Positions 1 through 64,000 of a DNA stretch of 64,000 nt are shown here, one piece after another. How positions within the stretch are numbered: the stretch's first letter is position 1; every line of letters starts with the position of its first letter. The position numbers were made by a program, and so were the translations under genes. The stretch is from assembly GCA_030704665.1 (NCBI GenBank), contig JAUYID010000009.1, forward strand, positions 394,460-458,459, read 5' to 3'. Source of the DNA: a bacterium (GTDB taxonomy: Bacteria > Patescibacteriota > Microgenomatia > Woykebacterales > RBG-16-39-9b). The notes below the pieces were generated by a model. The model searched no databases and was not told where the DNA came from. It saw only the letters and a list, made by a program, of their open reading frames with translations.

Positions 1-55
1 GCTCGATTTCATCCCAAGCCAGCTTCAAAGCCAAAGGTTGTTGTGTTAAAATGAG

Positions 56-805
56 GTGGCAATGTCCGGTCATTCCAAATGGAGTACTATTAAAAGACAG
101 AAAGGGGCCAATGACGCTAAACGAGGTCAAGCTTTTACTAAAGCCGGGAATGCGCTGACAGTTGCGGCTCGTGAGGGGGGAGGAAACCCCGATTCAAACT
201 TCAAATTGCGTTTGGCAATTGATGCAGCGCGGGCAGTCAATATGCCCAAGGAAAACATAGAACGGGCAATTACGCGTGCGACCGGTACCTCTGGAGAGAA
301 AAGTCTTGAAGAAGTTATTTATGAAGGTTACGGACCGGCCGGAGTGGCGATCATGATTGATGCTGTGACCGACAACAAGATAAGAACTACCTCGGAGATA
401 CGAAGCCTTCTCGAACGGGCTGGGGGTTCTCTTGGAGGCCCAGGAAGTGTAAATTACTTGTTTAAAGCAACCTCAGCAATAGATGTCAAAGCAGCAGATC
501 CAGACCAAGTTTTTTTAGCAGCTGCGGACGCCGGGGCTGAGGATGTTGAACAAAATGGAGAGTCAGTCACTGTTTACACCGTTCCTCAAAAATTAGAAGA
601 GGTCAAAGAAAAGCTTCGTGCAGCTGGTTTTGAAGTTACAGGTTGGGAAGTCAGTAAAAAGGCAGCGAGCCAAGTGGCGGTTAATGATCCAAAACAAGCT
701 GAGACAGTGCTGAATTTGGTTAACAGGCTTGAAGATCTCGACGATGTCCAGAAAGTTTATGCTAATTTCGATATATCCGAGGAGATTTTGGAGAAGGTTA
801 CATGA
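56..805 (+). CDS. yebC: YebC/PmpR-family transcriptional regulator (DUF28)
   Basis: 249-aa ORF with GTG start. N-terminal GHSKWSTIKRQK motif and overall pattern match the YebC/TACO1 family. A ruvC gene lies downstream, as in the conserved yebC-ruvC neighbourhood. Confidence 0.9.
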   Translation: MAMSGHSKWSTIKRQKGANDAKRGQAFTKAGNALTVAAREGGGNPDSNFKLRLAIDAARAVNMPKENIERAITRATGTSGEKSLEEVIYEGYGPAGVAIMIDAVTDNKIRTTSEIRSLLERAGGSLGGPGSVNYLFKATSAIDVKAADPDQVFLAAADAGAEDVEQNGESVTVYTVPQKLEEVKEKLRAAGFEVTGWEVSKKAASQVAVNDPKQAETVLNLVNRLEDLDDVQKVYANFDISEEILEKVT

Positions 806-1098
806 TTGGTTCTACTAAAGGGGAGGTTTCCTATACTAAAGCTATTTTCTCAGCCTTAATTGGTGGGGGTTTAGTATTTGTTTTTCTTGGTTTGTGGTTG
901 AGTCTGGAAGAGGGTAAACTGGTTTTTGATCCCGGAGCGCACCTTGTCTTTGCTACGGCTAAATTCTTTCATTTCTTACCGTTCTTGCACACAGAGGTGT
1001 CAGTAGTTGATTTGCTTCTTCTTGCTTTCCCTACGATTCTGGTGGCCTTGATAATAGCCATTTTGGCTAAGGTAATTTATAAACTAATTAATCGATGA
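802..1098 (+). CDS. small hypothetical membrane protein (2 predicted TM helices)
   Basis: 98-aa ORF whose start overlaps the yebC stop by 4 nt (ATGA). Hydrophobic composition; no recognisable motif. Confidence 0.4.
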   Translation: MIGSTKGEVSYTKAIFSALIGGGLVFVFLGLWLSLEEGKLVFDPGAHLVFATAKFFHFLPFLHTEVSVVDLLLLAFPTILVALIIAILAKVIYKLINR

Positions 1099-1406
1099 AT
1101 CTAAACGAAGCAGTTATTAAGACAAAAGAAGTTTCAGACTCCATGCCAGGAAAACAGTGGGAGATTTACCAAAGATTCAATGATTTGGTCGAGGAGGTGG
1201 GAGAGCTGGCCAATGCTATCCAAGTTAAAGAGGGATGGAAGAGTCCTAAGCGCTCGAAAGCTGATTTAACAGACTCAGTTTGTGATGTCCTTTACTCAAT
1301 TTTTTGTGTTGCCGCAATTTACAATTTAGATTTGGAGGAAGAGTATCCGAAAGTCCTTGCCCAAATAGAGGAGCGAAGAAAAAATGGGGACTTTAACCAT
1401 TTATGA
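1095..1406 (+). CDS. MazG-like nucleotide pyrophosphohydrolase domain protein
   Basis: 103-aa ORF that overlaps the upstream gene by 4 nt. The EEVGELANAI and KxxLxDxL helices resemble the all-alpha MazG/HisE NTP-PPase fold. Confidence 0.55.
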   Translation: MNLNEAVIKTKEVSDSMPGKQWEIYQRFNDLVEEVGELANAIQVKEGWKSPKRSKADLTDSVCDVLYSIFCVAAIYNLDLEEEYPKVLAQIEERRKNGDFNHL

Positions 1407-1512
1407 AATGGGTTATTCGTTTTCTCATAGTTTTGTTTATCTCGATAGTTTTTTGGTTCCTGTATTTTGTTATTAACTTTAAAGTTTGCTTTGGGTTTGG
1501 GTGTTAAAATTT

Positions 1513-2064
1513 ATGCTAATTTTAGGTATTGATCCAGGTACAGCGACGACCGGTTGGGGAGTCCTTAAAGTAGACGGGGCGAACGGCCGGACCAAATTCA
1601 TTGCTCGAAACTTCGGGATAATTGTTACTGATAAGGAAAGGGAAGCCCAGTACCGCTTGCTTTCTTTAAAGGAGGGGATTAGTAAGTTGATTGCCGAGTA
1701 CAAGCCCGATGTGATGAGTGTTGAGCAAATTTTCTTTGGGGTAAATCATCGGACCGCGATTGCAGTGGGTCAAGCGATTGGAGCGATTTATTTAGCCGCA
1801 GCCGAGAAGCATTTGCCGATTTTTGGCTACACTGGACTAACGATGAAACTGATGGTTGGGGGTAGTGGGCGAGCCGACAAGGAACAGGTTCAAAAAGGGG
1901 TTCTCAAATTCCTTGGAGTAAGAAAATTACCCAGTGTCAAAAGTCAGGCTGGAAAAGAATATTTTCGTTTTCGTGATGATGCTTTTGATGCTTTGGCACT
2001 TGCCCTCTGTCATCACTTTAAGACAGCTGGGCTTGACACGGGAGCAAAGATAAAGCCAAAGTAA
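1513..2064 (+). CDS. ruvC: crossover junction endodeoxyribonuclease RuvC
   Basis: ILGIDPGTATTGWGV N-terminus and DAFDALALAL C-terminal motif of the RuvC family. Start moved to the internal ATG at 1513 (MLILGIDPG), in frame with the track ORF at 1486. Confidence 0.9.
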   Translation: MLILGIDPGTATTGWGVLKVDGANGRTKFIARNFGIIVTDKEREAQYRLLSLKEGISKLIAEYKPDVMSVEQIFFGVNHRTAIAVGQAIGAIYLAAAEKHLPIFGYTGLTMKLMVGGSGRADKEQVQKGVLKFLGVRKLPSVKSQAGKEYFRFRDDAFDALALALCHHFKTAGLDTGAKIKPK

Positions 2065-2841
2065 ATGTTAAGCCTTACCAAAAGACAGAAAATTGCTATC
2101 AGTACCTTCTTTTTGGCAGCAGCAATTTTTTTGCTGCCCAATTTGACTCCCGACTACAAACTTTATGCCCTGGGGGCGATTATTCTTTTAAGCTACTTGT
2201 TGTCGGCCTGGTCGATCTTTTCTGATCTTTCTGGTTTGGAATTTCTGACTCTATTTGTTTTGCCGGTGACTTTGACCTCTAGTTTTGCTCTCTTTGTTTT
2301 CAAATTTGATCCTGAGCCGTTTTTACGCTTGTTGCTAGTAGGAGTTTTCGGGACAGTTTATTACACTATCTTGCTCGCGGAAAACATCTTTAACGTTTCG
2401 GCAGAGCGAAACATTCCTTTGCTGCGGGCGGCTACTACGGTTGGTTATCTGACAAGCCTTTTTGTCTCTTTCGCTTTCTTTTCCTTGTTGTTTAGTCTGG
2501 GGCTGTGGGGTTGGGCGTTTAGTCTTTTTGTTTTCGGGGTTGGTTTTTTCCTTTTCGGACAGGCTTTTTGGCAAATAAATCTTGAGGAAACAGACAAAAA
2601 GACCCTTTTTCGTGATTGTCTAGTTTGTGCCTTGATTCTAGCGGAATTTGCTTGGGTGCTTACTTTTTGGCCCCTATCTCCAGCAAAAGTTGGTTTAGCT
2701 CTGGCAGCCTTGGTTTACGTGCTGTTGGGGATAGTGCAGCACTTGGCCAAGGAAGATCTTTCGAGCCGAGCTTTTGTAGAATATCTTTTCGTCTCACTCT
2801 GTGTTTTCTTTCTTTTGTCAGCGACAACTAGTTGGGGATAG
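2065..2841 (+). CDS. polytopic membrane protein, unknown function
   Basis: 258-aa ORF starting immediately after the ruvC stop. About 7 hydrophobic segments. Confidence 0.5.
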   Translation: MLSLTKRQKIAISTFFLAAAIFLLPNLTPDYKLYALGAIILLSYLLSAWSIFSDLSGLEFLTLFVLPVTLTSSFALFVFKFDPEPFLRLLLVGVFGTVYYTILLAENIFNVSAERNIPLLRAATTVGYLTSLFVSFAFFSLLFSLGLWGWAFSLFVFGVGFFLFGQAFWQINLEETDKKTLFRDCLVCALILAEFAWVLTFWPLSPAKVGLALAALVYVLLGIVQHLAKEDLSSRAFVEYLFVSLCVFFLLSATTSWG

Positions 2842-3734
2842 AAGAGAGCAAAAGTCGAGTAGAGGAGTAGAGTCAAAACGGAAGAGGGGTAGATTTTTTG
2901 GAGCGCAAAAGTGATGCACTATGATATAGTAAGTTTCCACGTGTGGAAAGTATTAATACTATAGGGTCTTAAACAATCTTTACAAATCCCTGACAAAACC
3001 AAAAAAACCCGAAAGAGACTTCGTCTGACGCCCACGCGGAGAGAGTGCTAACCCCTTCTCTGTGGATAAGTGGCTCTCTTTTTACCACCTTCACAGTCTG
3101 TTTGGCTAGAAAATTTAATTTTTAGCCTGGTCTAGTGGGCTATTTTTATCCCCAACAAACCTAGCTGGTAATTATGAGTTTAGCCTGAAAATGAGGCTAA
3201 AAGCAAGGCGCTGTAAGGGCCCAGGACGGCTTTTAGATCCAAGAGATGCATCAGTAGTCGTCCGGACTTTAAATTTTAAACAAAAAAGACAGTAGGAGTT
3301 TTAGAAGTGTAGTGTCTCCTTGTTTTTCGAAGGTCTAATCTTCCACACACTCTTCTCTCGAAGCCGAATAAGCCTGGCTGAGGCTAGAGAGGTTCAGATT
3401 GTGATTACGTCGCACAATGTATCTTATCCGACGTAATCTAAGGCCCCCTGCCGAGATAGATTTTTATTTTCTTCTTTCTTCCCTTTCGTTGATTGAACTA
3501 AATTCTTCAGTAAAATCTAACGCGAATCCCCTCTAAGTTCATTCTCTAAAAATCTCTTAGTTTTACTTTAGATAAAAATCGATATTCTGGCTGACAGAAC
3601 GGTCTTTATTTGCTTATTACTTTGGGTGGGTATCCTCTACCACCCCGCTTTTGTCAGACTAAAACTAGAAAATAGATTGATAAATCAAGAAAAAAGCTCA
3701 TATTTAGCCTCAAGATTAAATTAAAGGGATAATT

Positions 3735-3778
3735 GAGAAAAAAAGCCGCGGAGGCCTAAAGGGCAGGTTTGCTTTAGG
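3735..3778 (-). terminator. putative intrinsic terminator of the LPXTG-protein gene
   Basis: On the minus strand an 8-bp stem (CCTAAAG...CTTTAGG) spans the stop codon and is followed after about 10 nt by TTTTTTTCTC. Confidence 0.4.
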
Positions 3779-4562
3779 CGAGGAAACGAGTTCGCAGTTT
3801 TCCTTCAGAGCTTCTTAACAAAAGTCCTGCTGCAAGGGTCAGTAAGACTGGAAGTACGGGAAGGCTGCTACCAGTCACAGGTAGACCACCGACATTTTCT
3901 CCGAGGACTGTCCCGGGTGTTTTAGGAGTTCCCGGCTCTTCTGGATTAGTTCCTGGTGTTGGAGTAGGTCCGACGTTGTTGTTATTGCCAGTATTTCCGA
4001 TCCCGATAGTGAAATTGATATCACCAGTGCTGATCGTTGCTTCCCCAGTATTTTTATCAGCTTCGTTGTTACCAGTGTTCAGATCAACCTGGGCTTGGTT
4101 GTTTATGTTCATCACGTTACTCTGATTGAGAGTCAAGGAGTTGTTTATATCAACCCTTGAAGTGTTGGTTGAGTTAGCACCGGTCTGGGTATTGGCGGAT
4201 GATGACGCTTCTGAGCTTCCACAACACGTTGGTGGGTTGATGTTGCTGCTGTTGAGTGTGTTATTTACAGTCAGAGAACCGTTGATGTCTCCGGTAGTGA
4301 TCGAGGCATCCCCAGTGTTTTTGCTAGCTTGGTTGCCTCCAGTGTTGGCGCTGATTTTGATTGTATTAACTACATTTGCTTCATTGTTTGAAGAAATAGT
4401 AACTTGGTTTGATGTTTCAACAGAGGCGGTATTTTCAGAATCAGCTCCAGTAGTGTCGTTGGTAGCGCTGTCAGCCAAAGCTAACGGTGCGGTCAGCAAC
4501 AGGGCTGCGATCGTGGAGCCGATAAGGGAGCTTTTTACAACTAGATTTTTCGTATGTACCAC
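3774..4562 (-). CDS. secreted cell-surface repeat protein with C-terminal LPXTG sortase anchor
   Basis: Signal peptide (LLLTAPLALADSA), then N/T/G/S-rich repeats of the form ANTGGNQASKNTGDASITTGD. The C-terminus is LPVTG plus a hydrophobic stretch plus RSSEGKLRTRF, a classical cell-wall sorting signal. Confidence 0.75.
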   Translation of the reverse strand: MVHTKNLVVKSSLIGSTIAALLLTAPLALADSATNDTTGADSENTASVETSNQVTISSNNEANVVNTIKISANTGGNQASKNTGDASITTGDINGSLTVNNTLNSSNINPPTCCGSSEASSSANTQTGANSTNTSRVDINNSLTLNQSNVMNINNQAQVDLNTGNNEADKNTGEATISTGDINFTIGIGNTGNNNNVGPTPTPGTNPEEPGTPKTPGTVLGENVGGLPVTGSSLPVLPVLLTLAAGLLLRSSEGKLRTRFLA

Positions 4563-6769
4563 CTCCCTCTGACCAATTTCAGAATTGTTTGGGCAGAGGC
4601 GGCAGTAATAATCAAGATAAAGATAAGGTTGCGCAGTGAGAGTCCACCCGAGGCTTGGTTGACGACCTGAGTAATATTTGGTGTTCCAAAGTTGTCCGAA
4701 ACACCCATGACTAAGGATTTTTTGTCTTGGCTTTCGGCACTGGCGCTCTGCTCGCCCGTGCTGCCGGGGTTGGAACCTGTATTGGAAGATCCTGTTGTGG
4801 TGTTACTACCCAGGATAGAGTTGATCACTTTATTGCTTGGGTTGTTTTTTCCGTGATCTAAGCCAGTAGAGCCAATGTTTTCTGCTGGCTTGCCGTCAGG
4901 AAAGATATCCCCATTGAAGCTTCCAAAAATATTCACAATACTTACGATCATACGAGAACCTAGAAAAGTGTTGTTCAGTATATTGAGGACGTTGGCAGCG
5001 ACGTTGACGTCTCCGGTCTTGATCGAAGCATTGCCGGTGTTCTTGCTAGCTTGGTTGCCTCCAGTGTTGGCGTTGATCTGAATATTGTTGTCAACAGTAC
5101 CTGAGTTGTTGACTTGAACAGTATTTGTGTTGTTGGCGCTAGAGTCAGCACTGTTGCTGCTGTCAGCTCCTGTTTGGTTGTTGACTGCCATCAGAGAGCC
5201 GTCAGGACCAACTACAAAGCTAAAGAAAGGAGAAGCTACTCCATCCTCATTCAGACTCATCAACTGACCAGTCCAGTTACCTAAATTGTTTACCAAAACG
5301 AGCCAGAGAGTACCGTCACTTCCAGCGGTGGTAGTGTTGGCGATGGTTGCTGTTTTAAGGTTGGCGTTGACATCCCCAGTTTGAATACTGGAGGTCCCAG
5401 TGTTTTTGTCAGCTGTATTATCACCAGTGTTGGCGTTGAGATTTATTCCGTTCAAGACGTTGGCGGTGTTGTTTACTCCAAGAGTTGAGCTGTTGTTAGT
5501 TGAGCTATCGGCAAAGTTGGCTGAATCGGAACCAGTAGTTAAGTTGGCGGCATTGAGGCTTTCCGGTGAAAAGATTGTCGAAGTTTCTCCGACTGGGGGT
5601 GGATTGAAGACAATATCTCCATTTAAGTTTCCGAAAACGTTGACTACCCCAAGCAAGAGTTCACCGGCTCCACCCAGAAAAGTGTTGTTCAAAAAGTTGA
5701 TCACGTTGACGGCAACATTGGCATCTCCCGTAGTAATCGTCCCGTCACCGGTGTTTTTACTGGCTGAGTTGTCACCGGTGTTGGCATCTAGAGTCGTAGA
5801 GTTGACCAGATTGCCGTTGTTGTCGATAAAGTAAGTGTTTGAAGTGTTGGAAGTTGCGGAAGCAGTGTTGCTACTCTCAGCTCCGGTGGTGTCGTTGCTA
5901 CTGGCTTGGCCAGTTCCAGCGGCAGTTTGGAGAACTTGAAGATCATCGAAATTCAAGATTAAGTCTCCGCTTTGATCATCCATGACATTGAAAACTTGAG
6001 CTCCCACGTTAACATTGTTACCAACGTTGATGGCGGTGAGAGTCAGGTCAGCATCCCCAGTAACAACCGAGCCGTCGCCAGTATTTTTGTCGGCAGTATT
6101 GTCACCAGAATTGGCTGTCAAAGTGGTCAGATTTTGTACATCGAGGTCGTTGTCAATATAAACATCAGTTGTGCTGTTGCTTTCTGAAGAAGCGTCGTTT
6201 TCCGAACCTGCTCCAGTGTTGGAATTGCTTGCCTCACCACTGACAGCGAGACAAGTTGAGATCGCACAAATGCTTGGATCCATTGCTCCAATTGAAACTT
6301 TGTTTGCATCTGAGCTTAGGTTGGCGACCAAACCTGCATCTCCGCTGACAACCGAGCCGTCGCCAGTGTTTTTATCTGAGCTGCTCTCACCGGTGTTCGC
6401 TTCCCCACTTGTAACGTTGAGGAGACTAGCGGTGTTGTCGACGTTGACCGAAGTATCAGAGTTAGTTGTGGTACTAGCGCTATTGGTTGAATCTGCTCCG
6501 GTGTTGGAATTGGTAGCGGCCGCGGCGGCCGCGGCTGCCTCGGCGGCGGCAGCTTCGGCTTCAGCCTTGCGGGCAGCTCTTTCGGCGGTCCATTTTTCGT
6601 ACCAGTTGTTTGGGTCATTCCAATCGATTTGGCTGCTGTCAGTTGTCGTAGTCGTAGTAGTGCCCGTCTCTCCTTCTGCTAGTACTGGGGCAACCAAACC
6701 AAAGCTTGAATAAGCTACCAAGAGTAAGCTGAGTAAAAGGCTAATTGTTTTTTGACTAAATTTTTTCAT
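4541..6769 (-). CDS. large secreted repeat protein (742 aa), paralogous to the neighbouring genes
   Basis: Signal peptide (LLLSLLLVAYSSFGLVAPVLAEG), a poly-Thr and Ala-rich linker, then at least 6 copies of the NTGDNxAxKNTGDGSVxTGDA unit alternating with NVxNxLNNTFLG segments. A C-terminal hydrophobic segment is followed by a basic tail. Confidence 0.75.
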   Translation of the reverse strand: MKKFSQKTISLLLSLLLVAYSSFGLVAPVLAEGETGTTTTTTTDSSQIDWNDPNNWYEKWTAERAARKAEAEAAAAEAAAAAAAATNSNTGADSTNSASTTTNSDTSVNVDNTASLLNVTSGEANTGESSSDKNTGDGSVVSGDAGLVANLSSDANKVSIGAMDPSICAISTCLAVSGEASNSNTGAGSENDASSESNSTTDVYIDNDLDVQNLTTLTANSGDNTADKNTGDGSVVTGDADLTLTAINVGNNVNVGAQVFNVMDDQSGDLILNFDDLQVLQTAAGTGQASSNDTTGAESSNTASATSNTSNTYFIDNNGNLVNSTTLDANTGDNSASKNTGDGTITTGDANVAVNVINFLNNTFLGGAGELLLGVVNVFGNLNGDIVFNPPPVGETSTIFSPESLNAANLTTGSDSANFADSSTNNSSTLGVNNTANVLNGINLNANTGDNTADKNTGTSSIQTGDVNANLKTATIANTTTAGSDGTLWLVLVNNLGNWTGQLMSLNEDGVASPFFSFVVGPDGSLMAVNNQTGADSSNSADSSANNTNTVQVNNSGTVDNNIQINANTGGNQASKNTGNASIKTGDVNVAANVLNILNNTFLGSRMIVSIVNIFGSFNGDIFPDGKPAENIGSTGLDHGKNNPSNKVINSILGSNTTTGSSNTGSNPGSTGEQSASAESQDKKSLVMGVSDNFGTPNITQVVNQASGGLSLRNLIFILIITAASAQTILKLVRGRWYIRKI

Positions 6770-6906
6770 TTGTTTTTCTATTCTTTCCTGGGCGGTTAAA
6801 AACCCACTTTTCCTTTTGTAAAAAATGTACTTTTAACTACCCGACCTCTTCCCGGCTCCCTGTCTCTCCGGAAAACCCGGAGAGACAAAGGGATCGGTAA
6901 CAGACA

Positions 6907-8070
6907 TTAGTTGCTGCTGTTTACATTTACGTCTACATCGACGTTGTTGTTGCTGCCATCAGCCTCGTCTCCGTTAACGGAGTTTTCGTTGGCACTGCTG
7001 GAAACTTCAACATCAACATCAGCATCACCAGTGTGCTGGTCGTCAGCTGTGTTTTTGTTGGTTTCGTTGTCACCAGTGTTTGCACTGATTTTTCCGCTGT
7101 TCTTCACGTTGGCCTCGTTGTCTTGATCGATGTCAAGATCGTTGTCAGCAGAAGCTTCAGCTTTGTTTTTTGAATCCGCACCAGTTTTTTCATTGGCGGC
7201 TTCGAGTTCAACATCACAGCAAGCGTCGACGTTTGCTGAGTTGGAGTTGGCATTGTTTTCAATTCCAACCTCAACTTTAGCGTCACCAGTGTCGACAGAG
7301 CCTTCACCAGTGTTTTTGTTTGCTTCGTTGTCTCCGGTGTTGGCTTCAACGTCTACGTCATTGCAGAGGTTGGCGTCGTTATCTTGGTCGATATCGACAT
7401 CGGTTTCTACAGATGCGTCGGCGTAGTTTTCAGAATCAGCTCCAGTGGTGTCATTGGAAGCAGAAACACTTCCACCGTCACCCCCGCTGATGCTAACTGA
7501 ATTCTCGTTTACCATATTGGCGATGCTGACAACTACTTCAGCGTCTCCAGTGGTGACGTTACCTTCACCAGTGTTTTTGTTTGCTTCGTTGTCTCCGGTG
7601 TTTGAGCTGACACTTACGCTGTTGAAAACGTTGGCCTCGTTGTCTTGATCGACATCGATGTCGTTGTCAACTGAAGCTTCAGCAATGTTCTTGGAGTCGG
7701 CACCAGTTTTGGTGTTAGAAGCTGAGACATCACCAGTACAAGCTCCACAGTTGTCAAGACTGACAGTGTTGGAGTTGGCGGTGTTGCTCAAAGAAACTGT
7801 GACGGAAGCGTCACCAGTGGTGACGGAACCTTCGCCAGTGTTCTTGTTTGCTGTGTTTCCACCAGTGTTTGAAGAGACGCTAATGTTGTTTACAATATTA
7901 GCTTCATTCTTCTGATCGATATCTACATCGTTATTAGTGCTGACTTCCGCTTCATTGTAGGAACCGTAACCCGTAGTGTCGTTGCTAGCAGTTCCCGCCA
8001 AAGCTGGAGTCAAAGAGAAAGCAAGGGATGCTACCGCAGATGCTGCAGCAGCAATTACTTTTTTGTTCAT
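6907..8070 (-). CDS. secreted acidic repeat protein (387 aa), same repeat family
   Basis: Signal peptide (ASLAFSLTPALAGTAS) and four copies of SSNTGDNEANKNTGEGxVTTGDAxVxV. Asp/Asn rich, consistent with calcium binding. SD AAAGGGGGTG lies upstream of the ATG. Confidence 0.7.
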   Translation of the reverse strand: MNKKVIAAAASAVASLAFSLTPALAGTASNDTTGYGSYNEAEVSTNNDVDIDQKNEANIVNNISVSSNTGGNTANKNTGEGSVTTGDASVTVSLSNTANSNTVSLDNCGACTGDVSASNTKTGADSKNIAEASVDNDIDVDQDNEANVFNSVSVSSNTGDNEANKNTGEGNVTTGDAEVVVSIANMVNENSVSISGGDGGSVSASNDTTGADSENYADASVETDVDIDQDNDANLCNDVDVEANTGDNEANKNTGEGSVDTGDAKVEVGIENNANSNSANVDACCDVELEAANEKTGADSKNKAEASADNDLDIDQDNEANVKNSGKISANTGDNETNKNTADDQHTGDADVDVEVSSSANENSVNGDEADGSNNNVDVDVNVNSSN

Positions 8071-8152
8071 TTGTGTTTCACCCCCTTTCGTGTTTAGATT
8101 TACTAAATTCCTAATAAATTTAGTCTCAACAATTTAGAGTGTTAAACAATTT

Positions 8153-8224
8153 CACCAAACAAAAACCGGAGGCAGAAAACCCTGAGAACAAAATAAATTT
8201 GTTCAGAGTTACCTGCCTCCGGTT
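8153..8224 (-). terminator. intrinsic terminator or attenuator hairpin (minus strand)
   Basis: An 11-bp stem (ACCGGAGGCAG/CTGCCTCCGGT) encloses a nested hairpin. On the minus strand it is followed by TTTTTGTTTGG. It lies between the consensus promoter at 8358-8387 and the start of the repeat-protein gene at 8070. Confidence 0.6.
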
Positions 8225-8357
8225 GCGGTCGGCAAAGAAATAAGTTTTGGGCAATTACTTGTTAAAAAGGAGCAGAAGATGTCGATCTCTCGTTAGTTTG
8301 TATTATGCCGCACTGTGTTCGGCGTAATCAGCGAAGAAGTTAGTCACTTCTTCTTTG

Positions 8358-8387
8358 ATTATAAGTTGCTTTCAAAAAACTTGTCAA
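8358..8387 (-). promoter_or_regulatory. sigma70-type promoter TTGACA-18-TATAAT (minus strand)
   Basis: Exact consensus -35 and -10 hexamers on the minus strand. The promoter points toward the 8153-8224 hairpin and the repeat-protein gene at 8070. Confidence 0.5.
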
Positions 8388-8414
8388 GACCCAACGGGTC
8401 TACCATAAAGCTAG

Positions 8415-8627
8415 CTATTTTAATTTGTTAATAGGCCTTGAGTAAACGTAATTAGGTCTTTTTGCTTCGGGTTTATTTGTTTTCCTGATGATTCTTTCGG
8501 TGATTTGGACGACTCGGCCTGATTCTATGTAGATTTCAATTGAACCAAATTCTTTGTTGGCCACGGCCATCTTTATCTCTTCGAGAAGACGGTCGCTTAT
8601 TGGACTAGTGGAAAACTCATCAATCAT
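8415..8627 (-). CDS. DUF2292 (YezD-like) small protein
   Basis: 70 aa. GSIEIYIESGRVVQITERI matches the conserved core of the YezD/DUF2292 family. Confidence 0.55.
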   Translation of the reverse strand: MIDEFSTSPISDRLLEEIKMAVANKEFGSIEIYIESGRVVQITERIIRKTNKPEAKRPNYVYSRPINKLK

Positions 8628-8751
8628 AATTTTAGTTTACAAACTAAATTTGTTGACTAGCTTTTTTTAATCTCCTTCGGACTCAGGTCCTTCGGTCCTT
8701 TTCTATTTCTATATAGACGGGCCGAAGGCGCTTTCGTTACGGGCTAGCTTA

Positions 8752-9312
8752 CTATCTAAAGTTTATTTGTACGGCTTGTTTTTCCCCACGTATTTCACCT
8801 AGTTCGATGGTGAAGTTTTTTTCATTACGGTCGATGACGAAAGCAACGTTGCTTCTTTTGACTGAAATTGGTCTGACTTCGACGTTGCCTTGAGAAACAC
8901 TCGGAGCGATGCGTTTGCCATCAGAGCGGACGAGACGAAACAAGTCTAGTGGTGTGGTGTAAAGTGGAACTTGATATTTGTTTTCTACTTCAAGGTAAAT
9001 AACGATAAAGGTCTTGCCGTTTCGGGCGGTGGCGTTTTGGCCCTGAACCAAAACTTTGTCGGTGATTTGGGCGTTGGTAAGTTTAATCGGAAGAGTTCCG
9101 TCGGTTGGTCGCCCATCTTTTGTGCGACCAATACTGTCAAAATTTTTCCCAATGTTGACTGAGGTTGAACTTGAAGAAGATCCGGTGTCACTTCCGATTG
9201 CGCCAAGAGCGGTCTTGCCAATGAAAAAGACGATGATGAGCCCGACAATTGCCAAAACTATTTTGCCGCGTTTTCTTGATAGAGTTTTTACTTTTTCGGT
9301 AAGTCTTGTCAT
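8752..9312 (-). CDS. membrane-anchored DUF4352-like protein
   Basis: Basic N-terminus, one TM helix, an S-rich linker and a C-terminal beta-rich domain of the kind seen in DUF4352 lipoprotein-like proteins. Confidence 0.45.
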   Translation of the reverse strand: MTRLTEKVKTLSRKRGKIVLAIVGLIIVFFIGKTALGAIGSDTGSSSSSTSVNIGKNFDSIGRTKDGRPTDGTLPIKLTNAQITDKVLVQGQNATARNGKTFIVIYLEVENKYQVPLYTTPLDLFRLVRSDGKRIAPSVSQGNVEVRPISVKRSNVAFVIDRNEKNFTIELGEIRGEKQAVQINFR

Positions 9313-9320
9313 TTTAAAGA

Positions 9321-9346
9321 TGAAAAACCAGCTTCTGACAAGCTGG
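9321..9346 (-). terminator. putative terminator downstream of the Clp ATPase gene
   Basis: Stem CCAGCTT/AAGCTGG followed on the minus strand by TTTTTCATCTTT. It lies directly 5' of the DUF4352 start codon. Confidence 0.4.
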
Positions 9347-9480
9347 GCAATTTCGTTCGGTTATTATGCGGAACGAAAAAACATTTGTCAAGTAGACAAA
9401 GGGTTCTCTATCAGCCGTAATCCTTTAACTATAAGTTTTTGGCTTATTTAAACAGCGGAAGAAGCTATAAGATAATGTAT

Positions 9481-11925
9481 TTAAGAATTTGGAACAGTGG
9501 GAAGGAGGCTTAAATTGTCGTTTTGGAAATCAAGAATGACACTGCTCCCCCGCTGCAAGGACCCTTCCAAAAGTTTTTTGGAAAGAAGAGCCTCAACTTC
9601 ATCCTGCATGAGGCGGCGCAGGCTGCGGGCCCCATAAGTTGGATCGTAGCCTTTTTTGGCCAAGAACTCGAGGGTTGCTGCTGTGACTTGGAGTTTAATA
9701 TCTTGTTGCTCCATTCTTTTGACTAGGTCAGCAAAAAGGAGTTTGACCACTTCAACTACTTCAGTTTGGGACAAAGGTTTGAAGACGATGACATCATCGA
9801 AGCGGTTGAGGAATTCAGGTTTAAAGGTGCCTTCTCTTTGGAGTTTGTCGAGCAAGGAAGTTTTGATTTGTGTGAGTGGTAGATTTGCGTTGACTGATTC
9901 GCGGATGTACTCGGCCCCCGCGTTGGAAGTAGCGATAATGATAGTATTGGTAAAGGAAATGATACGCCCTGAAGAATCAGCTGCCTTACCTTCGTCAAAA
10001 ATAGCCAAAAAAGTCTCTTGAATTTTTTGGTGCGCTTTTTCCATTTCATCAAGCAGTATCAAGGAAAAAGGTTTTGTCCTTACCGCCTCCATGAGCTGTC
10101 CCCCGCTCTCAAAACCGCTTTGTCCAGGCGGTGGACCGATGAGACGGTTGATCGAAGTCTCATTTTCAAATTCACTCATATCGAGACGAATAATTGCTTT
10201 TTCATCCCCAAAATAAGATTGCGCAAGAGCTTTGGCAGTTTCGGTTTTTCCGACTCCAGTTGGTCCGAGAAAAAGGAAAACCCCGATCGGTCGTGGGCTG
10301 GTTCGGACCATGGTGCGAGCCCGCCGAACCGCTTCAGCAACAGAAGTGATAGCCTCGTTTTGGGAGATAACCCTCTGGTGCAGCGTTTTTTCAAGATTGA
10401 GCAGTTTCTCCGCTTCTTCACCAGAAGCTAAAGCGATTGGAACCTTGGTTTTTGCAGTTAGAACAGATTCAACATCACCTGGCTCAACCACAGCTTTCTT
10501 TTTGAGGTTGACGGCGGCCGCAATTTCGTCGAGTAAGTCAATCCCTTTGCCGGGGAAAACCCGATCAGTCAAATAACGGTTGGCAAGCTCAACACAATAG
10601 GTCAAAGCTTTGTAAGTGACAGTGACCCGGTGTTTCTTTTCAATCTGAGCAAGCCTTCCTTCCAAGATACGGATCGTTTCTTCCTGGCTTGTTTCGGGAA
10701 TGTCGGTTACCTCAAAATGCTCTGAAAAGGCAGGTTTTTGTTCGATATATTGGTGGTAAGCGTTTCTTGTCGAGGTAGCAATGATTTGTAAAGCAGAGTT
10801 GGCGATTTGGTTAAAAATAAGTCCAGAAAGATCATAAGTCGCTCCAGCAATGCTTTCTATTTGGGGAATGTAAAGGACGACGTTGCCGGCATGTGAAAGC
10901 TCGTCAAAGATACTTTTGATTCTGTCTTCCAGCTCCCCACCTTGTGCTTGCGCAACTAAAGAAGTCAGGTCGAGCTGCAAAAAGCGCTTGTATTTGAGCT
11001 CTTCCGGCAGGGTTCCAACCAAAGACTTGAGGGCGAGACCGTAGATCAGAGCTTCTTTACCAATGCCGGGTTCCCCAAGCAAAATTAGATTGCGTTTACT
11101 GCCTCGACCGAGAACCTCTTCGATTTGGGTGATTTCTTTGTCGCGCCCGATCAAGGTCCCGTCAAAACTACCTTTGACCAGACCTTTGCTCAAATCGAGA
11201 GTGTACTGCTCAGTCCAGTAGGTCCAGCCTCCACTCCAGAATTCTCCCATACCCTGGCCCATACGTTTGGGAGATTTTTCCCAGAAAGGGACCGACTCCT
11301 CCCCGCGTATCCAAAAAGCAATATTGAGTAGATCGCTGCTTTTGAGCTTTTTCTGAAAAAGAGCCCGCGCCAGGAGTGGACTTTTTTCAAAGAGAGTTAA
11401 AAGTAAATCGATTTCATCGACAAAGGAGCGTTTTTCTTTTTTTGTATACTCAGCAGCGGTGGTCATCAGTTGGTTGAGGTCAGTTTTTTCATCGGCCAAA
11501 GACTTTTTCAAAGAAGCAGTTTCTTCGCGGCTAAAATCAGCCCTCGTCAAAACTTCAGCAACAAGTTTTGCTGAATCTAGAGAAGAAAAAAGTGAACCGA
11601 CCGCTTTCCAATCTGAGGTTTTAAGCAAGATTTTTGCTAGAGAAAGGCTGATAAATTTTTGGTAGTCCCCTACTTGCCCAACTCTGGCAGCTGGTTTCCA
11701 AAAAGAAAGTTTGTAGCGGTAAAAAGCTTCAAACATGACGAAGAGAATGAAAAGGGAAAAGGCTAAGTAAGGCGGTTTTTCGGTTTGTTGGGTCAGTGGC
11801 AGGATCAGCAACAAGAAAAGCACTACTCCCAGTCCACCACGGGCGACTTTGGCTGGTAGGGAGCCGTAGAAAAGGTCGAAACTGGCAATTTGAAAGATAG
11901 AAGCCTTAACGGAAGATAGATGCAT
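9481..11925 (-). CDS. Clp/Hsp100-family AAA+ ATPase (ClpC/ClpA-like) with N-terminal transmembrane region
   Basis: Two AAA modules (GEPGIGKEALI and GPTGVGKTETAKALA Walker A boxes, and the sensor-2 GARSLRR). The usual Clp-N domain is replaced by about 2 TM helices in the first 80 aa. Confidence 0.85.
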   Translation of the reverse strand: MHLSSVKASIFQIASFDLFYGSLPAKVARGGLGVVLFLLLILPLTQQTEKPPYLAFSLFILFVMFEAFYRYKLSFWKPAARVGQVGDYQKFISLSLAKILLKTSDWKAVGSLFSSLDSAKLVAEVLTRADFSREETASLKKSLADEKTDLNQLMTTAAEYTKKEKRSFVDEIDLLLTLFEKSPLLARALFQKKLKSSDLLNIAFWIRGEESVPFWEKSPKRMGQGMGEFWSGGWTYWTEQYTLDLSKGLVKGSFDGTLIGRDKEITQIEEVLGRGSKRNLILLGEPGIGKEALIYGLALKSLVGTLPEELKYKRFLQLDLTSLVAQAQGGELEDRIKSIFDELSHAGNVVLYIPQIESIAGATYDLSGLIFNQIANSALQIIATSTRNAYHQYIEQKPAFSEHFEVTDIPETSQEETIRILEGRLAQIEKKHRVTVTYKALTYCVELANRYLTDRVFPGKGIDLLDEIAAAVNLKKKAVVEPGDVESVLTAKTKVPIALASGEEAEKLLNLEKTLHQRVISQNEAITSVAEAVRRARTMVRTSPRPIGVFLFLGPTGVGKTETAKALAQSYFGDEKAIIRLDMSEFENETSINRLIGPPPGQSGFESGGQLMEAVRTKPFSLILLDEMEKAHQKIQETFLAIFDEGKAADSSGRIISFTNTIIIATSNAGAEYIRESVNANLPLTQIKTSLLDKLQREGTFKPEFLNRFDDVIVFKPLSQTEVVEVVKLLFADLVKRMEQQDIKLQVTAATLEFLAKKGYDPTYGARSLRRLMQDEVEALLSKKLLEGSLQRGSSVILDFQNDNLSLLPTVPNS

Positions 11926-12268
11926 AAATTCCCCAGAAAAAGATAAACGGTAAAACGACCCAAACTAAAAAGAGGCTGGCCTCGATTGCGATCAACCCAA
12001 CCAAGAAGAAAGCATCAAAGACCAAAAGTAAGCTTTTCAAACCTACTCCGAAAAAGGTCGCAAAGCGCGTCAAACCTTCTCGGTACTCATTTTTCCACGG
12101 TTTGAAGAAAGTTTTGAAGATCGAATCAATGGAAAGCAGCTGGAGAAAGGCGCGAAAGATGTAAATGAGGATTTGGATGAGTTCAACAGTTGCTTCGAGA
12201 AACCACCAAACGACGAAATCAATCGGGAGACGAAGCAAATAACTAGTAAAAGAAACGGCAGGCCGCAT
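11906..12268 (-). CDS. small membrane protein, unknown function
   Basis: 120-aa hydrophobic ORF that overlaps the Clp gene start by 20 nt. Confidence 0.35.
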   Translation of the reverse strand: MRPAVSFTSYLLRLPIDFVVWWFLEATVELIQILIYIFRAFLQLLSIDSIFKTFFKPWKNEYREGLTRFATFFGVGLKSLLLVFDAFFLVGLIAIEASLFLVWVVLPFIFFWGIYASIFR

Positions 12269-12323
12269 GAATTTAATTTTAACCTAATTACCCTACCGCA
12301 GCAACAAGAGCAAAATAAAAAGC

Positions 12324-12382
12324 TGTCATTCTGAAGCGAAGCTGAAGAATCTTGAGATCCTTCACTAGTCGTTCAGGATGAC
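12324..12382. repeat. ORF-less palindromic element (MITE-like derivative of the GIY-YIG element)
   Basis: TGTCATTCTGAAGCGAAGCTGAAGAATCTT followed by GAGATCCTTCACTAGTCGTTCAGGATGACG. The two arms are the left and right TIRs of the GIY-YIG elements fused without an ORF. It sits at the boundary of the GC-rich block. Confidence 0.7.
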
Positions 12383-12500
12383 GTTAGGGTGTTGAATAAG
12401 ACTATTTAAGTAACTTTCGGGTGAGTGTTCGGGAGTTCTTTCGGGTCCTTCGGGTGCGAGCTAGGTTGGTTAAAACCGTTTGTGCTCGCACCCTTGACCT

Positions 12501-13259
12501 CTACTCGATTCTCTGGAATTCGCATGGAATCCAGCCAAGTTCTACGTACTGACCTTGGACCTCACACCAGTAGTGACCATCGTTGCCAAGGACGGGTTCG
12601 GACATCAGGGTAACCCTGTCTCTTCCGTAAGCAAGGTCCGTGCGTCCATACTCATCGATGTGGAGAGGTTCACCGTTCGGTGACGCCCGAAGGATGAAGT
12701 TGTAGCCGACGAGCAACTCCTCTCCAATCTCGAAATCGGGTTTGCGCCGCGAAGGTAGTTCGGGGAAAGGACCGTACAGCTGATCGCTGTCCGAAATGTA
12801 GAAATCCAACCCTTCGACATAGACGCCGCCGCGCAGAACTATCACCGGCCAAAACCAAAAGCCGGCCGGGTACTTCTCGCTCTTACCGAGAATTTCTGGC
12901 TCTCCACGAACCTGGACGAAGTCGCCCTGATGAACGTGAAGCTGTGTCAGACAACGTCCAGGAAGATCAGGAAGGACTTCACAAGTCCAGTAAGTGGCCG
13001 GTACACGCAAAACATCCCCAACCTCGTGTTGTTGAGTCAGAGTCGGTGTGTCAACCTGATTGGCCGAGACATCTGCTTGGTTCTGACCTGTGCTCGCAGT
13101 GTTTTCCGCTTCCTCGTCACTCCCAAAGAAGAAGACGAAGACGGCGACGAAGGTAAGCGAACCGATTACAAGTAACAACCCAAAGAACCAGTCTCGCTTC
13201 CACCACGGTGTTGAGGCGGAAAGCGGAGTTTCCGGTACGCCTTGTGATACTTTACCCAT
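12501..13259 (-). CDS. membrane-anchored hypothetical protein
   Basis: Start moved to the internal Met (MGKVSQG) so that it no longer overlaps the peptidase gene on the other strand. One TM helix followed by an acidic linker and beta-rich domains. Confidence 0.45.
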   Translation of the reverse strand: MGKVSQGVPETPLSASTPWWKRDWFFGLLLVIGSLTFVAVFVFFFGSDEEAENTASTGQNQADVSANQVDTPTLTQQHEVGDVLRVPATYWTCEVLPDLPGRCLTQLHVHQGDFVQVRGEPEILGKSEKYPAGFWFWPVIVLRGGVYVEGLDFYISDSDQLYGPFPELPSRRKPDFEIGEELLVGYNFILRASPNGEPLHIDEYGRTDLAYGRDRVTLMSEPVLGNDGHYWCEVQGQYVELGWIPCEFQRIE

Positions 13260-13326
13260 GAGATCCCTCTCTTTTGAACTCTCGCTCTTGCTTGAGTGCA
13301 TTATACAACTGGTAGGCCAGTTTATA

Positions 13327-13680
13327 ATGAAGATGATGACAAACCCCGAATTTGAAGCCCTTGTCGTAGAGGCGCTGGAAGAAATACCGGCTTTCTTTAA
13401 AGAAAAACTGGACAACGTTGATTTAGTTATCGAAGATTGGCCAGAGAGAAACCCGCCGGGTCAGTTTTTGCTCGGACTTTATCAAGGAGTCCCCCAAACT
13501 GCTTGGGGACGTGGGAGTGTCACTGTTCTTCCTGACAAAATCACTATTTATCAAAAACCGATTGAAATAGTTTCAGCTGGGGATCCGGAAAGAATTAAAA
13601 CTCAGGCGATTGAAACAGTCCAGCACGAGATCGCTCATCACTTCGGGATTTCTGACGAAAGATTAAGAGAACTGAAGTAG
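13327..13680 (+). CDS. zincin-like metallopeptidase (DUF1025/SprT-like minimal HExxH protein)
   Basis: HEIAHHFG is an HExxH zinc-binding motif in a roughly 117-aa protein. Start set at the internal Met (MKMMTNPEF); the upstream extension of the track ORF lies antisense to the neighbouring gene. Confidence 0.5.
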   Translation: MKMMTNPEFEALVVEALEEIPAFFKEKLDNVDLVIEDWPERNPPGQFLLGLYQGVPQTAWGRGSVTVLPDKITIYQKPIEIVSAGDPERIKTQAIETVQHEIAHHFGISDERLRELK

Positions 13681-13683
13681 TAG

Positions 13684-14328
13684 TTATCGTCTAATTTTAA
13701 TCAAGCAAGGGTCTTCCAAATCGCTGTAAGTAGTGGCATACATCCCAAAGATGAAGTCAGAAATTAAATATTTGTGTTCTCCTCCCCTTTTATCCCAAAG
13801 GGGGTCGTTGACGTAGATATGTGTTTCGTCTATTCCAGTGACTACGTTAAAATGAAAATTGAATCTTGGTTTTTCTGAAGTGAGAAACTGGGAAGTTAGA
13901 AGTGCAATTGGCGGTTGAGCCTTTTCCAATTCTGCTCGTATATCTTCGACTGTGGGGACTCGAACGGTGACTTTCCCACCCTCTTCGAGAAATTTGAGGG
14001 TAAATTTTAGCGAGGCTTTCTCTTGTCTTTTCTTCTTCTTTAAAAGCATCTCTTCTAATCTTTTGCGTATTTGATCTTTACTCAGATCAACATCTTTTAG
14101 AGTGTAAAGAGCGGGGTTGAAAGTAACCATTTCGACCTTAAAACCAAGCTTAATTAAATGAGAGCCAAGTTGAGCGCAATAAGTACCGTTTTTGAAAACT
14201 CGAATGGACCTTTTTAAATCTGAAAAAGTGGTTGGCAATTTATAGTATCTAGTCAGCATATTTAGTACTGCTAGACCACAATCTTCAGAACCCTTTTCTT
14301 GTCGAACCAGAGGGACATTAAATTTCAT
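13684..14328 (-). CDS. peptidase C39-like (papain-fold cysteine peptidase) domain protein
   Basis: QEKGSEDCGLAVLNML supplies the catalytic Q and C, and HFNVVTGIDETHIYVNDP the catalytic His, as in C39 bacteriocin-processing-type domains. Confidence 0.6.
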   Translation of the reverse strand: MKFNVPLVRQEKGSEDCGLAVLNMLTRYYKLPTTFSDLKRSIRVFKNGTYCAQLGSHLIKLGFKVEMVTFNPALYTLKDVDLSKDQIRKRLEEMLLKKKKRQEKASLKFTLKFLEEGGKVTVRVPTVEDIRAELEKAQPPIALLTSQFLTSEKPRFNFHFNVVTGIDETHIYVNDPLWDKRGGEHKYLISDFIFGMYATTYSDLEDPCLIKIRR

Positions 14329-14517
14329 AAAATGATTGTAACACTAAAGGGAAATAGGTTCAGAAGTGGAAAAATTTTTGACTGATTATAAAGACAATAA
14401 CACAAAAAATTACCGGCAAACAAGCGGTTGATTTTTCCAATTCCCCACCGGGATAATCAAGCTAGAAAGTCGCACGTTACCAACCCGTAACGTTCTGTAC
14501 CCATTTAAGGAGGGAGT

Positions 14518-15897
14518 ATGGGTAACTCTGGCATAGCCGCGGCGAAAAGGAAAGCCTCGTCATTAAACTTGGCCGAGCTTCTTGACGATGGTAACTACGA
14601 ATACAATTTCCAACCCAGTAGCCTGGAGTTGTCGAACATCAATGTCCTGGCCCAGCCGAGGAAGACTTTCGAGAACATTGCGCTTCTGGCTGAGGACCTC
14701 GCTGCTCACCAGCTACTTCACCCGGTGATTGTAGCTGAATTCGACCGAGGCTATTGCGAACGCTACTTGTCTGCAATCAACGATATTTGGCACTCTGACT
14801 ACGACATAGACCAATTGACTAGTACCCAGACAGCAGAGGGGGAACGTTACTACGTCTTGGTTGCTGGCGAACGGCGTTATCGAGCCTTCAGCTACCTTTG
14901 GTTTGAGGGCTGTATGGTTTGTCGTGAAAAAGGGCGAATCACACCAGGCAAGTGCTTTAGGAAGCACTTTCGGACTGGAAAAATTGAAGTCAGGCTCGCC
15001 CGAAACATTCCTCCGCTACAGGCACTCTATCGGCAACTAGCCGAGAACACGCACGAGAGAGTAGCACCGCATGAGGAGGCGATCGCCATAGGTGAGACCT
15101 ATGCCCTACTCAAGCAGAGGATGCCGGAGATAAGTCCTTCTGCTTTGGCCCGTGAGATTGGTATGGGTGTAGGTAAGGTCAGCGCTGCAGTTGCCTACTT
15201 TGCTCTGCCGGAATCGATCAAGATTGCGACAGCAGCCGGAACGATTTCCTACGGGATCGCCTTGCAGCTGGCAAGACTCAACGAAGACGGTGAATCAGAA
15301 GACTCTCTACACCGTTGGGCGACTCATGCCATCGTGAATGGCGTTCATCGACGGGTTGTTGACTTCAGAGATCTAGTCGATGCCTACCTGCTGAACAAAC
15401 ACTCTGGGCAAGTAGGTCTGTTCGACGAGGAGACTGAAGAGCAGACCAAACGACAACGAAATTACCGTCAAGTGGTGGCGCGAAATTTCGTTGCTAGTTA
15501 TCACTTGGTCATCCAATACTTCACCACTGTTGAGGATCGGTTTGACGATGGGACATTGGGGGCTGCCGACTCCCCTTTCTCGATCAGCAGTCCTATCAAG
15601 GCGATTCGTAAAGCGCTCAACCACTTCGAGAGGGTGCTTTTGCATCTCAAGCGTTATCTTCCTGCGAAGGAGCGCGTCCGGGCAACGGTAGTTGTGGCAG
15701 AATTAACCGAAGCCTTGGTTGTTCAGGAGCAGGGGCGTTTCGCAGAGGAGAAGATCGACGAAATTCTACGCTCTCTGTCCTCCGAGAGTCGTATCCAAGC
15801 CGAACTGCACATTGAACAGCTGGTTCAGCTACTCTCGGGACAAAACGAACGAAGAGAAGCACAGGAAAGGGAGCTCGCAATCACAGCGGTTGGATGA
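14518..15897 (+). CDS. ParB/Srx-domain protein (ParB-like, 459 aa)
   Basis: ParB box VLVAGERRYRA and a central HTH (ALAREIGMGVGKVSAAV). No parA is adjacent. SD GGAGGGAG lies upstream of the ATG. Confidence 0.7.
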   Translation: MGNSGIAAAKRKASSLNLAELLDDGNYEYNFQPSSLELSNINVLAQPRKTFENIALLAEDLAAHQLLHPVIVAEFDRGYCERYLSAINDIWHSDYDIDQLTSTQTAEGERYYVLVAGERRYRAFSYLWFEGCMVCREKGRITPGKCFRKHFRTGKIEVRLARNIPPLQALYRQLAENTHERVAPHEEAIAIGETYALLKQRMPEISPSALAREIGMGVGKVSAAVAYFALPESIKIATAAGTISYGIALQLARLNEDGESEDSLHRWATHAIVNGVHRRVVDFRDLVDAYLLNKHSGQVGLFDEETEEQTKRQRNYRQVVARNFVASYHLVIQYFTTVEDRFDDGTLGAADSPFSISSPIKAIRKALNHFERVLLHLKRYLPAKERVRATVVVAELTEALVVQEQGRFAEEKIDEILRSLSSESRIQAELHIEQLVQLLSGQNERREAQERELAITAVG

Positions 15898-16146
15898 GGC
15901 AGAGGAGACAGGTCGGTAGCCGTGGGAACAATTACCACTACCCACGGCTACCCTCGCCTAGTTTATCCTCTCTAAGTCAGGATCTTTTTGTCATTCTGAA
16001 TGTAATGAAGAATCTCTTTTCCTTCTATCACCCTTGCAGCCAATAGTGACAAAGCTTCTAGATCCTCGTTTTCACGAGGATGACGACTATCATTATTAAA
16101 AATAAGTAATTGGAAGATGAAAAGATCTCCCTCCTTTGAGTTCTTC

Positions 16147-16356
16147 TCATTTGACAAAACCGATGATACAGCCTTCTTCCCCGTAAACCGGCACATAACC
16201 CTCGGTTCGTTTTGGAGAATTGGCCCCAAGTTCACGGTTGCAATCACGGTGCATCACCCCGTCGTAAAGCACTCGCCCACCGACATAGACTGGTGAGAGG
16301 GTCAGAACCAAGATGGTTAACCAGAGTCTTAGTAGGTCTTTGCCGGAGTTGAACAA
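16147..16356 (-). CDS. small secreted Cys-containing protein
   Basis: 69 aa with a TTG start preceded by AAGGAGGG. N-terminal hydrophobic signal-like segment. Confidence 0.3.
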   Translation of the reverse strand: MFNSGKDLLRLWLTILVLTLSPVYVGGRVLYDGVMHRDCNRELGANSPKRTEGYVPVYGEEGCIIGFVK

Positions 16357-16368
16357 ATTTCTCCCTCC

Positions 16369-16518
16369 TTACTCTAGACTGGGTGTTGCTGTTTGCTGGA
16401 CAGTTGGACTTGTCTCAGGGATAAGGTCGTCTGTTGGCGAAGTCACTAGCAAGACCAACATCAAGGTCAGTCCCACCAACAGGGTCACGCTCAGACCGAG
16501 GCGGTATTCCTTCTTCAA
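16369..16518 (-). CDS. small single-TM peptide (49 aa), not in the ORF track
   Basis: TTG start 4 nt after AAGGAGG. LKKEYRLGLSVTLLVGLTLMLVLLV. Lies tandem to the 16147 gene. Confidence 0.25.
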   Translation of the reverse strand: MKKEYRLGLSVTLLVGLTLMLVLLVTSPTDDLIPETSPTVQQTATPSLE

Positions 16519-16570
16519 ATCCCCTCCTTAACTAACATTGTTATAGGTCATTATAACACTTCGTCGGTGG

Positions 16571-17431
16571 TTAGGCACTGAAGATTGAAAGGAGAACGAT
16601 ACCAAAAAGAGTGATCACAATACCAAAGATCTCTTTTTTTCGCAGAGGATCACGAAAGACAAAATAAGCTAAAACTGCGAAGAGAGCGCTGTAGGCTCCA
16701 GCAATCGGAGCAACAACCGCTACCAGTCCCCTTTCAATACCGAGGTTATAACTAAAAGAACCAATGCCAAGAATCAAAGAATTCAAAATTAAAACTGGCA
16801 AAATTCCCTGAAAAGTGGGTTTAACCAGCTTGATTCTTCTTACTCTCATAAAAAAGTAAACAAAGACATACATGAGCTGGGAGAGAACAATCGGCCAGTA
16901 CCAGCCGAGCTCTTGGACCGGAATTTTCAAAAAAGCCCAATAGACTCCCCAACACACCATGGAGACAAGAGCAAAAAGAACCGAGCGAGAGGAAAGAAGT
17001 TTTTGAGCTTTTAAATCCTGGAAATCCAGAGATGAAATCACGATCCCGGCAAAGATAATGATAATCGAGAGACTTTGCGGCTGGTTAATCTTCTCACCGA
17101 GGAAAATTAAAGAGAGGATGACTGTCAGAGCTGCAAAGGAGCCAACCAGGGTTCCAGCCAAAGAAGCGCTCCCTTCTTTCATCGCTTCATAAAAAGTAGT
17201 TGAAGCGGCGGCGGCGACGAGGCCGAGAGCCAGATTCAGAAGCAAAAGCGCAAAAGTTAAGTTTTTTAAATCAGAAAGAAAAAAAGGAGCAAAAACGATA
17301 AAGAGAAGAAACTGGAAGACAATAAACCAGATCGTAGTTGAGTAGGGTCCGATTTTGCGGGTGGCGACCGCCCCAAAGATGTCCCCCACTCCCCAGCCAA
17401 AGAAAGCAAGAAAGGCAAAAAGAATGGCCAT
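16571..17431 (-). CDS. EamA/DMT-superfamily transporter
   Basis: 286 aa with 10 predicted TM helices and two EamA-like halves (FGWGVGDIFGAV...). Confidence 0.8.
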   Translation of the reverse strand: MAILFAFLAFFGWGVGDIFGAVATRKIGPYSTTIWFIVFQFLLFIVFAPFFLSDLKNLTFALLLLNLALGLVAAAASTTFYEAMKEGSASLAGTLVGSFAALTVILSLIFLGEKINQPQSLSIIIIFAGIVISSLDFQDLKAQKLLSSRSVLFALVSMVCWGVYWAFLKIPVQELGWYWPIVLSQLMYVFVYFFMRVRRIKLVKPTFQGILPVLILNSLILGIGSFSYNLGIERGLVAVVAPIAGAYSALFAVLAYFVFRDPLRKKEIFGIVITLFGIVLLSIFSA

Positions 17432-17525
17432 TAAAGAAAATTGTACGTTCGGATGAGGATAAAGTCAAAGACGAATGATCTCTCCCCCAACTACCAAATT
17501 GATCACCCGTCCTTTGGAGCACTTG

Positions 17526-17783
17526 TCAGCTAGCTGAGTCGTTGTCCCACCAGCTTGGGCGGTGCACACGGAAGCGTCTCTTCTTGAATTCTCGGCGGTG
17601 CTTGCGTTCAACCACGTAGAGTAGGCCGAGTGTGACAGGAATGAGCGGTAGCCAGGTAGCGATGAAAGCCTCAAACCTGCTCAGTGAGGTCACGTCGAAG
17701 AACACCGAGGTTATCATGGCAATGGTAGAGCTCAAGACTACGGCAACGACGAAGATCTCGATGTCAGTCCAGCGGCGCTTCAT
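17526..17783 (-). CDS. small membrane protein
   Basis: 85 aa with 2 hydrophobic helices and a basic C-terminus. Confidence 0.3.
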   Translation of the reverse strand: MKRRWTDIEIFVVAVVLSSTIAMITSVFFDVTSLSRFEAFIATWLPLIPVTLGLLYVVERKHRREFKKRRFRVHRPSWWDNDSAS

Positions 17784-17786
17784 GAC

Positions 17787-18086
17787 TTATCTCCCGCTTT
17801 TGACAGGTTCGAACTTGATGAAGAGCGGTTGGATGGCGTTTGGAACACGTCCGTGAGTTTTGCAGGTGACTTTCTTTTTTTCTCCGCAAAACACGCCGCA
17901 GCTGGGACAGGCAAAGCCGCGTTCCGCTCCCTCGTCGAGAAACTCGATTGTCGCTTGAGCGATCTTCTGAGCTTGTACCTTGGAGATCCCGGCTTTTTCA
18001 GCCCACTTCTCGACCTTTTCTAAAGCGGCTTGAACTCGCAGATTGGGAAAAGCCAACGGCTTCCAAGAGTTGGTGGTGGCAACCAT
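17787..18086 (-). CDS. zinc-ribbon hypothetical protein
   Basis: CPSCGVFCGEKKKVTCKTHG contains a CxxC...C...H cluster. Confidence 0.4.
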   Translation of the reverse strand: MVATTNSWKPLAFPNLRVQAALEKVEKWAEKAGISKVQAQKIAQATIEFLDEGAERGFACPSCGVFCGEKKKVTCKTHGRVPNAIQPLFIKFEPVKSGR

Positions 18087-18187
18087 TATCAGTCTCCTTT
18101 GTGAGTATTGAGTTGTTGTTTGTGATTTTAAGCTGAGGTTGATCGTTTGTCAAAGAGGTGGTGGCGGGGTGAGTGGTTTGGACTCCA

Positions 18188-18730
18188 CTACTTGGATTTA
18201 CCCCGCCTCTTTTCTCTCTTCTTTCCTCTCCAAACTTCTTCGGTGACGAGAAGGAGGAGTCCGGAAAGGACTACGATATCTCCGGGACTGGCTATCACAC
18301 CACCACGAATTAGTTTGATGACGATTTGATCTCTTAGCGCAGTAAGGTTGCCCTCACCCTCTTCGACGACAACGTTTTTTGTTTGCGGCGCCCACGCCCC
18401 AGCTTCATAGTTTAGAGCGTAATCTGAGTTGATCGCTCTAGCTAGGACGGGTCTTTCTACCGGCATGAGCCCACCGTTGGCGAGTATCACGGAAAGATTC
18501 GTAGCCAAACCCACAAACATAACCACTACTCCGAGGCGATCGCGGTAAATCCAGAGCACTATCGGAGCGCAGGCAATGGTCAAGGGGACAAGGATCCGAA
18601 CCGTCAGGTCTGTGTCCGCGAGGCGGATAGCGGCAAACTGAACTACAAGTAGTAATAGCGCCGCTACGGCACTGCAGCCCTTCAACAGTTCTCGATCTAC
18701 CGCCTGTTTCTTGGTCAGAGATCCTTGCAT
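18188..18730 (-). CDS. membrane protein, unknown function (ANGGLMPV motif)
   Basis: 180 aa with 3-4 TM helices. Confidence 0.4.
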   Translation of the reverse strand: MQGSLTKKQAVDRELLKGCSAVAALLLLVVQFAAIRLADTDLTVRILVPLTIACAPIVLWIYRDRLGVVVMFVGLATNLSVILANGGLMPVERPVLARAINSDYALNYEAGAWAPQTKNVVVEEGEGNLTALRDQIVIKLIRGGVIASPGDIVVLSGLLLLVTEEVWRGKKREKRRGKSK

Positions 18731-18969
18731 TGGCCGTTTCCTTTGCTCTCACCGCGGATTTTCAGGTAGCCGAAGACCAAAGCCGTTGGCAGCCAGCAAG
18801 CCAAGAACAGTAGCAGAATTGCCCCTGTGGCTGCCGGTCCGGTCCAGTTGACGAAGAAGGACCAGCTTAGGGTTAGAGCATACATGAGGATTAAACTTAG
18901 AAAGGTGCTCCAGATGAAAAGAGGCACTTCTTTCGCCCACTCAATCCATTCCTTGAACCAGGTTTTCAT
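18715..18969 (-). CDS. small membrane protein
   Basis: 84 aa, Trp-rich, 2 TM helices. Overlaps the downstream gene by 16 nt. Confidence 0.35.
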   Translation of the reverse strand: MKTWFKEWIEWAKEVPLFIWSTFLSLILMYALTLSWSFFVNWTGPAATGAILLLFLACWLPTALVFGYLKIRGESKGNGQCKDL

Positions 18970-19037
18970 GTGATCGACCCTCCTTGGTTATTGAATTGTT
19001 CTTGCTCATTATACAGTTTGTGGGGAAATTTTGATTA

Positions 19038-19095
19038 AAATAATAAAGGCGGTGGGCAGGGGTTAAAAAATGATTGTCTCTCCCCTGCCCGCACC
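19038..19095 (-). terminator. intrinsic terminator downstream of the Flp pilin gene
   Basis: GC-rich 12-bp stem (GGTGGGCAGGGG/CCCCTGCCCGCACC) followed on the minus strand by a T/A-rich tract. Confidence 0.5.
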
Positions 19096-19114
19096 TTTCT
19101 TCCAAATTACCGGT

Positions 19115-19294
19115 TTACCAGTCGAAGAGGAGATCAGCGATTGGTTCTCGGAAGGCGACGACTGCTGCCACGACGACGGCGACGGCGACAACTGCTATGA
19201 TCAGACCGTACTCGGCAAGCTCTTGACCACCTTCCCTCTTCAGTTTCTGACCGAAGAGTGTCAGTTGTACCCAAAGACCGAGAATCAAGTTCAT
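19115..19294 (-). CDS. Flp/Fap-family type IVb prepilin (59 aa), missed by the ORF track
   Basis: MNLILGLWVQLTLFGQKLKREGG/QELAEYGLIIAVVAVAVVVA contains the G-XXXX-EY Flp processing motif and a hydrophobic stem. SD GGAAAGGAAG lies 8 nt upstream. The track's plus-strand ORF 19070..19405 is its antisense artefact. Confidence 0.6.
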   Translation of the reverse strand: MNLILGLWVQLTLFGQKLKREGGQELAEYGLIIAVVAVAVVVAAVVAFREPIADLLFDW

Positions 19295-19337
19295 CCGGTT
19301 TTCTTCCTTTCCTTTTCCTACCTGCTTGTCTGCAGGG

Positions 19338-20486
19338 CTATTCGCTTCGACTGTCTGTGGGCGGGTCGAAGTTCGGATGCTCTTCTCCCACAGGTACTAC
19401 AGTGACGGTTATCTGGTTGGGACGCAGGTTCTCAGCCAGAGCTTCAGCGAGAGCAATAGCAGGGGCAACCTCGGATGGCCCCGTCACCTTATCATCGATC
19501 CAAACTTTGAGGACAGCTTTGAAACCGTCGTAGTCCACTAATGCAAGGTCACGGACTGCAGGGTGTGCTCCGATGGTATCGTCTACGATCGTAAGATCGA
19601 TGGGTTTGCCACTGTTGCTCTTGATCTGGAGGCGGAAATCGACGAGACTATTTTCCTCAGTGCTTGCGGTCTCACTTTCGTTCGCAGCCTCTACATGCAC
19701 TTCCCGCAAAGCTTCCAGCAAGGTTTCACCAAGTGGACTGAGCCCTTCGTCTTCGGCCGGGTCGGAGTCAGCCTGATCTCTTTCTCTTGATAGAGTCAGG
19801 GGTAGATCTTCTTCGCGCTGTAGTTCAGGGTCGACCTCTGCCTCAGCGGTCGGGCCAGACTCTTCGCCTGGAGACTGAGAGCCGTGTTCGTGTCGAAGTG
19901 ACGGAAAGAGTTCGTCGAATTGGCCAAATAGCTCCTCGAGAAACTCTAGTTTGTCGGAATTCTCCATGACCACGATGAGGGCCTCAATATCCTCGTCTCT
20001 GACACCAAAACGCTGCCCGTCGATCTCGAAGTAGAGAATCATCGAGTCGAGTCCGTCTTCCCAAAATACCCCAGCTTCGATACGGCGCAGACGCTTCTTC
20101 AAGACGCGTTTCAAGGCTTTCACCTTGAGGTCTGTTGGGCCGCGGAGCAATTCCGTCTGCTCGTACCGGCGCTTTTGGCGTCGAAGTCTCTGCGCCTCGT
20201 CCTGTTCTTTGAGTCTCTTCTCTCCTTCAGAAGTGAGTTCGTGGAGAAACTTCATGTTTCCACCAACGACTGCTGAGGGAAAGCGCTCTTGGAGTAATCC
20301 TGCAGCGGTGAGCACGCGCACATGCTTTTGGCAAGTGCGCAGATAGATCTTTACCCGCCCTTGCGTTTGGGTTGGTAGGATCTGACAAACCATTGAAGTG
20401 GTTAGTGGCCCGAGCTTGAAAGCGGCCAAGACTTCGTAGCCAATTTCCCGCATCGGCTGGACTTGTGGTAGGCGTTTGCCGTTCAT
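19338..20486 (-). CDS. hypothetical protein with N-terminal winged-helix-like domain and acidic central region
   Basis: 382 aa. The N-terminus (GYEVLAAFKLGPLTTSMVCQIL...) looks like a wHTH. Confidence 0.4.
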   Translation of the reverse strand: MNGKRLPQVQPMREIGYEVLAAFKLGPLTTSMVCQILPTQTQGRVKIYLRTCQKHVRVLTAAGLLQERFPSAVVGGNMKFLHELTSEGEKRLKEQDEAQRLRRQKRRYEQTELLRGPTDLKVKALKRVLKKRLRRIEAGVFWEDGLDSMILYFEIDGQRFGVRDEDIEALIVVMENSDKLEFLEELFGQFDELFPSLRHEHGSQSPGEESGPTAEAEVDPELQREEDLPLTLSRERDQADSDPAEDEGLSPLGETLLEALREVHVEAANESETASTEENSLVDFRLQIKSNSGKPIDLTIVDDTIGAHPAVRDLALVDYDGFKAVLKVWIDDKVTGPSEVAPAIALAEALAENLRPNQITVTVVPVGEEHPNFDPPTDSRSE

Positions 20487-20646
20487 GATCAGCTCTCCTT
20501 CACTTCACTCTTCCGTTCTTTTCGAAGTGGATCTTAGCATTTTTGGGCACAACAGGCAAATATTTACTCGCTTGGTTGCTAAAGAGAAAAGTGGTATAAA
20601 TGAACAAAAGCTCGAGGGAAGGATCCCAAGAAAGGGGAGGCTTTGG

Positions 20647-21057
20647 ATGAAGACCAAAATGTTGGCTGTCTTTACGGTCGTGTCGGTGTTCTCAGCTGTG
20701 CTTTTGGTGGTACTCTCGATGGTTCCAGTCAGCTGGACGTTCATCAGCCCAGAGCTGGACCCTCTCGCTCACATCGCGGGCGGTTTGAGCCTGACGGTCA
20801 TGGTGGGATTGGGCCTATCAACAACAACGAACCACCGGGACAACCCGCTCATCACTACGCTAAGGATTTTGGCGGCGGCTGTTTTCGCATTTGCGGTTTG
20901 GGCGGCTATTGAGGCGCTTCAGTCTTTTGTTCCCAACCACGGCCCGGAAATGGCAGATGTGAGAGCGGATCTAGCCGGAGTGTTGATTGGCTTGGCGATT
21001 TTGTTTCTGCTTGAGCCAGCCATCGCCCTTGTACTCAGGAGACAGATCGAGTCGTGA
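20647..21057 (+). CDS. VanZ-like membrane protein
   Basis: Start set at M58 after SD AAAGGGGAGG. Four TM helices. Confidence 0.45.
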   Translation: MKTKMLAVFTVVSVFSAVLLVVLSMVPVSWTFISPELDPLAHIAGGLSLTVMVGLGLSTTTNHRDNPLITTLRILAAAVFAFAVWAAIEALQSFVPNHGPEMADVRADLAGVLIGLAILFLLEPAIALVLRRQIES

Positions 21058-21060
21058 GTT

Positions 21061-21101
21061 GGCACGGTTTCCTGAGCTTCACCGTGCCCTCCCCTGTTTT
21101 T
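21061..21101 (+). terminator. intrinsic terminator
   Basis: Perfect 8-bp stem GGCACGGT/ACCGTGCC followed by CTCCCCTGTTTTT, directly after the stop of the VanZ-like gene. Confidence 0.6.
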
Positions 21102-21194
21102 GACGTCGGTAGTGAGTTGACTTTCCCACAGTTTTGTTAGAACATTGTTATAACGTAAACGTTACACTCGTCTTTCTAACAGGAGGAAGTTTTT

Positions 21195-21407
21195 ATGCGA
21201 CAAAAAATTATTAAAGTTGGCAATTCGGCTGCAGTTACCATCCCAAAAAATATTCTTGAGGAAAAAAATCTTAAGATTGGTGACTTAGCTGAGTTTGATA
21301 TTCAGTCGATTAGCAAAAAAACAAAAGTTACCCCAGAATTTGTTGAATGGGTTGATAAGTATATCGAAAACAACCGCCCAGCACTTGAAGAGCTAGCCAA
21401 CAAATAA
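21195..21407 (+). CDS. AbrB/MazE/SpoVT-fold antitoxin
   Basis: IIKVGNSAAVTIPKNIL is the swapped-hairpin AbrB-type DNA-binding motif. 70 aa; 6 nt upstream of the doc gene. Confidence 0.8.
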   Translation: MRQKIIKVGNSAAVTIPKNILEEKNLKIGDLAEFDIQSISKKTKVTPEFVEWVDKYIENNRPALEELANK

Positions 21408-21413
21408 AGCAAC

Positions 21414-21791
21414 ATGAAATATCCTTCTTTGGACGAAGTAGTTGCTTTGCATTTTCGTATTACTGAAAAGACAGGCGGTTCTCAAGGAGTTCGAGACTGG
21501 GGCCTTTTAGCCTCGGCTTTAGGTCGTCCCCAAGCGAGTTTTGCTGGTGAAGATCTCTACCCTTCTTTGGAACTTAAAGCAGCGGCTCTAATCCAGTCTT
21601 TATCCTCCAACCATCCTTTTGTTGATGGTAATAAACGAACAGCTTTAGCAACACTGGAATATTTTTTGTTTTTAAATAAAGGTGAATTAAGAGCAACACA
21701 AAGAGAAAGGGTCGACTTTACACTTTGGGTGGAGAACGAAAAACCAAGTCTCGAAGAAATTTCACTTTGGATCAAGAAACACTTTAAATAA
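21414..21791 (+). CDS. doc: Doc (death-on-curing) Fic-fold toxin
   Basis: HPFVDGNKRTALA is the Fic/Doc active-site motif. 125 aa. Confidence 0.85.
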   Translation: MKYPSLDEVVALHFRITEKTGGSQGVRDWGLLASALGRPQASFAGEDLYPSLELKAAALIQSLSSNHPFVDGNKRTALATLEYFLFLNKGELRATQRERVDFTLWVENEKPSLEEISLWIKKHFK

Positions 21792-21826
21792 CAAAATTGG
21801 GGTTGGTGGACTAGATCCCTCTCCTT

Positions 21827-22600
21827 TCAACTAGTCCAAGTGTAGTGACCGCTCGTACACGTAAAGCTTCTCTTCCCGTCTTTGTTTGTTTCGGAAAGCT
21901 CAGAGTTGCAGCTGGGACAGAGAGCTTTTCCGGAAGAAAAGATCGGCGAGATGACTCGGATCCCTGACCGCGGCGGAAGATCACTTTCTTCCCGCTGTCT
22001 TAGGGCTGATTGGGCCGGGCTTTTTGGTACGGACCGACGAGGTCGCGGTTCTGGCAGGCGCTCTCGAGGTGGTGTTGGAAGTGCGAGACTTTGCTCATAC
22101 TTGGGCCACGGCTTTTTTCGTACAACCGGTTTTTTGGTTGGGCGGCGCCAAATGTGGTAGCCGGTGTATCTTTTCAGTGGGCCGGTGACTTCGAGTTCTG
22201 TAATTTCAGGACGTGACTCGAAAAGAAGCTTGGCTACTGCACCTATTTGACGTAAGGCGCGTTCCCGAGGAATTAAGAACTCTTTGTTTAGGTCGGTTTC
22301 CAGGTCAGCCGAAAACAGTAGATCACGGAGTCGCACTTCTGAAAGAAGCGGTTTTCCGTACCAGTCTGCCTTTACTTTTCCCCCGCCGTTCTCGAATGTG
22401 AGGCGGTAGTCCCCTTCCCAACGAAAGGCTCCCTTTCCATTCAGAACAACTTTGGCGGTTCCGTCGCCTAGACGTTCAATACCAAAGAAAGTCATTCCCA
22501 GACTACCGTACATCTCGAAGTCGTGCCAGAACAACCACATCATAAAGGCAACAAAGCCAATTAGAGCGGCTGGAACGGTAAGACCAATCAGAACTTCCAT
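21827..22600 (-). CDS. membrane-anchored protein with C-terminal zinc ribbon
   Basis: Start moved to MEVLIGL (SD AAGGAGAG). The first 161 codons of the track ORF are R/S/P-rich antisense of the DUF336 gene and are rejected. One TM helix; C-terminal CPSCN...CTSGH. Confidence 0.45.
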   Translation of the reverse strand: MEVLIGLTVPAALIGFVAFMMWLFWHDFEMYGSLGMTFFGIERLGDGTAKVVLNGKGAFRWEGDYRLTFENGGGKVKADWYGKPLLSEVRLRDLLFSADLETDLNKEFLIPRERALRQIGAVAKLLFESRPEITELEVTGPLKRYTGYHIWRRPTKKPVVRKKPWPKYEQSLALPTPPRERLPEPRPRRSVPKSPAQSALRQREESDLPPRSGIRVISPIFSSGKALCPSCNSELSETNKDGKRSFTCTSGHYTWTS

Positions 22601-22745
22601 AACCCTCTCCTTGTTTAGTTTGGTTTGGATTGTAAGTTTCTTTTGGGTTGTTGTCAAAGTGAAAAATTTGAGAAAATTTGCCAATGAAAAAGGGAAGTCC
22701 TTTGCTGGGGCTTCCCTTGTTCGTGTTGTTCGCGCGGTTCGGATC

Positions 22746-23201
22746 TCAGGACTGGGCGAAGAGTCTGACACTGTTGGCCGCCTCGACGACGAGTTCGACG
22801 TCCTTCTTTGAATCGGGAACACCGGAGAAGGCAGCGACGCCGACGAAACTTTCGGGGCTGCAATCATCCAATGCGAAGAGAGCAACACCGCCTTCGAAGG
22901 TGGTCTCGATGTCCTTGCCGTGCCCGTTGCGGATCTTCTGTTCCAGCGGGCCGGTGTTGGCCTGCAGGAAGAGGGCGGTCCTAGCTTTCTTGTGCGCGGT
23001 TGCGTTGTGGCGCGGCTGCCAGTCTCCCATTGGAGTTTGAACGAGCACCTCGCCGGCCGGGTCGAGCACAATGAAGGCACCACGTCTGGGTTGCTTGCCG
23101 ATAAACTTCTCGCGAAAGTGTTCCCGTACGTAGGTTGCCATCTCCATCGCTGTCACGTCGCTGATCGAGCGTCTGATCCGAAGCTTGGACGGGTCAATCA
23201 T
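22746..23201 (-). CDS. GlcG/DUF336-family protein
   Basis: HKKARTALF...TFEGGVALFALDD...GVAAFSGVPDSKKDVELVVEAA match the conserved blocks of DUF336/GlcG. Confidence 0.6.
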   Translation of the reverse strand: MIDPSKLRIRRSISDVTAMEMATYVREHFREKFIGKQPRRGAFIVLDPAGEVLVQTPMGDWQPRHNATAHKKARTALFLQANTGPLEQKIRNGHGKDIETTFEGGVALFALDDCSPESFVGVAAFSGVPDSKKDVELVVEAANSVRLFAQS

Positions 23202-23339
23202 GTCTCTTCTCCCTCTGGAAAGCCAGATAGACTGGCGAACAAAACGTTATCGGAAATTATAGCAAAAATTGAGGCTAAAGTCAAATACTATAAGTCACTC
23301 GTAGCTGATATTTCCTACCGGAAATCAGCTACTGCGTGT

Positions 23340-23567
23340 CTTGCGTTCAAGCATAGTCTGACGACTATTTGCTTGATCTTGGGATTTTCAAAAGAAGTTG
23401 AGTTTTAAAGTCCCGCAACCACTGCGTGGTTGTAGGCTAATCTTTGAGGGCTCTATCAAGAAAAGCTTGCGTTCTACGAACTTGGGATTTTCGAAAGAGA
23501 ATAAGTTTTAAAGTCCCGCAACTGCTGCGCAGCTGTAGGCCTCTTTGAGGGCTAGATCAAGAAAAGC
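23340..23567. repeat. tandem direct repeat (about 126 bp then about 102 bp) with internal hairpin
   Basis: Both copies begin CTTGCGTTC...CTTGGGATTTTC...GTTTTAAAGTCCCGCAAC[hairpin]GTAGGC...TTTGAGGGCT..ATCAAGAAAAGC. The hairpin stems differ by compensatory changes (CCAC/GTGG versus CTGC/GCAG). Confidence 0.7.
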
Positions 23568-23618
23568 CAGGGATCCTAAAAATTGTTTTGATTGGAATAA
23601 AAACTGAGGTGTGAGGAG

Positions 23619-23648
23619 ACTCCCGTTGTTTGTTGCGCCAACGGGAGT
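23619..23648. repeat. conserved hairpin element, copy 1 (ACTCCCGTTG-N10-CAACGGGAGT)
   Basis: Perfect 10-bp inverted repeat 26 nt 3' of the TetR stop. Shares flanks GGAATAAAAA...GAGACTCCCG...GGGAGTCCCT with copy 3. Confidence 0.7.
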
Positions 23649-23673
23649 CCCTGGTCCTGTCTGGAAGAGCTCT

Positions 23674-24321
23674 TCAGTACTCTTTCAGGACAGCGCCTTG
23701 GGCAATCGAGAAGAGAGTCGCAGCGATCTCCCTGACGCTGGGTTCGGTTTCCCTGCGCAGGTGGTCAAAGGCCGCGAAGTTTGAGAGTTGGTTGAAAGTG
23801 CCAAAGCTGCAGAGCAGACAGAGCGTCCGAACCGCTTGGGCTTGGCTGACTCCCTTCTTCAGTTTTCCGGCAGAGAGGCGTTTCACCAAGTTTTCGATTT
23901 GGTGGCGCTGAAGGATCTCGAGCTCTTCTTGCGGCTGGAACTTCTCGCCCCGCAGAGTGAAGAAGCCTTCGAGACTGCGCATGATCTCGTAGTATCTGCA
24001 CCAGACTCTGACCCAAGTCTTCAGCACTTCTCGGAGTGCGACCACTGGGTCAGCGTGGAGAGAAGCTGTTTCAGTGCTATGAAGATCCCCTTCCTTGATT
24101 CGCCCGACTTCATCCTCGAAGATCGTGATGAGAAGAGCTTCCAAAGAGTGAAAGTGCTGGTAAACAGTGGGGCGGGTGAAACCGGCACTTTTGGCGATCG
24201 TCCGAATGTTGGCTGCGCAGAGACCCTCGTCTATGATCAGGGCTAGAGCAGAGTCAAGAATACGACGACGCGTCCGTGTAACAGTCTCGAGACGTTTGAC
24301 CGAGTGATACGGTCTTGGCAT
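23674..24321 (-). CDS. TetR/AcrR-family transcriptional regulator
   Basis: N-terminal HTH (RRRILDSALALIIDEGLCAANIRTIAKSAGFTRPTVYQHF) typical of TetR. Confidence 0.8.
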   Translation of the reverse strand: MPRPYHSVKRLETVTRTRRRILDSALALIIDEGLCAANIRTIAKSAGFTRPTVYQHFHSLEALLITIFEDEVGRIKEGDLHSTETASLHADPVVALREVLKTWVRVWCRYYEIMRSLEGFFTLRGEKFQPQEELEILQRHQIENLVKRLSAGKLKKGVSQAQAVRTLCLLCSFGTFNQLSNFAAFDHLRRETEPSVREIAATLFSIAQGAVLKEY

Positions 24322-24356
24322 TGCGGGTCCCTTTCTTTCCCTGGTAGTGGGTGGGA

Positions 24357-24386
24357 ACTCCCGTTGTTTGTTGCGCCAACGGGAGT
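24357..24386. repeat. conserved hairpin element, copy 2
   Basis: Identical 10-bp stems and loop to copy 1. Lies 22 nt 3' of the 24408 gene stop and 35 nt 5' of the TetR start. Confidence 0.7.
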
Positions 24387-24407
24387 CCCTGCTCTTTGTT
24401 TTTCCGC

Positions 24408-24926
24408 TTAGTCGACCAAACGCACTCCGTCAAGTGGTGGGGCGATGATCTGTCTGGCGCGAAATTCCAGGGTTACCGCTTCTTGCTCGACATTGTCAGC
24501 CTCGGAACGTTTCTTTCGTGCTTCTTCAGCCTTGACGGAGATTTGGGCGAGAAGAACGGTCCGCAGGGTCTGAAGTGTGAGAGAAACGTGAGCGTCCCAG
24601 TTGTAGGGTAGATTCTCAATCCCGCTTTCCATCCGGGCAATTCTTCCTTCTCTTCTTGAGAACAGGTACGAGAAGCTAGAATCGCTGGCGAAAGCGATCT
24701 TTAACCAGAACGACCCTCCCAGAAGTGTGAAGTAGAGCTGGTAGACTGTCGTTGCCTCAGCAGGAGGATACCGGTCCTCGTAGAAATTGATGCGGTGCAG
24801 CTCGTTGCTGAGACCAGAGAGATTGAAGATCTTGGTTCCAGCTTCCAGAGCACCTTTGTTAACGCTCGGATCAACTTCGCCTAGCGGCAAAGTGATACGA
24901 CAGCCCCTTGTCTCTTCCTGATCCAT
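24408..24926 (-). CDS. hypothetical protein
   Basis: 172 aa with no recognised motif. GC-rich codon usage like its neighbours. Confidence 0.4.
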   Translation of the reverse strand: MDQEETRGCRITLPLGEVDPSVNKGALEAGTKIFNLSGLSNELHRINFYEDRYPPAEATTVYQLYFTLLGGSFWLKIAFASDSSFSYLFSRREGRIARMESGIENLPYNWDAHVSLTLQTLRTVLLAQISVKAEEARKKRSEADNVEQEAVTLEFRARQIIAPPLDGVRLVD

Positions 24927-25059
24927 GACTCATCCCTTTCTTGCGGACTATCCGCAAAAACTTGTTCTGACACGACTATCGTGCAGATCAGAATGGATTT
25001 TACTAAAAATGGTTGGGTGATGCAACTATGGGTCTTGTGGAATAAAAATGTTGGTAGAG

Positions 25060-25086
25060 ACTCCCGTTTGTGGGCGAAACGGGAGT
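25060..25086. repeat. conserved hairpin element, copy 3 (ACTCCCGTTT-N7-AAACGGGAGT)
   Basis: 10-bp stem with a matching stem change (G to T and C to A) and a shorter loop. Lies 20 nt 3' of the 25106 gene stop. Confidence 0.65.
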
Positions 25087-25105
25087 CCCTTGATCTCTGC
25101 TTCTT

Positions 25106-25705
25106 CTAGCGGCGCCGTGTCAGCTCGCCCAGATCGATGACGTGGACTCCTCTCAGGTTGAGACCAGGTCGATGATCCTGTTGACAGGGGCGGATGTGAA
25201 GGTGGCAGTCCGGCGCGAAGCTTGGGTGTTCCTCGATCCACTTTCGGTGTGCTTCACGAACTGGCTCCATCAAGCCGGCGACGAACTCCTTCTCGAGGTG
25301 GTTCTGGGCCACATGCTGGAAGTGAGCGAAGACGTTGGTGTAGACGGTTTGGAAAGCCGGGGCTCCATCTTCCCTGGTCCAGGCTTCTTCCACCATTTCG
25401 CGTACCACGATTCGGTAGAGGGCCAAGATCTCCCGGGTCAGGGCTTCTCGATTCTCTGCCACCACGAAGTCACCTATCTCGGGGTCATTTTCGACCGCCT
25501 CCCTGACCGCGTCGATGTGATTTGTGACTCGGATGTCGCGGATAAGTCGTGCGGTGCTTTGCCCAGAGAGTGTGGGAAAAAGACCTCCCACCTCGGCCTC
25601 AACGGTGTCTGGGTTGTCCAAGAGGTAACCAAGACTGTAACCGGTTGTCACGATTGATCCTTCCTTTCGATCGCTAGGTTCCTTTTTGTGTTTAAATTTT
25701 AACAC
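25106..25705 (-). CDS. hypothetical protein
   Basis: 199 aa, largely helical. No confident family assignment. Confidence 0.4.
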   Translation of the reverse strand: MLKFKHKKEPSDRKEGSIVTTGYSLGYLLDNPDTVEAEVGGLFPTLSGQSTARLIRDIRVTNHIDAVREAVENDPEIGDFVVAENREALTREILALYRIVVREMVEEAWTREDGAPAFQTVYTNVFAHFQHVAQNHLEKEFVAGLMEPVREAHRKWIEEHPSFAPDCHLHIRPCQQDHRPGLNLRGVHVIDLGELTRRR

Positions 25706-25791
25706 ACTGCATCAACTATAGGGTAAGATGGGAGGTGGAAAGGAATTTATTTTAGAACTTGGGAGTGGAGTTGGATTTCGCTTCTGGAAAA

Positions 25792-26184
25792 TTAGGAAAT
25801 TTCTTTGATACTTCTCTTACAGTTCTTACTTCCGCAGTTGCAGGCCATCTCCATACCTGGAGGCATATCTTGAGAGTAATCGCTGGTTATTTCTTCACCT
25901 TTTTGAATAGTTCGTGTTGCTATATCAGAAAATTCTCTAGGTTCGGTATTGGCATCGCAAGAATGGTTGACGTATCTTTCAGGCTCTTGCATAGCGACAT
26001 ACTTACCGTCCTTGAAAGCAACATATTCTTGGTCTTTGTCTGAAAGTTGGGCAAACTCTTTTTTAGTCAAAAGGTGTGAGGTGTCCCACTGCAGCACCAC
26101 TTCGCCTTTGTGGAAGTTGCGAGCGGCGAAAACTCCCTGACCATCGATGTTTGAGTGTTCAAGAAAAACTTGGTCTGTTTTCAT
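25792..26184 (-). CDS. SET-domain protein (putative protein-lysine methyltransferase)
   Basis: NHSCDAN (the SET NHSC motif) plus a post-SET Cys cluster (CNCGSKNC) in a 130-aa protein. Confidence 0.75.
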   Translation of the reverse strand: MKTDQVFLEHSNIDGQGVFAARNFHKGEVVLQWDTSHLLTKKEFAQLSDKDQEYVAFKDGKYVAMQEPERYVNHSCDANTEPREFSDIATRTIQKGEEITSDYSQDMPPGMEMACNCGSKNCKRSIKEIS

Positions 26185-26585
26185 TTTACCTTGACTACAA
26201 GTTCTTCAAAACTAGTTTCGGGGTCTAGTTCTCGACTGAAGACGCGGTCTTCAAACTCGACTAGAGTCACCTCGGCGGTGATGCGCACAGTCCCTTCTTT
26301 GAGGTGGCCGCCCACTACTGAGCCATCTTTGCGGGAGACGCTGATGTGGATGTGAGACTCCCCTTCTCCGAGAGTTCCTTCGACAGAGACGATCTCCAAG
26401 TCTTCTTCAAAAACTTTTTTATCTGCCTTTTCCGGAGTGGCTCCGGGCATCCGTAAAGTTACTTGGTTCAAGCCGCCGACAATACTTATTATAGTAGAGG
26501 CCGTGATCGAGTTGTCCGCACAATATTGGAGCAAAGAGGCACGAAGTTTTTCTCTCGGGTGGAGTCGGAAGGTGTGGAATTTCAA
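26181..26585 (-). CDS. PPC-domain (DUF296) protein
   Basis: TIISIVGGLNQVTLRMPG...EIVSVEGTLGEGESHIHISVS...VVGGHL match PCC/DUF296 conserved blocks. Overlaps the SET gene by 4 nt. Confidence 0.65.
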   Translation of the reverse strand: MKFHTFRLHPREKLRASLLQYCADNSITASTIISIVGGLNQVTLRMPGATPEKADKKVFEEDLEIVSVEGTLGEGESHIHISVSRKDGSVVGGHLKEGTVRITAEVTLVEFEDRVFSRELDPETSFEELVVKVK

Positions 26586-26914
26586 AAAAGCTTACCCCCA
26601 ATTTTGGCGTCTTTGTCTGGTCGGACTAGTACTACTCTCCCCTGCTCGTCTGGGACACCTAAAGTTAAACATTCGGAAATAAAGGGGCCAATTTGTTTGG
26701 CTGGGAAGTTGACGACACCGAGTACCAACGTTCCGGTTAGTTCTTCTTTTTTGTAAAGATCGGCGACTCGAGCGCTGGATTTTTTAATACCAATTTCCGG
26801 ACCAAAATCGATAGTCAACTTATAAGCCGGTTTTCGAGCCTGCGGAAAATCCTCAACTTTAATTATCTCGCCGAGCCGAATATCGAGCTTAGAAAAATCT
26901 TCGTAGGAAATCAT
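26582..26914 (-). CDS. tRNA-binding OB-fold protein (CsaA/Trbp111-like)
   Basis: EDFSKLDIRLGEIIKVEDFPQARKPAYKLTIDFG is the tRNA-binding Myf-domain signature. Confidence 0.75.
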   Translation of the reverse strand: MISYEDFSKLDIRLGEIIKVEDFPQARKPAYKLTIDFGPEIGIKKSSARVADLYKKEELTGTLVLGVVNFPAKQIGPFISECLTLGVPDEQGRVVLVRPDKDAKIGGKLF

Positions 26915-26919
26915 AAAAG

Positions 26920-26990
26920 GAGTTTAACACTGAAAAAAGAAGCTGACAAATGGGTGGCTTTTGATCTCTCTCCTTTTTCAGAGATCGAAA
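26920..26990. repeat. about 70-nt repeat with GATCTCT...AGAGATC hairpin, copy 1
   Basis: TTTAACACTGAAAAAAGAAGCTGACAAATGGGTGGCTTTTGATCTCTCTCCTTTTTCAGAGATC. Similar to the copy at 27925-27995. Confidence 0.5.
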
Positions 26991-27014
26991 ACCTTTCAAC
27001 CAGTCTTTGATTCA

Positions 27015-27185
27015 CTAAAGTCGGGGTCTTGTGACTGGAAGATAGTACCAGCCCAGACCCAGAACGACCAGACTAACCCCGACACCACAGAGAGCAGCGG
27101 GATTATCAGGAATCTGGGTCGATAAAGCCAGTGTCACGGCCAACCCCAGAATAAATGCAGCCACAATAAGCTTCACCGCAGTCAT
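27015..27185 (-). CDS. small 2-TM membrane peptide (56 aa), not in the ORF track
   Basis: MTAVKLIVAAFILGLAVTLALS...GVGVSLVVLGLGWYYL; weak SD AGGTGG. The track ORF 27106..27339 is an overlapping artefact. Confidence 0.3.
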   Translation of the reverse strand: MTAVKLIVAAFILGLAVTLALSTQIPDNPAALCGVGVSLVVLGLGWYYLPVTRPRL

Positions 27186-27196
27186 GACCACCTACT

Positions 27197-27760
27197 TTAG
27201 GGTAGAGACCCTTCGTAGATGACAGCGTAAGTGTAGCGACCGCTCTCGGCGATGACAACCCCAATTCCGATCCGCTCGTAGTGCGGATTGAGAGTGTTGG
27301 CCCGATGAGGCAGACTCTCCCAGAGCATCTTTGCCGCACGAGTGGCCGTTCCTTCGATTGGCCAGTTGTTCCAAGCCAGATTCTCCCCCGCCCAAGCGTG
27401 TCCTATTCGCGCTTGGTCCATGAGACAGACGAAGTTGCAACCATCCGGTGGTGCGTGACCGAAGTAGTGATTGAGCGCCATGTCTTCGGCTCGATACTGA
27501 GCTACTATACTCAGAGTTGGATCGAGTCGGAGCGCGTTTCTACCAGTCCTCATTCTTTGTTCGTTGAGTAGAAGAAAGAGCTGGTCGGCCGGGTTTGCGG
27601 GTGGTGCTGGAGTCGCTGTTGGTAAGACAACCACAGTTGCGGTTGGTACCGGCTCGACTGTTGCTCCCGCGACCGCAGCTTCTTTCTTGGCTTCAGAACG
27701 GCAGGCCAGAGTCAGGAGCATCAGCCCCGTTGCGACGGCAACTATAAGTTTAGAGCGCAT
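27197..27760 (-). CDS. secreted CAP/SCP/PR-1-domain protein
   Basis: Signal peptide with LTLAC. LNEQRMRTGRNALRLDP...HYFGH...GENLAW are CAP-domain conserved motifs. Confidence 0.7.
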   Translation of the reverse strand: MRSKLIVAVATGLMLLTLACRSEAKKEAAVAGATVEPVPTATVVVLPTATPAPPANPADQLFLLLNEQRMRTGRNALRLDPTLSIVAQYRAEDMALNHYFGHAPPDGCNFVCLMDQARIGHAWAGENLAWNNWPIEGTATRAAKMLWESLPHRANTLNPHYERIGIGVVIAESGRYTYAVIYEGSLP

Positions 27761-27924
27761 GATCTCACCCTTTCAGTTGGTTGAGTCCTCACACAAGGAG
27801 GAGACTCAGACAAAACCGCCGCAATACGCAGACAGTCAAGCCTTGATACGATCTTTCTGAGTTTCTTCACGATCGACTCCTTCAGAGCCCGCTTGCTTGT
27901 TCGAAAGTGATTTTAACACTAAAG

Positions 27925-27995
27925 GTAAAGTTTGGAACTAGTTAAAAAAGGGAAAAGTGGTCGTGACCTCTCTCCTTTTCAGAGATCTCGACCTT
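27925..27995. repeat. about 70-nt repeat, copy 2
   Basis: TTTTAACACTAAAGG...AAAAAAGGGAAAAGTGGTCGTGACCTCTCTCCTTTTCAGAGATCTCGACC. Lies immediately 3' of the 28000 gene stop. Confidence 0.45.
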
Positions 27996-27999
27996 ATTG

Positions 28000-28479
28000 T
28001 CAGTTCTTGATCCAGCCGCCGGCGAAACTGCTCTCGTAGAAATCATCAGGTCCCATATAGATCCCGGCAGTTTCGTAACCGGCGAACTTACCGAAGCCGG
28101 AGTTGAACATCTCGTAGGTTTGGGAGTAGTAGACCATACCACCGTCTTCGAAGTCGATTTCTCCCCGACCGAGTCTGACTGAGTGCAGCAGTTGTCGTGA
28201 GACTTGTCTTAGAAAGGCATCCGCATCGCGTCTTGTGGTACGGAGTAAACCTCGAAGTGTCATCCCCCAGATCGGCTCTTCATCGGCAAAGACCAGTTCT
28301 TGGCTTTGGGTTACTTTGCTCCCAACAGACCAAATCTCGAAGCGGAAGCGCTTTCGGCTGTAAACCCAGACTTCGGCTCGCGGAAGCAGCACTGCCGCAG
28401 GTCGCTCGCTTTCTTTTCCCGACAAGTGGTGGTAGCGAGACTCAATGACGAAGTCGCGAACTTCTTTTACTCTTAACAT
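28000..28479 (-). CDS. hypothetical protein
   Basis: 159 aa with no motif recognised. Confidence 0.4.
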   Translation of the reverse strand: MLRVKEVRDFVIESRYHHLSGKESERPAAVLLPRAEVWVYSRKRFRFEIWSVGSKVTQSQELVFADEEPIWGMTLRGLLRTTRRDADAFLRQVSRQLLHSVRLGRGEIDFEDGGMVYYSQTYEMFNSGFGKFAGYETAGIYMGPDDFYESSFAGGWIKN

Positions 28480-28496
28480 GAGTCCAACTCCTTTAC

Positions 28497-28613
28497 TTAA
28501 GCCCGAGTTCGGTAATCAGCTCTGGCTTGACCTCTGACATTGAAGTTGCGCAGGAACCGCGCAGCCGAAAGGTTGCGCATGTCCGCTCCTGAGCCAAGAT
28601 TGACCGCTTTCAT
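28497..28613 (-). CDS. possible 38-aa basic peptide
   Basis: ATG lies 7 nt after GAGGGGG. MKAVNLGSGADMRNLSAARFLRNF. Speculative. Confidence 0.2.
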   Translation of the reverse strand: MKAVNLGSGADMRNLSAARFLRNFNVRGQARADYRTRA

Positions 28614-28659
28614 CTTGATCCCCCTCTTTCTTGATTGGAGCTATTTTAGCAGAAACCAC

Positions 28660-28680
28660 CAAACAAGAGTGTTATACTAG
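28660..28680 (+). promoter_or_regulatory. extended -10 promoter (TGTTATACT) upstream of the histidine kinase gene
   Basis: TGnTATACT lies about 25 nt upstream of the ATG. Similar GTTATAAT or GTTATAAC elements precede the genes at 49080, 21195 and 16571. Confidence 0.35.
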
Positions 28681-28702
28681 AAAAATAAGTTAATTTCAAA
28701 AA

Positions 28703-30496
28703 ATGTTTGCTGATCTGTCCATCATTTTTGACTTTCGTTTTAACCTCTACGCTCTACCTTCACTTCTGACGATCATTATTAATATTGTCCTTTTGCTTCT
28801 GATTCAGAGGCGTGGAGCAAAAAACCAAGCCAACCGTTGGTTCAGTTTGGTGCTCGGAGTTTTGGTTCTTTGGGGGATTTCGGAATTTCTCGATCGTTCC
28901 AGTGCCAACCCGACGACCTCTCTTTTTTGGGATTACGTCGGCCGTCCAGCTTGGATCGGACTGCCGACACTACTTTTTACTTTCGTTATTCATTTTACCG
29001 GCAGAGAAAGTTTTTTTCGCTCCCGCCTCAACCAGCTTCTGGTCTTTCTCCCTAGTTTGGTCTTTCTTTTTCTCGCCTGGAATACCAATGTCATTCTCAA
29101 CAACACTGTCAGCGATAACCACCCAGCTTTTTGGGGCTGGCAAATCTCACCACAAGCTGATCTCTACTCTCTTTTTCTTGTTTGGTTTAGCTTTTTGACG
29201 ATTGCTTCAGTAGGACTGTTGACCCGTTTTTATTTGCGTACCCCAGATTTGATCAACAAACGCCAAACTCTTTTTATCATCATCGGTACCTTGATTCCGA
29301 TTGTTGGTGGTTTGGTGACTGATGCGATTTTGCCAGCCTTGGGTGTAGAGACTGTTTTGCCCATTGCGGTTCTGCTTTCTTGTGGTTTGAGTCTGTCGAT
29401 TTCTTACGCGATTCTGCGTTATAGTCTTTTTGTGGTCAACCCAACACTGACTTCGGAAACAGTGCTGGATAACATGTCCGAGGCAATTTTTGTCATCCGT
29501 CCGAACAATATCGTCGAGCAAGTCAATAAAGCCATTTCGCGGCTTTTGGGTTTCAAAAAAGAAGAACTGATTGGAGCCAATGTCAGCCGAATTTTTTCTG
29601 ATCAGGAGACTTGGCAGAGATTTTCAGAAGAGATTTTGAAAAAATTGCCAGAGAAGGACGTGATCGCCAATTTCGAAACAAAATTTCGCAGCCGTCAAGG
29701 AGACAAAATACCAATCAGTTTTTCCGCAGCCGCTTTGAAGGAAGATGGACAAGTCCAAGGTATTGTCGGAATTGCTCGTGATGTGCGAGAAGAAAAACAA
29801 CTTGAGGAAATGAAACTCGATTTCGTTTCTATGGCAGCGCATCAACTCCGCACTCCCTTGACCGCTATCAGAGGCTATCTGTCTCTTCTTCAAGAGCAAA
29901 TTGCCGACAAATTGAGCCCGGATGAAAGAGCTTTTTTGACGAAAACTTCAATTGCTTCAAACCGGCTCGCTGCTTTGGTCGAAAATCTCCTTTCCGTTTC
30001 CGGAGTTGAGCACGGAGAAATCAAGATTTCCAAAAGCGAAGTCAACTGGGAGGATTTAATTGCCGAAGTGGTTGGGATTTTCAAACAAGAAGCAGAAACA
30101 CACAAAGTTGAGCTGGTTTTCCACAAACCGGAGAAGGAACTAGCCAAAATCTCGGTTGATAAATTTCGGATGAGTGAGGTTCTTTCCAATTTAATTAGCA
30201 ACGCTGTCGCTTACAACAAAGAGGGTGGCAAAGTTGAGGTCTTCGTGCGGGAAAAGGACGACCAAATCGTTACTTATGTTCGCGATACCGGCAGTGGAAT
30301 ACCAGCTGAAGATCTACCCAAACTTTTTAGCAAATTTTTTCACGTCTCCCGCTCTCTCGTGCAAGGAACCAAAGGTACCGGCCTGGGTCTCTACATTGCC
30401 AAAGGTTTGATTGAGGCACACGGAGGGAAAATTGAGGTTGAGTCAGAGCTAGGCAAAGGCAGTACTTTTTCTTTTTCGCTTCCGATTGGTAATTAA
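28703..30496 (+). CDS. sensor histidine kinase (7-TM sensor, PAS, HisKA, HATPase_c)
   Basis: H-box [20 protein letters not shown]-box [12 protein letters not shown] and G-boxes DTGSGIP / [18 protein letters not shown]. The N-terminus is polytopic. Confidence 0.85.
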
Positions 30497-30506
30497 AATC
30501 GTGTTA

Positions 30507-30839
30507 TGTCATCCTGAGCGATTAGCGAAGGATCTCGTCCCCCAAGTCTTTCCAAACCTGATTGTTGGTTTCTATTAAACTGATCTTTTTTGATCTCAGC
30601 CAACCTTTTATTCTCTTCTCGCTTTCAATAGCTTGACTTGAATTTTCAAATTCTTCAAAGAAAACAAGCTTATTCAGATTGTACTTTTTGCTAAACCCAT
30701 CGATCAGTTTATTTTTATTCTCAAAAAGTCTTCTTTTTAGATTGTTTGTAACACCTGTGTAGAGAACTCTGTTTAGCTTGTTGGTAATAATATAAACGTA
30801 ATAACTCATGAGATTCTTCAGCTCCGCCTCAGAATGACA
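30507..30839 (-). mobile_element. GIY-YIG element bounded by about 30-bp terminal inverted repeats
   Basis: Left arm TGTCATCCTGAGCGATTAGCGAAGGATCTC and right arm GAGATTCTTCAGCTCCGCCTCAGAATGACA are inverted repeats. The GIY-YIG ORF fills the space between them exactly: its ATG abuts the right arm and its last codons (EILR, stop) are encoded by the left arm. Confidence 0.7.
30522..30809 (-). CDS. GIY-YIG nuclease-family protein (95 aa)
   Basis: YYVYIITNKLNRVLYTGVTNNLKRRLFEH contains the GIY-YIG motifs and matches the COG2827/YhbQ-like small URI-domain proteins. Confidence 0.85.
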   Translation of the reverse strand: MSYYVYIITNKLNRVLYTGVTNNLKRRLFENKNKLIDGFSKKYNLNKLVFFEEFENSSQAIESEKRIKGWLRSKKISLIETNNQVWKDLGDEILR

Positions 30840-30841
30840 GG

Positions 30842-31264
30842 TTAGCCAATGTATTTGTTGAATTCGACGAAATCTTTTTTGTTGTAGTAGTAAGGAATTT
30901 GGGCGGTCAGTTTGTAGCCAAGGGACTGGTAAAATTTGACCGCCGACCAGTGTTTGCCAGTGACCAAATCAATGTTGTGGCAACCCTCTTCTTTGGCAAT
31001 TTTCTCAGCCTCTTCCATCAGAGCACGGCCGACACCCTTGCCTCTCTTGCCCTCAGCGACAATCACGACTTGAAGATCAGCTACCCCAGCCTCTATTTTC
31101 ATCTTTAGACTGCCAGCTATTTCTCCGTTCTCCTCTGCTTTCAAAACGACATACTTTTCTCTCCACTCAACATCTTGCCCGTATTTTTCCTGATCAACCT
31201 TCGCCCATTCGCGGAGATTGAACTCCTCAACTTCTTTTTCAGTTGTTGGAGTCACTTTTACCAT
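30842..31264 (-). CDS. GNAT-family N-acetyltransferase
   Basis: RGKGVGRALMEEAEKIAKEEGC is the acetyl-CoA binding motif A. Confidence 0.75.
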   Translation of the reverse strand: MVKVTPTTEKEVEEFNLREWAKVDQEKYGQDVEWREKYVVLKAEENGEIAGSLKMKIEAGVADLQVVIVAEGKRGKGVGRALMEEAEKIAKEEGCHNIDLVTGKHWSAVKFYQSLGYKLTAQIPYYYNKKDFVEFNKYIG

Positions 31265-31339
31265 AAAGCTCTACCTGGTCAGTGTAGCACGGAGTTTTGG
31301 CTAAGACAACTTAAATAAATTTCTTTTCAAAGATAAAAC

Positions 31340-31396
31340 TGTCATTCTGAAGCTAGCTTCGATTACGAAACTAAGCGAGCGGAGCTGAAGAATCTC
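31340..31396. repeat. solo left-arm copy of the TIR with internal palindrome GAAGCTAGCTTC
   Basis: TGTCATTCTGAAGC..GAGCGGAGCTGAAGAATCTC. Followed by the motif TTGCTTGTCCAA, which also occurs at about 45450 and 55625. Confidence 0.55.
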
Positions 31397-31457
31397 TTGT
31401 TGCAAACTTAACTTCTTCTTTTTGCTTGTCCAATGTAAGTTCTTAATTCTGAATTCA

Positions 31458-32810
31458 TCATTCTCCATTCTTCGTTCTTAACTTTTCCAGGTGCTCCTTG
31501 ATGTAACGTTCGTAACCGATCGCTTTTGGTTCATAATATTTTCTGCCTTTTAACCGCTGCGGCAGAAAGTCTTGTTTGACCCATCCACCTTCGAAATCAT
31601 GGGCATATTTGTAGCCCTTGCCATAGTCAATCTCTTTCATCAACTTAGTGACGGCGTTGCGTAGATGCAGTGGAACCGGCTCGTTGAGAGTAGCTCGCAC
31701 GTCACGTTGGGCCTTTTGGAGAGCGATGTAGGAAGCATTGCTTTTTGGGGTTGTTGCTAGGTAGGTTGCTGCCTGGGCAAGGTTGAGAGCAGCTTCAGGT
31801 AGACCTACATATTGTAGAGCGGTAGCGGCCGCCACCGCGATGGTGAGAGCTTTCGGATCAGCATTGCCCACGTCTTCAGAGGCAAGAATGATCATCCGTC
31901 GGGCGATGAACTCCGGGTCTTCGCCTGCTTCCAGCATTCTGGCTAGCCAGTAGACCGCCGCATCGGGATCAGAGCCACGCATGGATTTGATGAAGGCGGA
32001 AACCACGTTGTAGTGTTCTTCTCCGGTTTTATCATACAAAAGTTTTTTATCTCCCAGAGCTTGAGCAATTTTTTCTTCGCTAACTTTGCGCTCGCCGTCT
32101 CGTTGTCCGGTCAAATTGACCGCAATCTCCAGAGCATTGAGAATTGTTCGAGCGTCCCCGTTGGCGGTCCCCAAAAGTAAATCAAAGGCTTTGCTTTCAA
32201 CTTTGGGATTCAAACTACCCAGGCCCTTGGCCTTATCCCTTAAGGCACGTTTAACTAGTTCTTTAATATCGTCAACTTCCAAGCGTTCTAAAATTAAAAC
32301 CTTAGTGCGGGACAAAAGTGGAGCGATGACTTCAAAGGAAGGATTTTCAGTGGTAGCGCCGATCAAAGTAATCGTTCCGTCCTCAACGAAAGGAAGAAGG
32401 TAAGCTTGCTGGGATTTGTTCCAGCGGTGCATTTCGTCAATACAGAGAACGGTGCGCTCCCCCTTTTCCTCAGCGCGAATCTTGGCTTCGGAAATTACTT
32501 TCTTGATATCATTGACTCCGACCTCGACCGCAGAGTGAAACTCAAAGAAACTTTTGGTTTCGGCAGCAATTATCTTTGCAAGAGTTGTTTTCCCACTGCC
32601 TGGTGGCCCCCAGAAAATCAAAGAGGGAATTTGATCTTTTTTGATCAAAGTTGAAATCAATTTGCCCGGCCCAACTAGGTGATTTTGACCGACAAATTCA
32701 GCTAGAGACTCCGGGCGCAAGCGCTCGGCCAAAGGTTTTTGGTCGTTTTGGTCTTGGGGTTGGCGCAGAAGTTTTTTGGTGCGAGCTTTGCTGACAAGTT
32801 TCATACCCAT
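31458..32810 (-). CDS. rarA: replication-associated recombination protein A (MgsA/RarA AAA+ ATPase)
   Basis: GPPGSGKTTLA Walker A, DEMHRWNKSQQ Walker B and the C-terminal MgsA helical domain. 450 aa. Confidence 0.9.
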   Translation of the reverse strand: MGMKLVSKARTKKLLRQPQDQNDQKPLAERLRPESLAEFVGQNHLVGPGKLISTLIKKDQIPSLIFWGPPGSGKTTLAKIIAAETKSFFEFHSAVEVGVNDIKKVISEAKIRAEEKGERTVLCIDEMHRWNKSQQAYLLPFVEDGTITLIGATTENPSFEVIAPLLSRTKVLILERLEVDDIKELVKRALRDKAKGLGSLNPKVESKAFDLLLGTANGDARTILNALEIAVNLTGQRDGERKVSEEKIAQALGDKKLLYDKTGEEHYNVVSAFIKSMRGSDPDAAVYWLARMLEAGEDPEFIARRMIILASEDVGNADPKALTIAVAAATALQYVGLPEAALNLAQAATYLATTPKSNASYIALQKAQRDVRATLNEPVPLHLRNAVTKLMKEIDYGKGYKYAHDFEGGWVKQDFLPQRLKGRKYYEPKAIGYERYIKEHLEKLRTKNGE

Positions 32811-32861
32811 TGGTATGAGCTATCTTACTTCGGGAAAGGTTTCGGGTCAACAAAATTTGAG

Positions 32862-32891
32862 GATAGATTCTTCACTGTGCTCAGAATGACA
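32862..32891. repeat. solo right-arm TIR copy
   Basis: GATAGATTCTTCACTGTGCTCAGAATGACA, 52 nt upstream of the rarA start. Confidence 0.5.
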
Positions 32892-32963
32892 AGAGAGTTG
32901 GTTAAAGGCTAGAATTAGAGAGACCTCCTTTCTTCCGTTTTGGTCTCTTTCCTAGTCTTGCAG

Positions 32964-33368
32964 TTAGTCGTACAGACGCTCGATGCAGCTGACGATTTCA
33001 CCGACTTTGCGGTCAGTGTAGACGTTGATTCCGTAAGCTTTCTGCCACTGCCGTTGCGTAGTTTTGGGCAAGATCTGGTGAACAGCGAAAGCAATCAGCT
33101 TGCGTTGGCCAACTACTGACTCAAGATGTTCGATGGAATTGCGAATTAGGACCAGATCCGTTTCGTCCAACTGGTCAGTGATGGCGACGAAGAGAGTCCC
33201 GAGCGAGAGCTTGAGACTCAAAATCGAGGCTCGTGGGTAGTTGCCCCAGTAATGAGTCTTAAAGCCAAGCTTCTTGAGTCTGCGCCCCACTTCGCTGACT
33301 CGGGCCGGCAAGGTCAGCGAGTCCGGCAGACCTGGGATAGCCAGGATTAACTGATTGAACCAGTGCAT
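32964..33368 (-). CDS. hypothetical protein (135 aa)
   Basis: Start set at MHWFN after AAGGAGGAG. The longer track ORF overlaps the upstream gene. Confidence 0.4.
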   Translation of the reverse strand: MHWFNQLILAIPGLPDSLTLPARVSEVGRRLKKLGFKTHYWGNYPRASILSLKLSLGTLFVAITDQLDETDLVLIRNSIEHLESVVGQRKLIAFAVHQILPKTTQRQWQKAYGINVYTDRKVGEIVSCIERLYD

Positions 33369-33441
33369 GATCTTCTCCTCCTTAACCATGATCGTTGCGC
33401 TTCGGTGAGTCTTCGCTTCAGGGAAACCCTGAATGCTGAAT

Positions 33442-33867
33442 TTAGTTTGGCCAGGAACCACAGCGGGACTCGTTCGCTTTTTCCTTAAGCCAGTGAGCAA
33501 TCTCTTTTGGTTTGGAGCCAAACACCAAAAGAACCTTTTGTTTGAAGGCATCCTGAATCAAGAGTTCGTCAGGAGCTTGGTTGGAAACGAAAAGAACACA
33601 AAGGTAGTCTTTTCCGGCGTAAGCCCGCGCGAAGCTTCTGATTTGTTCAGGTGCAATGCTCGGGCGGATGGCGATTTCGATCCGACCTTTGAAAGGGAGA
33701 ATGTAGAAGTCACTGCGGAAAGTACCAACCGGAGCGCCCCAAGAGCGATTGACGTCCAGACCAAACAGAAAGCACTCTTCCATGGCTCGCTTTGCCAAGC
33801 TTCGACGAACGGTTTCTTCCGAAAACCAGTTGCCGAAAGCGAGGATGACTCGATCAGCGATGGTCAT
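33442..33867 (-). CDS. hypothetical protein (141 aa)
   Basis: No recognised motif. Forms a two-gene cassette with 32964..33368. Confidence 0.4.
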   Translation of the reverse strand: MTIADRVILAFGNWFSEETVRRSLAKRAMEECFLFGLDVNRSWGAPVGTFRSDFYILPFKGRIEIAIRPSIAPEQIRSFARAYAGKDYLCVLFVSNQAPDELLIQDAFKQKVLLVFGSKPKEIAHWLKEKANESRCGSWPN

Positions 33868-33981
33868 GACTCTGTCCTTTCACTATTCAATTAATGGTCA
33901 TTTTATCACGCCAGGGGAAATTAAATTAAAAAAAGGGTGAACTCTGAGGGGCTCGTGTCTCCTTTCAAAAAAAGAGCACCC

Positions 33982-34659
33982 TCAGAGTGAGACGGTTCTT
34001 GGTCCACGACGGCGTAGTCTCCTGTTAGTTAGAAGATCCTCAGAGAGGGTTTCCACCGGGGAGGTGTCTGAGACAGTAAAGGCCCAGCCGCAGGAGAAAC
34101 AATTCCAGATGTCTCTATCTTCCCGATCCTGGATAATTCTTCCCGCGCAGCGCTTGCAGTTCTTGGGCGGGGTAGGTCCGCGGTCGATGAAGACTGGGTC
34201 GCCAAAGTGTTGACTGACTATTTCAGCAACAGCAGCGACGACTGGTTTTCTACCTTTGGAAGTCTTGGTCTTGTCCTCGCGTCGACTTTTGGACTGCGGA
34301 ATAAGGCCTTGGTTGCGAAGAGCACCTCCAATTCGCCGCTTGATGCGGGCGATTTTCTCTTCTTCTTCCATGGGGGTGCAAACCAGTAGCTGAATCTGCT
34401 CGACCATAGACCCATAACCGGTCGTTTTCGTTTGGGGATTCGGAACAATCGTTTCAAAGACACGGTCAATATAGCCCGAGATCTTTTTGACGACATCTTG
34501 GTTACCGTAACCATAGAGAGTTTCAGCAATAACCCGCTTACTCATTCCCAACCCGTGATACCAAGCAAAGCAGGTCATCTCGACTGCTCCCAAACCCCAC
34601 GGGTTCTTCAGTTCCAAGAGCCGGACGTGCTCTTGAAGTTGGTAAGTTCTCGCAGACAC
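33982..34659 (-). CDS. putative DNA-binding protein (sigma-70 region-4-like HTH plus C-terminal zinc ribbon)
   Basis: GMSKRVIAETLYGYGNQDVVKKISGY resembles sigma region 4. C-terminal CKRCAG...CFSCG. Confidence 0.35.
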   Translation of the reverse strand: MSARTYQLQEHVRLLELKNPWGLGAVEMTCFAWYHGLGMSKRVIAETLYGYGNQDVVKKISGYIDRVFETIVPNPQTKTTGYGSMVEQIQLLVCTPMEEEEKIARIKRRIGGALRNQGLIPQSKSRREDKTKTSKGRKPVVAAVAEIVSQHFGDPVFIDRGPTPPKNCKRCAGRIIQDREDRDIWNCFSCGWAFTVSDTSPVETLSEDLLTNRRLRRRGPRTVSL

Positions 34660-34760
34660 GTCTCGCCTCCTTTCTCTTCGAGGTGGATCTTAACAGTTTT
34701 TTAGCTTTAAATCAAACCTGGAGATTCGTGTCACCACGACGGATGGTCCTGGTATCTTTC

Positions 34761-35300
34761 CTAAAGACCTTTTAGCCGAGCAACCTTGAGGATTGCAGTT
34801 ACGGAAGCAGAATGAGTGATTTCTCCCCTGTCTACCATCTCTAAAACTTTTTCAAAGGGAAATTTCTCAATTTTGATCAAGTCTGTTTCTTCGTCGGTAG
34901 GTTCCCCTTCATCGAGACCTTCGGCGAGAAACATGTGATTGGGGGCATTCAGTAAAACAGTAAGTGGGTTGACGATGCCAAGAGTAGTCCAGCGTTTGGC
35001 TATAATTCCAGTCTCTTCTTGCAATTCTCTTTTGGCAGCGTTAAGGGCAGTTTCTCCTTTATCAATACCACCAGAAGGGAGCTCATAGCTGGAATCTCCA
35101 AGCGCATAATGAAACTCTTTAATCAAATAAACTTCATTTTCTTCTGTCAAAGCAACGATTGATGAGCCACTTCCCCCAGTGACAACCCCGAAAAGACCTT
35201 CTTTGCCGTTTGGCCGAATGATTTTATCCTCTCTTACTTCAATCCAAGGATTTTTGTAAACTATTTTTGTTGTCGTTACTTCAAAAGGCCCGCGTTTCAT
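34761..35300 (-). CDS. NUDIX hydrolase
   Basis: Nudix box GGIDKGETALNAAKRELQEETGI. Confidence 0.8.
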   Translation of the reverse strand: MKRGPFEVTTTKIVYKNPWIEVREDKIIRPNGKEGLFGVVTGGSGSSIVALTEENEVYLIKEFHYALGDSSYELPSGGIDKGETALNAAKRELQEETGIIAKRWTTLGIVNPLTVLLNAPNHMFLAEGLDEGEPTDEETDLIKIEKFPFEKVLEMVDRGEITHSASVTAILKVARLKGL

Positions 35301-35303
35301 AAA

Positions 35304-35699
35304 TTAATTTTGATAAAGTTCAACCAAGATTCCGTTACAATCTTTAAAGAAGATATATCTTCCACCAAAACCGGCATCGTCTGTTTCCATCACAAACTCA
35401 ACTCCTTTACTCTTCAAATCTTTAACTACTTTATCTAAGTTTTCTACCTCAATACAAAGATGCTTAGTACCAACTGTGTGAAGATCTTCCATTAAAGTTT
35501 GCCTGTAGTTGGGTAAAGGTTTTGTGCTTTCCTCGAAGCTGAAAAGTTCAATCAGCACTTCTTTAAGTCGCAAGAGAATAATCTCCATACCTTGTTTTTT
35601 GTAGTGGTGCAGAGTTTGAAAACCCAATTTTTCATGGTACCAGCGGGATGATTCTTCGACATTATTTACGGTTAGTGCAATATGATGGGGCTTAAACAT
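35304..35699 (-). CDS. VOC/glyoxalase-family protein
   Basis: HIALTVNNVEESSRWY...HLCIEVENLD are paired beta-alpha-beta-beta-beta glyoxalase-fold motifs. Confidence 0.7.
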   Translation of the reverse strand: MFKPHHIALTVNNVEESSRWYHEKLGFQTLHHYKKQGMEIILLRLKEVLIELFSFEESTKPLPNYRQTLMEDLHTVGTKHLCIEVENLDKVVKDLKSKGVEFVMETDDAGFGGRYIFFKDCNGILVELYQN

Positions 35700-36153
35700 T
35701 ATTTAAATTGAGTTCTTGTCTAGAGTTTTCCGGAAAGTTGACGACGTCAAAAAGGACAAACTGAGTTGGTTTGATTCGGTAAAATTTGTGGGGGCGATCC
35801 GGGTTGTTCATAAATTCTAGAATCTGCTCTTGAGTAAAAATTCGATCAGCGTAGACGGAGATTGCTTTGTCGATATCTTTTTGATCGGTGAGAAGTTTTG
35901 CTACACCTTGGAGCTGCAGTCCTCTAGCAGGATCAGCTGGGGTGTGTGGTAGAACGATAGCGGCCGCTACCTTGTTATTTTTAACAACTTCAGCAGAATG
36001 ACGACGAGTGGTTGAGGAGAACCAATAAAGGTTTAGGTCTTCGTCAGCGGCAAACCAAACACTGCAAGCCCAGGGCTGCCCGTCAACAGAAGTTGCCAGC
36101 TGCATCAGTTTCGCTTCTTTCAAATACTCTTCGATCAATTTTCGCAGGTCCAT
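35692..36153 (-). CDS. pyridoxamine 5'-phosphate oxidase-like FMN-binding protein
   Basis: MQLATSVDGQPWACSVWF matches the split-barrel PNPOx/general stress protein 26 family. Overlaps the VOC gene by 8 nt. Confidence 0.7.
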   Translation of the reverse strand: MDLRKLIEEYLKEAKLMQLATSVDGQPWACSVWFAADEDLNLYWFSSTTRRHSAEVVKNNKVAAAIVLPHTPADPARGLQLQGVAKLLTDQKDIDKAISVYADRIFTQEQILEFMNNPDRPHKFYRIKPTQFVLFDVVNFPENSRQELNLNNV

Positions 36154-36202
36154 CGGAAAGATTCTACCACTTTCAAAAAGAAGCTGACAATTGAGTTATT
36201 TC

Positions 36203-36254
36203 GTCATCCTCGCGTAGGTGAGGATCTAGATTCTCAGTCAAGCTGAGAATGACA
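36203..36254. repeat. palindromic element variant (two short hairpins, GTCATCC...GAATGACA ends)
   Basis: GTCATCCTCGCGTAGGTGAGGATCTAGATTCTCAGTCAAGCTGAGAATGACA. Same architecture as the copy at 55517. Confidence 0.55.
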
Positions 36255-36260
36255 GCCTTA

Positions 36261-36959
36261 CTATTGAACTTGGGTGACGTCGTGAAGGATGATTTGACCA
36301 ACTTGCAGATCGACTTGGCGGGCTGGAATCGGAGTGTTTTGCAGATCAAAGCCCACTTTGGCAAAGGCGGTGTAGATGACGTTGTTGGTCAGAAGCGGTG
36401 GTAGAGTTTGCTGACCAAAAGTAGTTTTAAGAATATCAAGCTTAAAGACACCACTATCTACATTTATAGTCCCTTTTACTTTGATCGGAGCTGAGGTTGA
36501 AGATAGGTTGCCGGTGAAGACAAAGTTGTTGGAATCAAGGGTGAGATGAGGGTTGATGATATCAGTTTTAGTTTTCTCAAAATTCTCAGTCAGTAAAGCG
36601 TTGATTTCAGCTTCAGTAAAAGTGATTTCCGGTATTGATTGGCCGGCAGCAAGAGAGGCAATTTGGTCAGCTTTTTTTTGCGCGCTCTTGAGAGAATCGG
36701 CATTCGTCTCGACTTTGGCCGGAGTTTTAAACATAAGATTGGTTAAGACTGGGACTCGTACTAGTCCAGTGGAAGCAATAAAGTAAATGGTCAGCAAACC
36801 GATGATCGAGCCAAGGATGAGATTGCCGAGTAGCCAACCGGCGAGCATGAGGCGCAAAGTACGAAAACGTGGGGTTTTGCCTTTCTCACTTTTCGTAGTT
36901 TCAGCACTGGTGGGATTTAAAATGATTGGCTCAAGAACTGTTTCGGCAGAGTTTTCCAT
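36261..36959 (-). CDS. membrane-anchored hypothetical protein
   Basis: One TM helix followed by a beta-rich ectodomain. Confidence 0.4.
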   Translation of the reverse strand: MENSAETVLEPIILNPTSAETTKSEKGKTPRFRTLRLMLAGWLLGNLILGSIIGLLTIYFIASTGLVRVPVLTNLMFKTPAKVETNADSLKSAQKKADQIASLAAGQSIPEITFTEAEINALLTENFEKTKTDIINPHLTLDSNNFVFTGNLSSTSAPIKVKGTINVDSGVFKLDILKTTFGQQTLPPLLTNNVIYTAFAKVGFDLQNTPIPARQVDLQVGQIILHDVTQVQ

Positions 36960-37038
36960 TCTCGTCTTTAATCCTACCTTTCAAGGTCTCGGCCTGTCAA
37001 CTGCTTGATAAAAGTTGCTAAATTGTTACTATATAATC

Positions 37039-37395
37039 ATGCATGTTGCTGTTCGAGGTAAACATTTGGAAGAAAACGAAGCTTTGGAAAACCACGCTCT
37101 TGAAAAAGCAAAAAAGCTTTCTCGTTTCGCCAAAGACATCACTCGTCTGGAAATCGAGTTGATCAGTGAGCCGGCGCATCTAAAAAAAGAGGAGGACTAT
37201 ATTGTTGACGTCACTCTTCATGTCAGCGGGCATACCTTTCAGATCCGGGACTCAGAAAATGATATGTACAAGGCAATCGACAAAGCAATCGAGCGCATGA
37301 TTGAAACTCTGCGGCGAAGAAAAGAAAAGGAAGTTTTGGAGCCTCGGCGCAAGCAGAGCCAAGAAAAAAGGAAACTTCCAGTTGATTTAGCTTAG
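37039..37395 (+). CDS. hpf: ribosome hibernation promoting factor (HPF/RaiA)
   Basis: MHVAVRGKHLEENEALENHALEKAKKLSRF and HVSGHTFQ match the HPF family. Start set at the internal ATG, which is preceded by TTGATA...TATAAT. Confidence 0.8.
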   Translation: MHVAVRGKHLEENEALENHALEKAKKLSRFAKDITRLEIELISEPAHLKKEEDYIVDVTLHVSGHTFQIRDSENDMYKAIDKAIERMIETLRRRKEKEVLEPRRKQSQEKRKLPVDLA

Positions 37396-37992
37396 TTCAA
37401 TATAATCACTCTCAACTAAATTGCAAGCCTCGTCCAAAACAATTTTGGTGATTGAGCCGGTAGCTTTGTTGATCGCCTTTATTTCTTCAAGGGGCTGGTT
37501 TTTTAGTCTTAATTCAAGAGCACTGATCGGAAACTCGTGAGTAACACAGATAATTTGCCTGCCAGCATGCTTTTGGCAAATGCCGGCCGCGACTTGTTTC
37601 ATCCGTTCGGAAATTTGAGTCAGGTTTTCCCCTTGTAAGCTCGCCAGGCTATCGTTCATGAAATGCTCGTGTTCTTCGTTTTTTAAAGCTTCGTCGTACT
37701 TCAGGCTCTGCCAACCGATCATATTGACTTCGATCAAATCGTAGTCGTGAATAATATTTACTTTGGGCAAACTTTCCGAGATGATGTTGGCGGTTTCGTA
37801 GGTACGCTCCAGGGGCGAGGTGTAAATGATTTCGATTGGTTTGTCTTTGAAATATTCACCGAGTTTTTTGGCTTGCTCCCTCCCCTCACTACTTAAATGA
37901 AAACCAGGCATACGGCCATAATAGATTCCATTGGGATTTTCAGCTTGCGCGTGACGAACGAAATAGATTGTGGTTTTTGGTGATTCGGGCAT
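37387..37992 (-). CDS. histidine phosphatase (phosphoglycerate mutase-like) family protein
   Basis: IYFVRHAQAENP (RHG motif) and a downstream catalytic His region. Confidence 0.75.
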   Translation of the reverse strand: MPESPKTTIYFVRHAQAENPNGIYYGRMPGFHLSSEGREQAKKLGEYFKDKPIEIIYTSPLERTYETANIISESLPKVNIIHDYDLIEVNMIGWQSLKYDEALKNEEHEHFMNDSLASLQGENLTQISERMKQVAAGICQKHAGRQIICVTHEFPISALELRLKNQPLEEIKAINKATGSITKIVLDEACNLVESDYIELS

Positions 37993-38030
37993 TGGCTAAA
38001 TTGTCTCAGCAAAGTAAGCAAAAAGCAAGA

Positions 38031-38087
38031 AGACCAAAAACCGCGTGCAGTGCATCTTTCCTCAGTTGTTGCATCGATGCAGTGCAC
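38031..38087 (-). terminator. intrinsic terminator of the 38104 gene
   Basis: 12-bp imperfect stem GTGCAGTGCATC/GATGCAGTGCAC followed on the minus strand by GCGGTTTTTGG. Confidence 0.5.
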
Positions 38088-38103
38088 ACGGCTATTGGAC
38101 AGG

Positions 38104-39336
38104 TTAGTTGTTGTTCCTCCTCCTAAATTGCCTCATGAAAACATCTTCCGGCCGACCGATACGACGGCGAGGGCCCGGTTCTGGCAGAGGGTTGAGCATT
38201 TCACGTAGGCGTTTGTCGTTCCGTCGTGCTTCTGGTGAATCTTGTCCTGTCACCACGAAGTAAAAGACAGGGTGACCGTTTTCCGGTATCAACTGGGCCA
38301 GGGTTGACTCGAAATGCATCTCCCGAAAGGTGCGTAGCGCGTCCACCAGAAGACCCTTGCGATCCTGAGTTTTCAGGAACTCATAGCGGAGACCACCGCC
38401 AGTGATATCGCCATCTGCCTGGGCAAGCATCCGGAAGCGTCGACGCAGGGATCGGCGTGGCCCTCTCGGCATTTTGGGAAGCCGTTTCTTGATTCTGCGT
38501 TTGAACTCCTCGAGCCCAACACTCTCGACCAAGTCGTTTCTTATTCCCAGCAGAGCTCCGATTCTCTGGTCAATGATCTTGATTGTCTCCGGCCCTTCAT
38601 AGAGACCCTCTAGGTTGACATCAAGTTGGTGAGGGTCGAAGTAGCCTGACATAGCGTACTCACCTAGAAAGACCAGAGCGGCTGGGCCACCTGCCACTTC
38701 AATGGCCTGGTGGAAAGGAAAACCGGCGTGTTTTTGCACTTCTGCCGATTCCAGTGCCCCAAGCCACTTTGAGTTCTGGGAAGCTCCGGTGAGAACGTTG
38801 TGGATCTCGAGATCAACATCGAAGACTGTCATCACCTTTCTCGCCTGGAGGTACAAGATAAAGTGAATAACCTCCTCTGGTGTTGGGCCTCCCTTCTGGA
38901 CTTTGGGCTCAACCAAGTAGCCAAGTAGTCCAGGTCTGCCTCGTGGTTTGGCTCCAGAGCCTTTGATAAGGTGACAGAATGCCAAACCAACTCCAAGTTC
39001 GCTAGCCAGATCAATTTGTTCGTCAGCCAGAGCCATGACCGAGTTTGGAACCGGAACGGTGGATCCAATGACGATGACCGTACCGGCCCGTACTACTGGC
39101 AGAATATCAGCAATGATGTGCCAGGTTTCTGCCATTGGCATGACAAAGATCCAGATCAGATCCGCACCCGCAGCAGCTTCGCGATTGCTCAGAGAGCTGC
39201 TGTCAGCTGGATCCGACTTGAACAACGGTATCCCGAGCTCTTCATGCCAGGGATTGATGTCTGCTTTTGCCATGGAGCTTGAACTGCCGATGACAGCAAC
39301 AGATTTGGGTATCCAGGTTGGAACCTTGAGTGCCAA
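38104..39336 (-). CDS. hypothetical protein with Rossmann-like N-terminus and ACT-like C-terminus (TyrA-like?)
   Basis: VAVIGSSSSMAKA glycine-rich loop and a C-terminal VFYFVVTGQDSPEARR ACT-like segment. GC-rich. Confidence 0.35.
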   Translation of the reverse strand: MALKVPTWIPKSVAVIGSSSSMAKADINPWHEELGIPLFKSDPADSSSLSNREAAAGADLIWIFVMPMAETWHIIADILPVVRAGTVIVIGSTVPVPNSVMALADEQIDLASELGVGLAFCHLIKGSGAKPRGRPGLLGYLVEPKVQKGGPTPEEVIHFILYLQARKVMTVFDVDLEIHNVLTGASQNSKWLGALESAEVQKHAGFPFHQAIEVAGGPAALVFLGEYAMSGYFDPHQLDVNLEGLYEGPETIKIIDQRIGALLGIRNDLVESVGLEEFKRRIKKRLPKMPRGPRRSLRRRFRMLAQADGDITGGGLRYEFLKTQDRKGLLVDALRTFREMHFESTLAQLIPENGHPVFYFVVTGQDSPEARRNDKRLREMLNPLPEPGPRRRIGRPEDVFMRQFRRRNNN

Positions 39337-39453
39337 GGATCTCCTCCTCTCTAGTGAGTTTCACACTCACAGTTTAAGCCATCCTTGGCTGATTGGCTCG
39401 TTGGCCGGAAGTTTACTCTAGATTCGATTGTCAGTCAAATAGGGAGAGGATAG

Positions 39454-39594
39454 TTAGGTATTGGGAAGAAGACGAATGCTCAAAAAAATTCCACCGAAGA
39501 TTAAAATCAAAAGACCAAGGAAAATTAGGAGTCCCCAAAAAAGTGGATGGGCAAAGACATTGTCACTCCCAGAAGAGTGGTGTTCTGAGCTCAT
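39454..39594 (-). CDS. small 2-TM membrane peptide (46 aa), translationally coupled to the cupin gene
   Basis: Its ATG overlaps the cupin TGA (ATGA). SD GAAGGA. AHPLFWGLLIFLGLLILIFGGIFL. Confidence 0.35.
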   Translation of the reverse strand: MSSEHHSSGSDNVFAHPLFWGLLIFLGLLILIFGGIFLSIRLLPNT

Positions 39595-39953
39595 AGCCGT
39601 CCTTCTTCGCTCTTAAAATCCTTTTCTGGTCCGGAAGGAGAGAAAATCCAGAGTTGAGTAAAATTTTCAGTTGAGTTGTTCTCGTGACGATGGGTGGTAC
39701 CAGCAGGTAAATGGATACAGTCCCCTTCTTCAAGTTGAAAACGCTCTTCATCGTTCACTACGACGGTGGTACGGCCTTCAATAATATAGAGAGTTTCATC
39801 TACTTCTCGGGTGTGGTTTTCAGTTTTTTGACCTGGTTGGAAAGTGATTGAGCCGATACTGAGAGACTCTACCTCATCGACAAAAATTGCCACTTCAGTT
39901 TCAGCAGGGCCAATCGCTTTTTTACCCTGACCGCGCTTAACTACTTTCACCAT
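39591..39953 (-). CDS. cupin-domain protein
   Basis: Two cupin motifs (HTREVDETLYIIEG and GDCIHLPAGTTHR). Confidence 0.65.
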   Translation of the reverse strand: MVKVVKRGQGKKAIGPAETEVAIFVDEVESLSIGSITFQPGQKTENHTREVDETLYIIEGRTTVVVNDEERFQLEEGDCIHLPAGTTHRHENNSTENFTQLWIFSPSGPEKDFKSEEGRL

Positions 39954-40083
39954 AACTTTATTATTAAAAACTTTAGCTGCGAAAGCAAGTTTGGTTTCTG
40001 AACCAACAAAATAATTAAATTGTTCGCTATATCGTGTTAAAACTAAAGGAAAAGGAATAATTAGTTTGTCTTAAAGAAGAAAA

Positions 40084-41037
40084 CTACTTCCCTGTTTTGA
40101 AAATGACGGGAATAACGATTTTGTTTTGCTCCTTACCATCCTTGGCAGAGATTGTGAAAATTTCTATACTCCCCTGCTTTGTGCTTGGCTTTTTGTATTT
40201 GACAGTCTTGGAAAAATTCGACAGTTCCTGACCGACGGCGGTCTTGGTCGTGGTGCTGATGAGAATATTGCCGTCTTTATCTTTGATACGCAGGTTGATA
40301 ACTGCCTCGAAGACCTCGCCTTGACCACGAATTGTGACTGGGTTGGCGATAGTGTCTCCTGTCCACGGTGTCTCGACGATGAACATGCCGCTGCTTGACC
40401 AAGGCGGATCAGAGGTTCCTTCCAGGAAACGAAGGTTGTCCAAGAGAGCTTGGAGAAAGGAAGAATCAGTCGCGAAGTTTTTGATTTCCGAAGTAAATTT
40501 AAAACTAAAATGTCTTTTGAACTTGGTTAGGCTCACTACTTCAGTGCGGAAGCCAGGTTTTTTCGGGGTATTGTAAACAGCCTTTTCTGCCTCAGTTCCA
40601 GCAACTTTTAGGCTTTGCGTTTTGACGATATCAAGATTGCTGCTGACTTGGACGAGTGCAGGAGGCGCGACTTCAATTGAAACTGCCGAGGCAGAAGCAG
40701 TTGCCTGCTTTGCGCTTTGCGTAGCGACAAAAACTGATTTGAGCTCTAGAGTCAAACTTGTTCCGTTTTGGGCTTTGGAGGTGTCTTTGATTTCCTCGAC
40801 ACTACGTAGACAGAGCTGGTAGCCTTGTTTTTTGTTTTGGTAAACTACCCCACCTTGGCAGTAAGGCGTTGCTGAGTCGGTTGCGGTTTTGGGTGATTTG
40901 TTTTCCGGCAAAACCCTTTTGTTTTGCACAACATCAATAGCCCAGGCGAGAGCACCGACCACCAAAAGCATGCCGAAAGCGATGATCACAATTTCACGTT
41001 TGCGCAGGCGGATATTTTGTTTTGGTGGCGTTTCCAT
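40084..41037 (-). CDS. membrane-anchored secreted protein with C-terminal Ig-like/GerMN-like domain
   Basis: N-terminal TM helix and a C-terminal beta domain (TIRGQGEVFEAVINLRIKDKDGNIL). Confidence 0.4.
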   Translation of the reverse strand: METPPKQNIRLRKREIVIIAFGMLLVVGALAWAIDVVQNKRVLPENKSPKTATDSATPYCQGGVVYQNKKQGYQLCLRSVEEIKDTSKAQNGTSLTLELKSVFVATQSAKQATASASAVSIEVAPPALVQVSSNLDIVKTQSLKVAGTEAEKAVYNTPKKPGFRTEVVSLTKFKRHFSFKFTSEIKNFATDSSFLQALLDNLRFLEGTSDPPWSSSGMFIVETPWTGDTIANPVTIRGQGEVFEAVINLRIKDKDGNILISTTTKTAVGQELSNFSKTVKYKKPSTKQGSIEIFTISAKDGKEQNKIVIPVIFKTGK

Positions 41038-41041
41038 TTGT

Positions 41042-41416
41042 TTAGACGACCCAACTTTCCAGTTTAAAGAAAATTTGAAAAAGACTGCTTAAAAGCAAAA
41101 CTACCACTGGAATGAGGAGGTAATAAAAATAAAACGGATGTTCAAGAATCGGAGTTAGGAAAGGCACGACACTGAAGGCAAAGAGCAGAAAAGGCAGGAC
41201 CAAAAGAATGATGGCAAACTGGACAGCCGCACGTAAGGTCGGGAAAGTGCGGTGAATGAAACTTTCAAAAACGAGCCATTGTAGTAGCGTCCGGCTGAAA
41301 AGAAAAACGAGAATAAAAGCCCCCAGATTGGGCTGATAGTTGGTACCAAACTGCAAAGCAGTGGCTGAGGCAAAGATAACTGTCAAACAGTCAATAAAAA
41401 CAAAAATATATTTCAT
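41042..41416 (-). CDS. small polytopic membrane protein
   Basis: The first ATG of the track ORF is contributed by the inverted-repeat element (ATGACA), so the start is set at the downstream MKYIFV. Confidence 0.35.
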   Translation of the reverse strand: MKYIFVFIDCLTVIFASATALQFGTNYQPNLGAFILVFLFSRTLLQWLVFESFIHRTFPTLRAAVQFAIILLVLPFLLFAFSVVPFLTPILEHPFYFYYLLIPVVVLLLSSLFQIFFKLESWVV

Positions 41417-41428
41417 GGCAGTAGTAAA

Positions 41429-41529
41429 TGTCATCCTGAACTTGGTTCAGGATCTAGAGATTCCGAAACGAGTCTTCGACCGTGAGCTCAGACCGAATCG
41501 GTTCGGAATGACACAAGGACGGGATGACA
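41429..41529. repeat. composite palindromic element (two nested hairpins with TGTCATCC...GGGATGACA ends)
   Basis: ATCCTGAAC/GTTCAGGAT and ATTCCGAAC/GTTCGGAAT stems. Confidence 0.55.
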
Positions 41530-41812
41530 AGTATTAAGCAAGTCCCTTTTTATCTTAAACTAAGAAGTCCAAAACAAGCAAGAATTACAATCTTTCTGGA
41601 AACTTTGCTATCTTTCTGTTGCTTGTTTGTTGCAGGCTTTTGAAAAAAGGTGTAAAAAATTTCTCGCAGCTCATCTCTGCACCAAACCGCAAGGTTTGGA
41701 GGACAGAGTAAAATCTGGACGGCAAGGTGGGCTGCATCAAGAAAACGATCTGAAAGTTTCGTAATAGCAATATTATGAAAAAAGAAGGTCGTTTTCTTTT
41801 GTTTTCAATGAC

Positions 41813-42211
41813 TCACTTCTGAATTTGTGGGATAGAACTTTGAGGAATTTTGCGGACTTTGACTTTTTTAAAGCCCAAAGAGCTTAGTTTAGCGAGTCGA
41901 TGCAGACCATCAAGTAGGAGCCACCGATTTTTCCAAAACATGATATCAAGTGGGTGTGTTAAATCCGCTGTTTCAACTCTAGCGAGGTGTTCTTTGTGCT
42001 TCTCGGGATGAGCAAGAACCTCACTGGGTTTCAAATCATAAAACCCATTAGTTGAGCCCCAAAACGGTATTTCGAAGTGCCAAGAAAGTTCGCCTATATC
42101 CATTTCTTCTACTGGTATATTTAAGGTCCAGACTTTGCCTTCGTCCCAAGAAAAATCAAAGCCAACTTCTTTAATTATTTTTGGTAGTTGTTTTTCAGTC
42201 ATGATTGCCAA
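41813..42211 (-). CDS. hypothetical protein, possibly ParB/Srx-fold
   Basis: LLLDGLHRLAKL resembles the DGHHR motif of ParB/sulfiredoxin domains. Confidence 0.3.
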   Translation of the reverse strand: MAIMTEKQLPKIIKEVGFDFSWDEGKVWTLNIPVEEMDIGELSWHFEIPFWGSTNGFYDLKPSEVLAHPEKHKEHLARVETADLTHPLDIMFWKNRWLLLDGLHRLAKLSSLGFKKVKVRKIPQSSIPQIQK

Positions 42212-42840
42212 CCGTACTTGCCGAGAAGAGGGACAAAATAAACTAGACCATGGCTAGTTTTTTCCAATCCGCCCGCGGTTTTAACTACTTTGGTGAGTTC
42301 TTGCTCCTGCCTACTTCCGACAGGAATGACGAGTCGGCCACCAACTTTGAGTTGTTCGACGAGATTTTGCGGGATTGTTGGAGAAGCAGCAGTGACGATG
42401 ATTGCTTCGTAAAGTGCCTCAGGATTGTAGCCCTCCGAGCCGTCACCGACAACTACCGTGACATTATCAATTCCTAGTTTCATCAAACGCAATTCGGCGC
42501 TCGCTGCTAGCTCTCGTTCATACTCAACAGTAAAAACCTGCCGAGCTAGTTGGGCGAGAATCGCAGCTTGGTAGCCGCTGCCGGTGCCAATTTCGAGGAC
42601 TTTGTCGCTTGCCTTCAAATCCAGAAGATCCGTCATCAGAGCAACGAGGGAAGGTTGGGAGATAGTTTGTCCTTTGCCAATGCCCAGGGCTTGGTCAGAA
42701 TAAGCAGCCTCTCGCAGCTCTGCGGGAACAAATTTGTCTCTGGGGAGGCGCGACATCGCGTCAAGGACCGGCTTACTTATCGGTAAGTGAAAAGAACCGA
42801 CCATGTACTGTGCTTGTTTAACTTTGGGAAGAACTCTCAT
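42199..42840 (-). CDS. pcm: protein-L-isoaspartate O-methyltransferase
   Basis: GQTISQPSLVALMTDLL and VLEIGTGSGYQAAILA are PIMT signature motifs. Confidence 0.85.
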   Translation of the reverse strand: MRVLPKVKQAQYMVGSFHLPISKPVLDAMSRLPRDKFVPAELREAAYSDQALGIGKGQTISQPSLVALMTDLLDLKASDKVLEIGTGSGYQAAILAQLARQVFTVEYERELAASAELRLMKLGIDNVTVVVGDGSEGYNPEALYEAIIVTAASPTIPQNLVEQLKVGGRLVIPVGSRQEQELTKVVKTAGGLEKTSHGLVYFVPLLGKYGWQS

Positions 42841-42856
42841 TTCTAAAAATAACTTT

Positions 42857-43654
42857 TTAAGAATCTTGACTAGCTAGTTCAACTGCGCCAACGAGGGTCG
42901 AATCGGCACCAAGAGCAGGGATGGCGATCAGAGGCAGCGGGTAAATTGTCAGAAAATCGCGGATTTTTTCTACCAAAGGCTCGAAGAAAGCCTCTTTGTT
43001 GGTGGTCAGTCCCCCGCCAATTATTACAACCTCCGGTGAGAAGTGAACGATTGAATTGGTAATGCCGCGGGCGAGTCGTTCCAAGACTTTGTCCCAGTCG
43101 GGAGTACCAACGATTTCGGCTGGGTCTTTGCCGTAAAGCTCTTTTAGGCCTGTACCAGAAGAAAGTTTTTCCAAATTTTTGTTAACACCGGTGACGATTT
43201 GCTGACCACCTTCAGGATTGTAGACTCCTTTGTAGATTTGGCCGCCCGCGACTAGACCAGTACCAATTCCGGTACTGACGGTGTAATAAAGGACTGGATC
43301 CTTCTCTTTTCCAGATCCGTAAAGCGATTCCGCCAAAGCTGCCAAAGAAGCGTCATGCTCAACTTTGACTTCAAGATCAAGTTCTTGGGAAAGAATTTCG
43401 CGCAAAGGTTGGTCGCGCCAAGTTGGGAGGTTCGGCAGGGCGCGTAGCAAACCAGTTTTGGTTTCGATCGGTCCAGGAATGGCCACCCCGACTTGAGCTT
43501 TTTGGTCCCCCGCCACTTCTCGAACACGACTGACAATTTCTCGTAGAGTTTCTTTAAATTCGAGAGTGGGAAAATCAAACTTCTTGTCAACTTTTCCAAG
43601 ATTTCCAGTCGCTATACGAGTGTGAGTGCCACCGATGTCAATACCGATGTTCAT
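42857..43654 (-). CDS. ROK-family sugar kinase/regulator
   Basis: MNIGIDIGGTHTRIA N-terminal ATPase motif and ROK-type central region. The start codon abuts the TIR of the GIY-YIG element. Confidence 0.8.
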   Translation of the reverse strand: MNIGIDIGGTHTRIATGNLGKVDKKFDFPTLEFKETLREIVSRVREVAGDQKAQVGVAIPGPIETKTGLLRALPNLPTWRDQPLREILSQELDLEVKVEHDASLAALAESLYGSGKEKDPVLYYTVSTGIGTGLVAGGQIYKGVYNPEGGQQIVTGVNKNLEKLSSGTGLKELYGKDPAEIVGTPDWDKVLERLARGITNSIVHFSPEVVIIGGGLTTNKEAFFEPLVEKIRDFLTIYPLPLIAIPALGADSTLVGAVELASQDS

Positions 43655-43659
43655 AGTGC

Positions 43660-43992
43660 TGTCATCCTGAGTGACTAGCGAAGGATCTCTTCTGCTAAGT
43701 CATTCAAATTAGGGTTTTTAGCTTGAATTAAATTTATCTTTTTAATTCTTAGCCAGCCTTTAATCTTCTTTTCTGCTCTCAAAGCGTCCTCAACATTGTT
43801 AAATTCTTCAAAGAAGATCAGCTTAGTTAGATTGTACCTCTTTGTAAACCCCTCAATCAATTCGCCTTTATGCTCCAAAACTCTCCGCTCCAGGTTGTTT
43901 GTTACTCCTGTGTACAGGGAAGTATTAGTTTTGTTAGTTAAAATATAAACGTAATAACCCACTAGATTCTTCGCCTTTAGCTCAGAATGACA
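43660..43992 (-). mobile_element. second GIY-YIG element bounded by TIRs
   Basis: Left arm TGTCATCCTGAGTGACTAGCGAAGGATCTC, right arm TAGATTCTTCGCCTTTAGCTCAGAATGACA. The ORF spans from the right arm (GTG start) to the left arm (EEILR, stop). Confidence 0.7.
43675..43962 (-). CDS. GIY-YIG nuclease-family protein (95 aa), paralogue of 30522..30809
   Basis: GYYVYILTNKTNTSLYTGVTNNLERRVLEHK; about 65 percent identical to the first copy. GTG start. Confidence 0.85.
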   Translation of the reverse strand: MGYYVYILTNKTNTSLYTGVTNNLERRVLEHKGELIEGFTKRYNLTKLIFFEEFNNVEDALRAEKKIKGWLRIKKINLIQAKNPNLNDLAEEILR

Positions 43993-44013
43993 CCCCTTTT
44001 TTACCAGGGGAGT

Positions 44014-44706
44014 TTATTTCACGGTAATTGGAAAGGTTTGCTCTTCGTAGAAAAAGGTGTAGTTTTTAGTGCTTTTCGGTAGAGACCCAAAAGCTATCTC
44101 ACCACTGATAGTCTCGCCTGGTTGCACACCTTGGTCCGGAATTCGGGTGAACCCAGTCGGTTTGGTGGTGCAATCGGCGGCTCCACCTTCAGTACAGACG
44201 GTTGTCGGTGGGTCGTAAGGGTTGCCGTAGGTGTGGTTTTGGGCATCCTTAAGCTTCATGGCGAACTTTGAATAGTAAAGAGGTTGGTCGGTGTTGTTTT
44301 TGATGTCCAAAGACATGATTATCTCGAGAGTGTCATCATCAGCCAGGTTCATAGGATCATCCCATTCTTTGACACTGTTTATTGTGATTGTTAGACTGCC
44401 TATTTCCTGATTGGCACTAGCGGTTGCCTCACGCAAGGCTTTGTCGAGGAAAGCGACTTTGGCAGCTAGATCGGCGTTCTTTTTTTCAACTTTGTTCAGC
44501 TTGTCGAGCTGTGAAGTGAGAGAGTCAACTTTGCTGTTGAGGTCCTTTTTGTCTTGGCTCAAACCAGCGACAAGCCCCTGCTGCCAAAGATAAACTGCAA
44601 TCGCAGCTATTAAAGCGAGAAAAATTGAAACAGCAGCGGTGATGAGAAGGGGTTTTTTGTTCTTGGGAGTTTTGGGCTGGCTCAGGTCAACTGTCTCCAT
44701 GGGCAA
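44014..44706 (-). CDS. membrane-anchored coiled-coil protein with C-terminal DUF4352-like beta domain
   Basis: TM helix, a coiled coil (LNSKVDSLTSQLDKLNKVEKKNADLAAKVAFLDKAL) and then a beta-rich domain. Confidence 0.45.
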   Translation of the reverse strand: MPMETVDLSQPKTPKNKKPLLITAAVSIFLALIAAIAVYLWQQGLVAGLSQDKKDLNSKVDSLTSQLDKLNKVEKKNADLAAKVAFLDKALREATASANQEIGSLTITINSVKEWDDPMNLADDDTLEIIMSLDIKNNTDQPLYYSKFAMKLKDAQNHTYGNPYDPPTTVCTEGGAADCTTKPTGFTRIPDQGVQPGETISGEIAFGSLPKSTKNYTFFYEEQTFPITVK

Positions 44707-44755
44707 AAACGATTATGCTTTATTAGCTAAGTCTTGTCAATGGAAGTTGAGAGTC

Positions 44756-45343
44756 TTATTCGGGTTGATCAACTTTAAGAGCTCGGTGCTCTTCTCGGAT
44801 GTGATGACGATCTTGCCGCAGATCAGCAATCAGACCGCCGATGAGCTTGTCAGGATCAGTATCGTAAATGATAGAACACTGATGTTTGTGGGCGATTTCA
44901 GTCAGTTCTTTGATTTCGTCAGCCATGCCTCCAGTCTCTTCCAAAACAGCCAAGGGTTTACGGTCTTCAAAGGCAACGGTAAATTCGTTCAAAGTCCCCA
45001 TCCGCCCGCCGATGGTGACGACCGCATCAGCCGAGCGCGTCAAAATCAAATTTCGTCCAGAGTAACCAAAACCAGTGTAAACAATGAGATCGAAATAATT
45101 GACCGGCAGGTGGTAGCGGTAAACGTGGTCTTGGTAAGTTGAAGCTGGTGAAAAGCCGATGCTAATACCCTTCGCTTCTTTGCAGCCAACGGCAGCGTAG
45201 TGCGGTAGGCCGGTAGTAGCACCGGTGATGAGGATACAATCTCGGGCAGCAATGGCACGGCCAAGTTCTTTAGCCTTTTCGGCGTTGTCGCGGTTTAGAG
45301 TTTCTCCGGCGGCAGCACCGGAAACGCAAATCTTGAATTTCAT
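44756..45343 (-). CDS. LOG/TIGR00725-family Rossmann-fold protein
   Basis: VTIGGRMGTLNEF matches the GGxGTxxE motif of LOG/SLOG proteins. Confidence 0.6.
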   Translation of the reverse strand: MKFKICVSGAAAGETLNRDNAEKAKELGRAIAARDCILITGATTGLPHYAAVGCKEAKGISIGFSPASTYQDHVYRYHLPVNYFDLIVYTGFGYSGRNLILTRSADAVVTIGGRMGTLNEFTVAFEDRKPLAVLEETGGMADEIKELTEIAHKHQCSIIYDTDPDKLIGGLIADLRQDRHHIREEHRALKVDQPE

Positions 45344-45404
45344 GGGCAGTACTTAAAATAACTTTACCACAATTTGGCTTTTTGGGAAAAACTAAAGTCG
45401 TAGC

Positions 45405-45566
45405 TGTCACTCTGAGCGTTGAGCGAAGAATCTCTTTCTCTACTTCTTTTGCTTGTCCAAAAAGAAGTAGACAAGAAAAAGACACCCTAGAGCTGCGTCA
45501 GCTGTTGCACTAAAAGCAAAAAGACTTCGGGACTTCCTCTGGAATTCTCTCACTTCGTTCGGTCAG
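45405..45566. repeat. extended TIR-derived element (left arm, internal hairpin, degenerate right arm)
   Basis: TGTCACTCTGAGCGTTGAGCGAAGAATCTC, then the hairpin CTACTTCTTTTGCTTGTCCAAAAAGAAGTAG, then ...ATTCTCTCACTTCGTTCGGTCAG. Confidence 0.5.
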
Positions 45567-45636
45567 TTCCAGTTTCCTCTTTGTCTTTTTGCTAGTTCAA
45601 AGACGCTGTCTTCGCTAAGGCAATTTAACTTAAACG

Positions 45637-46818
45637 TTATTTGATTCCGACCCAAGAAAGGAGAAAGAGGTTGTTGTTTTTTCTTTCAACCTCGAGTTTG
45701 TCGAGAGCGTCGTTTTGCTTACCGGCAAGAAACTCGAAGCCGGAAAGTGCTTCATTGCCTTTCCAAAAGCTGACTTGATCTGTTTGCAGACGCAAGGCTA
45801 AGGACTTTTCCTTTTCAAGCCAATTCTCAGCCGCTTGTGTCACCTTGCCTATTTTGTTCTTGTCCGAGCCAAAAGTAAGCTCTGTGAAGCTGTCAAGAAA
45901 ATCGACTGCTCCGTTGACTTCCTCCAAAATATCCTGATGAAAACTCGCCATCGCCACTGGCAAATTAGCCTCATTGATCTTGTTTAAACTTTCCGCAATA
46001 GCCTTGGCTTTGGTTAGGTTGCTCTTTGCCTTTTCTTGGCTACTACCTTGCAAGGATTCAATGATCATAGAAGATAAATCAACATAGGAGTTGGCGTAGG
46101 TCAGGTAGTACTGGGCAGTTTTTTCCGCTTCATTCAAATAATCTTGGGTATCTTCGCGCACATTGTCCAGGCTATCAGCAACTGGAGCGAGACGCGCACT
46201 AGTTGAGTTTTCTTTGACCAAACTCGAGAATTTATTGACCGAGGTGAGACCATCCTCACTGACCCGTTTAGCCGCTTGGGACAGCTCCAAAAGATTGCGG
46301 TAGCCCTTCAAAGGATCCAAATCTGGGGTTGAAAAACCCTTAACATTTTTGTTTTTGGCACTAGCTGTAGCTTCGTTAACTGCTTTTTTCAAAGCTAGAA
46401 AACTTAGCTCAGCTTTTTCCCCTCCTCCCCCACCGTTGGCAGTAAGTTCGATAGTACTAACTGTGGTTGAACTTGAAGAGTTGGTTACGTAGCTATAGAT
46501 TGCTTCGAGAGATTGGTTGACTTTAGCAGTCTTGTCACTGGTTTCGGCTAGAGCCTGCCGAGTAGTTTTGATGAAAGAAAGAGCGTTTACTCGAGGTAAA
46601 ATAGCGAAGAAAGTTATCCCTGCGCCAAGAGCCAAAACAAAGGCACCTGAGGCAAGGAGAACTTTGTTGATTCCGAAGACTTTGCCGCGCCCAACCACGG
46701 TTGGAACGGTGCCCTCTCTCTGGTGAAAAAAACTGGAAGGGTGGTCCATGGGAGTGCCACAGACGTGACAGAAGTGATCAGTCGGGGCGATTTGAGTTCC
46801 ACAATTGCGGCATTCCAT
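45637..46818 (-). CDS. membrane protein with N-terminal zinc ribbon
   Basis: MECRNCGTQIAPTDHFCHVCG, then a TM helix and a long helical ectodomain. Confidence 0.45.
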   Translation of the reverse strand: MECRNCGTQIAPTDHFCHVCGTPMDHPSSFFHQREGTVPTVVGRGKVFGINKVLLASGAFVLALGAGITFFAILPRVNALSFIKTTRQALAETSDKTAKVNQSLEAIYSYVTNSSSSTTVSTIELTANGGGGGEKAELSFLALKKAVNEATASAKNKNVKGFSTPDLDPLKGYRNLLELSQAAKRVSEDGLTSVNKFSSLVKENSTSARLAPVADSLDNVREDTQDYLNEAEKTAQYYLTYANSYVDLSSMIIESLQGSSQEKAKSNLTKAKAIAESLNKINEANLPVAMASFHQDILEEVNGAVDFLDSFTELTFGSDKNKIGKVTQAAENWLEKEKSLALRLQTDQVSFWKGNEALSGFEFLAGKQNDALDKLEVERKNNNLFLLSWVGIK

Positions 46819-47226
46819 AAGCTCATCTAATTTAGACTAAAGATTGGCTGCTTGTCAAAGATTAATTAAAGAGTTGGAGATTGGTTGGGAAGGAGTGTGC
46901 GAGGTCCTTCCCGGTTGTGTGTTGTTTTGGTTACCTTCGCACTTAGGTATCTGAATCGGCTTCATCGATCTCGCCGCCGCCTTCTAGGAGGTTAAGCAAG
47001 ATGAGTTCCGGCAAGAAGAAACCGACCGTACTTCCTACTCCAAACCACAGCAAGATCTCATGTAAGGCAGGTAGCTGTCGGGGCTGGGCTGGATTGATCC
47101 AATGCGCTCTTACCAGAGCTGCGGCCAAACCCGGACCAGTGATTGCAGCTCCGCCCAAATGGAGACCCAGAATCACACGGAATGGTTTTTTCAAAGTCGT
47201 CCCTCCTAACCTTTTCTTGGCTGGCT

Positions 47227-47442
47227 TTAGCGGTTGATTGGAACGAAGAGGAAAAAAAGGCCCAAAGCCAAAATTACCCCTCCGATGGCGGTGAAGCCGA
47301 AAGCAAAACCGCTTTCCTGCCCAGAGCTGATACTAAGGTAGATGACGACGCTTCCGACTACCGCAGCTACCAAACAGGTGAGACTGAAGAGATTCCTCCG
47401 GTTCAGGTCACTCTGTCGGGTTCGACCAAGATTGCGATCCAT
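47227..47442 (-). CDS. small 2-TM membrane protein (71 aa)
   Basis: Start set at MDRNLGRT. The N-terminal extension in the track reads through the terminator palindrome and is rejected. Confidence 0.35.
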   Translation of the reverse strand: MDRNLGRTRQSDLNRRNLFSLTCLVAAVVGSVVIYLSISSGQESGFAFGFTAIGGVILALGLFFLFVPINR

Positions 47443-47528
47443 GCACTTGCTCCCCTTCTGAAAGTGAAATCCCTTTCCGATATGAAAATTATACTCTAGG
47501 GAAGCAAGGTTTATTTGTGAATTATGTG

Positions 47529-47559
47529 TGAAAAACAAAATGTCCACCCGACGGGTGGA
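47529..47559 (-). terminator. intrinsic terminator (TGTCCACCCG..CGGGTGGACA) of the 47615 gene
   Basis: GC-rich palindrome followed on the minus strand by TTTTGTTTTTC. A near-identical copy lies at 55465-55487. Confidence 0.55.
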
Positions 47560-47614
47560 CAAAGGTTATCAGGAGTGTTGGGCAGGTGTTGGACGGGCCC
47601 TCTACTCCTTTGTC

Positions 47615-47845
47615 CTACTTGTTAACACTTTTCCGAATGGTGTCCACGATCGAAAAGGTTGCATAGAGAATCGTTAAGAGGAAAAAGGATGCTCCTGCAA
47701 GAACGATCACCGAGTAACCGGGGTTGTCGAGGACGATAGCTGCGGAAGTAACAAGAAACCCATATGAAACAAGGGCGCTTCCTAGTACTATGTCGGCGAC
47801 CGGAGACTCTTTTCTGGACCCTGAGGTCCTACTTTTCTGAATCAC
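47615..47845 (-). CDS. small membrane protein
   Basis: 76 aa with 2 TM helices. Confidence 0.35.
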   Translation of the reverse strand: MIQKSRTSGSRKESPVADIVLGSALVSYGFLVTSAAIVLDNPGYSVIVLAGASFFLLTILYATFSIVDTIRKSVNK

Positions 47846-47943
47846 GATCTTTCTCCTTGAGGTAGTAGCAGAAAAAGAGGTGCGTGCTCTTTTCCTGCCT
47901 TGGGTTGTTGGAACCTATCAGACGACGCACTAGATTTTCGATC

Positions 47944-48378
47944 TCACTCCTTCCGGGCTGCGGTCTTCTTGGCGGCGGGCTTGGTTTTGACCGTCATCGA
48001 GCTGAAGCTCTTGGGCCGTCCACGTCTCTGTACTGCTTTGGTCAGGTAGCCTTCAGCCGACTGACGGACGAAGCGGCGCACCGCGGTCGAGAAGGTAAAG
48101 TGGACTCCACAGCTTGGGCAGATGAAAACGAAGCTCCAACGCGACCTTCTGAAGGTGCCGTTCAGGTCTTCGAATAGCGCATTAAGCTCCTTGGCGCGGA
48201 GATCGCTGACCTTGAGACTTTTCTCCTCGTGACCTAGCCGCAGATAGCTAGCTATATCGTAGCGGATTTTGTCCCAGCCACGGCAACCTTCGGCTTGGCG
48301 TGGACAGCTGATACGGCCGTCCATCAGAAGACCTGCCTCATCGTACTTTGCGTGTAGGGTCAGAATAAACTCAAGCAT
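47944..48378 (-). CDS. hypothetical Cys-rich protein with basic tail
   Basis: CPRQAEGC and CPSCG clusters; C-terminal KPAAKKTAARKE. Confidence 0.35.
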   Translation of the reverse strand: MLEFILTLHAKYDEAGLLMDGRISCPRQAEGCRGWDKIRYDIASYLRLGHEEKSLKVSDLRAKELNALFEDLNGTFRRSRWSFVFICPSCGVHFTFSTAVRRFVRQSAEGYLTKAVQRRGRPKSFSSMTVKTKPAAKKTAARKE

Positions 48379-48415
48379 GATTCTCCTTCTTCCTCCACCG
48401 ATCAGGTGGGCTGAG

Positions 48416-48958
48416 TCAGTCGTTGCCTGACGGTGTTGTGCTCAAGGATCGCTCAAGCGTACGGATCTCATGGCGTTGCGCCAGTATTGTTCGGCCGACT
48501 CGGTACAAGGACCGATTTCCTTGCTCGTGGATCTCATCGAGGCGGACTTTGACAAGCCCGTTTGGAGACAGTTCCCGGATCGTGGCACGTGCAACCAGGT
48601 GATACTCACCAGTGCCTCCGACAAACTTGATTCGGTCTCCAACCTTCATGGAAAAGCTCAACCGAGCTTGTTCAAGAACGTACTCCTTTAGCCCTTCAAG
48701 TTGTGTTGGTTGTCTCAGTCCCCTTGAGACGACACAATAAATGAGAGCGAAGGGTGTTAGTGCCGCTGCCATTGAACTACCAAAGAAGATGGTGGGTATG
48801 GCTAGAGGCGTAGGTATGGCCGGACCATGCTTGTCAGGCCTCATTAGCTCCCCTACCTTTTCTGGGCGAAAGATAAGGAGGTGGATAGTCAGGCCCATAC
48901 CTCCCAGAGCTGACAGAGCGAGATAGACTTTTGCTGCTCGGGCCAAAAGCCTTTTCAA
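48416..48958 (-). CDS. membrane-anchored hypothetical protein
   Basis: 180 aa with two N-terminal TM helices. Confidence 0.35.
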   Translation of the reverse strand: MKRLLARAAKVYLALSALGGMGLTIHLLIFRPEKVGELMRPDKHGPAIPTPLAIPTIFFGSSMAAALTPFALIYCVVSRGLRQPTQLEGLKEYVLEQARLSFSMKVGDRIKFVGGTGEYHLVARATIRELSPNGLVKVRLDEIHEQGNRSLYRVGRTILAQRHEIRTLERSLSTTPSGND

Positions 48959-49079
48959 GAGATCACCTCCATAGTTTCTTCCGATGATACTACTCCCGTT
49001 TCAGTTAGGAGTATTATACGTCGAGCTAGCAAACAAGAGTTATAATGAGAGCAACGAAGAGTGAGAAAGGAAGAAAGCA

Positions 49080-49466
49080 GTGAACGTGTGGATTGTGACC
49101 CAGGGACGAGGTGCAAGACGGTTCATCGAAAGATTGGCTGCTGATGAAAGCATTCACGTCAATCCAGCGATGGAAAGAAAGGGCTTGGAGACGATTCTCA
49201 AAGACCCAAAGCTCTGTGCTGAGATGGACGCGCTCATCATTCATGGCGATGTGCTTGTGAGGGCAACTTGGGTTGATCCAGAACTGATCGGTCAGTTGAA
49301 ACTCCTCTCTTTTTGGAAAGAGAAGGTCGAGGTGATCCTCTTTTTCACCAACAAACGTACTGAGTCAAGTCTGCGCCGTTTCGCGTCAGGCTTTCGTTTT
49401 GTTGCCCATCCGGCTGATCCAGGTGATCTCTACGAGCAAGTGAAAGCACTCGCGGTGCGGAGCTGA
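49080..49466 (+). CDS. hypothetical protein
   Basis: GTG start after AAAGGAAG and a GTTATAAT -10-like box. 128 aa. Confidence 0.35.
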   Translation: MNVWIVTQGRGARRFIERLAADESIHVNPAMERKGLETILKDPKLCAEMDALIIHGDVLVRATWVDPELIGQLKLLSFWKEKVEVILFFTNKRTESSLRRFASGFRFVAHPADPGDLYEQVKALAVRS

Positions 49467-49485
49467 AAGAAGGAGAAGAAGAACC

Positions 49486-49833
49486 ATGGTCAAGACCGCG
49501 ACGAAAAAGCCTGTTGGGAAGAAAGCCCGCAAGGCAGTCTCTCGGGTAGCGGGAAGAAAGATCCGTGTCCAGCGCAAGCCGAAGGTCTACCTGAACGTAG
49601 GCATTGAGGTTTTCTCCGAGGAAGACGGGAGCTTGGTGAGAGCGGCTCTTCCAAAACCAGTTCCCGAGGTTTTAGCTGCAGGCAAGATTCTTCGTAGAGC
49701 CAAACAATATGCAAAGAAGCTCTGCAAGGAAAGAGGACGCACCTTCGCTAAGGTAGGCATCAGGTACATCACGCCAGTGTCCAGTCCTTCAGGAATTGTG
49801 CGCAGTCCTCGTTCCCACAAGGGTGGTCCCTGA
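49486..49833 (+). CDS. basic (Lys/Arg-rich) histone-like hypothetical protein
   Basis: KKPVGKKARKAVSRVAGRKIRVQRKPK N-terminus. Confidence 0.35.
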   Translation: MVKTATKKPVGKKARKAVSRVAGRKIRVQRKPKVYLNVGIEVFSEEDGSLVRAALPKPVPEVLAAGKILRRAKQYAKKLCKERGRTFAKVGIRYITPVSSPSGIVRSPRSHKGGP

Positions 49834-49868
49834 TCACCCTTCCCCCTCCCTTTAATTTAAGTACGGGT

Positions 49869-50288
49869 TTAGTCGTTGAGGATTTTAAAAAGCCTTTCCC
49901 TTTCTTCTTTCGGTAGATCTAAATAGAGGGGTGTGCGGTGCTTGTCGATTTTCTCATAAATCTCATCTCCGAGTTCTCTGGGAATGATATGAAAGTGAAG
50001 GTGGTTGACGTGGATGCGGCTTTCGGCCATGTAAGGTTTAAAATTTTGACGTATCTCAGTCCCACTTGCCAATTTATCAAGAATTCTCTCTTGAAAGAGA
50101 GACAAAAAGTCTAGAATCTCACTTTTCTCTTTTTCCGAAAGTTCAATGAGTTTTTCAATGTGTCTCTTGGGGATGACCAGGAGGTGTCCGGGAGCGACGC
50201 GGGGGTTGCTGAAAATCACGTAGGAGAATTCCCCTTCTTTCAAAGTCCGGCTTTGGGTTTCTGGACTACAAAAAGGACAAATAATCAT
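49869..50288 (-). CDS. HIT-family hydrolase
   Basis: Histidine triad HVNHLHFHIIPR. Confidence 0.8.
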   Translation of the reverse strand: MIICPFCSPETQSRTLKEGEFSYVIFSNPRVAPGHLLVIPKRHIEKLIELSEKEKSEILDFLSLFQERILDKLASGTEIRQNFKPYMAESRIHVNHLHFHIIPRELGDEIYEKIDKHRTPLYLDLPKEERERLFKILND

Positions 50289-50319
50289 TTGGGTAAATAA
50301 TAACGGAACTGGAGGTAAA

Positions 50320-50428
50320 TGTCATTCTGAGCGCTTAGCGAAGAATCTAAAAGAGATCTTTCACGGAGCCTGCACTTGAGACTCTTCACTTCGTTCAGAG
50401 TGACAGAGTCGAAGTGTTCAGGATGACA
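50320..50428. repeat. nested composite of TIR-derived palindromes
   Basis: TGTCATTCTGAGCGCTTAGCGAAGAATCT, then GAGATCTTTCACGG..., then GAGACTCTTCACTTCGTTCAGAGTGACA, ending ...TTCAGGATGACA. Confidence 0.6.
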
Positions 50429-50750
50429 ACTTGGGTTTCTAGGTAATAAAAGAAGGTGAGGGTGAGGTTGCCGCCTTGAGAAATGATTCTTGGTGGCAAC
50501 CCCAGTTTGTCTCTCCGCTCCTGATACCAGCTAAGTTCAGGTTACCTCGAAAGGTGCCCGACTGCGGTTAACTCCGCGATGACAGGAACGGAGGAGACGG
50601 CGGGTGGTTGTGGCAGCGTGTCAGTGCAGAACCTTGCGGTCACTTTTGCTCATAGGTAGGGTCACCGTGAGGCGTCTGCGAACACAACCACCCTAAGACG
50701 AACGGAAGGATCCCTCTCCCGCTATCCTCCTTGCGATCCACTTCTCCTTC

Positions 50751-51101
50751 TCAGCACTTGGGCCGACTGCGTTTACCGGCCTTACTGAAACGCTTGAGCG
50801 TCCCGATCACCGGATCTTCGGCTTCTTCCGTGTTGAAGATGATGCGGCACTTCCTGCAGTAGGTGTCGGATACATTGAACGGGTCGCTAAACATCCGTAG
50901 ACCTGCCAGTAAGTCGCTGACTGCCTGCGGTAGAGAAAAGACTCGGACGTGAATTGCCAAGTCGTGTTTCCCTCTATCGACTGGACAGGGCCAGTCCGGA
51001 AGTTTGGCCATCCGTTGTTGAAGAGCCTTGCCGACTTCTCCGGTCGGGGTGATGTTTGTATCCCCACCCATTCCCCGGTTCAGCTTGGTTGCTAAAACCA
51101 T
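50751..51101 (-). CDS. hypothetical protein
   Basis: 116 aa with a Cys pair. Low confidence. Confidence 0.3.
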   Translation of the reverse strand: MVLATKLNRGMGGDTNITPTGEVGKALQQRMAKLPDWPCPVDRGKHDLAIHVRVFSLPQAVSDLLAGLRMFSDPFNVSDTYCRKCRIIFNTEEAEDPVIGTLKRFSKAGKRSRPKC

Positions 51102-51196
51102 GATCCTTCCTCTCCTTCTAACTACCGTTGATTAAAAAGATTATACTGCGAGATCGCAAACAATGTGGATATTTAAAAAAGCTTAAATTTTGCCAT

Positions 51197-51248
51197 GAAA
51201 AAGCCCGATGATCAGTGGTTGCTCACGTTGCAACTTGATCGATCGGGC
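51197..51248 (-). terminator. intrinsic terminator of the helicase gene
   Basis: Stem GCCCGAT...ATCGGGC followed on the minus strand by TTTTTCATGG. Confidence 0.5.
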
Positions 51249-51292
51249 TCCGCGCTTTTGGAATGAGGTGCGCGTTTTCCTCTTTTGTCTCT

Positions 51293-54200
51293 CTATTTGG
51301 CCGAGGTCACCTGTAGGTGATCTGGTTCTTCCATGACTTCGAGTAGGATGGCGACTTTCCGGTGAGGTCGATCAGAGATCGTGTACTCTTGCGAGACACA
51401 ACCCCAATAATCGGAAACTCCGTCCGGAATTGCCAGGAAGTTGTCCGTATCGAAGTGGTAGGTCGCACTGTCTCTTTGGAAGGCAAGAGGGTTGCCCTTC
51501 AAGTCGAGCTTGAAGCACCAGAGGCCGAACTCGTGGTAGGAGCGGTACTCTTCCTCGAGGCGGGTTTTGTTGGCTAGATAGGTCTCCCACTCCTTCTCCG
51601 CTGCTTCTTGCACTCGGCGCTCGGCTAGGGCTTCTTCGCTTGCTCGCCGGGCCTTTTCTCTCGCTTCGTCTTCCCGTCGAGCTTCTTCAGTACGGCGTGT
51701 GGCCCTACGCTCTTTGAGGTGAGCATAGTTCTGGAGCTTGCCCTCGATCGCCTCGAGACTTTCAAAGATCTCCTTCTCAAAGAAAGTCTCGTTCAGCTGA
51801 ATCTCGAGGTGAATAAGTTGGGAGCGGGTGCGCGTTATTTCCGTTTGGGAAGCGTTCCAGCTTTCCCAGTCAGTACGCAGTTCCCTCTCAATCTCGAGGT
51901 GTTCGTCCTTGAGTTCTCGGATCCGCTGTCGAAGCTTTTCGACGATAGGGACAGCTTTCTCTGCTCGGCTCGGATCCCACAGAGGAGATCTTGGGTCGAG
52001 ACAGATGCTGCCCCAACGTGTTAAAGCTTGCTCCCCGACGAAGTCGGAGACTCGCAGAAAGAGCTCTTTGTCCTCGGTTTCTGCCACACTGGTTGCTTCT
52101 CCGAGAGCTTCAAGATAGAAAGTCTCGAGTCGGGTGGGGAGGGGAGTCGAAATTACTCCTCCACTACGGCGGTTGATCAGCTCCAGCTCCCTGAGAATGA
52201 TACGGTTGTGCTCTTGACAAGGGTGGAGGTTTTGGTAACCGGCCAGATCGCGAGCAAAGCGTGCGACCACCTCTGGTCCTTGCGCTCGAGCTTCGCGACT
52301 CGTGATCGCCGTGCCGCGGAAATAGAGACTTTCCGTCACCACGTAGGCCTGATGCTGAGCCGACCAGTAAGGGTCGCCCTCAGACTTAGCGCGAATCATG
52401 TGCGGAGCGATCTCAACAATCCAGTCCGGCTTGATCGCTGTGTTGTTGCGGGCGTAGGTCTTTGCTCCCCGCTTGCCGATGGACTCAACCACATTTTCGC
52501 AAACCAGAAGGTTTGGTCCGAAGTGGAAGAGGACGCTGCCGGGGTGAATGAAGACACTGCCACGCTTGGCCATGCGGTAAGCGTAGTTCCAGTCTGCCTT
52601 GGCGATGTTCTGGATCAGTCCAGCGGCGATCGCCTTGCAGATTTTGTCGGCAACTGCCCTTTCTTCGTCAGTGCGGTCGCGGTTTTCGAGAAAACCGAGG
52701 CGGCTGAATTGGATTGGGCTGCGGTCGATGACCTCCAGCAACTGGTCACGGATGTTGATGATCTCGTCCAGTGATCGGCTGTTGAGGAAGTTTGCTTCCG
52801 CCACTTGCCGATTGCGCCCTTCCCGTTCGTACCAGTAGATGGCGTTGAGACGGGTGAGCAGATCGCTGCGCGGGTGAAGGAACTTTCTTTGGGACTCTTT
52901 CGCCTCGTACTTCTTATCGTCTTGGGGACGGAAGAAGATTTCTTTGGCGGAAAGGGCGGCGGCAATGGTGACGATTTCCTCGACACAACCGTAGTCCTCC
53001 GCTGCCAAAATCATGCGGCCGATACGCGGTTCCAAAGGAAGATCGAGCAGGCGCTCCCCGATTTCGGTAAGCGTCCTTTCCGAGGTGATCGCCTCGAAGT
53101 CGGTCAAAGCCTCCAGTGCGTGCTGGATGTTTTCCCAACTTGGGTTGTCGACGAACTCGAAATCCTCCGGCCGCGTGATTCTCAGACCGAGCATCCGCAA
53201 GACGACTCCAGAGAGATCCGTCCTTTGGATCTCTGGCTCGGTAAAGTCGGGTCGTTGGTAGTCAAATTCTTCCTCGCGAAAGAGTCGCCAACACACTCCC
53301 GGTTGCGTCCGTCCAGCTCGGCCAGCTCGTTGCGCCAGCCCAGCTTTGCTGTGCTTGCGCGGCTTGAGCGAGCCGATACCAGTGATTGGATCGAAGTTGG
53401 TCTGGTTGATCAGACCAGAATCGAGGACGTAGACGACGCCATCAATGGTGATTGAGGTTTCGGCCACGTTGGTCGCGACGATGACCTTGCGGACATTCGC
53501 CGGTTCCAAAATGCGCCGTTGTTCCTCCACTGACATCTCACCATGAGCTGGAAGACACACTAGCCCGGAAAGTTCCAATCGACCAATCAACTCGATGACT
53601 CGGTTGATCTGAGCCTTGCTCGTCATGAAGACGAGGATGTCCCCGGCTTTGCCCGAGCGGTGGATTTCCGCCACCTTGAGCGCGGCCAGGCCTTCGGGTA
53701 GAAACTCGTAGCCGAACTTGTCGCGGGCGTTGCTGCTGAAGCTTTGATCAATGTAATTGACCGAGACCTCATACATACGACCCTCGACGTTGAGAACGGG
53801 TGCCCTGTTGAAAAAGTCCGAAAACTTTTCCGCATCGATGGTCGCCGACATGACGACGACGCGCAGCTCTGGACGTACTACCAAGGCCCTTTTGACTAGG
53901 CCGAGACAGAAGTCGGTGTTGAGACTGCGCTCATGACATTCGTCCAGCACCAAGACGTTGTAGGCGCTGAAGTTTGGGTCGTTGCGGGCCTCTTGAAGAA
54001 GGATGCCGTCGGTCATGAATTTGACCAGGGTTCCCTCTGCGGTGCGGTCGTCGAAGCGAATCTTGTAGCCGACATCTTCACCGACTCGGGTTCCCAGCTG
54101 TCCGGCGACATATTCGGCTACTGAAGTAGCGGCCAGACGACGGGGTTGGGTGACTCCGATTTTGGTGAAGCCGTCCCCCACCAAGTAGAGTGGAGTTTGA

Positions 54201-54319
54201 GTGGTCTTACCGCTGCCGGTTTCGCCGACGATGATGACCACCTGATTGTTTTTCACCGCCTCGATGATCTTGTGGCGGTGAGCTGCAATGGGTAAATCAG
54301 TGCGTCCTAGCACGTGCAC
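51293..54319 (-). CDS. DEAH-box ATP-dependent helicase (HrpA/HrpB-like) with long C-terminal coiled-coil extension
   Basis: GETGSGKTTQ (motif I), DECHERS (motif II), SATIDAEKF, TNVAETSITIDGV and QRAGRAGR, plus HA2 and OB regions, followed by about 350 unassigned residues. Confidence 0.85.
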   Translation of the reverse strand: MHVLGRTDLPIAAHRHKIIEAVKNNQVVIIVGETGSGKTTQTPLYLVGDGFTKIGVTQPRRLAATSVAEYVAGQLGTRVGEDVGYKIRFDDRTAEGTLVKFMTDGILLQEARNDPNFSAYNVLVLDECHERSLNTDFCLGLVKRALVVRPELRVVVMSATIDAEKFSDFFNRAPVLNVEGRMYEVSVNYIDQSFSSNARDKFGYEFLPEGLAALKVAEIHRSGKAGDILVFMTSKAQINRVIELIGRLELSGLVCLPAHGEMSVEEQRRILEPANVRKVIVATNVAETSITIDGVVYVLDSGLINQTNFDPITGIGSLKPRKHSKAGLAQRAGRAGRTQPGVCWRLFREEEFDYQRPDFTEPEIQRTDLSGVVLRMLGLRITRPEDFEFVDNPSWENIQHALEALTDFEAITSERTLTEIGERLLDLPLEPRIGRMILAAEDYGCVEEIVTIAAALSAKEIFFRPQDDKKYEAKESQRKFLHPRSDLLTRLNAIYWYEREGRNRQVAEANFLNSRSLDEIINIRDQLLEVIDRSPIQFSRLGFLENRDRTDEERAVADKICKAIAAGLIQNIAKADWNYAYRMAKRGSVFIHPGSVLFHFGPNLLVCENVVESIGKRGAKTYARNNTAIKPDWIVEIAPHMIRAKSEGDPYWSAQHQAYVVTESLYFRGTAITSREARAQGPEVVARFARDLAGYQNLHPCQEHNRIILRELELINRRSGGVISTPLPTRLETFYLEALGEATSVAETEDKELFLRVSDFVGEQALTRWGSICLDPRSPLWDPSRAEKAVPIVEKLRQRIRELKDEHLEIERELRTDWESWNASQTEITRTRSQLIHLEIQLNETFFEKEIFESLEAIEGKLQNYAHLKERRATRRTEEARREDEAREKARRASEEALAERRVQEAAEKEWETYLANKTRLEEEYRSYHEFGLWCFKLDLKGNPLAFQRDSATYHFDTDNFLAIPDGVSDYWGCVSQEYTISDRPHRKVAILLEVMEEPDHLQVTSAK

Positions 54320-54804
54320 ACCCTTTCTACACTGCTTTCTTCTAGGTTTCGTTTGTCAACACAAGCAGAGTCCCCTTTCGGGAAGACCCACCCTGCCTGG
54401 TCCAGATTTGGCTGGACTTGCGCGCCATTTTGTCGGCGAGCCATTCTTGTCGAGCAGGGTTGCTCGGTTGCCTCTCGATTCTTTTAGAAAGAGAGCAAAA
54501 AGGTTGGCGTTGCTAAGTCATCACTTCACTCCTTGACTATTCGTTGGTTGATTTCCTCAACTTGAGGTAGCTACCTACTTTTTATGAAAAATAGACAATT
54601 ACCTCAAGAGAGGAGTTTTTCAAAGTGCGAGTTTTCTAGCCACAATTTTAGCACAAATTTAAAATAAAGTAAAGACTATAAGCCACTTTGTGGCTTGCGT
54701 AGTTACACAACTAAAGCTGCTTCTTGGCTTGTATTAACTTGGCTAACTAAGGACCTTCTATAGTCTGTCTCTTTGCTTGAAGTTGGGTCAGGTTTGGGGG
54801 ATAA

Positions 54805-55353
54805 TTGGAATCTATGGAAACTGCAACTCTGGCAGGCGGGTGTTTTTGGTGCACCGAGGCTATTTTCAAAAGGCTCAAAGGAGTGGAAAAAATTATTCCG
54901 GGCTATTCTGGTGGTAGCGTGGGCCGGCCCACCTACTATAATGTATCTGAAGGCAGGAGCGGGCACGCTGAGGCAATCCAGATAGAATTCGATCCGAAGG
55001 TTATCACCTACGAGAAACTGCTTGAAGTTTTTTTCAAACTTCACGATCCCACTACTCTCAACCAACAAGGTAACGATGTTGGGACTCAATACCGCTCGGT
55101 GATTTTTTATCACGATGAAAGGCAAAAAACAGCGGCGGAGAAAATAAAAAAACAAATTGAGAAAGAGAAGATCTATTCTAAACCCCTTGTCACTGAGGTT
55201 GTCGCCTTTGAAAAATTCTTCAAAGCTGAGGATTACCACTTGGACTACTACGCCAAAAATCCTGAGCAGCCCTACTGTCGAGTCATCATCGATCCGAAGA
55301 TAACGAAGCTGTATAAACTTTTCGCTCCCGAAATCAAAGAGAAGCAAAATTAG
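54805..55353 (+). CDS. msrA: peptide methionine sulfoxide reductase MsrA
   Basis: AGGCFWCTEAIF is the active-site GCFWC motif; followed by HDPTTLNQQGNDVGTQYRS. The start may be the Met 9 nt downstream. Confidence 0.9.
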   Translation: MESMETATLAGGCFWCTEAIFKRLKGVEKIIPGYSGGSVGRPTYYNVSEGRSGHAEAIQIEFDPKVITYEKLLEVFFKLHDPTTLNQQGNDVGTQYRSVIFYHDERQKTAAEKIKKQIEKEKIYSKPLVTEVVAFEKFFKAEDYHLDYYAKNPEQPYCRVIIDPKITKLYKLFAPEIKEKQN

Positions 55354-55458
55354 AGGGTTTTAGGCTTGCGAAAGTTTGCGAAAAGACTGTACTTGTCTTA
55401 GAAATTTTTGAGTAAATGGTTAGCCAAGTATAAAGAATTCAAAGATATGGTCAAGGAA

Positions 55459-55487
55459 TGAAAAGTGTCCACCCGTCGGGTGGACAC
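55459..55487 (-). terminator. second copy of the GTGTCCACCCG..CGGGTGGACAC palindrome
   Basis: 10-bp perfect stem followed on the minus strand by TTTTCATTCC. Confidence 0.4.
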
Positions 55488-55516
55488 TTACGAGGCAACA
55501 AAAAACTAGCCTTCCT

Positions 55517-55604
55517 CTGTCACCCTCGAGAAATCGAGGATCTAGATTCTCAGTAGAGCGCTACACACTCTGCGCTTGATTACAATCTTCAAGCTGAGAA
55601 TGAC
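55517..55604. repeat. palindromic element variant with 40-nt internal insertion
   Basis: TGTCACCCTCGAGAAATCGAGGATCTAGATTCTCAG...CAAGCTGAGAATGACG. Same architecture as the copy at 36203. Confidence 0.55.
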
Positions 55605-55722
55605 GATTAATAAGCTAGTTGCTTGTCCAAAAGAAACCTTAAAATTAAAAAGACTTCCTTTGGGAAACGGTCTTCCAGGGGGTGGAAAACCGGATCTCTC
55701 TTCCTGTCACAAGCGGTTTGGT

Positions 55723-56034
55723 TCAGGTGGTAGTGCTCGTCCCCAATCCCTTCTCAGTGTGTTGACTGAAGAAACGAACACCTCTACCGAGACTTACCGT
55801 CATGATGATCATGAGGGTCAAGCCGCCCAGCCAGTAAAAGGGTAGGTCTGTCGGCTGCTCGTACCGGCCGTGATCCATGGCAGTGTCAACGAGCCATAGC
55901 CAGATTGCGATGACGCTGGTAGCAAGAGCCAGGCTCCCCCAGATGAGCCAGAAGCGGATCAGCTGGTTCTTGATTGGCACGAACGATGCACCGAAGACGA
56001 CCAGAACCAAGAACAACGGCATGTAAGCTACCAT
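55723..56034 (-). CDS. small membrane protein
   Basis: 103 aa with 3 TM helices. Confidence 0.3.
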   Translation of the reverse strand: MVAYMPLFLVLVVFGASFVPIKNQLIRFWLIWGSLALATSVIAIWLWLVDTAMDHGRYEQPTDLPFYWLGGLTLMIIMTVSLGRGVRFFSQHTEKGLGTSTTT

Positions 56035-56103
56035 GAAAATCCTCTCTTTCCTGAACTGACCTTCCAGTAGTCAATTATACATCTTGATCCACCTTTCCCG
56101 TCG

Positions 56104-56361
56104 TTAGCCGATCCTTGTGAGCAAGAGACCGCCGGAGGCAATTGCTCCAAAGCAGAGCATGAGGACCAGCGAAACTACTGATCCTTTGAGTCTTCCCTCC
56201 TCGTTGAACTTGGTAGCCAGGCAGAGACAACTCGAGGCTACCATCAAACTGATCACCAAGATTGTTAGTCCAAGAGCGTTGAGCATCCTCGTTTTCTCCC
56301 CAGGATTTCTTGGTTGATCACTGGTACTTGATCTGGTCTTCCCGTTGGAGGTTTGCTCCAC
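56104..56361 (-). CDS. small membrane protein
   Basis: 85 aa with 2 TM helices. Confidence 0.3.
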   Translation of the reverse strand: MEQTSNGKTRSSTSDQPRNPGEKTRMLNALGLTILVISLMVASSCLCLATKFNEEGRLKGSVVSLVLMLCFGAIASGGLLLTRIG

Positions 56362-56854
56362 ACTCGAGACAGCGCACCAAGAGATTTGGGTCGAATTGAC
56401 CAGGTATGCTCACCCAACTTCCAGTCGGAGTTCTCACCTCAGTGGGATGTTTGCTCCCGTCACCGTGGACGTGAGAAAAAACGATTCTTCCCAGTCCGGG
56501 CGCGGACCCGTCGGGGGCGTGATCGATCCAGTATGGTTGCATGTTCCCTCCTTGATCTTGCTGACCAGCTCTAGCAACTGCTAGTGGGGTCTCCCACATT
56601 CGGATAAGCGTTTGCCTTTCACACTTGCGGCAGTAGGTGCTAGAGTTATTTTCGCAGGAGCTGCAAACAGCAACAGCAGGAATTAGGACAGAGCCGCAAA
56701 CTGGACAAAGATCAAGCTCTTGCACAGCAGGTTCTTCCCTGCAGCTACCGCATGGTCCCAAACCAGAGTCAAGGACCAGCGTTTCTTCGAGTTCGTCCCA
56801 GAGAACCTCATCACTGTTGTCCCGGTCGATGAGGTCATCATAGTCCTCGCCCAT
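56318..56854 (-). CDS. zinc-ribbon-rich hypothetical protein
   Basis: Start set at MGEDYDD after GAAGGAGG. Several CxxC pairs (CPVCG, CSSCE, CRKCE, CLECG). Confidence 0.35.
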   Translation of the reverse strand: MGEDYDDLIDRDNSDEVLWDELEETLVLDSGLGPCGSCREEPAVQELDLCPVCGSVLIPAVAVCSSCENNSSTYCRKCERQTLIRMWETPLAVARAGQQDQGGNMQPYWIDHAPDGSAPGLGRIVFSHVHGDGSKHPTEVRTPTGSWVSIPGQFDPNLLVRCLECGANLQREDQIKYQ

Positions 56855-56885
56855 GCTACTGCCTCCTTCGACTAGTTCAAGCGGG

Positions 56886-57083
56886 TTACTCTCGGATGAC
56901 GTCGACCTTCTGGGTAGGGTCAAAGTCAACTTGTCCCAGAACCGGTAGTTCAACGCTGACGCTGTCGGTCCTTTTCTCAACCGTGAGAACCTCTCGAGTG
57001 CTTCCATCGAGACGGTCAACGATTTGATCCCCCGCTTTGAGTTCAAAAGCCGGGATCGTCTGCTTGGTTTCAGGAAAGGGCAT
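56886..57083 (-). CDS. small hypothetical protein
   Basis: Start set at MPFPETKQ. Confidence 0.25.
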   Translation of the reverse strand: MPFPETKQTIPAFELKAGDQIVDRLDGSTREVLTVEKRTDSVSVELPVLGQVDFDPTQKVDVIRE

Positions 57084-57394
57084 CCTTTTACCTCGATTCT
57101 TTAAGCTAGTTTCCCAGTGTGGGCCAGATCCAGCAGAGCTCGATCGAGGCTGGCAAACCAAGAGCCAGGCCGATGGTCAGGGCGAGGCGGTTTCCTTTGT
57201 AGTTAAGGTAGCTCACCACCCAGCCGATGATCAGAGCGGCGCTGATGACCCCAATCACAGATATTACCAGCCCGCTCAGGTTCTCGGTTTCGAGTATTGT
57301 GTCCAACACGAGGACCGACTCCTTTCGAACTTGAGTTGGATTTCTCTCCAGTTGAGGACATTATACAATAGGTTGCGAAGCAAGAACCTACTAT

Positions 57395-57476
57395 TGTCAT
57401 CCTGAGTGTTAACGAAGGATCTCTGAGGTTCTAGCGGAATATGAACTTGAGACTCTTCGCCCTGCTAAAAGTGACA
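57395..57476. repeat. ORF-less TIR pair (left arm plus variant right arm GAGACTCTTCGCCCTGCTAAAAGTGACA)
   Basis: TGTCATCCTGAGTGTTAACGAAGGATCTC on the left. Confidence 0.6.
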
Positions 57477-57516
57477 AAGCTGGAGTTCAAAACGACAAGG
57501 CTAAAGAATCGGAAGG

Positions 57517-58692
57517 CTATTTGGCTAGTTTTTTCGAAGAGTCCACCATCTGTTTGAGGATTTTAGTAGCAGTTTTACCAGTGGCAAAAAAGGGCTGGTA
57601 TTTGATGCCAACCTTGATCGGAGTGTAGTGAACACGAACTAGCTCACCCTTATAAAAGGAATAAGTTCCCACTACCCCTTCTTGGGTTTCTGCTGACCAG
57701 GTTTGGTCAAAAATAAAATTGCCATGAGCATAGGTGATGAGCTTGCCTTTAGCGCTTGCGCTGGGCAAACCTTTCGGTTGGTAAATTTCCACTCCCTGAA
57801 CCCAATGGGGGTGGTTGCCGACCACTAGGTCAGCGCCGGAATCAATCATCAGGTGTCCCAGCTCAACTGGGTCATCTGGGGCAATGTTGCCATCTGTCAT
57901 GGGTAGAGACTCATACTCTTTGCCCCAATGAACGGAGACGACTAGGATATCAACTTTTGGTTTGGCTTTTTTTATTTCAGAGGCCAGGGCAGCTCGATCA
58001 ATTTTGACCCCGATGCCGTTGTAGGCAAGGAAACCAAAGCTGACTCCTTTGACTTTCTTTCTTCCCAGGTGCCCAAAGCCGGAATACTCAACCTTGGCCC
58101 TTTCTAAAATTTCAATCGTTTCGCTGATACCTTCGGAGCCAAAATTGCCAATGTGGTTGTTGGCTAGGCTAGCAACATCGACCCCGGCCCAGACTATTCC
58201 TTGTATATGGCGGCTGTCACCGCAGAAAGTAAAACCAGTACTGATCAAAGGACAACCTTTGATGATTGGCGCTTCAAGGTTGATCAAAGTGATGTCCCCT
58301 GCTTTGAGAAAAGCGCGGGTCTTTTCCCAGTTGTAGTGAAAATTGCCTGATTTAACCGGTGGATAGTTGGCCCCGCGTGCCGGAATGACATCACCAGTGG
58401 CAATCAGGGTAACAATTTTACTTTGGTCAAGATCAGACAAAGAAACAGGTTGCCCCGCAAAAATGTTTTCCAAAGTTAAATCAGGTGGTTTTGGCTCTGC
58501 CTTGGTGGCGACTTTAGCCGAACTAGAAGAATCGCTATTTGGGCTCAGCATGGGAGCGGTGGCAGTTTTTTTAAAAACGAAAAAGAAAACCGCTAGAGCA
58601 GTAGAAGTTAAAATAATTAAAACCCAGAGGGCAAGGTTACTTTTTCTTCCAGGCAATATCTTGACCATGGTTTTCGGCTCGAGCCAGAACAA
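57517..58692 (-). CDS. CapA-family metallophosphatase (poly-gamma-glutamate synthesis-like)
   Basis: GDVIPARG, GDITLINLEAP, ANNHIGNFG and GNHPHWVQG are CapA/PgsA-type calcineurin-like motifs. N-terminal TM helix. Confidence 0.75.
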   Translation of the reverse strand: MFWLEPKTMVKILPGRKSNLALWVLIILTSTALAVFFFVFKKTATAPMLSPNSDSSSSAKVATKAEPKPPDLTLENIFAGQPVSLSDLDQSKIVTLIATGDVIPARGANYPPVKSGNFHYNWEKTRAFLKAGDITLINLEAPIIKGCPLISTGFTFCGDSRHIQGIVWAGVDVASLANNHIGNFGSEGISETIEILERAKVEYSGFGHLGRKKVKGVSFGFLAYNGIGVKIDRAALASEIKKAKPKVDILVVSVHWGKEYESLPMTDGNIAPDDPVELGHLMIDSGADLVVGNHPHWVQGVEIYQPKGLPSASAKGKLITYAHGNFIFDQTWSAETQEGVVGTYSFYKGELVRVHYTPIKVGIKYQPFFATGKTATKILKQMVDSSKKLAK

Positions 58693-59194
58693 AAAGAAGA
58701 TCAGAAAGGCGATTTAAATAAGCAACTAAAATTGGGTTAATACTGACACTTTCAGAAAGGCTAGAGACTTCTCTTTCTGCTCGCCGACAGATGGTGCGAG
58801 CAAGATGGAGACAAGAAGCAGAGGGGGTACCGCCAGGCAGTATAAATGTATGCAGCGGGGGAAGACTTGCGTCAAAGCTATCAATACAAACCTCCAACTC
58901 AGTTAGTTTCTCCGCCTTCAACTCAAAATAACCGCCAGAAGCAGAATTCTTCATTTTTTTGGGACTAGAAAGCTCAGCCCCAATGTTAAAGAGTTCGTTT
59001 TGGATTTTCATTAAAATTTTTGCAATCTCAGGATTTTTGGCAAAACTAGTAGCGAGACCAAGAGCTGCGCTGAGCTCATCGACACTGCCGTAAGCGCGCA
59101 CGCGAGGATGGTTTTTTTTGACTCTTTCACCGCCAAGCAAGGAGGTTTGTCCTTTGTCTCCGGCTTTGGTGTAAATGGTAGATTTTTTTGTCAT
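58637..59194 (-). CDS. PduO-type ATP:cob(I)alamin adenosyltransferase
   Basis: IYTKAGDKGQTSLLGGERVKKNHPRVRAYGSVDELSAALG matches the PduO/MMAB N-terminus. ATG start chosen 6 nt inside the track's TTG start. Confidence 0.75.
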   Translation of the reverse strand: MTKKSTIYTKAGDKGQTSLLGGERVKKNHPRVRAYGSVDELSAALGLATSFAKNPEIAKILMKIQNELFNIGAELSSPKKMKNSASGGYFELKAEKLTELEVCIDSFDASLPPLHTFILPGGTPSASCLHLARTICRRAEREVSSLSESVSINPILVAYLNRLSDLLFVLARAENHGQDIAWKKK

Positions 59195-59582
59195 TGGCAA
59201 AAGGGATTATAGAAGTGTTCTTGCCTACAATTCAAGAGGTGCTTGTTTGTTGTTTGAAGAAATGGTCGGCGTATAATCAACACTGCCCCGGACGGGATTT
59301 TGGTACCAGATGCGGAGTCTCCCACGACACGCCCCTTGTTCCAAAATTAACCACGCAGCTCCTTATTCCCGGGCGGGAGGGAGGCTAGCTTGTCGGTGAA
59401 CCTGAAGGGGCAAAAACAAAAGCAAACCTACACGCGCTGCGCATCAAGTGGTCGACGTGTACTTGCTTCTTGGGGCCAAAGGTCAGTCTCTGGATTTGAA
59501 GCACACCTCCTTGGAAGATCCGCGGCCCCACCCTCCTATTTTCCCCGAACTTAAACCAATTTGCATCTTTGTGTTGTATTTT

Positions 59583-60236
59583 TTATTTAAATTCAAAAGA
59601 ATTAACGATTTTGGTGGTCAGATCGCGAGCTTCGCTGTCATCAGCTGAAACCCAAAAAGTAACTTGGACGGTTTTTTCTGTCGCGGGCAGGACGATGATG
59701 TTCAAGAAGTTTCCCGCCTTGTACTCATAAGTTGTCAAAATAGCCGGCTGACCCTTGATTTCCAAATTTGTCGTCTCCTGTTTTTTTAAACCTTCTTTTT
59801 GTTCCGTTGAAAGCTCCAGCCTCTGATCAAATTTGAGCCAGAGCTCGACCGAATCCACTCCCTTTTCGAGGCGAACTCCGGCGGGAGCAGTTCTTTCATG
59901 AGCAGTTGCTTTCCAATCCTTCGGGTAGCCAATTTGATACTTGCTAGCCTTGTCTGCAAAAGTTTGCCAGTCCTCTGGTGTTGCTGAGGAGGTGGCGACT
60001 AGAGCTTTCTTAGTTGTCGCTTGGCCGAGGTTTGGAACTAGACTTGAAACTAGAATACCCCCTCCAAAACTAAAAACTCCCAGGGTAAAAAGGAAAACGA
60101 GTCCAATCAAGACGGCTCCCCAGTGAACGTGCTTTTTCTCGGGAGAAACCATTTCAATGATTTGCGGTGAAAAAATGCCGGGATGAGGTTCGGTTGGTAG
60201 ACTTGAATTGGGCTGTTCTTCGTCCATGCATTTCAA
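59583..60236 (-). CDS. membrane-anchored hypothetical protein
   Basis: 217 aa with one TM helix and a beta-rich C-terminal domain. Confidence 0.4.
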   Translation of the reverse strand: MKCMDEEQPNSSLPTEPHPGIFSPQIIEMVSPEKKHVHWGAVLIGLVFLFTLGVFSFGGGILVSSLVPNLGQATTKKALVATSSATPEDWQTFADKASKYQIGYPKDWKATAHERTAPAGVRLEKGVDSVELWLKFDQRLELSTEQKEGLKKQETTNLEIKGQPAILTTYEYKAGNFLNIIVLPATEKTVQVTFWVSADDSEARDLTTKIVNSFEFK

Positions 60237-60307
60237 AGCATAGTAAAAACTTGTTGTTAAAGCAAGATTCTTGCTTGTCAGTCACCAGCTCTGTTAAGAT
60301 TTAGCAA

Positions 60308-60841
60308 ATGGTTGGCGACCCTTTCAACTTTGACCAAAGAACTCTCAACATCCTTGTTTATTTTGTAGTTGCGGTCTTTCTCTGGATCTTGGTTCAGCTC
60401 CTCAACAAAAGTTTGGTAAACGCAGTCACAATCGGCACACCCAGAGGTAAAAGACTGCGGACTCTTTCCTCGATCATCAAAAACACCCTTTCAACTATCA
60501 TCATCGCCTTTTTGCTGATTGAGATTCTTTCGCAGTTTGGAATTTCTTTAGCTCCAATCCTTGCTTCGGCTTCGATCATTGGCTTGGCGGTGGGCTTTGG
60601 TGCTCAGACTTTGATCAAAGACGTCATTTCCGGCTTCTTTTTGCTCGCCGAAGACCAGTTCGATGAAGGAGATGAAATTTCGGTTAACGACAAACGTGGT
60701 GTAGTTGAGAAAGTGACCCTGCGCACAGTTTGGCTGCGAGACAAAGAGGAAGCCCAGCACATCATTCCCAACGGCTCAATTGCTGTGGTTTCCAACTACT
60801 CACGCAAGAAAAAGATAGACAGGGCGGACAAAGATTCTTAA
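60308..60841 (+). CDS. small-conductance mechanosensitive channel (MscS family)
   Basis: ASIIGLAVGFGAQTLIKDVISGFFLLAEDQF is the MscS TM3 pore-helix signature. Confidence 0.7.
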   Translation: MVGDPFNFDQRTLNILVYFVVAVFLWILVQLLNKSLVNAVTIGTPRGKRLRTLSSIIKNTLSTIIIAFLLIEILSQFGISLAPILASASIIGLAVGFGAQTLIKDVISGFFLLAEDQFDEGDEISVNDKRGVVEKVTLRTVWLRDKEEAQHIIPNGSIAVVSNYSRKKKIDRADKDS

Positions 60842-60861
60842 TCACATTCCGATAATAATTC

Positions 60862-60921
60862 TGTCATTCTGAGGCGAAGCCGAAGAATCTCTTGAGATCC
60901 TTCGTTGCACTCAGGATGACA
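60862..60921. repeat. archetypal ORF-less TIR pair (MITE-like)
   Basis: TGTCATTCTGAGGCGAAGCCGAAGAATCTC-tt-GAGATCCTTCGTTGCACTCAGGATGACA. This is the GIY-YIG element with its ORF precisely removed. Confidence 0.7.
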
Positions 60922-60991
60922 AGGAGGACGGTTAATGAGACTACTGGACACTTAGCAACATGGTAGCTATGATTAAAAAAGGAGCAAATTA

Positions 60992-61405
60992 ATGTCAAGA
61001 AAAATCCTTTTGATTGAAGACGATGTGTTTGTCAAAGATATTTACATGCGCGAGCTCGTTAAAGGTGGCTACGATGTCATCCCGGCCGAAGACGGCCAAC
61101 TCGGAATTGATAAGGCCGAGTCCGAAAAGCCAGAGCTGATTTTGCTCGATATCATGCTTCCGAAGAAAACCGGGATTGATGTTCTCAAGGAAATCAGAAC
61201 TGAAGGATCTGCGGCCAAGGACATTCCTGTTTATTTGCTTACCAATCTTGGCCAGGGTTCAATCATCAAACAAGCTCTAGAAATTGGTGCGCAGGGTTAC
61301 CTTCTTAAGGCCCGTGTCCTACCCTCTCAGGTTCTAGAAGCGGTCAATGAGTTTTTCGAAAAAGGCCCGATGAAAGTTGATCTCAAAGAATTCGGTCTTG
61401 AATGA
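60992..61405 (+). CDS. single-domain response regulator (CheY-like receiver)
   Basis: LLIEDD..., the phospho-acceptor LILLDIMLP, and T...K downstream. Confidence 0.85.
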   Translation: MSRKILLIEDDVFVKDIYMRELVKGGYDVIPAEDGQLGIDKAESEKPELILLDIMLPKKTGIDVLKEIRTEGSAAKDIPVYLLTNLGQGSIIKQALEIGAQGYLLKARVLPSQVLEAVNEFFEKGPMKVDLKEFGLE

Positions 61406-61412
61406 TGAATTC

Positions 61413-61452
61413 GTCATCCTCAACTAGATTACCGATCAGGTCGGGAATGACA
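61413..61452. repeat. short palindromic element variant
   Basis: GTCATCCTCAACTAGATTACCGATCAGGTCGGGAATGACA, 8 nt after the receiver gene stop. Confidence 0.45.
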
Positions 61453-61465
61453 GGTTAAAACTAAT

Positions 61466-62497
61466 ATGTTCCCAATCGGCGAACCAGGCGAAAACCCAGT
61501 AACCCCTGAAGAAATTGTTGGTATCCCCTCCCCTGCTCCAAAAACTGAAGATGAGGAAAAAAGAAAGTCCCCGGATCGAGTCGTTCCTCCTGAAGCCCAA
61601 AAAGCTTTTGAAGACTATATCAAGACAGAGCTAACTAGAAAAGATCACCCCTTTTACTTTTCAGACGAAGAAGAAAAAGACACAGCTAATTTGTTCTTTG
61701 CTCAAAGGGGTAGCAACGGAGAGGTGGCAAGGCGTTATTTCCGTTATCTTAAAGATGATGAGTCTGATGAACCTATTAAATTTTTTACCCAAAGCACTAT
61801 GCATATTAACAAAGGTTATGCGGCTATTTACAAAGCAGATGTAGCACCAAACTCTCAAAGAGGTTATTTCCAAGGCTATATGGATAGTGACGCTACTGTG
61901 TTGAGAGCAACTCCCAAAGGACTGGATTTTGTTCGCGTCTTTGATGATCAGACCATGATACTCAACCACAATCCCGAGAATCAGCTAAATTACCTAGCTT
62001 TCCACAAGGTTGGCAATATCAAAAGTTTGAGTGAAATAATAGAGCAAGCTGATTCAACAGATGCTCAGCCAGTGGCGGCAGAAGCCCCTTCTTTTGCATT
62101 GGTTTTTTCTCCCGATACTCTGAACACAATGGTTTATGACGAAGCGGGAAATCGGAAAATTACTGAAGTGAAAATGGTTGAGGAATTCGCCGTCGATGGC
62201 AGGCGTGTTCAAGTAGCCAATGCTGGTGAAACTGTTAAACTCGTTTTTTACCTACCGGATGATCCGAACAAAGTTGACTATGAGATTACTCTACCAAGAA
62301 AACAAGAGACTGAGGAGTACTGGACTGGTGATATGAACCAGACGAAGCCAATCAGGAGATACACTTGGGAAAAGGATCTTATTCCCGAGCCTTTGCGGAC
62401 GAACGTGCATGCCCCTCAAGAACTCGATGATGCTTGGAAGCGGGCCGATCTAGCCCGAACTATTGGAATAAAAATAGAAAAGAATTTAGCTGCCTAG
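61466..62497 (+). CDS. hypothetical protein (343 aa)
   Basis: No motif recognised. Confidence 0.4.
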   Translation: MFPIGEPGENPVTPEEIVGIPSPAPKTEDEEKRKSPDRVVPPEAQKAFEDYIKTELTRKDHPFYFSDEEEKDTANLFFAQRGSNGEVARRYFRYLKDDESDEPIKFFTQSTMHINKGYAAIYKADVAPNSQRGYFQGYMDSDATVLRATPKGLDFVRVFDDQTMILNHNPENQLNYLAFHKVGNIKSLSEIIEQADSTDAQPVAAEAPSFALVFSPDTLNTMVYDEAGNRKITEVKMVEEFAVDGRRVQVANAGETVKLVFYLPDDPNKVDYEITLPRKQETEEYWTGDMNQTKPIRRYTWEKDLIPEPLRTNVHAPQELDDAWKRADLARTIGIKIEKNLAA

Positions 62498-62565
62498 AAA
62501 CCGAAAGGCGTTCTGAGGGAATTGCTTCCGTACTCAGAACGCCTGTTGGTCTCCTCCTACTTCCA

Positions 62566-62670
62566 CTACGGATACTCGTTGTAATTGCTGTTTGGGTCGA
62601 GGCCTTCGATCATGAGCCACAGACCGACCAAAGCGAGCACAAAGAGCGAGCCGATGAGTAGTTTCTTCAA
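62566..62670 (-). CDS. small single-TM peptide (34 aa), not in the ORF track
   Basis: TTG start after GGAGG. LKKLLIGSLFVLALVGLWLMIEGLDP. Confidence 0.3.
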   Translation of the reverse strand: MKKLLIGSLFVLALVGLWLMIEGLDPNSNYNEYP

Positions 62671-62706
62671 GACAGCCTCCAAGCCAATGTCTGGGCATCT
62701 GTTCCC

Positions 62707-62787
62707 TTAGTTTGGATCTTCACAGATGAACCAGATCACGAAGATGGCAAGAGCTCCAATCACAGCTCCTAGCAGGAACTTCTTCAT
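62707..62787 (-). CDS. small single-TM peptide (26 aa), not in the ORF track
   Basis: MKKFLLGAVIGALAIFVIWFICEDPN; SD GAGGAGAG. Confidence 0.3.
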   Translation of the reverse strand: MKKFLLGAVIGALAIFVIWFICEDPN

Positions 62788-62789
62788 TT

Positions 62790-62903
62790 TCAGCTCTCCT
62801 CATCCCGGTCGATTGGGTAGCGCCGGCGGTCGTCCTCCAGAGCAATGATGACGATGGTCACGCCAATTGCTGCACCGATCACTAGTGCTAGTGCTTTGAT
62901 CAC
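62790..62903 (-). CDS. small single-TM peptide (37 aa)
   Basis: GTG start after AAGGAGA. VIKALALVIGAAIGVTIVIIALEDD. Trimmed from the 83-aa track ORF. Confidence 0.3.
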   Translation of the reverse strand: MIKALALVIGAAIGVTIVIIALEDDRRRYPIDRDEES

Positions 62904-63075
62904 GCTGCCAGTCTCCTTTCTTCCCTCTCTGTGTGGGTGTTCACTATCAAGCGGAGTCTGCTCCCACCCTTCGGTCCTGGTCGGGTCGGACGCTCTTGTT
63001 TTGGGTAGAGGTAGTGGAAGAGCCAAGTTCCCCTGAGCCAACCACTGATAGTCGTTATTACGAGGAGGAGATTGG

Positions 63076-63270
63076 TCATTCCACTTCTCCTAGTCTCCAC
63101 ATTTCGCGGTGGAGAGCCGAACGGTTCCCTAATTGCGTCGCAATGAGCTTGCCACGGTGGAGAAGCCTTTCGTGCTCATCTCTAGGCGACTCGGGTTTCG
63201 GTTTCTTTCTCTCGAAGGGCCAGAAAAGGCCGAGGACTAGGGCGATACAAATGACTTTCCAGATTTTCAA
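63076..63270 (-). CDS. small single-TM protein (64 aa)
   Basis: TTG start after AAGGAGG. LKIWKVICIALVLGLFWPF. Confidence 0.3.
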   Translation of the reverse strand: MKIWKVICIALVLGLFWPFERKKPKPESPRDEHERLLHRGKLIATQLGNRSALHREMWRLGEVE

Positions 63271-63283
63271 CTCGACCTCCTTG

Positions 63284-63472
63284 TCAGAGATGCTGTTCTG
63301 GCTGCCAGACAGTGTTAGCAGCACCTGGTTCGGCGGCCGTTTCCGTTGGAGATTTCCTTTTCGGATTGGGACTTGGTCCCGAAGGCCTGAAGGGCGGGTC
63401 TCCCCAGAATTTGCCGATGACGTACCAGACACTGCCAATGATGAGCAGGGCTTGGAGCAGGGTTTTCATCAC
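63284..63472 (-). CDS. small single-TM protein (62 aa)
   Basis: MMKTLLQALLIIGSVWYVIGKFWGDPP; SD GAAAGGAG. Confidence 0.35.
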   Translation of the reverse strand: MMKTLLQALLIIGSVWYVIGKFWGDPPFRPSGPSPNPKRKSPTETAAEPGAANTVWQPEQHL

Positions 63473-63485
63473 CCTCGGACTCCTT

Positions 63486-63890
63486 TCAGTCGATGCGGTT
63501 GCCGATGTGCCGTACTTGTTGGTCAGGCTTTCCGCTGTAGAGAGCCAGGTAGAGGATCTTCCATTCGTCTTCGGGACGGAAGTCAGTTCGTGCAGACCTC
63601 TTAATTTTTCTCATCCGTCCTTGGTGTGGTCGGTTTTGACCAGAAGATTCGTCGAGAAACTCGAGAAGCTTCCAGACGAAAATGCCGATGAAGACAGCCA
63701 CTGCCAAGAGTGCAGCAGCCGGGTTGAGTATTTCCGAGCCGCTGACAATGACAAGAAGCGAAAGGCCAAGAACCAAGATTGCGGTGGCCAGGTCCCCGAT
63801 CAAGTGGGCCTCAAGGATCCTTTTGCTTGGGTTTTGGTCCTCGTTCTTTACTAGAGCAAAGATGAGGAGGTAGAACCCCAGACCTAGCAT
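63486..63890 (-). CDS. polytopic membrane protein
   Basis: 134 aa with 3-4 TM helices. Confidence 0.35.
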   Translation of the reverse strand: MLGLGFYLLIFALVKNEDQNPSKRILEAHLIGDLATAILVLGLSLLVIVSGSEILNPAAALLAVAVFIGIFVWKLLEFLDESSGQNRPHQGRMRKIKRSARTDFRPEDEWKILYLALYSGKPDQQVRHIGNRID

Positions 63891-64000
63891 CGGTGCGAAC
63901 CAACCTAGAAAGCCAGTTGCTTTTTCGGGGTCCTTGAGCTGCTCTAGGCAGATAATTGAGCTGATTCCAACTCCGAGCGCAAGTAAGCCAAGGCTGAAGG

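What the first reader, a model, noticed from the sequence alone, without database searches (positions are those of the whole stretch)
43660..43992. Second GIY-YIG plus TIR unit inserted directly against the start codon of the ROK kinase gene
The structure matches the 30.5-kb unit: the GTG start abuts the TAGATTCTTCGCCTTTAGCTCAGAATGACA arm, and the stop lies within the TGTCATCCTGAGTGACTAGCGAAGGATCTC arm. The left arm ends 5 nt before the ATG of the ROK gene at 43654. The element therefore now supplies the immediate 5' region, and possibly the ribosome-binding context, of a housekeeping gene. The two GIY-YIG proteins are about 65 percent identical, so they are diverged paralogues and not a recent duplication.
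Basis: seen in the sequence. Interest (0 to 1): 0.7.

Follow-up and report, generated by a model that had tools for sequence, protein, structure and literature searches.

The report
Ssn nuclease gene with hairpin repeats
The small GIY-YIG gene beside the ROK kinase gene belongs to the Ssn family of single-stranded-DNA nucleases described in 2025, and its "terminal inverted repeats" are two of at least 23 copies of the hairpin repeat that such nucleases recognise, so it is a real but already known kind of system, here in a candidate-phyla-radiation bacterium.

Summary
A 95-aa GIY-YIG ORF (43675-43962, minus strand, GTG start) lies between two inverted 30-nt arms. Its stop codon is inside the left arm, which ends 5 nt from the ROK start codon (43654). 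A second unit at 30.5 kb has the same layout, and the two proteins are 63% identical.

The arms are not private transposon ends. They are copies of a dispersed hairpin repeat, (C/T)GTC-AT...AT-C, found about 23 times in the window, always between genes: as singles, as tag-outward pairs, and flanking both GIY-YIG genes.

This is the Ssn/SRM system of Chenal et al. 2025 (PMC11893778). The repeats also fit the "CGTC-tagged REPs" of Di Nocera et al. 2013. The protein is 42% identical over its full length (E=3e-17) to a 94-aa Neisseria gonorrhoeae ORF surrounded by NTS repeats, which I take to be the SsnA orthologue. Y6, Y17 and E64 are conserved.

Eight orthologous ROK loci (63-70% identical) carry neither the gene nor the repeats, so the unit is lineage-specific at this site. 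Active transposition is unproven: there is no target-site duplication and there are no near-identical copies.

The hairpin variant here (GA/GA internal loop) is missed by the published search motif, yet it occurs in 72 of 80 homologous loci from many phyla.

Verdict: new member of a known kind; modest interest.

The parts
43675..43962 (-). ssn copy 1: a 95-aa single-domain GIY-YIG nuclease of the Ssn family, with a GTG start
   Evidence: ORF. Pfam PF01541, E=1.1e-16. 42% identity, 98% coverage, E=3e-17 to a 94-aa N. gonorrhoeae ORF embedded in NTS repeats, inferred to be the SsnA orthologue. Y6, Y17 and E64 are invariant.
43963..43992 (-). Upstream SRM hairpin unit, T-type (TGTCATTCTGAGCTAAAGGCGAAGAATCTA). 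It is in the sense orientation and its tail abuts the GTG start codon.
   Evidence: The hairpin is predicted. Covariation of the repeat family is shown.
43660..43689 (+). Downstream SRM hairpin unit, C-type (TGTCATCCTGAGTGACTAGCGAAGGATCTC). It is antisense to ssn, contains the ssn stop codon and the last four codons (EILR), and its TGTC tag points toward ROK.
43655..43659 (.). 5-nt spacer between the SRM tag and the ROK start codon. By analogy with SsnA, which cuts a few nucleotides 5' of the tag, the plus-strand ssDNA cut would fall here or within the ROK start codon.
   Evidence: Sequence. The cut position is inferred from PMC11893778 and was not tested.
42857..43654 (-). ROK-family sugar kinase gene, immediately downstream of the unit and in the same direction
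   Evidence: PF00480, E=2.6e-37. Orthologues at 63-70% identity lack the unit.
44014..44706 (-). DUF4352 gene upstream of the unit. Its stop codon is 21 nt from the upstream SRM. A promoter-like site lies at 44740..44712 (minus strand).
30522..30809 (-). ssn copy 2: 95 aa, ATG start, 63% identical to copy 1
30810..30839 (-). Upstream T-type SRM of copy 2. It abuts the ATG and lies 2 nt after the stop codon of the GNAT-like gene.
30507..30536 (+). Downstream C-type SRM of copy 2. It contains the TAA stop codon and lies 10 nt after the stop codon of the convergent 597-aa ORF 28703..30496 (histidine-kinase-like by eye, not scanned).
12324..12383 (.). Gene-less SRM pair (T-type on the plus strand, C-type on the minus strand), tags outward
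15989..16085 (.). SRM pair with a 42-nt spacer. The right unit, CGTCATCCTCGTGAAAACGAGGATCTAG, is the only unit in the window that fits the published SRM search motif.
31340..31396 (+). Single SRM with an enlarged upper stem and loop
32864..32891 (-). Single SRM
36202..36254 (.). Adjacent SRM pair, tags outward. Both stems are fully Watson-Crick.
41429..41513 (.). Adjacent SRM pair. The left unit overlaps the listed start of ORF 41042..41434.
45405..45434 (+). Single SRM (TGTCACTCTGAG...GAAGAATCTC)
50320..50428 (.). SRM cluster: one plus-strand unit and two overlapping minus-strand units
55518..55605 (.). Adjacent SRM pair. The right unit has a long insertion in its upper stem.
57395..57423 (+). 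Single SRM
60862..60921 (.). SRM pair with a 2-nt spacer. It folds as one long hairpin (-14.5 kcal/mol, z=-3.7).

Best explanation
The unit is an ssn gene with its cognate SRM hairpin repeats, that is, the Ssn/SRM system described in Neisseria in 2025, here in a candidate-phyla-radiation (Woykebacteria-like) genome.

Shown here:
- The protein is a full-length homologue of a 94-aa N. gonorrhoeae ORF embedded in NTS repeats, inferred to be the SsnA orthologue. The residues mutated in the paper are conserved.
- The flanking 30-nt arms are two of about 23 intergenic copies of a covariation-supported hairpin. Each copy has a 5' (C/T)GTC tag and a 3' C, the positions that the paper found critical for cutting and binding.
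- The unit is absent from the orthologous ROK loci of the nearest available relatives.

Inferred by homology:
- The protein binds the hairpin only as single-stranded DNA, and only on the strand that reads TGTC...ATC.
- It nicks a few nucleotides 5' of the tag. For this unit that means just outside each end, on opposite strands. One of these positions is at the ROK start codon, on the non-coding strand.

Inferred from the layout:
- The unit entered the 26-nt gap between DUF4352 and ROK at some time in this lineage.
- ssn is now probably co-transcribed with DUF4352, ROK and PCMT.
- The gene-less tag-outward pairs are repeat-only derivatives or relatives of the same unit.

The cellular role here is not shown. 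By analogy it is either control of recombination of incoming single-stranded DNA that carries the repeats, or maintenance and spread of the repeats.
For: - Family identity: tblastn hit to N. gonorrhoeae NZ_CP119140.1, 42% identity, 98% coverage, E=3e-17. That locus holds a 94-aa ORF among 12 NTS-like units in 1.5 kb.
- Alignment A1 is collinear, with Y6, Y17, R27 and E64 invariant.
- The paper defines Ssn as a roughly 94-aa single-domain GIY-YIG flanked by hairpin repeats, cutting only ssDNA just upstream of the repeat.
- Repeat census and enrichment. All units are intergenic.
- Hairpin covariation on 91 distinct 28-nt units: 98.1% of cells paired, 6 of 7 pairs with compensatory changes, score 0.478 against 0.188 (0/500 shuffles), slid controls 0.05-0.10.
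- Upper-stem complementarity: 82% of units against 8% in shuffles.
- The same repeat variant occurs in 72 of 80 homologous loci from many phyla. It lies in the sense orientation upstream of the start in 28, antisense at or after the stop in 45, and both in 19. It also flanks the Planktothrix plasmid homologue.
- The unit is absent from 8 orthologous ROK loci.
Against: - No biochemistry was done on this protein or this hairpin variant.
- The flanking units do not match the published degenerate SRM motif.
- Single GA-type units fold only weakly with DNA parameters (-1.8 to -3.6 kcal/mol, z -1.9 to +0.9). For the left arm the predicted optimum is not the expected hairpin.
- The CDD assignment (cd10448) used by the authors could not be run.
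- The relatives that lack the unit are distant (63-70% ROK identity), so loss in those lineages is not excluded.
- Identification of the N. gonorrhoeae ORF as the SsnA orthologue rests on its length, its NTS context and the species, not on an accession match.
Confidence: 0.82

Rival explanations
1. The unit is an autonomous, insertion-sequence-like transposon in which the GIY-YIG protein acts as the mobilising nuclease and the two arms are its ends. The gene-less pairs are its miniature, non-autonomous derivatives (analogous to REPINs and RAYTs). The unit recently landed 5 nt upstream of ROK.
For: - The tag-outward layout would place the predicted cuts just outside both ends.
- All 8 inverted pairs in the window share that orientation and the same T-type/C-type make-up as the gene-bearing pairs.
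- The unit is absent at orthologous ROK loci.
- Homologues at 51-68% identity occur in many phyla, and the two copies in this genome are not each other's closest relatives. This suggests horizontal spread.
- The authors of PMC11893778 themselves note the IS-like architecture.
Against: - There is no target-site duplication at either unit (flanks).
- There are no near-identical copies: the proteins are 63% identical and the arms 73% complementary.
- From general knowledge, GIY-YIG enzymes hydrolyse DNA without a covalent intermediate, so strand transfer would need other factors.
- The recognised sites lie on opposite strands, unlike the IS200/IS605 ends.
- No empty or filled polymorphism was found in close relatives; an exact 25-mer of the ROK 5' end has no match in metagenome contigs.
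- Only 1 of 2.9 million viral contigs carries a homologue.
Confidence: 0.25
2. The repeats act mainly at the RNA level, as stabilising, terminating or translation-modulating hairpins at gene ends. Their position around the GIY-YIG gene would then be incidental or autoregulatory.
For: - All units are intergenic and close to gene ends.
- The hairpin is conserved with covariation.
- The reversed unit places an AGGA 10 nt before the ROK ATG, and the forward C-type unit carries AAGGA.
- Di Nocera et al. 2013 argued that many REPs are transcribed.
Against: - SsnA binds the DNA hairpin but not RNA.
- The units occur in both orientations relative to the neighbouring genes.
- No T-run follows them, and the terminator scan does not flag them.
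- There is no Rfam match.
- The strict conservation of the unpaired GTC tag and the 3' C matches the nuclease's recognition requirements rather than RNA stability.
Confidence: 0.1
3. The gene is a free-standing GIY-YIG homing endonuclease that targets double-stranded DNA at a specific site.
For: Weak matches to homing-endonuclease models: TIGR01453, E=2e-4, below its cut-off; phrog_7168, E=9e-4.
Against: - It is only 95 aa, with the GIY-YIG domain spanning residues 3-77 and no DNA-binding domain.
- The matches cover only about 30 residues of the catalytic motif.
- There is no intron, intein or phage context.
- The closest characterised relative acts on ssDNA only.
Confidence: 0.03

Closest known systems
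Ssn nuclease family with SRM/NTS repeats (Chenal et al., Nat Commun 2025, PMC11893778)
   Same: - A single-domain GIY-YIG protein of about 94 aa with Y6, Y17 and E64 conserved.
- The gene is flanked on both sides by inverted hairpin repeats.
- The repeat has an unpaired (C/T)GTC tag 5' of the palindrome and a C 3' of it.
- The repeat occurs in many intergenic copies.
   Different: - The host is a CPR bacterium, a group not mentioned in the paper.
- The hairpin is a variant: a 5-bp ATYCT/AGRAT stem, a GA/GA internal loop, then a variable 2-8 bp upper stem. The published motif misses it (1 window unit and 4 of 80 loci match).
- The repeats abut the start codon and overlap the stop codon.
- There are two diverged copies in one genome.
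- Activity is untested.
CGTC-tagged repetitive extragenic palindromes (Di Nocera et al., BMC Genomics 2013, PMC3733652)
   Same: - A CGTC or TGTC tag.
- The stem starts with A-T, T-A.
- A short unpaired tail.
- Mostly organised as inverted dimers, often heterodimers.
- Intergenic location.
   Different: - That paper reported no dedicated enzyme; here, and in the 2025 paper, the repeats flank a GIY-YIG gene.
- The tail is CTC/CTA rather than CCA.
- The loop is about 3 nt and the stem is interrupted by GA/GA.
REPtrons: RAYT (Y1 transposase) genes flanked by inverted REPs, with REPIN doublets
   Same: One small nuclease gene is flanked by two inverted hairpin repeats, and many gene-less singles and doublets are dispersed between genes.
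   Different: The enzyme is GIY-YIG, not an HUH/Y1 transposase. The tag is GTC rather than GTAG. No covalent-intermediate chemistry is expected.
IS200/IS605 insertion sequences
   Same: A small element in which an ssDNA hairpin is recognised by the encoded nuclease, with no target-site duplication.
   Different: IS200/IS605 ends are recognised on the same strand and are not inverted repeats. The enzyme family differs. Transposition is proven for IS200/IS605 but not here.
UPF0213/YhbQ-type small GIY-YIG proteins (PDB 1ZG2, B. halodurans BH0048)
   Same: A stand-alone GIY-YIG domain of about 100 aa. It is the only solved relative found by sequence (E=1.8e-6).
   Different: By my recollection of CDD, this is a different subfamily (cd10456, against cd10448 for Ssn); this was not checked here. 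No repeat association is known.

Membership tests
Ssn nuclease family (cd10448) | Single-domain GIY-YIG protein of about 90-100 aa | tested here: met
   95 aa, with PF01541 covering residues 3-77 and no other domain.
Ssn nuclease family (cd10448) | Sequence homology to Neisseria SsnA (the paper's criterion is E<1e-10) | tested here: met
   tblastn against the N. gonorrhoeae chromosome record: 42% identity, 98% coverage, E=3e-17. The target is a 94-aa ORF among 12 NTS units. That this ORF is the SsnA orthologue is inferred from its length and context.
Ssn nuclease family (cd10448) | The catalytic and cofactor residues mutated in the paper (Y6, Y17, E64) are conserved | tested here: met
   Invariant columns Y6, Y17 and E64 in alignment A1, which includes the Neisseria sequence.
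Ssn nuclease family (cd10448) | Gene flanked on both sides by SRM hairpin repeats | tested here: met
   Units at 43963-43992 and 43660-43689, and likewise around copy 2.
Ssn nuclease family (cd10448) | The repeats match the published degenerate SRM motif HGTCWYN(0-2)YYVSBRHN(0-5)WNVSBRGN(0-2)RNCYNB | tested here: not met
   Only 16058-16085 (minus strand) matches. The four gene-flanking units do not, because of the GA/GA interruption. The motif is a search tool and not a definition of the family. The functionally critical GTC tag and 3' C are present.
Ssn nuclease family (cd10448) | CDD assignment to cd10448 | not testable with these tools
   No CDD/rpsblast is available. NCBIfam has no specific model.
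Ssn nuclease family (cd10448) | Site-specific cleavage of ssDNA only, a few nucleotides 5' of the repeat | not testable with these tools
   Needs biochemistry.
CGTC-tagged REPs | An unpaired CGTC/TGTC tag, a stem beginning with A-T, T-A, and a short tail | tested here: met
   All units. In alignment A2, G2, T3, C4, A5, T25 and C26 are invariant, although the extraction pattern fixed them.
CGTC-tagged REPs | Stem of 8-9 bp, loop of 4-5 nt | tested here: inconclusive
   Some units fit (16059: 8 bp with a GAAA loop; 41429: 9 bp). Most have 5 bp, then GA/GA, then 2-3 bp, with a 3-nt loop.
Insertion sequence / TIR transposon | Encodes a recognised transposase | tested here: not met
   The only gene in the unit is a 95-aa GIY-YIG nuclease with no transposase domain.
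Insertion sequence / TIR transposon | Target-site duplication, or multiple near-identical copies | tested here: not met
   The flanks are AGTGC / CCCCT and GTGTTA / GGTTAG. The copies are 63% identical.
Insertion sequence / TIR transposon | Presence/absence polymorphism at orthologous sites | tested here: inconclusive
   Absent in 8 orthologous loci, but these are distant relatives. No same-species sequence was found.
GIY-YIG homing endonucleases | A GIY-YIG domain plus a C-terminal DNA-binding domain, in an intron or phage context | tested here: not met
   There is no extra domain. TIGR01453 scores 21.5 bits against a cut-off of 56. The context is chromosomal.

The most novel reading that the evidence does not exclude
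SRM-ssn-SRM is, or recently was, a self-mobilising element of a new mechanistic class, driven by a GIY-YIG single-strand nuclease that cuts just outside two tag-outward hairpins. The T-type/C-type hairpin doublets would be its miniature derivatives. The element would spread across bacterial phyla including CPR, and here it has been captured into an operon, where it provides the 5' context of the ROK gene.
Probability: 0.25. Interest if true: 0.7.

Novelty: new member of a known kind. Interest (0 to 1): 0.3.

Why it matters
- It extends the recently discovered Ssn/SRM system to a reduced-genome CPR bacterium with a high repeat density, about one unit per 2.8 kb in this window.
- A very widespread hairpin variant (GA/GA internal loop, variable upper stem) is missed by the published search motif. 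Published counts of Ssn-repeat association are therefore probably underestimates.
- The uniform tag-outward, heterotypic pairing of gene-bearing and gene-less doublets, together with absence of the unit at orthologous loci, gives concrete, testable material for the open question of whether these units are mobile.
- For annotation, it explains the many spurious small ORFs and C-terminal tails that these repeats produce.

Tried and rejected
- Rfam, at gathering thresholds over the whole window and at permissive E-values on 43550-44100, gave nothing relevant.
- NCBIfam, PADLOC and PHROGs gave no specific family.
- An exact-protein look-up of ROK and a single-protein scan of genome contigs found nothing. 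Relatives were reached through the protein search instead.
- An exact 25-mer of the ROK 5' end has no match in metagenome contigs, so no same-species empty site was available.
- Viral contigs yielded one homologous locus only, so phage carriage was rejected as the main vehicle.
- Thermodynamic folding of single units was uninformative; covariation was used instead.
- The promoter and terminator scan was not above chance (3 against 1.8, and 2 against 1.9).
- The Shine-Dalgarno survey was inconclusive.
- The paper's supplementary files are not held, so the Nm SsnA sequence could not be taken from it.
- A chance inverted repeat and a homing endonuclease were both considered and rejected.

Full report
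**Observation**

- A 95-aa ORF (43675..43962, minus strand, GTG start) matches the GIY-YIG catalytic domain: PF01541, E=1.1e-16, residues 3-77, with no other domain.
- Its start codon abuts the 30-nt arm at 43963-43992.
- Its TAG stop codon (43675-43677) and last four codons (EILR) lie inside the arm at 43660-43689.
- Five nucleotides separate that arm from the ATG of a ROK-family kinase gene (42857..43654, PF00480, E=2.6e-37).
- The arms are 22/30 complementary. The repeat finder reports 34 nt at 74%.
- The unit at 30.5 kb has the same layout: ORF 30522..30809, arms 30507-30536 and 30810-30839.
- The two proteins are 63% identical.

**The arms are copies of a dispersed hairpin repeat**

The arm 12-mer TGTCATYCTGAG, with up to 1 mismatch, occurs 16 times in the window against 0.75 expected. 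Pattern and hairpin scans bring the count to about 23 units.

- All units lie between long ORFs.
- They occur as singles: 31340, 32864, 45405, 57395.
- They occur as inverted pairs without a gene: 12324/12354, 15989/16059, 36202/36227, 41429/41457, 50320/50378, 55518/55543, 60862/60894.
- They flank both GIY-YIG genes.
- Every pair has its (C/T)GTC tags pointing outward.
- Every pair combines a T-type unit (ATTCT...AGAAT) with a C-type unit (ATCCT...AGGAT, or a close variant). In both gene-bearing units the T-type lies at the start codon and the C-type at the stop codon.

Each unit is itself a hairpin:

- an unpaired tag (C/T)GTC;
- a lower stem A-T/Y-N-C-T;
- a conserved GA opposite GA;
- a variable upper stem and loop;
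- then ATC plus 2 nt.

Nearest-neighbour folding of single units is weak, but comparative evidence is strong.

- Among 218 distinct units from the window and 81 related loci, 82% have at least 2 Watson-Crick pairs at the ends of the variable insert, against 8% after shuffling. Stems reach 8 bp.
- On 91 distinct 28-nt units, 98.1% of cells pair and 6 of 7 pairs show compensatory changes. The covariation score is 0.478 against 0.188 in shuffles (0/500), and 0.05-0.10 when the partner columns are slid.

**What it is**

The literature search identified the system.

Di Nocera et al. 2013 (PMC3733652) defined "CGTC-tagged REPs". These have a CGTC or TGTC tag, a stem starting with A-T, T-A, a short tail, and mostly occur as inverted dimers. 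The authors stated that no dedicated enzyme was known.

Chenal et al. 2025 (PMC11893778) reported the following:

- The Neisseria version of this repeat (NTS, CGTCATTCCCGCGMAVGCGGGAATCYRG) is bound, as single-stranded DNA only and on one strand only, by SsnA, a 94-aa single-domain GIY-YIG protein.
- SsnA cuts a few nucleotides upstream of the tag.
- The three bases before the palindrome govern cutting, and the C after it governs binding.
- 71% of homologues have such repeats nearby and 42% have them on both sides.
- The NTS-ssnA-NTS layout resembles an insertion sequence, but mobility is only hypothesised.

The window protein belongs to this family.

- tblastn finds a 94-aa ORF in a N. gonorrhoeae chromosome (filed among the plasmid records) at 42% identity, 98% coverage and E=3e-17.
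- That ORF sits among 12 NTS-like units in 1.5 kb. I infer it is the SsnA orthologue.
- The alignment is collinear, and Y6, Y17 and E64, the residues mutated in the paper, are invariant.
- The window repeats keep the GTC tag and the 3' C.

**Breadth**

- A genome-contig scan found more than 591 relatives. The best 80 come from many phyla (Patescibacteria, Cyanobacteriota, Chloroflexota, Planctomycetota, Bacteroidota, Proteobacteria and others) at 51-68% identity.
- The window-type repeat is present in 72 of the 80 loci. It lies in the sense orientation within 60 nt upstream of the start codon in 28, antisense at or after the stop codon in 45, and both in 19.
- The published degenerate SRM motif matches only one unit in the window (16058-16085) and only 4 of the 80 loci. 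This GA/GA variant therefore escapes that search pattern.
- A Planktothrix plasmid homologue (64% identical) is flanked by nearly the same units.
- Only one of 2.9 million viral contigs carries a homologue.

**Is it an insertion?**

The window comes from an NCBI metagenome-assembled genome with a 938-kb contig. Its ROK protein is closest to Candidatus Woykebacteria-like sequences.

Eight loci with ROK orthologues at 63-70% identity keep the neighbourhood LDcluster4 - NAGPA - DUF4352 - ROK - (MIP) - PCMT. Between DUF4352 and ROK they carry one of three things: a 54-nt spacer, an HhH-GPD gene, or another gene. None has an ssn gene or any repeat unit.

The unit is therefore specific to this lineage at this site, which fits insertion. 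Several points keep active transposition unproven:

- The relatives are distant.
- No same-species sequence was found.
- There is no target-site duplication.
- The two copies are old. Ninety-five of the other 120 proteins compared (119 database homologues plus ssn1's own database entry) are closer to copy 1 than copy 2 is.

**Likely working**

By homology, the protein binds the hairpin on the strand reading TGTC...ATC and nicks single-stranded DNA just 5' of the tag.

- For this unit the two predicted cut zones lie just outside each end, on opposite strands.
- One is at about 43650-43659, over the ROK start codon on the non-coding strand.
- The other is at about 43993-44002.

The genes DUF4352, ssn, ROK and PCMT run in the same direction, with gaps of 21+30, 20 and 16 nt. 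A promoter-like site (TTGACA-17-CATAAT) lies upstream of DUF4352. The scan as a whole is not above chance, so co-transcription is an inference.

The reversed repeat places AGGA 10 nt before the ROK ATG. Only 12 of 45 long ORFs show a comparable motif, so the ribosome-binding claim stays open.

**Verdict**

The finding is real and accurately described. It is a member of a system published in 2025, not a new kind of element. The added points are:

- the CPR host;
- the repeat variant missed by the published motif;
- the uniform heterotypic, tag-outward doublets;
- the absence of the unit at orthologous loci.

Noticed in passing
window 12324-12383, 15989-16085, 36202-36254, 41429-41513, 50320-50428, 55518-55605, 60862-60921: All gene-less repeat doublets are heterotypic (one ATTCT-type and one ATCCT-type unit) with tags outward. 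This is the same make-up and orientation as the pairs that flank the two ssn genes, as if they were gene-less versions of the same unit.
   Followed up: partly
window 16058-16085 (-): This is the only unit with an uninterrupted 8-bp stem and a GAAA loop (CGTCATCCTCGTGAAAACGAGGATCTAG). It fits the published SRM motif and resembles the Neisseria NTS, and it coexists with the GA/GA variant units.
   Followed up: partly
window 31340-31396 (+), 41457-51513 region 41457-41513 (-), 55543-55605 (-): These units have long insertions (28-35 nt) in the upper stem or loop while keeping the tag, lower stem and tail. The loop evidently tolerates large insertions.
   Followed up: no
window 15972-16247 (-) and 41340-41537 (+): These short ORFs are built largely from repeat units and are probably spurious. 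In several homologous loci the ssn ORF reads through the downstream repeat (gap of -26), giving repeat-encoded C-terminal tails.
   Followed up: partly
L010 (Planktothrix agardhii plasmid NZ_LR882964.1, 18256-19716): A 64%-identical ssn homologue with the same repeat variant sits between a type IIL MmeI restriction-modification gene and the DISARM helicase gene drmA, that is, inside a defence-gene neighbourhood.
   Followed up: no
window 41429-41434: The CAT of a repeat's TGTCAT tag is the listed ATG start of ORF 41042..41434 on the minus strand. An in-frame ATG six codons downstream (MKYIF...) may be the real start. The tags can create apparent start codons.
   Followed up: no
NZ_CP119140.1 and NZ_CP119142.1 in the plasmid collection: Two 2.17-Mb Neisseria gonorrhoeae records are filed as plasmids but have the size of the chromosome. 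One carries only 12 annotated features.
   Followed up: no

What the first reader, a model, noticed from the sequence alone, without database searches (positions are those of the whole stretch)
60862..60921. A family of ORF-less palindromic (MITE-like) elements derived from the GIY-YIG TIRs populates intergenic regions
There are at least 13 copies, at about 12324-12382, 31340-31396, 32862-32891, 36203-36254, 41429-41529, 45405-45566, 50320-50428, 55517-55604, 57395-57476, 60862-60921 and 61413-61452, plus the two full elements. The archetype at 60862 is left arm, tt, right arm, as if the ORF were cleanly excised. The other copies include solo arms, arms with inserted secondary hairpins, and nested composites. 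Several carry the remnant coding string GAGATYCTTCGCTAA (EILR, stop). One copy provides the first ATG of gene 41042, and another abuts the rarA upstream region. Each forms a long imperfect hairpin of about 25-30 bp and could act as a terminator, an RNA-stability element or a recombination hotspot.
Basis: seen in the sequence. Interest (0 to 1): 0.8.

Follow-up and report, generated by a model that had tools for sequence, protein, structure and literature searches.

The report
Ssn-nuclease hairpin repeats (SRM/CGTC-REP family)
The short palindromes are real and belong to an already described class of bacterial hairpin repeats that accompany small GIY-YIG "Ssn" single-stranded-DNA nucleases, so this window holds a new example of a known system rather than a new kind of element.

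Summary
The window holds 14 sites with about 25 copies of a 29-31 nt arm, TGTCA-[hairpin]-TCTC. Two sites are 333-bp units with a 95-aa GIY-YIG gene between inverted arms. Twelve have no ORF. All 12 lie outside ORFs of 100 aa or more.

A covariance model built only from ORF-flanking arms recovers 13 ORF-less arms at E<1e-4, with no stray hits. Each arm is itself a hairpin with strong compensatory covariation.

This is a known kind of element. The arms match the "CGTC/TGTC-tagged REP" superfamily (Di Nocera 2013: Neisseria dRS3, Rickettsia RPE-4/-6) and the "NTS/SRM" repeats. Chenal et al. 2025 showed these are the ssDNA binding and cleavage sites of Ssn, a 94-aa single-domain GIY-YIG nuclease whose gene is typically flanked by them. 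The determinants mapped in Neisseria are invariant here: GTC before the palindrome, C after it, and protein residues Y6, Y17 and E64.

"MITE-like" holds only loosely. There are no target-site duplications and no transposase. Related Patescibacteria do show lineage-specific in-frame insertions of such arms in GluRS, so the family does insert. The terminator idea is not supported.

Verdict: new member of a known kind, of moderate interest.

The parts
60862..60921 (.). Archetypal ORF-less doublet. It consists of a start-type arm (60862-60892, +), the spacer tt, and an end-type arm (60893-60921, -). It lies between the MscS-like gene and a response-regulator gene.
   Evidence: (39.5 and 41.6 bits).
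30507..30839 (-). Full 333-bp unit. The end-type arm is 30507-30537 (+), the 95-aa Ssn-like GIY-YIG ORF is 30522-30809 (-), and the start-type arm is 30809-30839 (-). The ATG directly follows the start arm, and the stop codon lies in the loop of the end arm.
   Evidence: (PF01541, E 9e-16).
43660..43992 (-). Second full 333-bp unit. The arms are 43660-43690 (+) and 43962-43992 (-). The 95-aa GIY-YIG ORF is 43675-43962 (-), has a GTG start, and is 62% identical to the first.
   Evidence: (E 1e-16).
12324..12383 (.). ORF-less doublet of a start-type and an end-type arm with a 0-1 nt spacer. Its left arm differs from that of 60862 by one compensatory pair (A-T against G-C).
15989..16085 (.). Unlisted pair. 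The arm 15989-16017 (+) and the variant arm 16058-16085 (-) are separated by about 40 nt. The variant arm is the only one in the window that fits the published SRM search pattern.
31340..31396 (+). Single arm with an extended distal stem-loop, lying 3' of rarA. Together with 32863-32891 it brackets rarA (31458-32810).
   Evidence: partial hit at 31344-31395.
32863..32891 (-). Single arm lying 5' of rarA. It is the outward-facing partner of the arm at 31340.
   Evidence: 38.9 bits; 40.0 bits.
36202..36254 (.). Doublet of two variant arms, ATCCTCG..GAGGAT and ATTCTCAGC..CTGAGAAT, joined through ATCTAGAT. Both arms are fully Watson-Crick paired.
   Evidence: two hairpins, -11.8 kcal/mol, z = -4.0.
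41429..41529 (.). Composite site. The arm 41429-41457 (+) faces an inverted NTS-like arm (ATTCCGAA..TTCGGAAT) that has a second arm-like core nested in its loop, followed by an extra partial end, GGGATGACA.
45405..45566 (.). Arm 45405-45435 (+) plus a decayed inverted partner near 45541-45566, with about 105 nt of unrelated spacer between them.
   Evidence: The partner was identified by eye only.
50320..50428 (.). Composite site with the arm 50320-50350 (+), an inverted arm 50377-50405 (-), and a further partial inverted arm 50407-50427.
55518..55604 (.). Doublet of variant arms. The right arm carries a long insertion in its loop.
57395..57476 (.). Doublet with a 23-nt spacer. The arms are 57395-57424 (+) and 57448-57476 (-).
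61413..61452 (.). Remnant site. The NTS-like arm 61424-61452 (-) reads GTCATTCCCGACCTGATCGGTAATCTAG. A truncated opposite end, GTCATCCTCAAC, sits at 61413.
   Evidence: 18.6 bits, E 0.03.

Best explanation
The arms are Ssn-related hairpin repeats. They belong to the NTS/SRM class, which is the CGTC/TGTC-tagged REP superfamily.

When DNA is single-stranded, each arm folds into a small hairpin. The basal stem is A-T/T-A/Y-R/C-G/T-A. In most copies this is followed by a tandem G.A/A.G pair, then a variable distal stem and a loop. An invariant GTC sits 5' of the hairpin and an invariant C sits 3' of it.

The two 95-aa GIY-YIG proteins encoded between inverted arms at 30507-30839 and 43660-43992 are Ssn-family site-specific ssDNA endonucleases. 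By analogy with the enzymes characterised from Neisseria and Wolbachia, they would bind the forward strand of an arm and cut a few nucleotides 5' of it. In an inverted pair that places one cut just outside each end of the pair, on opposite strands.

The 12 ORF-less sites are non-autonomous copies of the arm pair. They resemble REPINs more than classical MITEs. They are recognised in trans, they persist in intergenic DNA, and selection keeps each hairpin foldable.

Shown here: the family relationship, the hairpin covariation, the intergenic placement, the conservation of the mapped determinants, and the fact that this arm type inserts into new places in related genomes.

Inferred: cleavage by these particular proteins, and their role in spreading the arms or in restricting recombination of ssDNA.
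For: Protein:
- Both ORFs are single-domain GIY-YIG proteins (PF01541, E 1e-16).
- They are 95 aa long and carry Y6, Y17 and E64 at the positions mutated in the 94-aa N. meningitidis SsnA.
- Y17, R27, E64 and N83 are invariant, and Y6 is at least 90% conserved, in 24 homologues.

Architecture:
- Inverted arms flank the gene in the window.
- The same holds around the homologues fetched from four other genomes.
- One of these is a 46%-identical paralogue in L003, flanked by the canonical Neisseria-type NTS TGTCATTCCCGCGAAGGCGGGAATC.

Arms:
- GTC before the palindrome and C after it are invariant in 20 of 20 arms. These are the positions found critical for cleavage and for binding (PMC11893778).
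- Covariation is strong. Pair 12-30 is UA in 11 arms and CG in 9, with none unpaired. Pair 17-25 shows five pair types with none unpaired. The covariation score is 0.368 against 0.150 in shuffles (0 of 500 reach it), and slid-register controls score much lower.

Distribution:
- All ORF-less sites lie outside long ORFs. NTS repeats are likewise rarely in genes.
- Arms occur as outward-facing, heterotypic pairs, as reported for CGTC REP dimers.

Spread:
- The same doublet occurs in at least 120 metagenome stretches, usually far from any ssn gene (3 of 80 loci hold one).
- GluRS of related Patescibacteria carries lineage-specific in-frame insertions of a doublet or of single arms. These are absent from 85-88%-identical orthologues.
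Against: - Only 1 of about 21 arms fits the published degenerate SRM search pattern. The tandem G.A type breaks its stem definition.
- I could not compare the proteins directly with N. meningitidis SsnA or assign them to CDD cd10448, because neither is available in the tools.
- No biochemical data exist for these proteins.
- The two ssn genes are only 62% identical and no two arms are identical, so nothing points to recent activity in this genome.
- GIY-YIG enzymes hydrolyse DNA and form no covalent intermediate. A nuclease alone therefore does not explain insertion.
- Nearest-neighbour folding of single arms is not better than shuffles (z between -0.9 and +0.5). The support for the hairpin comes from covariation, not from energy.
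Confidence: 0.78

Rival explanations
1. In-situ wreckage. Each ORF-less site is the local remnant of a full arm-ssn-arm unit that lost its ORF by deletion. The copies are neither mobile nor functional and are simply decaying.
For: - Doublets keep one start-type and one end-type arm in the order of the full unit.
- The spacer AT retains the ORF's ATG in 11 of 49 metagenomic doublets. A GAG microhomology at both ORF ends could mediate the deletion.
- Composite and truncated copies exist.
- No two copies are identical.
Against: - Differences between copies are compensatory and preserve the hairpin. Examples are 12324 against 60862, and pairs 12-30 and 17-25. Neutral decay would not do this.
- tblastn finds no ORF remnant at any site.
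- The in-frame insertions of 10-19 aa in GluRS cannot plausibly have passed through a 333-bp stage containing stop codons in an essential gene.
- Only 3 of 80 doublet loci hold an ssn gene.
Confidence: 0.12
2. RNA-level elements. The palindromes act mainly as transcription terminators or mRNA-stabilising 3' hairpins kept by the host. Their link to the GIY-YIG genes is incidental.
For: - All sites lie between genes, mostly 6-120 nt downstream of a stop codon.
- The long arm-arm hairpins are more stable than shuffles (z = -3 to -4.3).
- REPs in other bacteria have such effects (abstracts listed).
Against: - No copy is followed by a T-run, and none is among the 35 terminator-like calls in 44-64 kb.
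- Doublets occur in both orientations relative to the flanking genes.
- The conserved asymmetric flanks (GTC on one side, CTC on the other) and the intra-arm covariation fit protein recognition of one strand.
- SsnA does not bind RNA.
- There is no Rfam match.
Confidence: 0.07
3. Classical MITEs, or REP/REPIN elements mobilised by a DDE or Y1 (RAYT) transposase encoded elsewhere. On this view the GIY-YIG genes are passengers.
For: - The elements have terminal inverted repeats, small size, multiple copies and an intergenic location.
- The organisation as dimers resembles REPINs.
Against: - There are no target-site duplications of 2-5 nt in 56 elements.
- The tag is TGTC/CGTC, not the GTAG of RAYT-associated REPs.
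- Di Nocera et al. found no transposase associated with CGTC REPs.
- In every genome examined, the gene found between the arms is the GIY-YIG gene.
Confidence: 0.03

Closest known systems
Ssn nucleases with NTS/SRM repeats (Chenal et al. 2025, Nat Commun 16:2388, PMC11893778)
   Same: - A single-domain GIY-YIG protein of about 94 aa, with its gene flanked on both sides by inverted hairpin repeats of 20-50 nt.
- The repeat frame is (C/T)GTCAT-palindrome-ATC.
- GTC 5' of the palindrome and C 3' of it are conserved.
- The repeats are dispersed, rarely lie in genes, and are many per genome.
- Y6, Y17 and E64 are present.
   Different: - Most arms here carry a tandem G.A/A.G internal loop (CTGAG..CGAAG) and fail the published SRM regex.
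- The copies are almost all tight inverted pairs rather than oriented single repeats clustered around virulence genes.
- The host is an uncultured, probably Patescibacteria-like lineage, a group the paper does not mention.
- Activity of these proteins is untested.
CGTC-tagged REP superfamily (Di Nocera et al. 2013, BMC Genomics 14:522, PMC3733652), including Neisseria dRS3 and Rickettsia RPE-4/-6
   Same: - A terminal CGTC/TGTC tag.
- A stem that begins A-T, T-A.
- A short loop and a 3-nt tail.
- Predominance of inverted dimers, often heterodimers.
- Occasional in-frame intragenic copies encoding 20-30 aa.
   Different: - That study found no dedicated enzyme for these repeats. Here two are encoded in the window.
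- The stems here are interrupted by non-canonical G.A pairs.
- The tail is CTC or CTA rather than CCA.
REP/REPIN elements with RAYT (Y1 HUH) transposases, and IS200/IS605
   Same: - Short hairpin repeats recognised as ssDNA.
- Inverted doublets as the likely unit.
- No target-site duplication.
- The gene for the enzyme is flanked by its own repeats.
   Different: - The enzyme fold and chemistry differ: a hydrolytic GIY-YIG nuclease against an HUH tyrosine enzyme with a covalent intermediate.
- The tag is GTAG in REPs and TGTC here.
- Mobilisation by RAYT has population-level support. Mobilisation by Ssn has none yet.
Classical bacterial MITEs (for example Correia/NEMIS elements, RUP)
   Same: They are small, carry no ORF, have terminal inverted repeats, occur in multiple copies, are mostly intergenic, and resemble the ends of a longer coding element.
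   Different: There are no target-site duplications, no DDE transposase parent, and the arms are structured hairpins rather than simple TIRs.
GIY-YIG homing endonucleases (for example I-TevI)
   Same: They share the GIY-YIG catalytic domain and form a selfish-looking compact gene unit.
   Different: They have no separate DNA-binding domain, are not in an intron or intein, and are expected to target a ssDNA hairpin rather than a dsDNA homing site.

Membership tests
Ssn nuclease family (cd10448; PMC11893778) | A single-domain GIY-YIG protein of about 94 aa | tested here: met
   Both ORFs are 95 aa. PF01541 covers residues 3-75 and 3-77, and no other domain is found.
Ssn nuclease family (cd10448; PMC11893778) | Catalytic residues equivalent to Y6, Y17 and E64 of N. 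meningitidis SsnA | tested here: met
   Y6, Y17 and E64 are present at the same numbering in both ORFs. Y17 and E64 are invariant and Y6 is at least 90% conserved in 24 homologues. The mutants are described.
Ssn nuclease family (cd10448; PMC11893778) | Sequence homology to Nm SsnA (tblastn E<1e-10), or assignment to CDD cd10448 | not testable with these tools
   Neither the Nm SsnA sequence nor CDD is available. The link is indirect only: 46% identity (tblastx E 3e-27) to an L003 paralogue flanked by canonical NTS. No PDB relative was found by sequence.
Ssn nuclease family (cd10448; PMC11893778) | Gene flanked 5' and 3' by hairpin repeats in inverted orientation | tested here: met
   The same is seen around homologues in L003, L005, L007 and L009.
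Ssn nuclease family (cd10448; PMC11893778) | Site-specific cleavage of ssDNA only, a few nt 5' of the repeat | not testable with these tools
   This needs purified protein and oligonucleotide assays.
NTS/SRM repeats (PMC11893778) | Match to the published search pattern HGTCWYN(0-2)YYVSBRHN(0-5)WNVSBRGN(0-2)RNCYNB | tested here: not met
   Only 16058-16085 matches, against 0.32 expected by chance. The CTGAG..CGAAG arms break the pattern's stem definition.
NTS/SRM repeats (PMC11893778) | A hairpin core with conserved asymmetric flanks: GTC 5' (cleavage determinant) and C 3' (binding determinant) | tested here: met
   G7, T8, C9 and C33 are invariant in 20 of 20 arms. Hairpin covariation is shown. 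The determinants are described.
NTS/SRM repeats (PMC11893778) | Rarely inside genes | tested here: met
   0 of 12 ORF-less sites lie in ORFs of 100 aa or more. In metagenome loci, 9 of 49 doublets lie in open frames of 150 aa or more, against 76% of random windows.
CGTC-tagged REPs (PMC3733652) | A terminal CGTC/TGTC tag, and a stem starting with complementary A-T pairs in positions 1 and 2 | tested here: met
   The tag is TGTC in 16 arms and CGTC in 4. Pair 1 is A-T in 20 of 20 arms and pair 2 is T-A in 16 of 20.
CGTC-tagged REPs (PMC3733652) | A continuous stem of 8-9 bp, a loop of 4-5 nt, and a CCA-like tail | tested here: inconclusive
   The variant arms have 8-9 Watson-Crick pairs. The main type has 5 pairs, then 2 non-canonical pairs, then 2-3 pairs. 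Loops are 3-5 nt and the tail is CTC or CTA.
CGTC-tagged REPs (PMC3733652) | Predominantly inverted dimers, often heterodimers | tested here: met
   Arms alternate + then - throughout the window. All the tight window doublets checked, and both full units, pair unlike arms. 37 of 49 metagenomic doublets are heterotypic, against about 25 expected.
Classical MITE | Target-site duplication flanking the element | tested here: not met
   Matches of 2-5 nt between the two flanks are no more frequent than in shuffled pairings, across 56 elements.
Classical MITE | Ends derived from an autonomous element that encodes a transposase | tested here: not met
   The only gene found between the arms is a GIY-YIG nuclease. 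I did not scan every window ORF for transposase domains.
Classical MITE | Presence/absence (insertion) polymorphism | tested here: inconclusive
   This could not be tested for the window's own copies. The only other contig of this organism is 100% identical, and no close relative was found. For the same arm type in related lineages the criterion is met: GluRS insertions are absent from 85-88%-identical orthologues.
REP/REPIN-RAYT | A GTAG tag and an associated Y1 HUH transposase | tested here: not met
   The tag is TGTC/CGTC. The flanked gene is GIY-YIG. CGTC REPs are not associated with RAYTs.
Intrinsic terminator | A GC-rich hairpin followed by a T-run | tested here: not met
   None of the six sites in 44-64 kb is among the terminator-like calls. 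The flanks shown lack T-runs.

The most novel reading that the evidence does not exclude
The arm doublets are non-autonomous mobile elements, and the Ssn GIY-YIG nuclease mobilises them in trans through a single-stranded-DNA intermediate without target-site duplication. That would be a transposition or homing-like route based on a hydrolytic GIY-YIG enzyme plus host repair. It would be distinct from DDE, HUH, serine and tyrosine systems. The window, with two ssn paralogues and 12 ORF-less copies in 50 kb of a genome of about 0.94 Mb, would be a compact natural example. My evidence shows that such arms do insert repeatedly, for example into GluRS loops in related Patescibacteria. It does not show who moves them.
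Probability: 0.3. Interest if true: 0.75.

Novelty: new member of a known kind. Interest (0 to 1): 0.4.

Why it matters
The 2013 survey of CGTC-tagged REPs found no enzyme associated with them. The 2025 Ssn work supplied a cognate nuclease but left open whether it spreads the repeats.

This window adds four things:
- An example from a small, uncultured, probably Patescibacteria-like genome.
- An arm subtype with a conserved tandem G.A motif that the published SRM search pattern misses. Surveys using that pattern therefore undercount the family.
- Evidence that the ORF-less unit is the start-arm plus end-arm doublet.
- From related genomes, clear lineage-specific insertions into an essential gene.

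For annotation it has a practical use. It explains recurrent spurious peptides such as CHSERSEES, VILSEAKDL and EILRFAQNDK. It also explains arm-derived start and stop codons in gene calls.

Tried and rejected
- Rfam, at gathering thresholds on the whole window and by E-value on 60.8-61.5 kb, gave no relevant family.
- The generic inverted-repeat finder missed the elements, because their arms differ by indels.
- My first loose pattern was no better than shuffles (73 hits against 56.5) and I discarded it.
- The PDB sequence search with the Ssn-like protein found nothing. NCBIfam gave only a sub-threshold group I intron endonuclease hit.
- The only other contig of this organism (Logan SRR13727534) is 100% identical, so it shows no polymorphism.
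- An apparent 100-nt difference between L005 and L006 turned out to be a scaffold gap of Ns.
- The doublet inside the TrhP/U32 gene of L005 aligns to a variable linker of E. coli TrhP, so it is not clean proof of insertion.
- tblastn for ORF remnants inside the longer composite sites found none.
- The search for target-site duplications was negative.
- My first viral-contig pattern was too rigid and gave 0 hits. A looser one gave one true doublet, in L015, and three chance palindromes.
- The paper's supplements are not held, so I could not obtain the SsnA sequence.

Full report
**What is in the sequence.**
The stretch 60862-60921 reads TGTCATTCTGAGGCGAAGCCGAAGAATCTC tt GAGATCCTTCGTTGCACTCAGGATGACA. 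These are two imperfectly complementary 29-31 nt arms joined tail to tail.

Two 333-bp units, at 30507-30839 and 43660-43992, have the same arms around a 95-aa ORF on the minus strand. The ATG or GTG follows the start arm directly, and the stop codon lies in the loop of the end arm. Both ORFs are single-domain GIY-YIG proteins (PF01541, E about 1e-16). They are 62% identical to each other.

**Is it more than chance?**
A strict arm pattern gives 24 hits against 1.33 in dinucleotide shuffles. A covariance model of 20 arms (R1) finds only one further arm in the window, at 61424-61452.

To avoid circularity I built a second model (R2) from only the ten arms that flank GIY-YIG genes. Four came from the window and six from three unrelated metagenomic genomes. 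R2 recovers 13 ORF-less arms at E<1e-4 and two more at about 0.03, with no stray hits.

The second criterion, equal occurrence in coding regions, also fails. None of the 12 ORF-less sites lies in an ORF of 100 aa or more, although such ORFs cover 78% of the window.

**Anatomy.**
Aligned arms show an invariant GTC, then a hairpin, then an invariant C followed by T. The basal stem is A-T, T-A, Y-R, C-G, T-A. In 14-15 of 20 arms it is followed by a tandem G.A/A.G. In the variant arms this position is Watson-Crick paired. A 2-3 bp distal stem and a 3-5 nt loop complete the hairpin.

Covariation is strong. Pair 12-30 is U-A in 11 arms and C-G in 9, with none unpaired. Pair 17-25 shows five pair types with none unpaired. 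The covariation score is 0.368 against 0.150 in shuffles (0 of 500 reach it), and every slid register scores far lower. The left arms of 12324 and 60862 differ within the hairpin only by one compensatory pair.

Nearest-neighbour energies of single arms are unremarkable. The case for the intra-arm hairpin therefore rests on covariation.

Along the window the arms strictly alternate + then -, with their GTCA ends facing outward. Even the two 'solo' arms, 31340(+) and 32891(-), form such a pair, with rarA between them. In both full units the start arm is ATTCT..AGAAT and the end arm is ATCCT..AGGAT. The tight doublets at 12324 and 60862 keep one arm of each type in the same order.

**Identity.**
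The literature search led to two papers.

Chenal et al. 2025 (PMC11893778) describe Ssn, a family of single-domain GIY-YIG proteins of about 94 aa (CDD cd10448). These are site-specific ssDNA endonucleases. In N. meningitidis, SsnA binds the NTS repeat CGTCATTCCCGCGMAVGCGGGAATCYRG as a hairpin on one strand only and cuts a few nucleotides upstream. It does not act on dsDNA or RNA. The three bases before the palindrome govern cleavage, and the C after it is the most critical base for binding. Of the homologues, 71% have NTS-like 'SRM' repeats nearby and 42% have them on both sides.

Di Nocera et al. 2013 (PMC3733652) had already catalogued 'CGTC-tagged REPs', in which the tag is often TGTC. The stems start A-T, T-A. 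The repeats occur mostly as inverted dimers, often heterodimers, and sometimes sit in frame inside genes. The family includes Neisseria dRS3 and Rickettsia RPE-4/-6. The authors noted that it lacked a dedicated transposase.

The window's arms fit these descriptions. So do the proteins:
- They are 95 aa long.
- Y6, Y17 and E64 are in register with the SsnA mutants.
- Y17, R27, E64 and N83 are invariant across 24 homologues.

Independent genomes give further support. Each homologue I fetched is flanked by inverted arms. In L003 a 46%-identical paralogue sits between pgk and tpi, flanked by the canonical sequence TGTCATTCCCGCGAAGGCGGGAATC.

Two caveats remain. Only one window arm (16058-16085) satisfies the published SRM regular expression. 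I could not compare the proteins directly with Nm SsnA or with cd10448.

**Is it MITE-like?**
There are no target-site duplications and no flank consensus in 56 elements. No transposase is involved. The two ssn genes and all the arms are diverged, so nothing indicates recent activity in this genome. No strain variation is available for this organism.

The doublet is nevertheless a widespread unit. Of these I could parse 49 clean doublets:
- Spacers are 0-6 nt, and 'AT' occurs 11 times, which preserves the ORF's ATG.
- 37 of 49 doublets are heterotypic.
- 40 of 49 lie outside open frames of 150 aa or more, whereas 76% of random windows fall inside one.
- Only 3 of the 80 loci hold an ssn gene.

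Insertion itself is demonstrable in relatives. In L075 the doublet encodes CHPEQSEGSRDSSVPQND inside GluRS. This segment is absent from the E. coli, H. pylori and T. thermophilus enzymes and from orthologues 85-88% identical (P0242, P0243). Other close orthologues carry different arm-encoded peptides at the same loop or at a second loop. Examples are DPEILHSVQND, VIPANAGIH, SRHSRAGGN, VIPGGKPGIS and VIARHEAIS.

The family therefore does colonise new sites, as already reported for intragenic CGTC REPs and RPEs. What moves the arms remains unknown. A hydrolytic GIY-YIG nuclease would need host repair or recombination to complete an insertion.

**Function.**
The best-supported reading is that the arms are the ssDNA recognition sites of the two resident Ssn-type nucleases. 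In an inverted pair, the predicted cut lies just outside each end, on opposite strands.

In Neisseria this activity restricts recombination of incoming ssDNA that carries NTS. Whether this organism is competent for DNA uptake is unknown. Compensatory evolution in dispersed copies argues that each hairpin is under selection, either for the element or for the host.

The terminator idea is not supported. None of the copies has a T-run, none of the sites in 44-64 kb is called terminator-like, and there are no Rfam matches.

**Source.**
The window is identical to part of a 938-kb contig of an NCBI MAG labelled only 'bacterium', and to a Logan contig from SRR13727534. The nearest named relatives of its ClpC are Patescibacteria groups at 36-39% identity. 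The GluRS relatives carrying arm insertions are also labelled Patescibacteria, Berkelbacteria or WS5. I did not establish the phylum rigorously.

**Verdict.**
It missed that this is the known Ssn/SRM (CGTC-REP) system. It overreaches with the terms 'MITE' and 'terminator'. I classify the finding as a new member of a known kind, of moderate interest.

Noticed in passing
window 31340-32891: The recombination-associated AAA+ gene rarA/mgsA (31458-32810) is bracketed by an outward-facing arm pair, 31340(+) and 32891(-). This is the same geometry as the ssn units and matches the 'NTS-gene-NTS' configuration discussed for Neisseria. It could be a cargo-carrying unit or a coincidence.
   Followed up: partly
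window 50297-50325 (minus strand): The outward-facing end ATGACA of an arm serves as the -35-like hexamer of a promoter-like match (ATGACA, 17 nt, TATTAT) that reads out of the element toward the HIT-family gene. Arm ends resemble TTGACA, so they may create outward promoters.
   Followed up: no
window 41416-41434: ORF 41042-41434 takes its first ATG from the arm end (TGTCAT read on the other strand). A second in-frame ATG six codons later opens a signal-peptide-like MKYIFVFI... and is the likelier start. The arms also generate spurious ORFs, such as 15972-16247 (91 aa, no Pfam hit).
   Followed up: partly
window 16058-16085, 36202-36229, 55518-55545, 61424-61452: At least two further arm subtypes occur here, ATCCTCG..CGAGGATCTAGA and the Neisseria-like ATTCCCG..CGGTAATCTAG. 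No matching ssn gene lies in the window, which suggests additional ssn paralogues elsewhere in the genome.
   Followed up: no
L003 6700-7100: In a related metagenomic genome, an ssn paralogue flanked by canonical NTS-type arms sits between pgk and tpi, inside the otherwise conserved gap-pgk-tpi gene cluster. A second paralogue with CTGAG-type arms lies 3 kb away.
   Followed up: partly
L075 10699-10753; proteins P0245, P0249, P0268, P0269: GluRS of closely related Patescibacteria-like lineages carries several independent in-frame insertions of single arms or doublets, of different SRM subtypes, in the same two surface loops.
   Followed up: yes
L005 2351-2405: A doublet plus a partial arm is translated in frame (CHPERSEGSRDSSVPQNDNEGGQNDK) inside a TrhP/peptidase-U32 gene. 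It lies in a linker that is also variable in E. coli TrhP.
   Followed up: yes
metagenome loci L016-L095: Doublets preferentially combine one ATCCT..AGGAT arm with one ATTCT..AGAAT arm (37 of 49, against about 25 expected). This puts G.T or A.C mismatches into the long arm-arm palindrome. The bias may avoid perfect long palindromes or may mark the two ends as different. Some of the loci are orthologous, so the counts are not fully independent.
   Followed up: partly
window 1-12300 and 16100-30500: There are no arms at all in these 26 kb. All 14 sites lie in 12.3-16.1 kb and 30.5-61.5 kb, a region rich in small accessory and hypothetical genes.
   Followed up: no
protein P0131: A ClpC homologue 52% identical to the window's ClpC is labelled 'Candidatus Nanoarchaeia archaeon' in NCBI. 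This is probably a binning or taxonomy error for a bacterial contig.
   Followed up: no

What the first reader, a model, noticed from the sequence alone, without database searches (positions are those of the whole stretch)
62566..63472. Array of five tandem, independently translated small single-TM peptides on the minus strand
Five adjacent minus-strand ORFs of 26-64 aa each have their own Shine-Dalgarno sequence and use ATG, GTG or TTG starts. They share an N-terminal K/L-rich motif followed by one TM helix and an acidic tail, for example MKKFLLGAVIGALAIFVIWFICEDPN and LKKLLIGSLFVLALVGLWLMIEGLDP. Only fragments appear in the six-frame track. The segment is GC-rich relative to the genome. Such arrays are typical of small membrane toxins, bacteriocin-like peptides or regulatory mini-proteins.
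Basis: seen in the sequence. Interest (0 to 1): 0.55.

Follow-up and report, generated by a model that had tools for sequence, protein, structure and literature searches.

The report
Operon of six small membrane proteins
A tightly packed run of six tiny genes, each with its own ribosome-binding site and mostly unannotated, probably encodes single-helix membrane proteins made together with a transporter-like protein in a variable island of an uncultivated bacterium. It is a real but orphan small-protein operon with unknown function.

Summary
Window 62566-63472 (minus strand) carries six small ORFs, not five: 61, 64, 59, 37, 26 and 34 aa. Each has an AGGAG/GGAGG box 5-10 nt before an ATG, GTG or TTG. 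They are 94% dense, two junctions are ATGA/GTGA overlaps, and a strong hairpin follows. Five ORFs met SD plus N-terminal-helix criteria; 2000 shuffles never gave more than one. P5 and P6 are clear paralogs with a purifying-selection pattern (codon-position differences 10/3/16). P3 is the weak member.

The array follows a divergent 6-TM CDF-like gene after 16 nt. A seventh 26-aa helix ORF lies before that gene. The unit sits in a roughly 4.3-kb GC-rich, SD-rich island that is replaced in two related genomes. One relative carries recognisable P1/P2/P6-like sequence.

No homolog appeared in any protein, phage, plasmid, genome or metagenome search. NCBI annotates only P1 and an 83-aa long form of P4.

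Best reading: co-translated bitopic mini-proteins that pack in the membrane (GxxxG enriched), probably alongside co-encoded proteins. Nothing specific supports toxin, bacteriocin or pheromone roles. I rate it a new variant of a known kind, of moderate interest.

The parts
63284..63469 (-). P1, 61 aa (MKTLLQALLIIGSVWYVIGKFWGDPP...). ATG at 63469, alternative GTG at 63472. N-terminal helix followed by a Pro-rich tail.
   Evidence: SD AAGGAG lies 10 nt upstream and begins right after the stop of the CDF-like gene. Its frame scores best of six for codon usage. It is the only array ORF annotated with this start at NCBI: MDP2671345.1, Q8P13_02670. No homolog other than itself.
63076..63270 (-). P2, 64 aa, TTG start. 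N-terminal helix, a KKPKP linker and a long basic C-terminal helix.
   Evidence: SD AAGGAGG lies 5 nt upstream. Best frame for codon usage. AlphaFold2 gives helices 4-20 and 28-63 with pLDDT 78. P1-P2 similarity has z 4.7. The tail matches L005 7020-6913 with z 6.4 in a frameshift-tolerant alignment. Not in the protein collection.
62900..63079 (-). P3, 59 aa, ATG start inside an ATGA overlap with the P2 stop. This is the weakest member.
   Evidence: SD AGGAG lies 7 nt upstream. Its hydrophobicity is only 1.15 (19-residue window) to 1.31 (17-residue window), and codon usage does not single out its frame. It competes with the NCBI-annotated 83-aa ORF (62790-63041), which has no SD.
62790..62903 (-). 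P4, 37 aa, GTG start inside a GTGA overlap with the P3 stop. Helix with a GxxxG motif and a charged tail (EDDRRRYPIDRDEES).
   Evidence: SD AAAGGAG lies 9 nt upstream, KD 2.84. Best frame for codon usage. GxxxG at residue 10. NCBI annotates a longer 83-aa form, MDP2671344.1.
62707..62787 (-). P5, 26 aa: MKKFLLGAVIGALAIFVIWFICEDPN.
   Evidence: SD GAGGAG lies 8 nt upstream, KD 2.76. Paralog of P6 with z 9.1. Substitution pattern by codon position is 10/3/16. Not annotated.
62566..62670 (-). P6, 34 aa, TTG start: (M)KKLLIGSLFVLALVGLWLMIEGLDPNSNYNEYP.
   Evidence: SD GGAGG lies 5 nt upstream, KD 2.34. Paralog of P5. Residues 15-33 match L005 7269-7213 with z 5.4. Not annotated.
62497..62553 (-). 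Terminator-like hairpin between P6 and the convergent 343-aa gene.
   Evidence: Arms of 21 nt, 86% complementary (I1). Folding energy -36.1 kcal/mol, z -4.3, followed by UUUCGGUUUCU. The sequence is conserved in relative L005.
63486..64000 (-). 3' part (171 codons) of the upstream CDF-like 6-TM membrane protein. The full gene is L001 2624-3355/3388 (243/254 aa) and runs off the window.
   Evidence: TIGR01297 CDF E 1.3e-6 and ZitB PRK03557 E 1.5e-6. Pfam Cation_efflux E 1e-4, 22.6 bits against a 26.6-bit cutoff. Six helices in a low-confidence AlphaFold2 model. Its stop lies 16 nt before the P1 ATG.

Best explanation
The segment is the distal part of one transcription unit. Its order is: consensus sigma-70 promoter (outside the window), a 156-aa soluble protein, a 26-aa helix ORF, a CDF-like 6-TM protein, P1 to P6, and a hairpin terminator.

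P1-P6 are real, co-transcribed and translationally coupled genes for small bitopic membrane proteins. They fall into two groups. P4-P6 have a KK N-terminus and a short acidic tail, predicted N-in/C-out. P1-P3 have a basic, Pro-rich tail, predicted to be cytoplasmic.

They diversified by local duplication (P5/P6 clearly, P1/P2 probably). They most likely pack helix-to-helix in the membrane through GxxxG motifs, with each other and/or with the co-encoded CDF-like protein. In that reading they act as accessory or regulatory subunits in the manner of KdpF, AcrZ, CydX or MgtS.

Shown: the ORFs, their translation signals, their non-random clustering, the paralogy with protein-level constraint, the operon layout, and the island context.
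Inferred: translation, membrane insertion, topology, and any interaction or function.

I put about 0.75 on the ORFs (at least five of them) being real small membrane protein genes. I put about 0.3 on the accessory-subunit role.
For: - Six of six ORFs carry a strong SD, against 1.9% of start triplets overall.
- The region is 94% coding, with ATGA and GTGA overlaps.
- Five qualifying ORFs were found, against a maximum of one in 2000 shuffles.
- Codon usage favours the proposed frame for P1, P2, P4, P5 and P6.
- P5/P6 similarity has z 9.1.
- Differences between them fall 10/3/16 across codon positions. pN is 0.28 and pS 0.79. A random-mutation simulation gives P = 5e-5. Six of 11 conserved residues use different synonymous codons.
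- GxxxG occurs in four of seven peptides, against a shuffle mean of 0.58, P = 0.0008.
- There are 16 nt and no terminator between the CDF-like stop and P1. The upstream promoter matches consensus 12/12 and the downstream hairpin is strong.
- The CDF-like assignment rests.
- Related DNA with both SD/start sites is present in relative L005: Smith-Waterman score 82, against 45 +/- 7.5 for shuffles. Protein-level z is 6.4 for P2 and 5.4 for P6.
- Small single-TM partners of transporters are an established class (PMC12648545, read).
Against: - No homolog was found in any large search. No family hit was found. Orthologous dN/dS is therefore impossible.
- P3 is weakly hydrophobic, and its frame is not favoured by codon usage.
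- In relative L005 the related ORFs are not intact as assembled, lie in a different position (upstream of the 156-aa gene), and have no CDF-like gene nearby. This weakens a specific link to the transporter.
- The CDF match is below the curated cutoffs, and the structure model was uninformative.
- There are no expression data.
Confidence: 0.55

Rival explanations
1. The peptides are membrane-damaging agents: self-toxins or a multi-peptide bacteriocin-like weapon. The CDF-like membrane protein would serve as exporter or immunity factor.
For: The peptides are small and hydrophobic, with a single helix and tandem paralogs. GxxxG motifs also occur in two-peptide bacteriocins (my own knowledge). P4 resembles the architecture of Fst-type toxins, a helix followed by a charged tail (my own knowledge). 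The array sits in a variable island that looks foreign.
Against: There is no double-glycine leader. P4-P6 have net charge 0 to -3 rather than being cationic. No ABC/C39 exporter or known immunity gene is nearby. No opposite-strand promoter for an antisense RNA was found. The ORFs overlap stop to start, leaving no room for separate type-I loci. Strong, exposed SDs are atypical for type-I toxins. There are no PADLOC, PHROG or Pfam hits.
Confidence: 0.15
2. P4-P6 are exported signalling pro-peptides (PapR/Phr/SHP-like). A signal-like N-terminus would be removed and a short polar C-terminal peptide released.
For: They are 26-37 aa, with an MKK start, a hydrophobic core and a short polar C-terminus. 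P6 residues 1-14 hit Pfam Bacillus_PapR weakly (E 0.005, 17.5 bits). The organism has a monoderm-type LPXTG protein nearby.
Against: The PapR hit is below its 27-bit cutoff and covers only the signal-like part. The hydrophobic stretch is 17-20 residues, which is the length of a membrane anchor, and there is no AxA cleavage site. No RNPP, Rgg or TPR receptor gene is adjacent. P1-P3 do not fit this model.
Confidence: 0.07
3. Most of the small ORFs are not genes. The segment would be a 3' UTR or decaying foreign DNA in which GC-rich composition and chance give open frames. Only the two annotated products would be made: P1 and the 83-aa form of P4.
For: There are no homologs anywhere. NCBI and the Logan gene caller called only one or two genes here. 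Several frames on both strands are open, including 223-aa and 180-aa plus-strand ORFs. The P3 region has no clear coding frame. The related sequence in L005 is broken.
Against: Shuffles never give more than one such ORF, against five observed. All six have a strong SD at the correct spacing. The P5/P6 substitution pattern (10/3/16, P = 5e-5) indicates selection on the protein. The 83-aa form has no SD, while a strong SD sits exactly before the internal GTG. The plus-strand ORFs score worse for codon usage and have no family hit or annotation. L005 shows a frameshift in each of the four core genes over about 170 aa that align along their length (PGA_cap, p187, p217, MscS), so its breaks are probably assembly errors.
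Confidence: 0.12

Closest known systems
Small single-TM accessory or regulatory subunits of transport complexes: KdpF (29 aa), AcrZ (49 aa), CydX (37 aa), MgtS (31 aa), MgtR (30 aa). Reviewed in PMC12648545.
   Same: They have the same size range and a single hydrophobic helix. Some, such as KdpF and CydX, are encoded in the same operon as a polytopic membrane protein. They are usually missed by annotation.
   Different: There is no sequence relation. Here six or seven such genes form a coupled array around one transporter-like gene, instead of one. The partner is a divergent CDF-like protein without the usual C-terminal domain. No interaction has been shown. A relative has related ORFs without the CDF-like gene.
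Type I toxin-antitoxin toxins: Fst/Ldr, Hok, TisB, Ibs (my own knowledge).
   Same: They are 20-60 aa hydrophobic single-helix peptides. Some, such as ldr and ibs, occur as tandem paralogs. The Fst architecture (helix followed by a charged tail) resembles P4.
   Different: Type I loci are separate units, each with its own promoter, a structured 5' UTR and an antisense RNA. Here the ORFs are polycistronic, overlap stop to start and have exposed strong SDs. No antisense promoter was found and no family hit.
Multi-peptide leaderless or two-peptide bacteriocin operons, such as aureocin A70 aurABCD and class IIb (my own knowledge).
   Same: They also have several tandem small peptide genes in one operon, and class IIb peptides use GxxxG helix-packing motifs.
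   Different: Those peptides are cationic, either leaderless-amphipathic or carrying GG leaders, and are accompanied by ABC exporters and immunity genes. P4-P6 are neutral to acidic, no such genes are nearby, and there is no homology.
Cation diffusion facilitator (CDF) transporters: TIGR01297, PF01545, ZitB/YiiP. This applies to the upstream gene.
   Same: There are six predicted TM helices. Profile matches run in register across the whole membrane domain. DxxxD and HxxxD motifs are present in predicted TM2 and TM5 (read from the sequence).
   Different: Scores are far below the family cutoffs (27.9 bits against 82; 22.6 against 26.6). There is no ZT_dimer-type C-terminal domain, only a 55-aa tail. 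No close homolog turned up in a 5.8-billion-protein search that scored only the top 8000 word-sharing candidates.

Membership tests
Small accessory subunits of membrane transport complexes (a functional kind, not a homology family) | Protein of 65 aa or less with one TM helix | tested here: met
   KD 19-residue windows are 1.6-2.8 for P1, P2, P4, P5 and P6; P3 reaches only 1.15. AlphaFold2 of P2 gives helix 4-20.
Small accessory subunits of membrane transport complexes | Encoded in the same operon as the polytopic partner | tested here: met
   A 16-nt gap with no terminator separates the CDF-like stop from P1. An SD lies in that gap. There is a single downstream hairpin. Co-transcription is inferred, not measured.
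Small accessory subunits of membrane transport complexes | Physical association with the partner, or an effect on it | not testable with these tools
This needs co-purification, BACTH or a phenotype.
Small accessory subunits of membrane transport complexes | Homology to KdpF, AcrZ, CydX or MgtS families | tested here: not met
   No Pfam or NCBIfam hit.
Type I toxin-antitoxin toxin | Small hydrophobic toxin ORF | tested here: met
Type I toxin-antitoxin toxin | Antisense or divergent sRNA with its own promoter at each toxin locus | tested here: not met
   No plus-strand promoter-like site lies within the array. The ORFs abut or overlap, leaving no room for one. The consensus scan is crude, so this is not absolute.
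Type I toxin-antitoxin toxin | Match to a known toxin family (Hok, Fst/Ldr, TisB, Ibs, and others) | tested here: not met
   No Pfam, NCBIfam or PADLOC hit.
Class II bacteriocins (GG-leader or leaderless) | Double-glycine leader, or a strongly cationic amphipathic leaderless peptide | tested here: not met
   No GG leader is visible in the sequences. P4-P6 have net charge 0 to -3.
Class II bacteriocins (GG-leader or leaderless) | Adjacent ABC/C39 exporter and immunity gene | tested here: not met
   The neighbours carry no such Pfam domains.
RNPP/Rgg signalling pro-peptides (PapR, Phr, SHP) | Family match above threshold | tested here: not met
   PF05968 Bacillus_PapR scores 17.5 bits against a 27-bit cutoff, on residues 1-14 only.
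RNPP/Rgg signalling pro-peptides (PapR, Phr, SHP) | Cognate TPR/Rgg receptor gene adjacent | tested here: not met
   No such domain occurs in the neighbouring genes.
Holins | Small TM protein with a charged C-terminus, next to an endolysin in a phage or lysis cassette | tested here: not met
   The architecture of P1-P3 is compatible. However, there is no convincing PHROG hit for any island protein (two sub-significant unknown-function matches, E 0.0017 and 0.063) and no lysin, and no phage match.
CDF transporter family (upstream gene) | Profile match across the 6-TM domain at family threshold | tested here: inconclusive
   TIGR01297 scores 27.9 bits (cutoff 82.35) at E 1.3e-6. PF01545 scores 22.6 bits (cutoff 26.6). 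Coverage is profile positions 4-190 of 285.
CDF transporter family (upstream gene) | C-terminal cytoplasmic (ZT_dimer) domain | tested here: not met
   No hit was found. Only about 55 residues follow TM6.
CDF transporter family (upstream gene) | Metal-site residues in TM2 and TM5 | tested here: inconclusive
   DVISD and HLIGD are present in predicted helices 2 and 5. The register against solved CDFs could not be verified: phmmer against the PDB found no CDF and Foldseek was meaningless.

The most novel reading that the evidence does not exclude
A lineage-specific, rapidly duplicating family of bitopic mini-proteins (helix, then W-x(1-5)-[ED]-x(0-2)-D-P) assembles through GxxxG contacts into a hetero-oligomeric membrane complex. 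It would do so either around a CTD-less CDF-like transporter or on its own. This would be a portable 'mini-protein cassette' exchanged within GC-rich, SD-rich islands of a small-genome uncultivated bacterium, for example to remodel or attack membranes at a cell-cell interface.
Probability: 0.1. Interest if true: 0.7.

Novelty: new variant of a known kind. Interest (0 to 1): 0.4.

Why it matters
If translated, this is one of the densest small-membrane-protein operons described: six or seven coupled single-helix genes around one transporter-like gene, five of which are missing from the public annotation (P4 is present only as a longer 83-aa form). It shows how much small-protein coding capacity standard pipelines miss in uncultivated bacteria. 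It also offers a compact test case, about 1.8 kb and expressible as one fragment, for how paralogous mini-proteins diversify and whether they assemble with a transporter. It does not yet open a long-standing question, because no function or homolog anchors it.

Tried and rejected
Homology and family searches that found nothing:
- 5.8-billion-protein searches returned only self hits for the CDF-like protein and for P1.
- A full HMMER scan of 1.84 billion representatives with P2 gave one hit. It is a TPR/CHAT repeat protein matched six times by the P2 tail. I judge it a repeat-amplified helical resemblance, not homology.
- Back-translated pattern scans found nothing:
  - the P5/P6 alignment against GTDB genomes, JGI metagenomes and IMG/VR;
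  - P3+P4 against metagenomes;
  - P2 against IMG/VR.
- tblastn of all six peptides against phages and plasmids found nothing.
- Pfam, NCBIfam, PHROGs and PADLOC gave nothing meaningful.
- Rfam gave nothing in the island or in the whole window.
- No tRNA and no flanking direct repeats mark a mobile element.

Structure:
- AlphaFold2 of the CDF-like protein without an alignment was poor (pLDDT 59), and Foldseek matches were meaningless.
- phmmer against the PDB found no CDF.
- The 156-aa and 273-aa neighbours had no PDB relatives.

Readings rejected:
- A pseudogenised multi-TM gene: each helix starts directly after an SD and start codon, and no family matches.
- The plus-strand 223-aa and 180-aa ORFs: worse codon scores, no family, not annotated.
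- An integron cassette array: there is no attC-sized spacer between ORFs.
- Pilin or Flp prepilins: there is no G/FxxxE motif.
- A weak P6-like match at window 838-912 is only a TM segment of a 98-aa two-TM protein.
- The 380-nt leader is not significantly structured (z -1.4).
Full report
**What is there**

Reading the minus strand of window 62000-64000 and listing ORFs shows six consecutive small ORFs, not five.

| ORF | Start | End | Length |
|---|---|---|---|
| P1 | 63469 (ATG; GTG at 63472 also possible) | 63284 | 61 aa |
| P2 | 63270 (TTG) | 63076 | 64 aa |
| P3 | 63079 (ATG) | 62900 | 59 aa |
| P4 | 62903 (GTG) | 62790 | 37 aa |
| P5 | 62787 (ATG) | 62707 | 26 aa |
| P6 | 62670 (TTG) | 62566 | 34 aa |

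- Each ORF is preceded by AGGAG, GGAGG or GAGGAG at 5-10 nt.
- P2/P3 share an ATGA junction and P3/P4 a GTGA junction. The other gaps are 13, 2 and 36 nt. About 94% of the 904 nt is ORF.
- Directly after the P6 stop lies a 21-nt-arm hairpin (window 62497-62553). It folds at -36 kcal/mol (z -4.3) and is followed by a U-rich tract. It sits between P6 and the convergent 343-aa gene.

**Is it more than chance?**

- A strong SD (score 5 or more) precedes only 1.9% of all ATG/GTG/TTG triplets in the 72.5 kb I could read. All six ORFs have one.
- I required an SD, a start codon, at least 25 codons and an N-terminal hydrophobic stretch. The region holds five such ORFs; P3 fails on hydrophobicity.
- In 2000 dinucleotide-preserving shuffles, 1989 gave none and 11 gave one. 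No other non-overlapping 960-bp stretch of the window has more than two.
- A codon-usage model trained on 32 long ORFs from outside the island favours the proposed frame over the five others for P1, P2, P4, P5 and P6. It does not do so for P3.

**Internal evolutionary evidence**

- P5 and P6 are clear paralogs. Their Smith-Waterman score is 49, against 17 +/- 3.5 for shuffles (z 9.1). The invariant residues are K2 K3 L5 G7 L A W E D P N.
- Over 24 aligned codons, the nucleotide differences fall 10/3/16 on codon positions 1/2/3. pN is 0.28 and pS is 0.79 (saturated).
- Placing the same number of substitutions at random gives a protein score as high as the observed one in only 5e-5 of trials.
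- Six of the 11 identical residues use different synonymous codons.
- This is the signature of selection on the peptide sequence in this frame. One caveat applies: the alignment was chosen at the protein level.
- P1/P2 are probably related (z 4.7). P4 is weakly related to P5/P6 (z 2.7-2.9).
- GxxxG motifs occur in P1, P3, P4 and P5. That is four of seven peptides, against a shuffle mean of 0.58 (P = 0.0008).

**Two architectural classes**

- P4-P6 have an M(K/I)K start, a 17-20-residue hydrophobic core and a short acidic tail. By the positive-inside rule they would be N-in/C-out.
- P1-P3 have a helix at the very N-terminus, then an aromatic-Pro junction and a long basic, Pro-rich tail. P2 has 11 K/R against 8 D/E.
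- AlphaFold2 of P2 gives helix 4-20, a linker, and helix 28-63 (pLDDT 78).

**Context**

- An exact-protein look-up recovered a longer contig, L001 (window position = L001 position + 60862).
- Sixteen nt upstream of P1 ends a 243/254-aa protein with six predicted helices.
- That protein matches CDF profiles in register across the membrane domain, but below the curated cutoffs:
  - TIGR01297: E 1.3e-6, 27.9 bits.
  - ZitB PRK03557: E 1.5e-6.
  - Pfam Cation_efflux: E 1e-4, 22.6 bits against a 26.6-bit cutoff.
- It lacks the usual C-terminal domain. DVISD and HLIGD motifs sit in predicted TM2 and TM5, but I could not verify the register.
- Between it and the upstream 156-aa gene lies a seventh SD-led helix ORF of 26 aa, MFLRPFIATLVLYIGVASVALLVHFT (L001 3475-3395).
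- Further upstream is a 12/12 consensus TTGACA-16-TATAAT promoter (L001 4378-4351), followed by about 380 nt of leader.
- The inferred unit is therefore: promoter, leader, 156-aa gene, 26-aa ORF, CDF-like gene, P1-P6, terminator.

**The island**

- GC is 0.50-0.56 from L001 ~1600 to ~6000, against 0.42-0.45 on both sides.
- Every gene in the island is an orphan.
- Across the window, strong SDs go with GC-rich genes: 11 of 28 genes with GC of at least 0.50, against 1 of 43 below that. The island therefore looks compositionally foreign.

**Comparative evidence**

- The source is an NCBI MAG labelled only 'bacterium' (locus tags Q8P13_...).
- NCBI annotates just two genes in the finding's interval. 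One is P1 (MDP2671345.1). The other is an 83-aa ORF from TTG 63041 that runs into P4 (MDP2671344.1). That ORF has no SD and overlaps P3.
- A distant relative (L002-L004; its neighbour gene is 33% identical to the 343-aa protein) keeps the synteny PGA_cap ... MscS, response regulator, 330-aa gene. After that it has an unrelated 278-aa membrane protein.
- A closer relative is L005 (ENA contig; response regulator 93% identical; DNA 67-84% identical). It is syntenic on both sides of the island, but the island itself is different.
- In L005, a homolog of the 156-aa protein (42-48% identical) abuts the same terminator. Homology to our sequence resumes at, or within about 15 nt of, the P6 stop.
- The roughly 1.8-kb block '26-aa ORF, CDF-like gene, P1-P6' is therefore an insertion or deletion between the two genomes.
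- L005 nevertheless contains related small-ORF DNA upstream of its 156-aa gene:
  - L005 7314-6909 aligns with ours 63511-63079, including both SD/start sites. The score is 82, against 45 +/- 7.5 for shuffles.
  - The P2 tail matches with z 6.4 (ALHREMWRLGEV against AMHREKWRMGEV).
  - The end of the P6 helix matches with z 5.4 (VGLWLMIEGLDPNSNYNEY against LGFWALFELLDPRKTRAGY).
- As assembled, the L005 ORFs are broken. However, each of the four core genes over about 170 aa that align along their length in L005 also carries a frameshift. Its breaks are therefore probably assembly errors, and dN/dS cannot be trusted there.

**No other relatives**

See the list under Tried and rejected. One limitation matters. 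The word-index search for the hydrophobic CDF-like protein scored only the 8000 candidates that shared the most words with it. Distant relatives may therefore have been missed.

**Interpretation**

The best-supported reading is a polycistronic, translationally coupled set of small bitopic membrane proteins that arose by local duplication.

- Enriched GxxxG motifs and co-expression with a 6-TM protein suggest helix-helix assembly in the membrane.
- The nearest functional analogy is the small accessory or regulatory subunit class: KdpF, AcrZ, CydX, MgtS/MgtR (PMC12648545).
- That role is an inference. It is weakened by L005, which has related ORFs without the CDF-like gene.

The rival readings each fail the testable defining features of the known families:

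- Type-I-like toxins or bacteriocin-like peptides: no antisense promoter, polycistronic packing, no GG leader, non-cationic peptides, no exporter or immunity gene.
- RNPP/Rgg-type pro-peptides: the PapR hit is sub-threshold and N-terminal only, and there is no receptor gene.
- Holins: no lysin and no phage signal.

Failing these tests does not exclude the activities themselves.

The non-coding reading is disfavoured by the shuffle test, the SD statistics and the P5/P6 substitution pattern. It remains possible for P3.

**Verdict**

The structural interpretation is right in outline: six ORFs (seven in the operon), in two classes, with coupled translation. The function is unknown, with accessory membrane mini-proteins the leading hypothesis. 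I classify it as a new variant of a known kind. Interest is moderate (0.4).

Noticed in passing
L001 3395-3475 (minus), equivalent to window coordinates 64257-64337, just outside the window: A seventh SD-led (AAAGGAG) 26-aa single-helix ORF, MFLRPFIATLVLYIGVASVALLVHFT, lies between the 156-aa gene and the CDF-like gene. Small helix ORFs therefore flank the transporter-like gene on both sides.
   Followed up: partly
L001 4378-3968 (minus), outside the window: A perfect TTGACA-16-TATAAT promoter is followed by a roughly 380-nt untranslated leader. The leader contains a tRNA T-arm-like hairpin (GTAAGGTTCGAATCCTTAC) and a GGGAGACGG...CCGTCTCCC hairpin. There is no Rfam or tRNA hit, and the overall fold z is only -1.4. 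It could be a leader, attenuator or tRNA-fragment remnant.
   Followed up: partly
Whole window plus L001: Genes fall into two populations. GC-rich genes (at least 0.50) often carry strong SDs (11 of 28). GC-poor genes almost never do (1 of 43). The GC-rich, SD-bearing genes next to the array (L001) are orphans without Pfam hits; elsewhere in the window some GC-rich genes do have Pfam domains. This suggests many small foreign islands in a roughly 0.94-Mb genome.
   Followed up: partly
Window 16147-16518 (minus): A second mini-array: two tandem TTG-start ORFs of 49 and 69 aa. Each has AAGGAGG and an N-terminal helix (MKKEYRLGLSVTLLVGLTLMLVLLV...). They lie directly downstream of a 286-aa multi-TM protein that looks like an EamA-type transporter (my reading of its sequence; no family search was run) at 16571-17431. 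The theme is the same: a transporter followed by small helix ORFs.
   Followed up: partly
L001 10094-11025 (minus): Another GC-rich, SD-bearing cluster of small membrane proteins (39, 107 and 113 aa) lies next to an ECF sigma factor and a DUF5667 protein.
   Followed up: no
Window 62790-63041 (minus): NCBI's Q8P13_02665 (83 aa, TTG start, no SD) is probably an over-extended form of P4. A strong SD sits before the internal GTG at 62903, and the extension overlaps P3 in another frame.
   Followed up: yes
P2 residues 9-55 against P0005 (1217-aa TPR/CHAT protein): The only library hit for P2 is a repeat protein whose ~42-residue TPR-like unit resembles the P2 tail six times over (E 3e-7). This is probably convergent helical-hairpin composition.
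   Followed up: partly
L005 (ENA ERZ25039520 contig_90608), 1-14970: This relative's contig has a frameshift in each of the four core genes over about 170 aa that align along their length (PGA_cap, Cob_adeno_trans, a 217-aa gene, MscS). This suggests an unpolished long-read assembly, so ORF integrity there cannot be trusted.
   Followed up: yes
Window 1-64000: No Rfam family reaches its gathering score anywhere in the 64 kb. That includes tRNA, riboswitches and RNase P/SRP/tmRNA.
   Followed up: no
L001 6092-6709 (plus): A 205-aa secreted protein has an LPKTG sortase motif, a TM segment and a basic tail. It has its own 12/12 consensus promoter and is conserved in L005 at 53% identity. This points to a monoderm-type envelope.
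   Followed up: no
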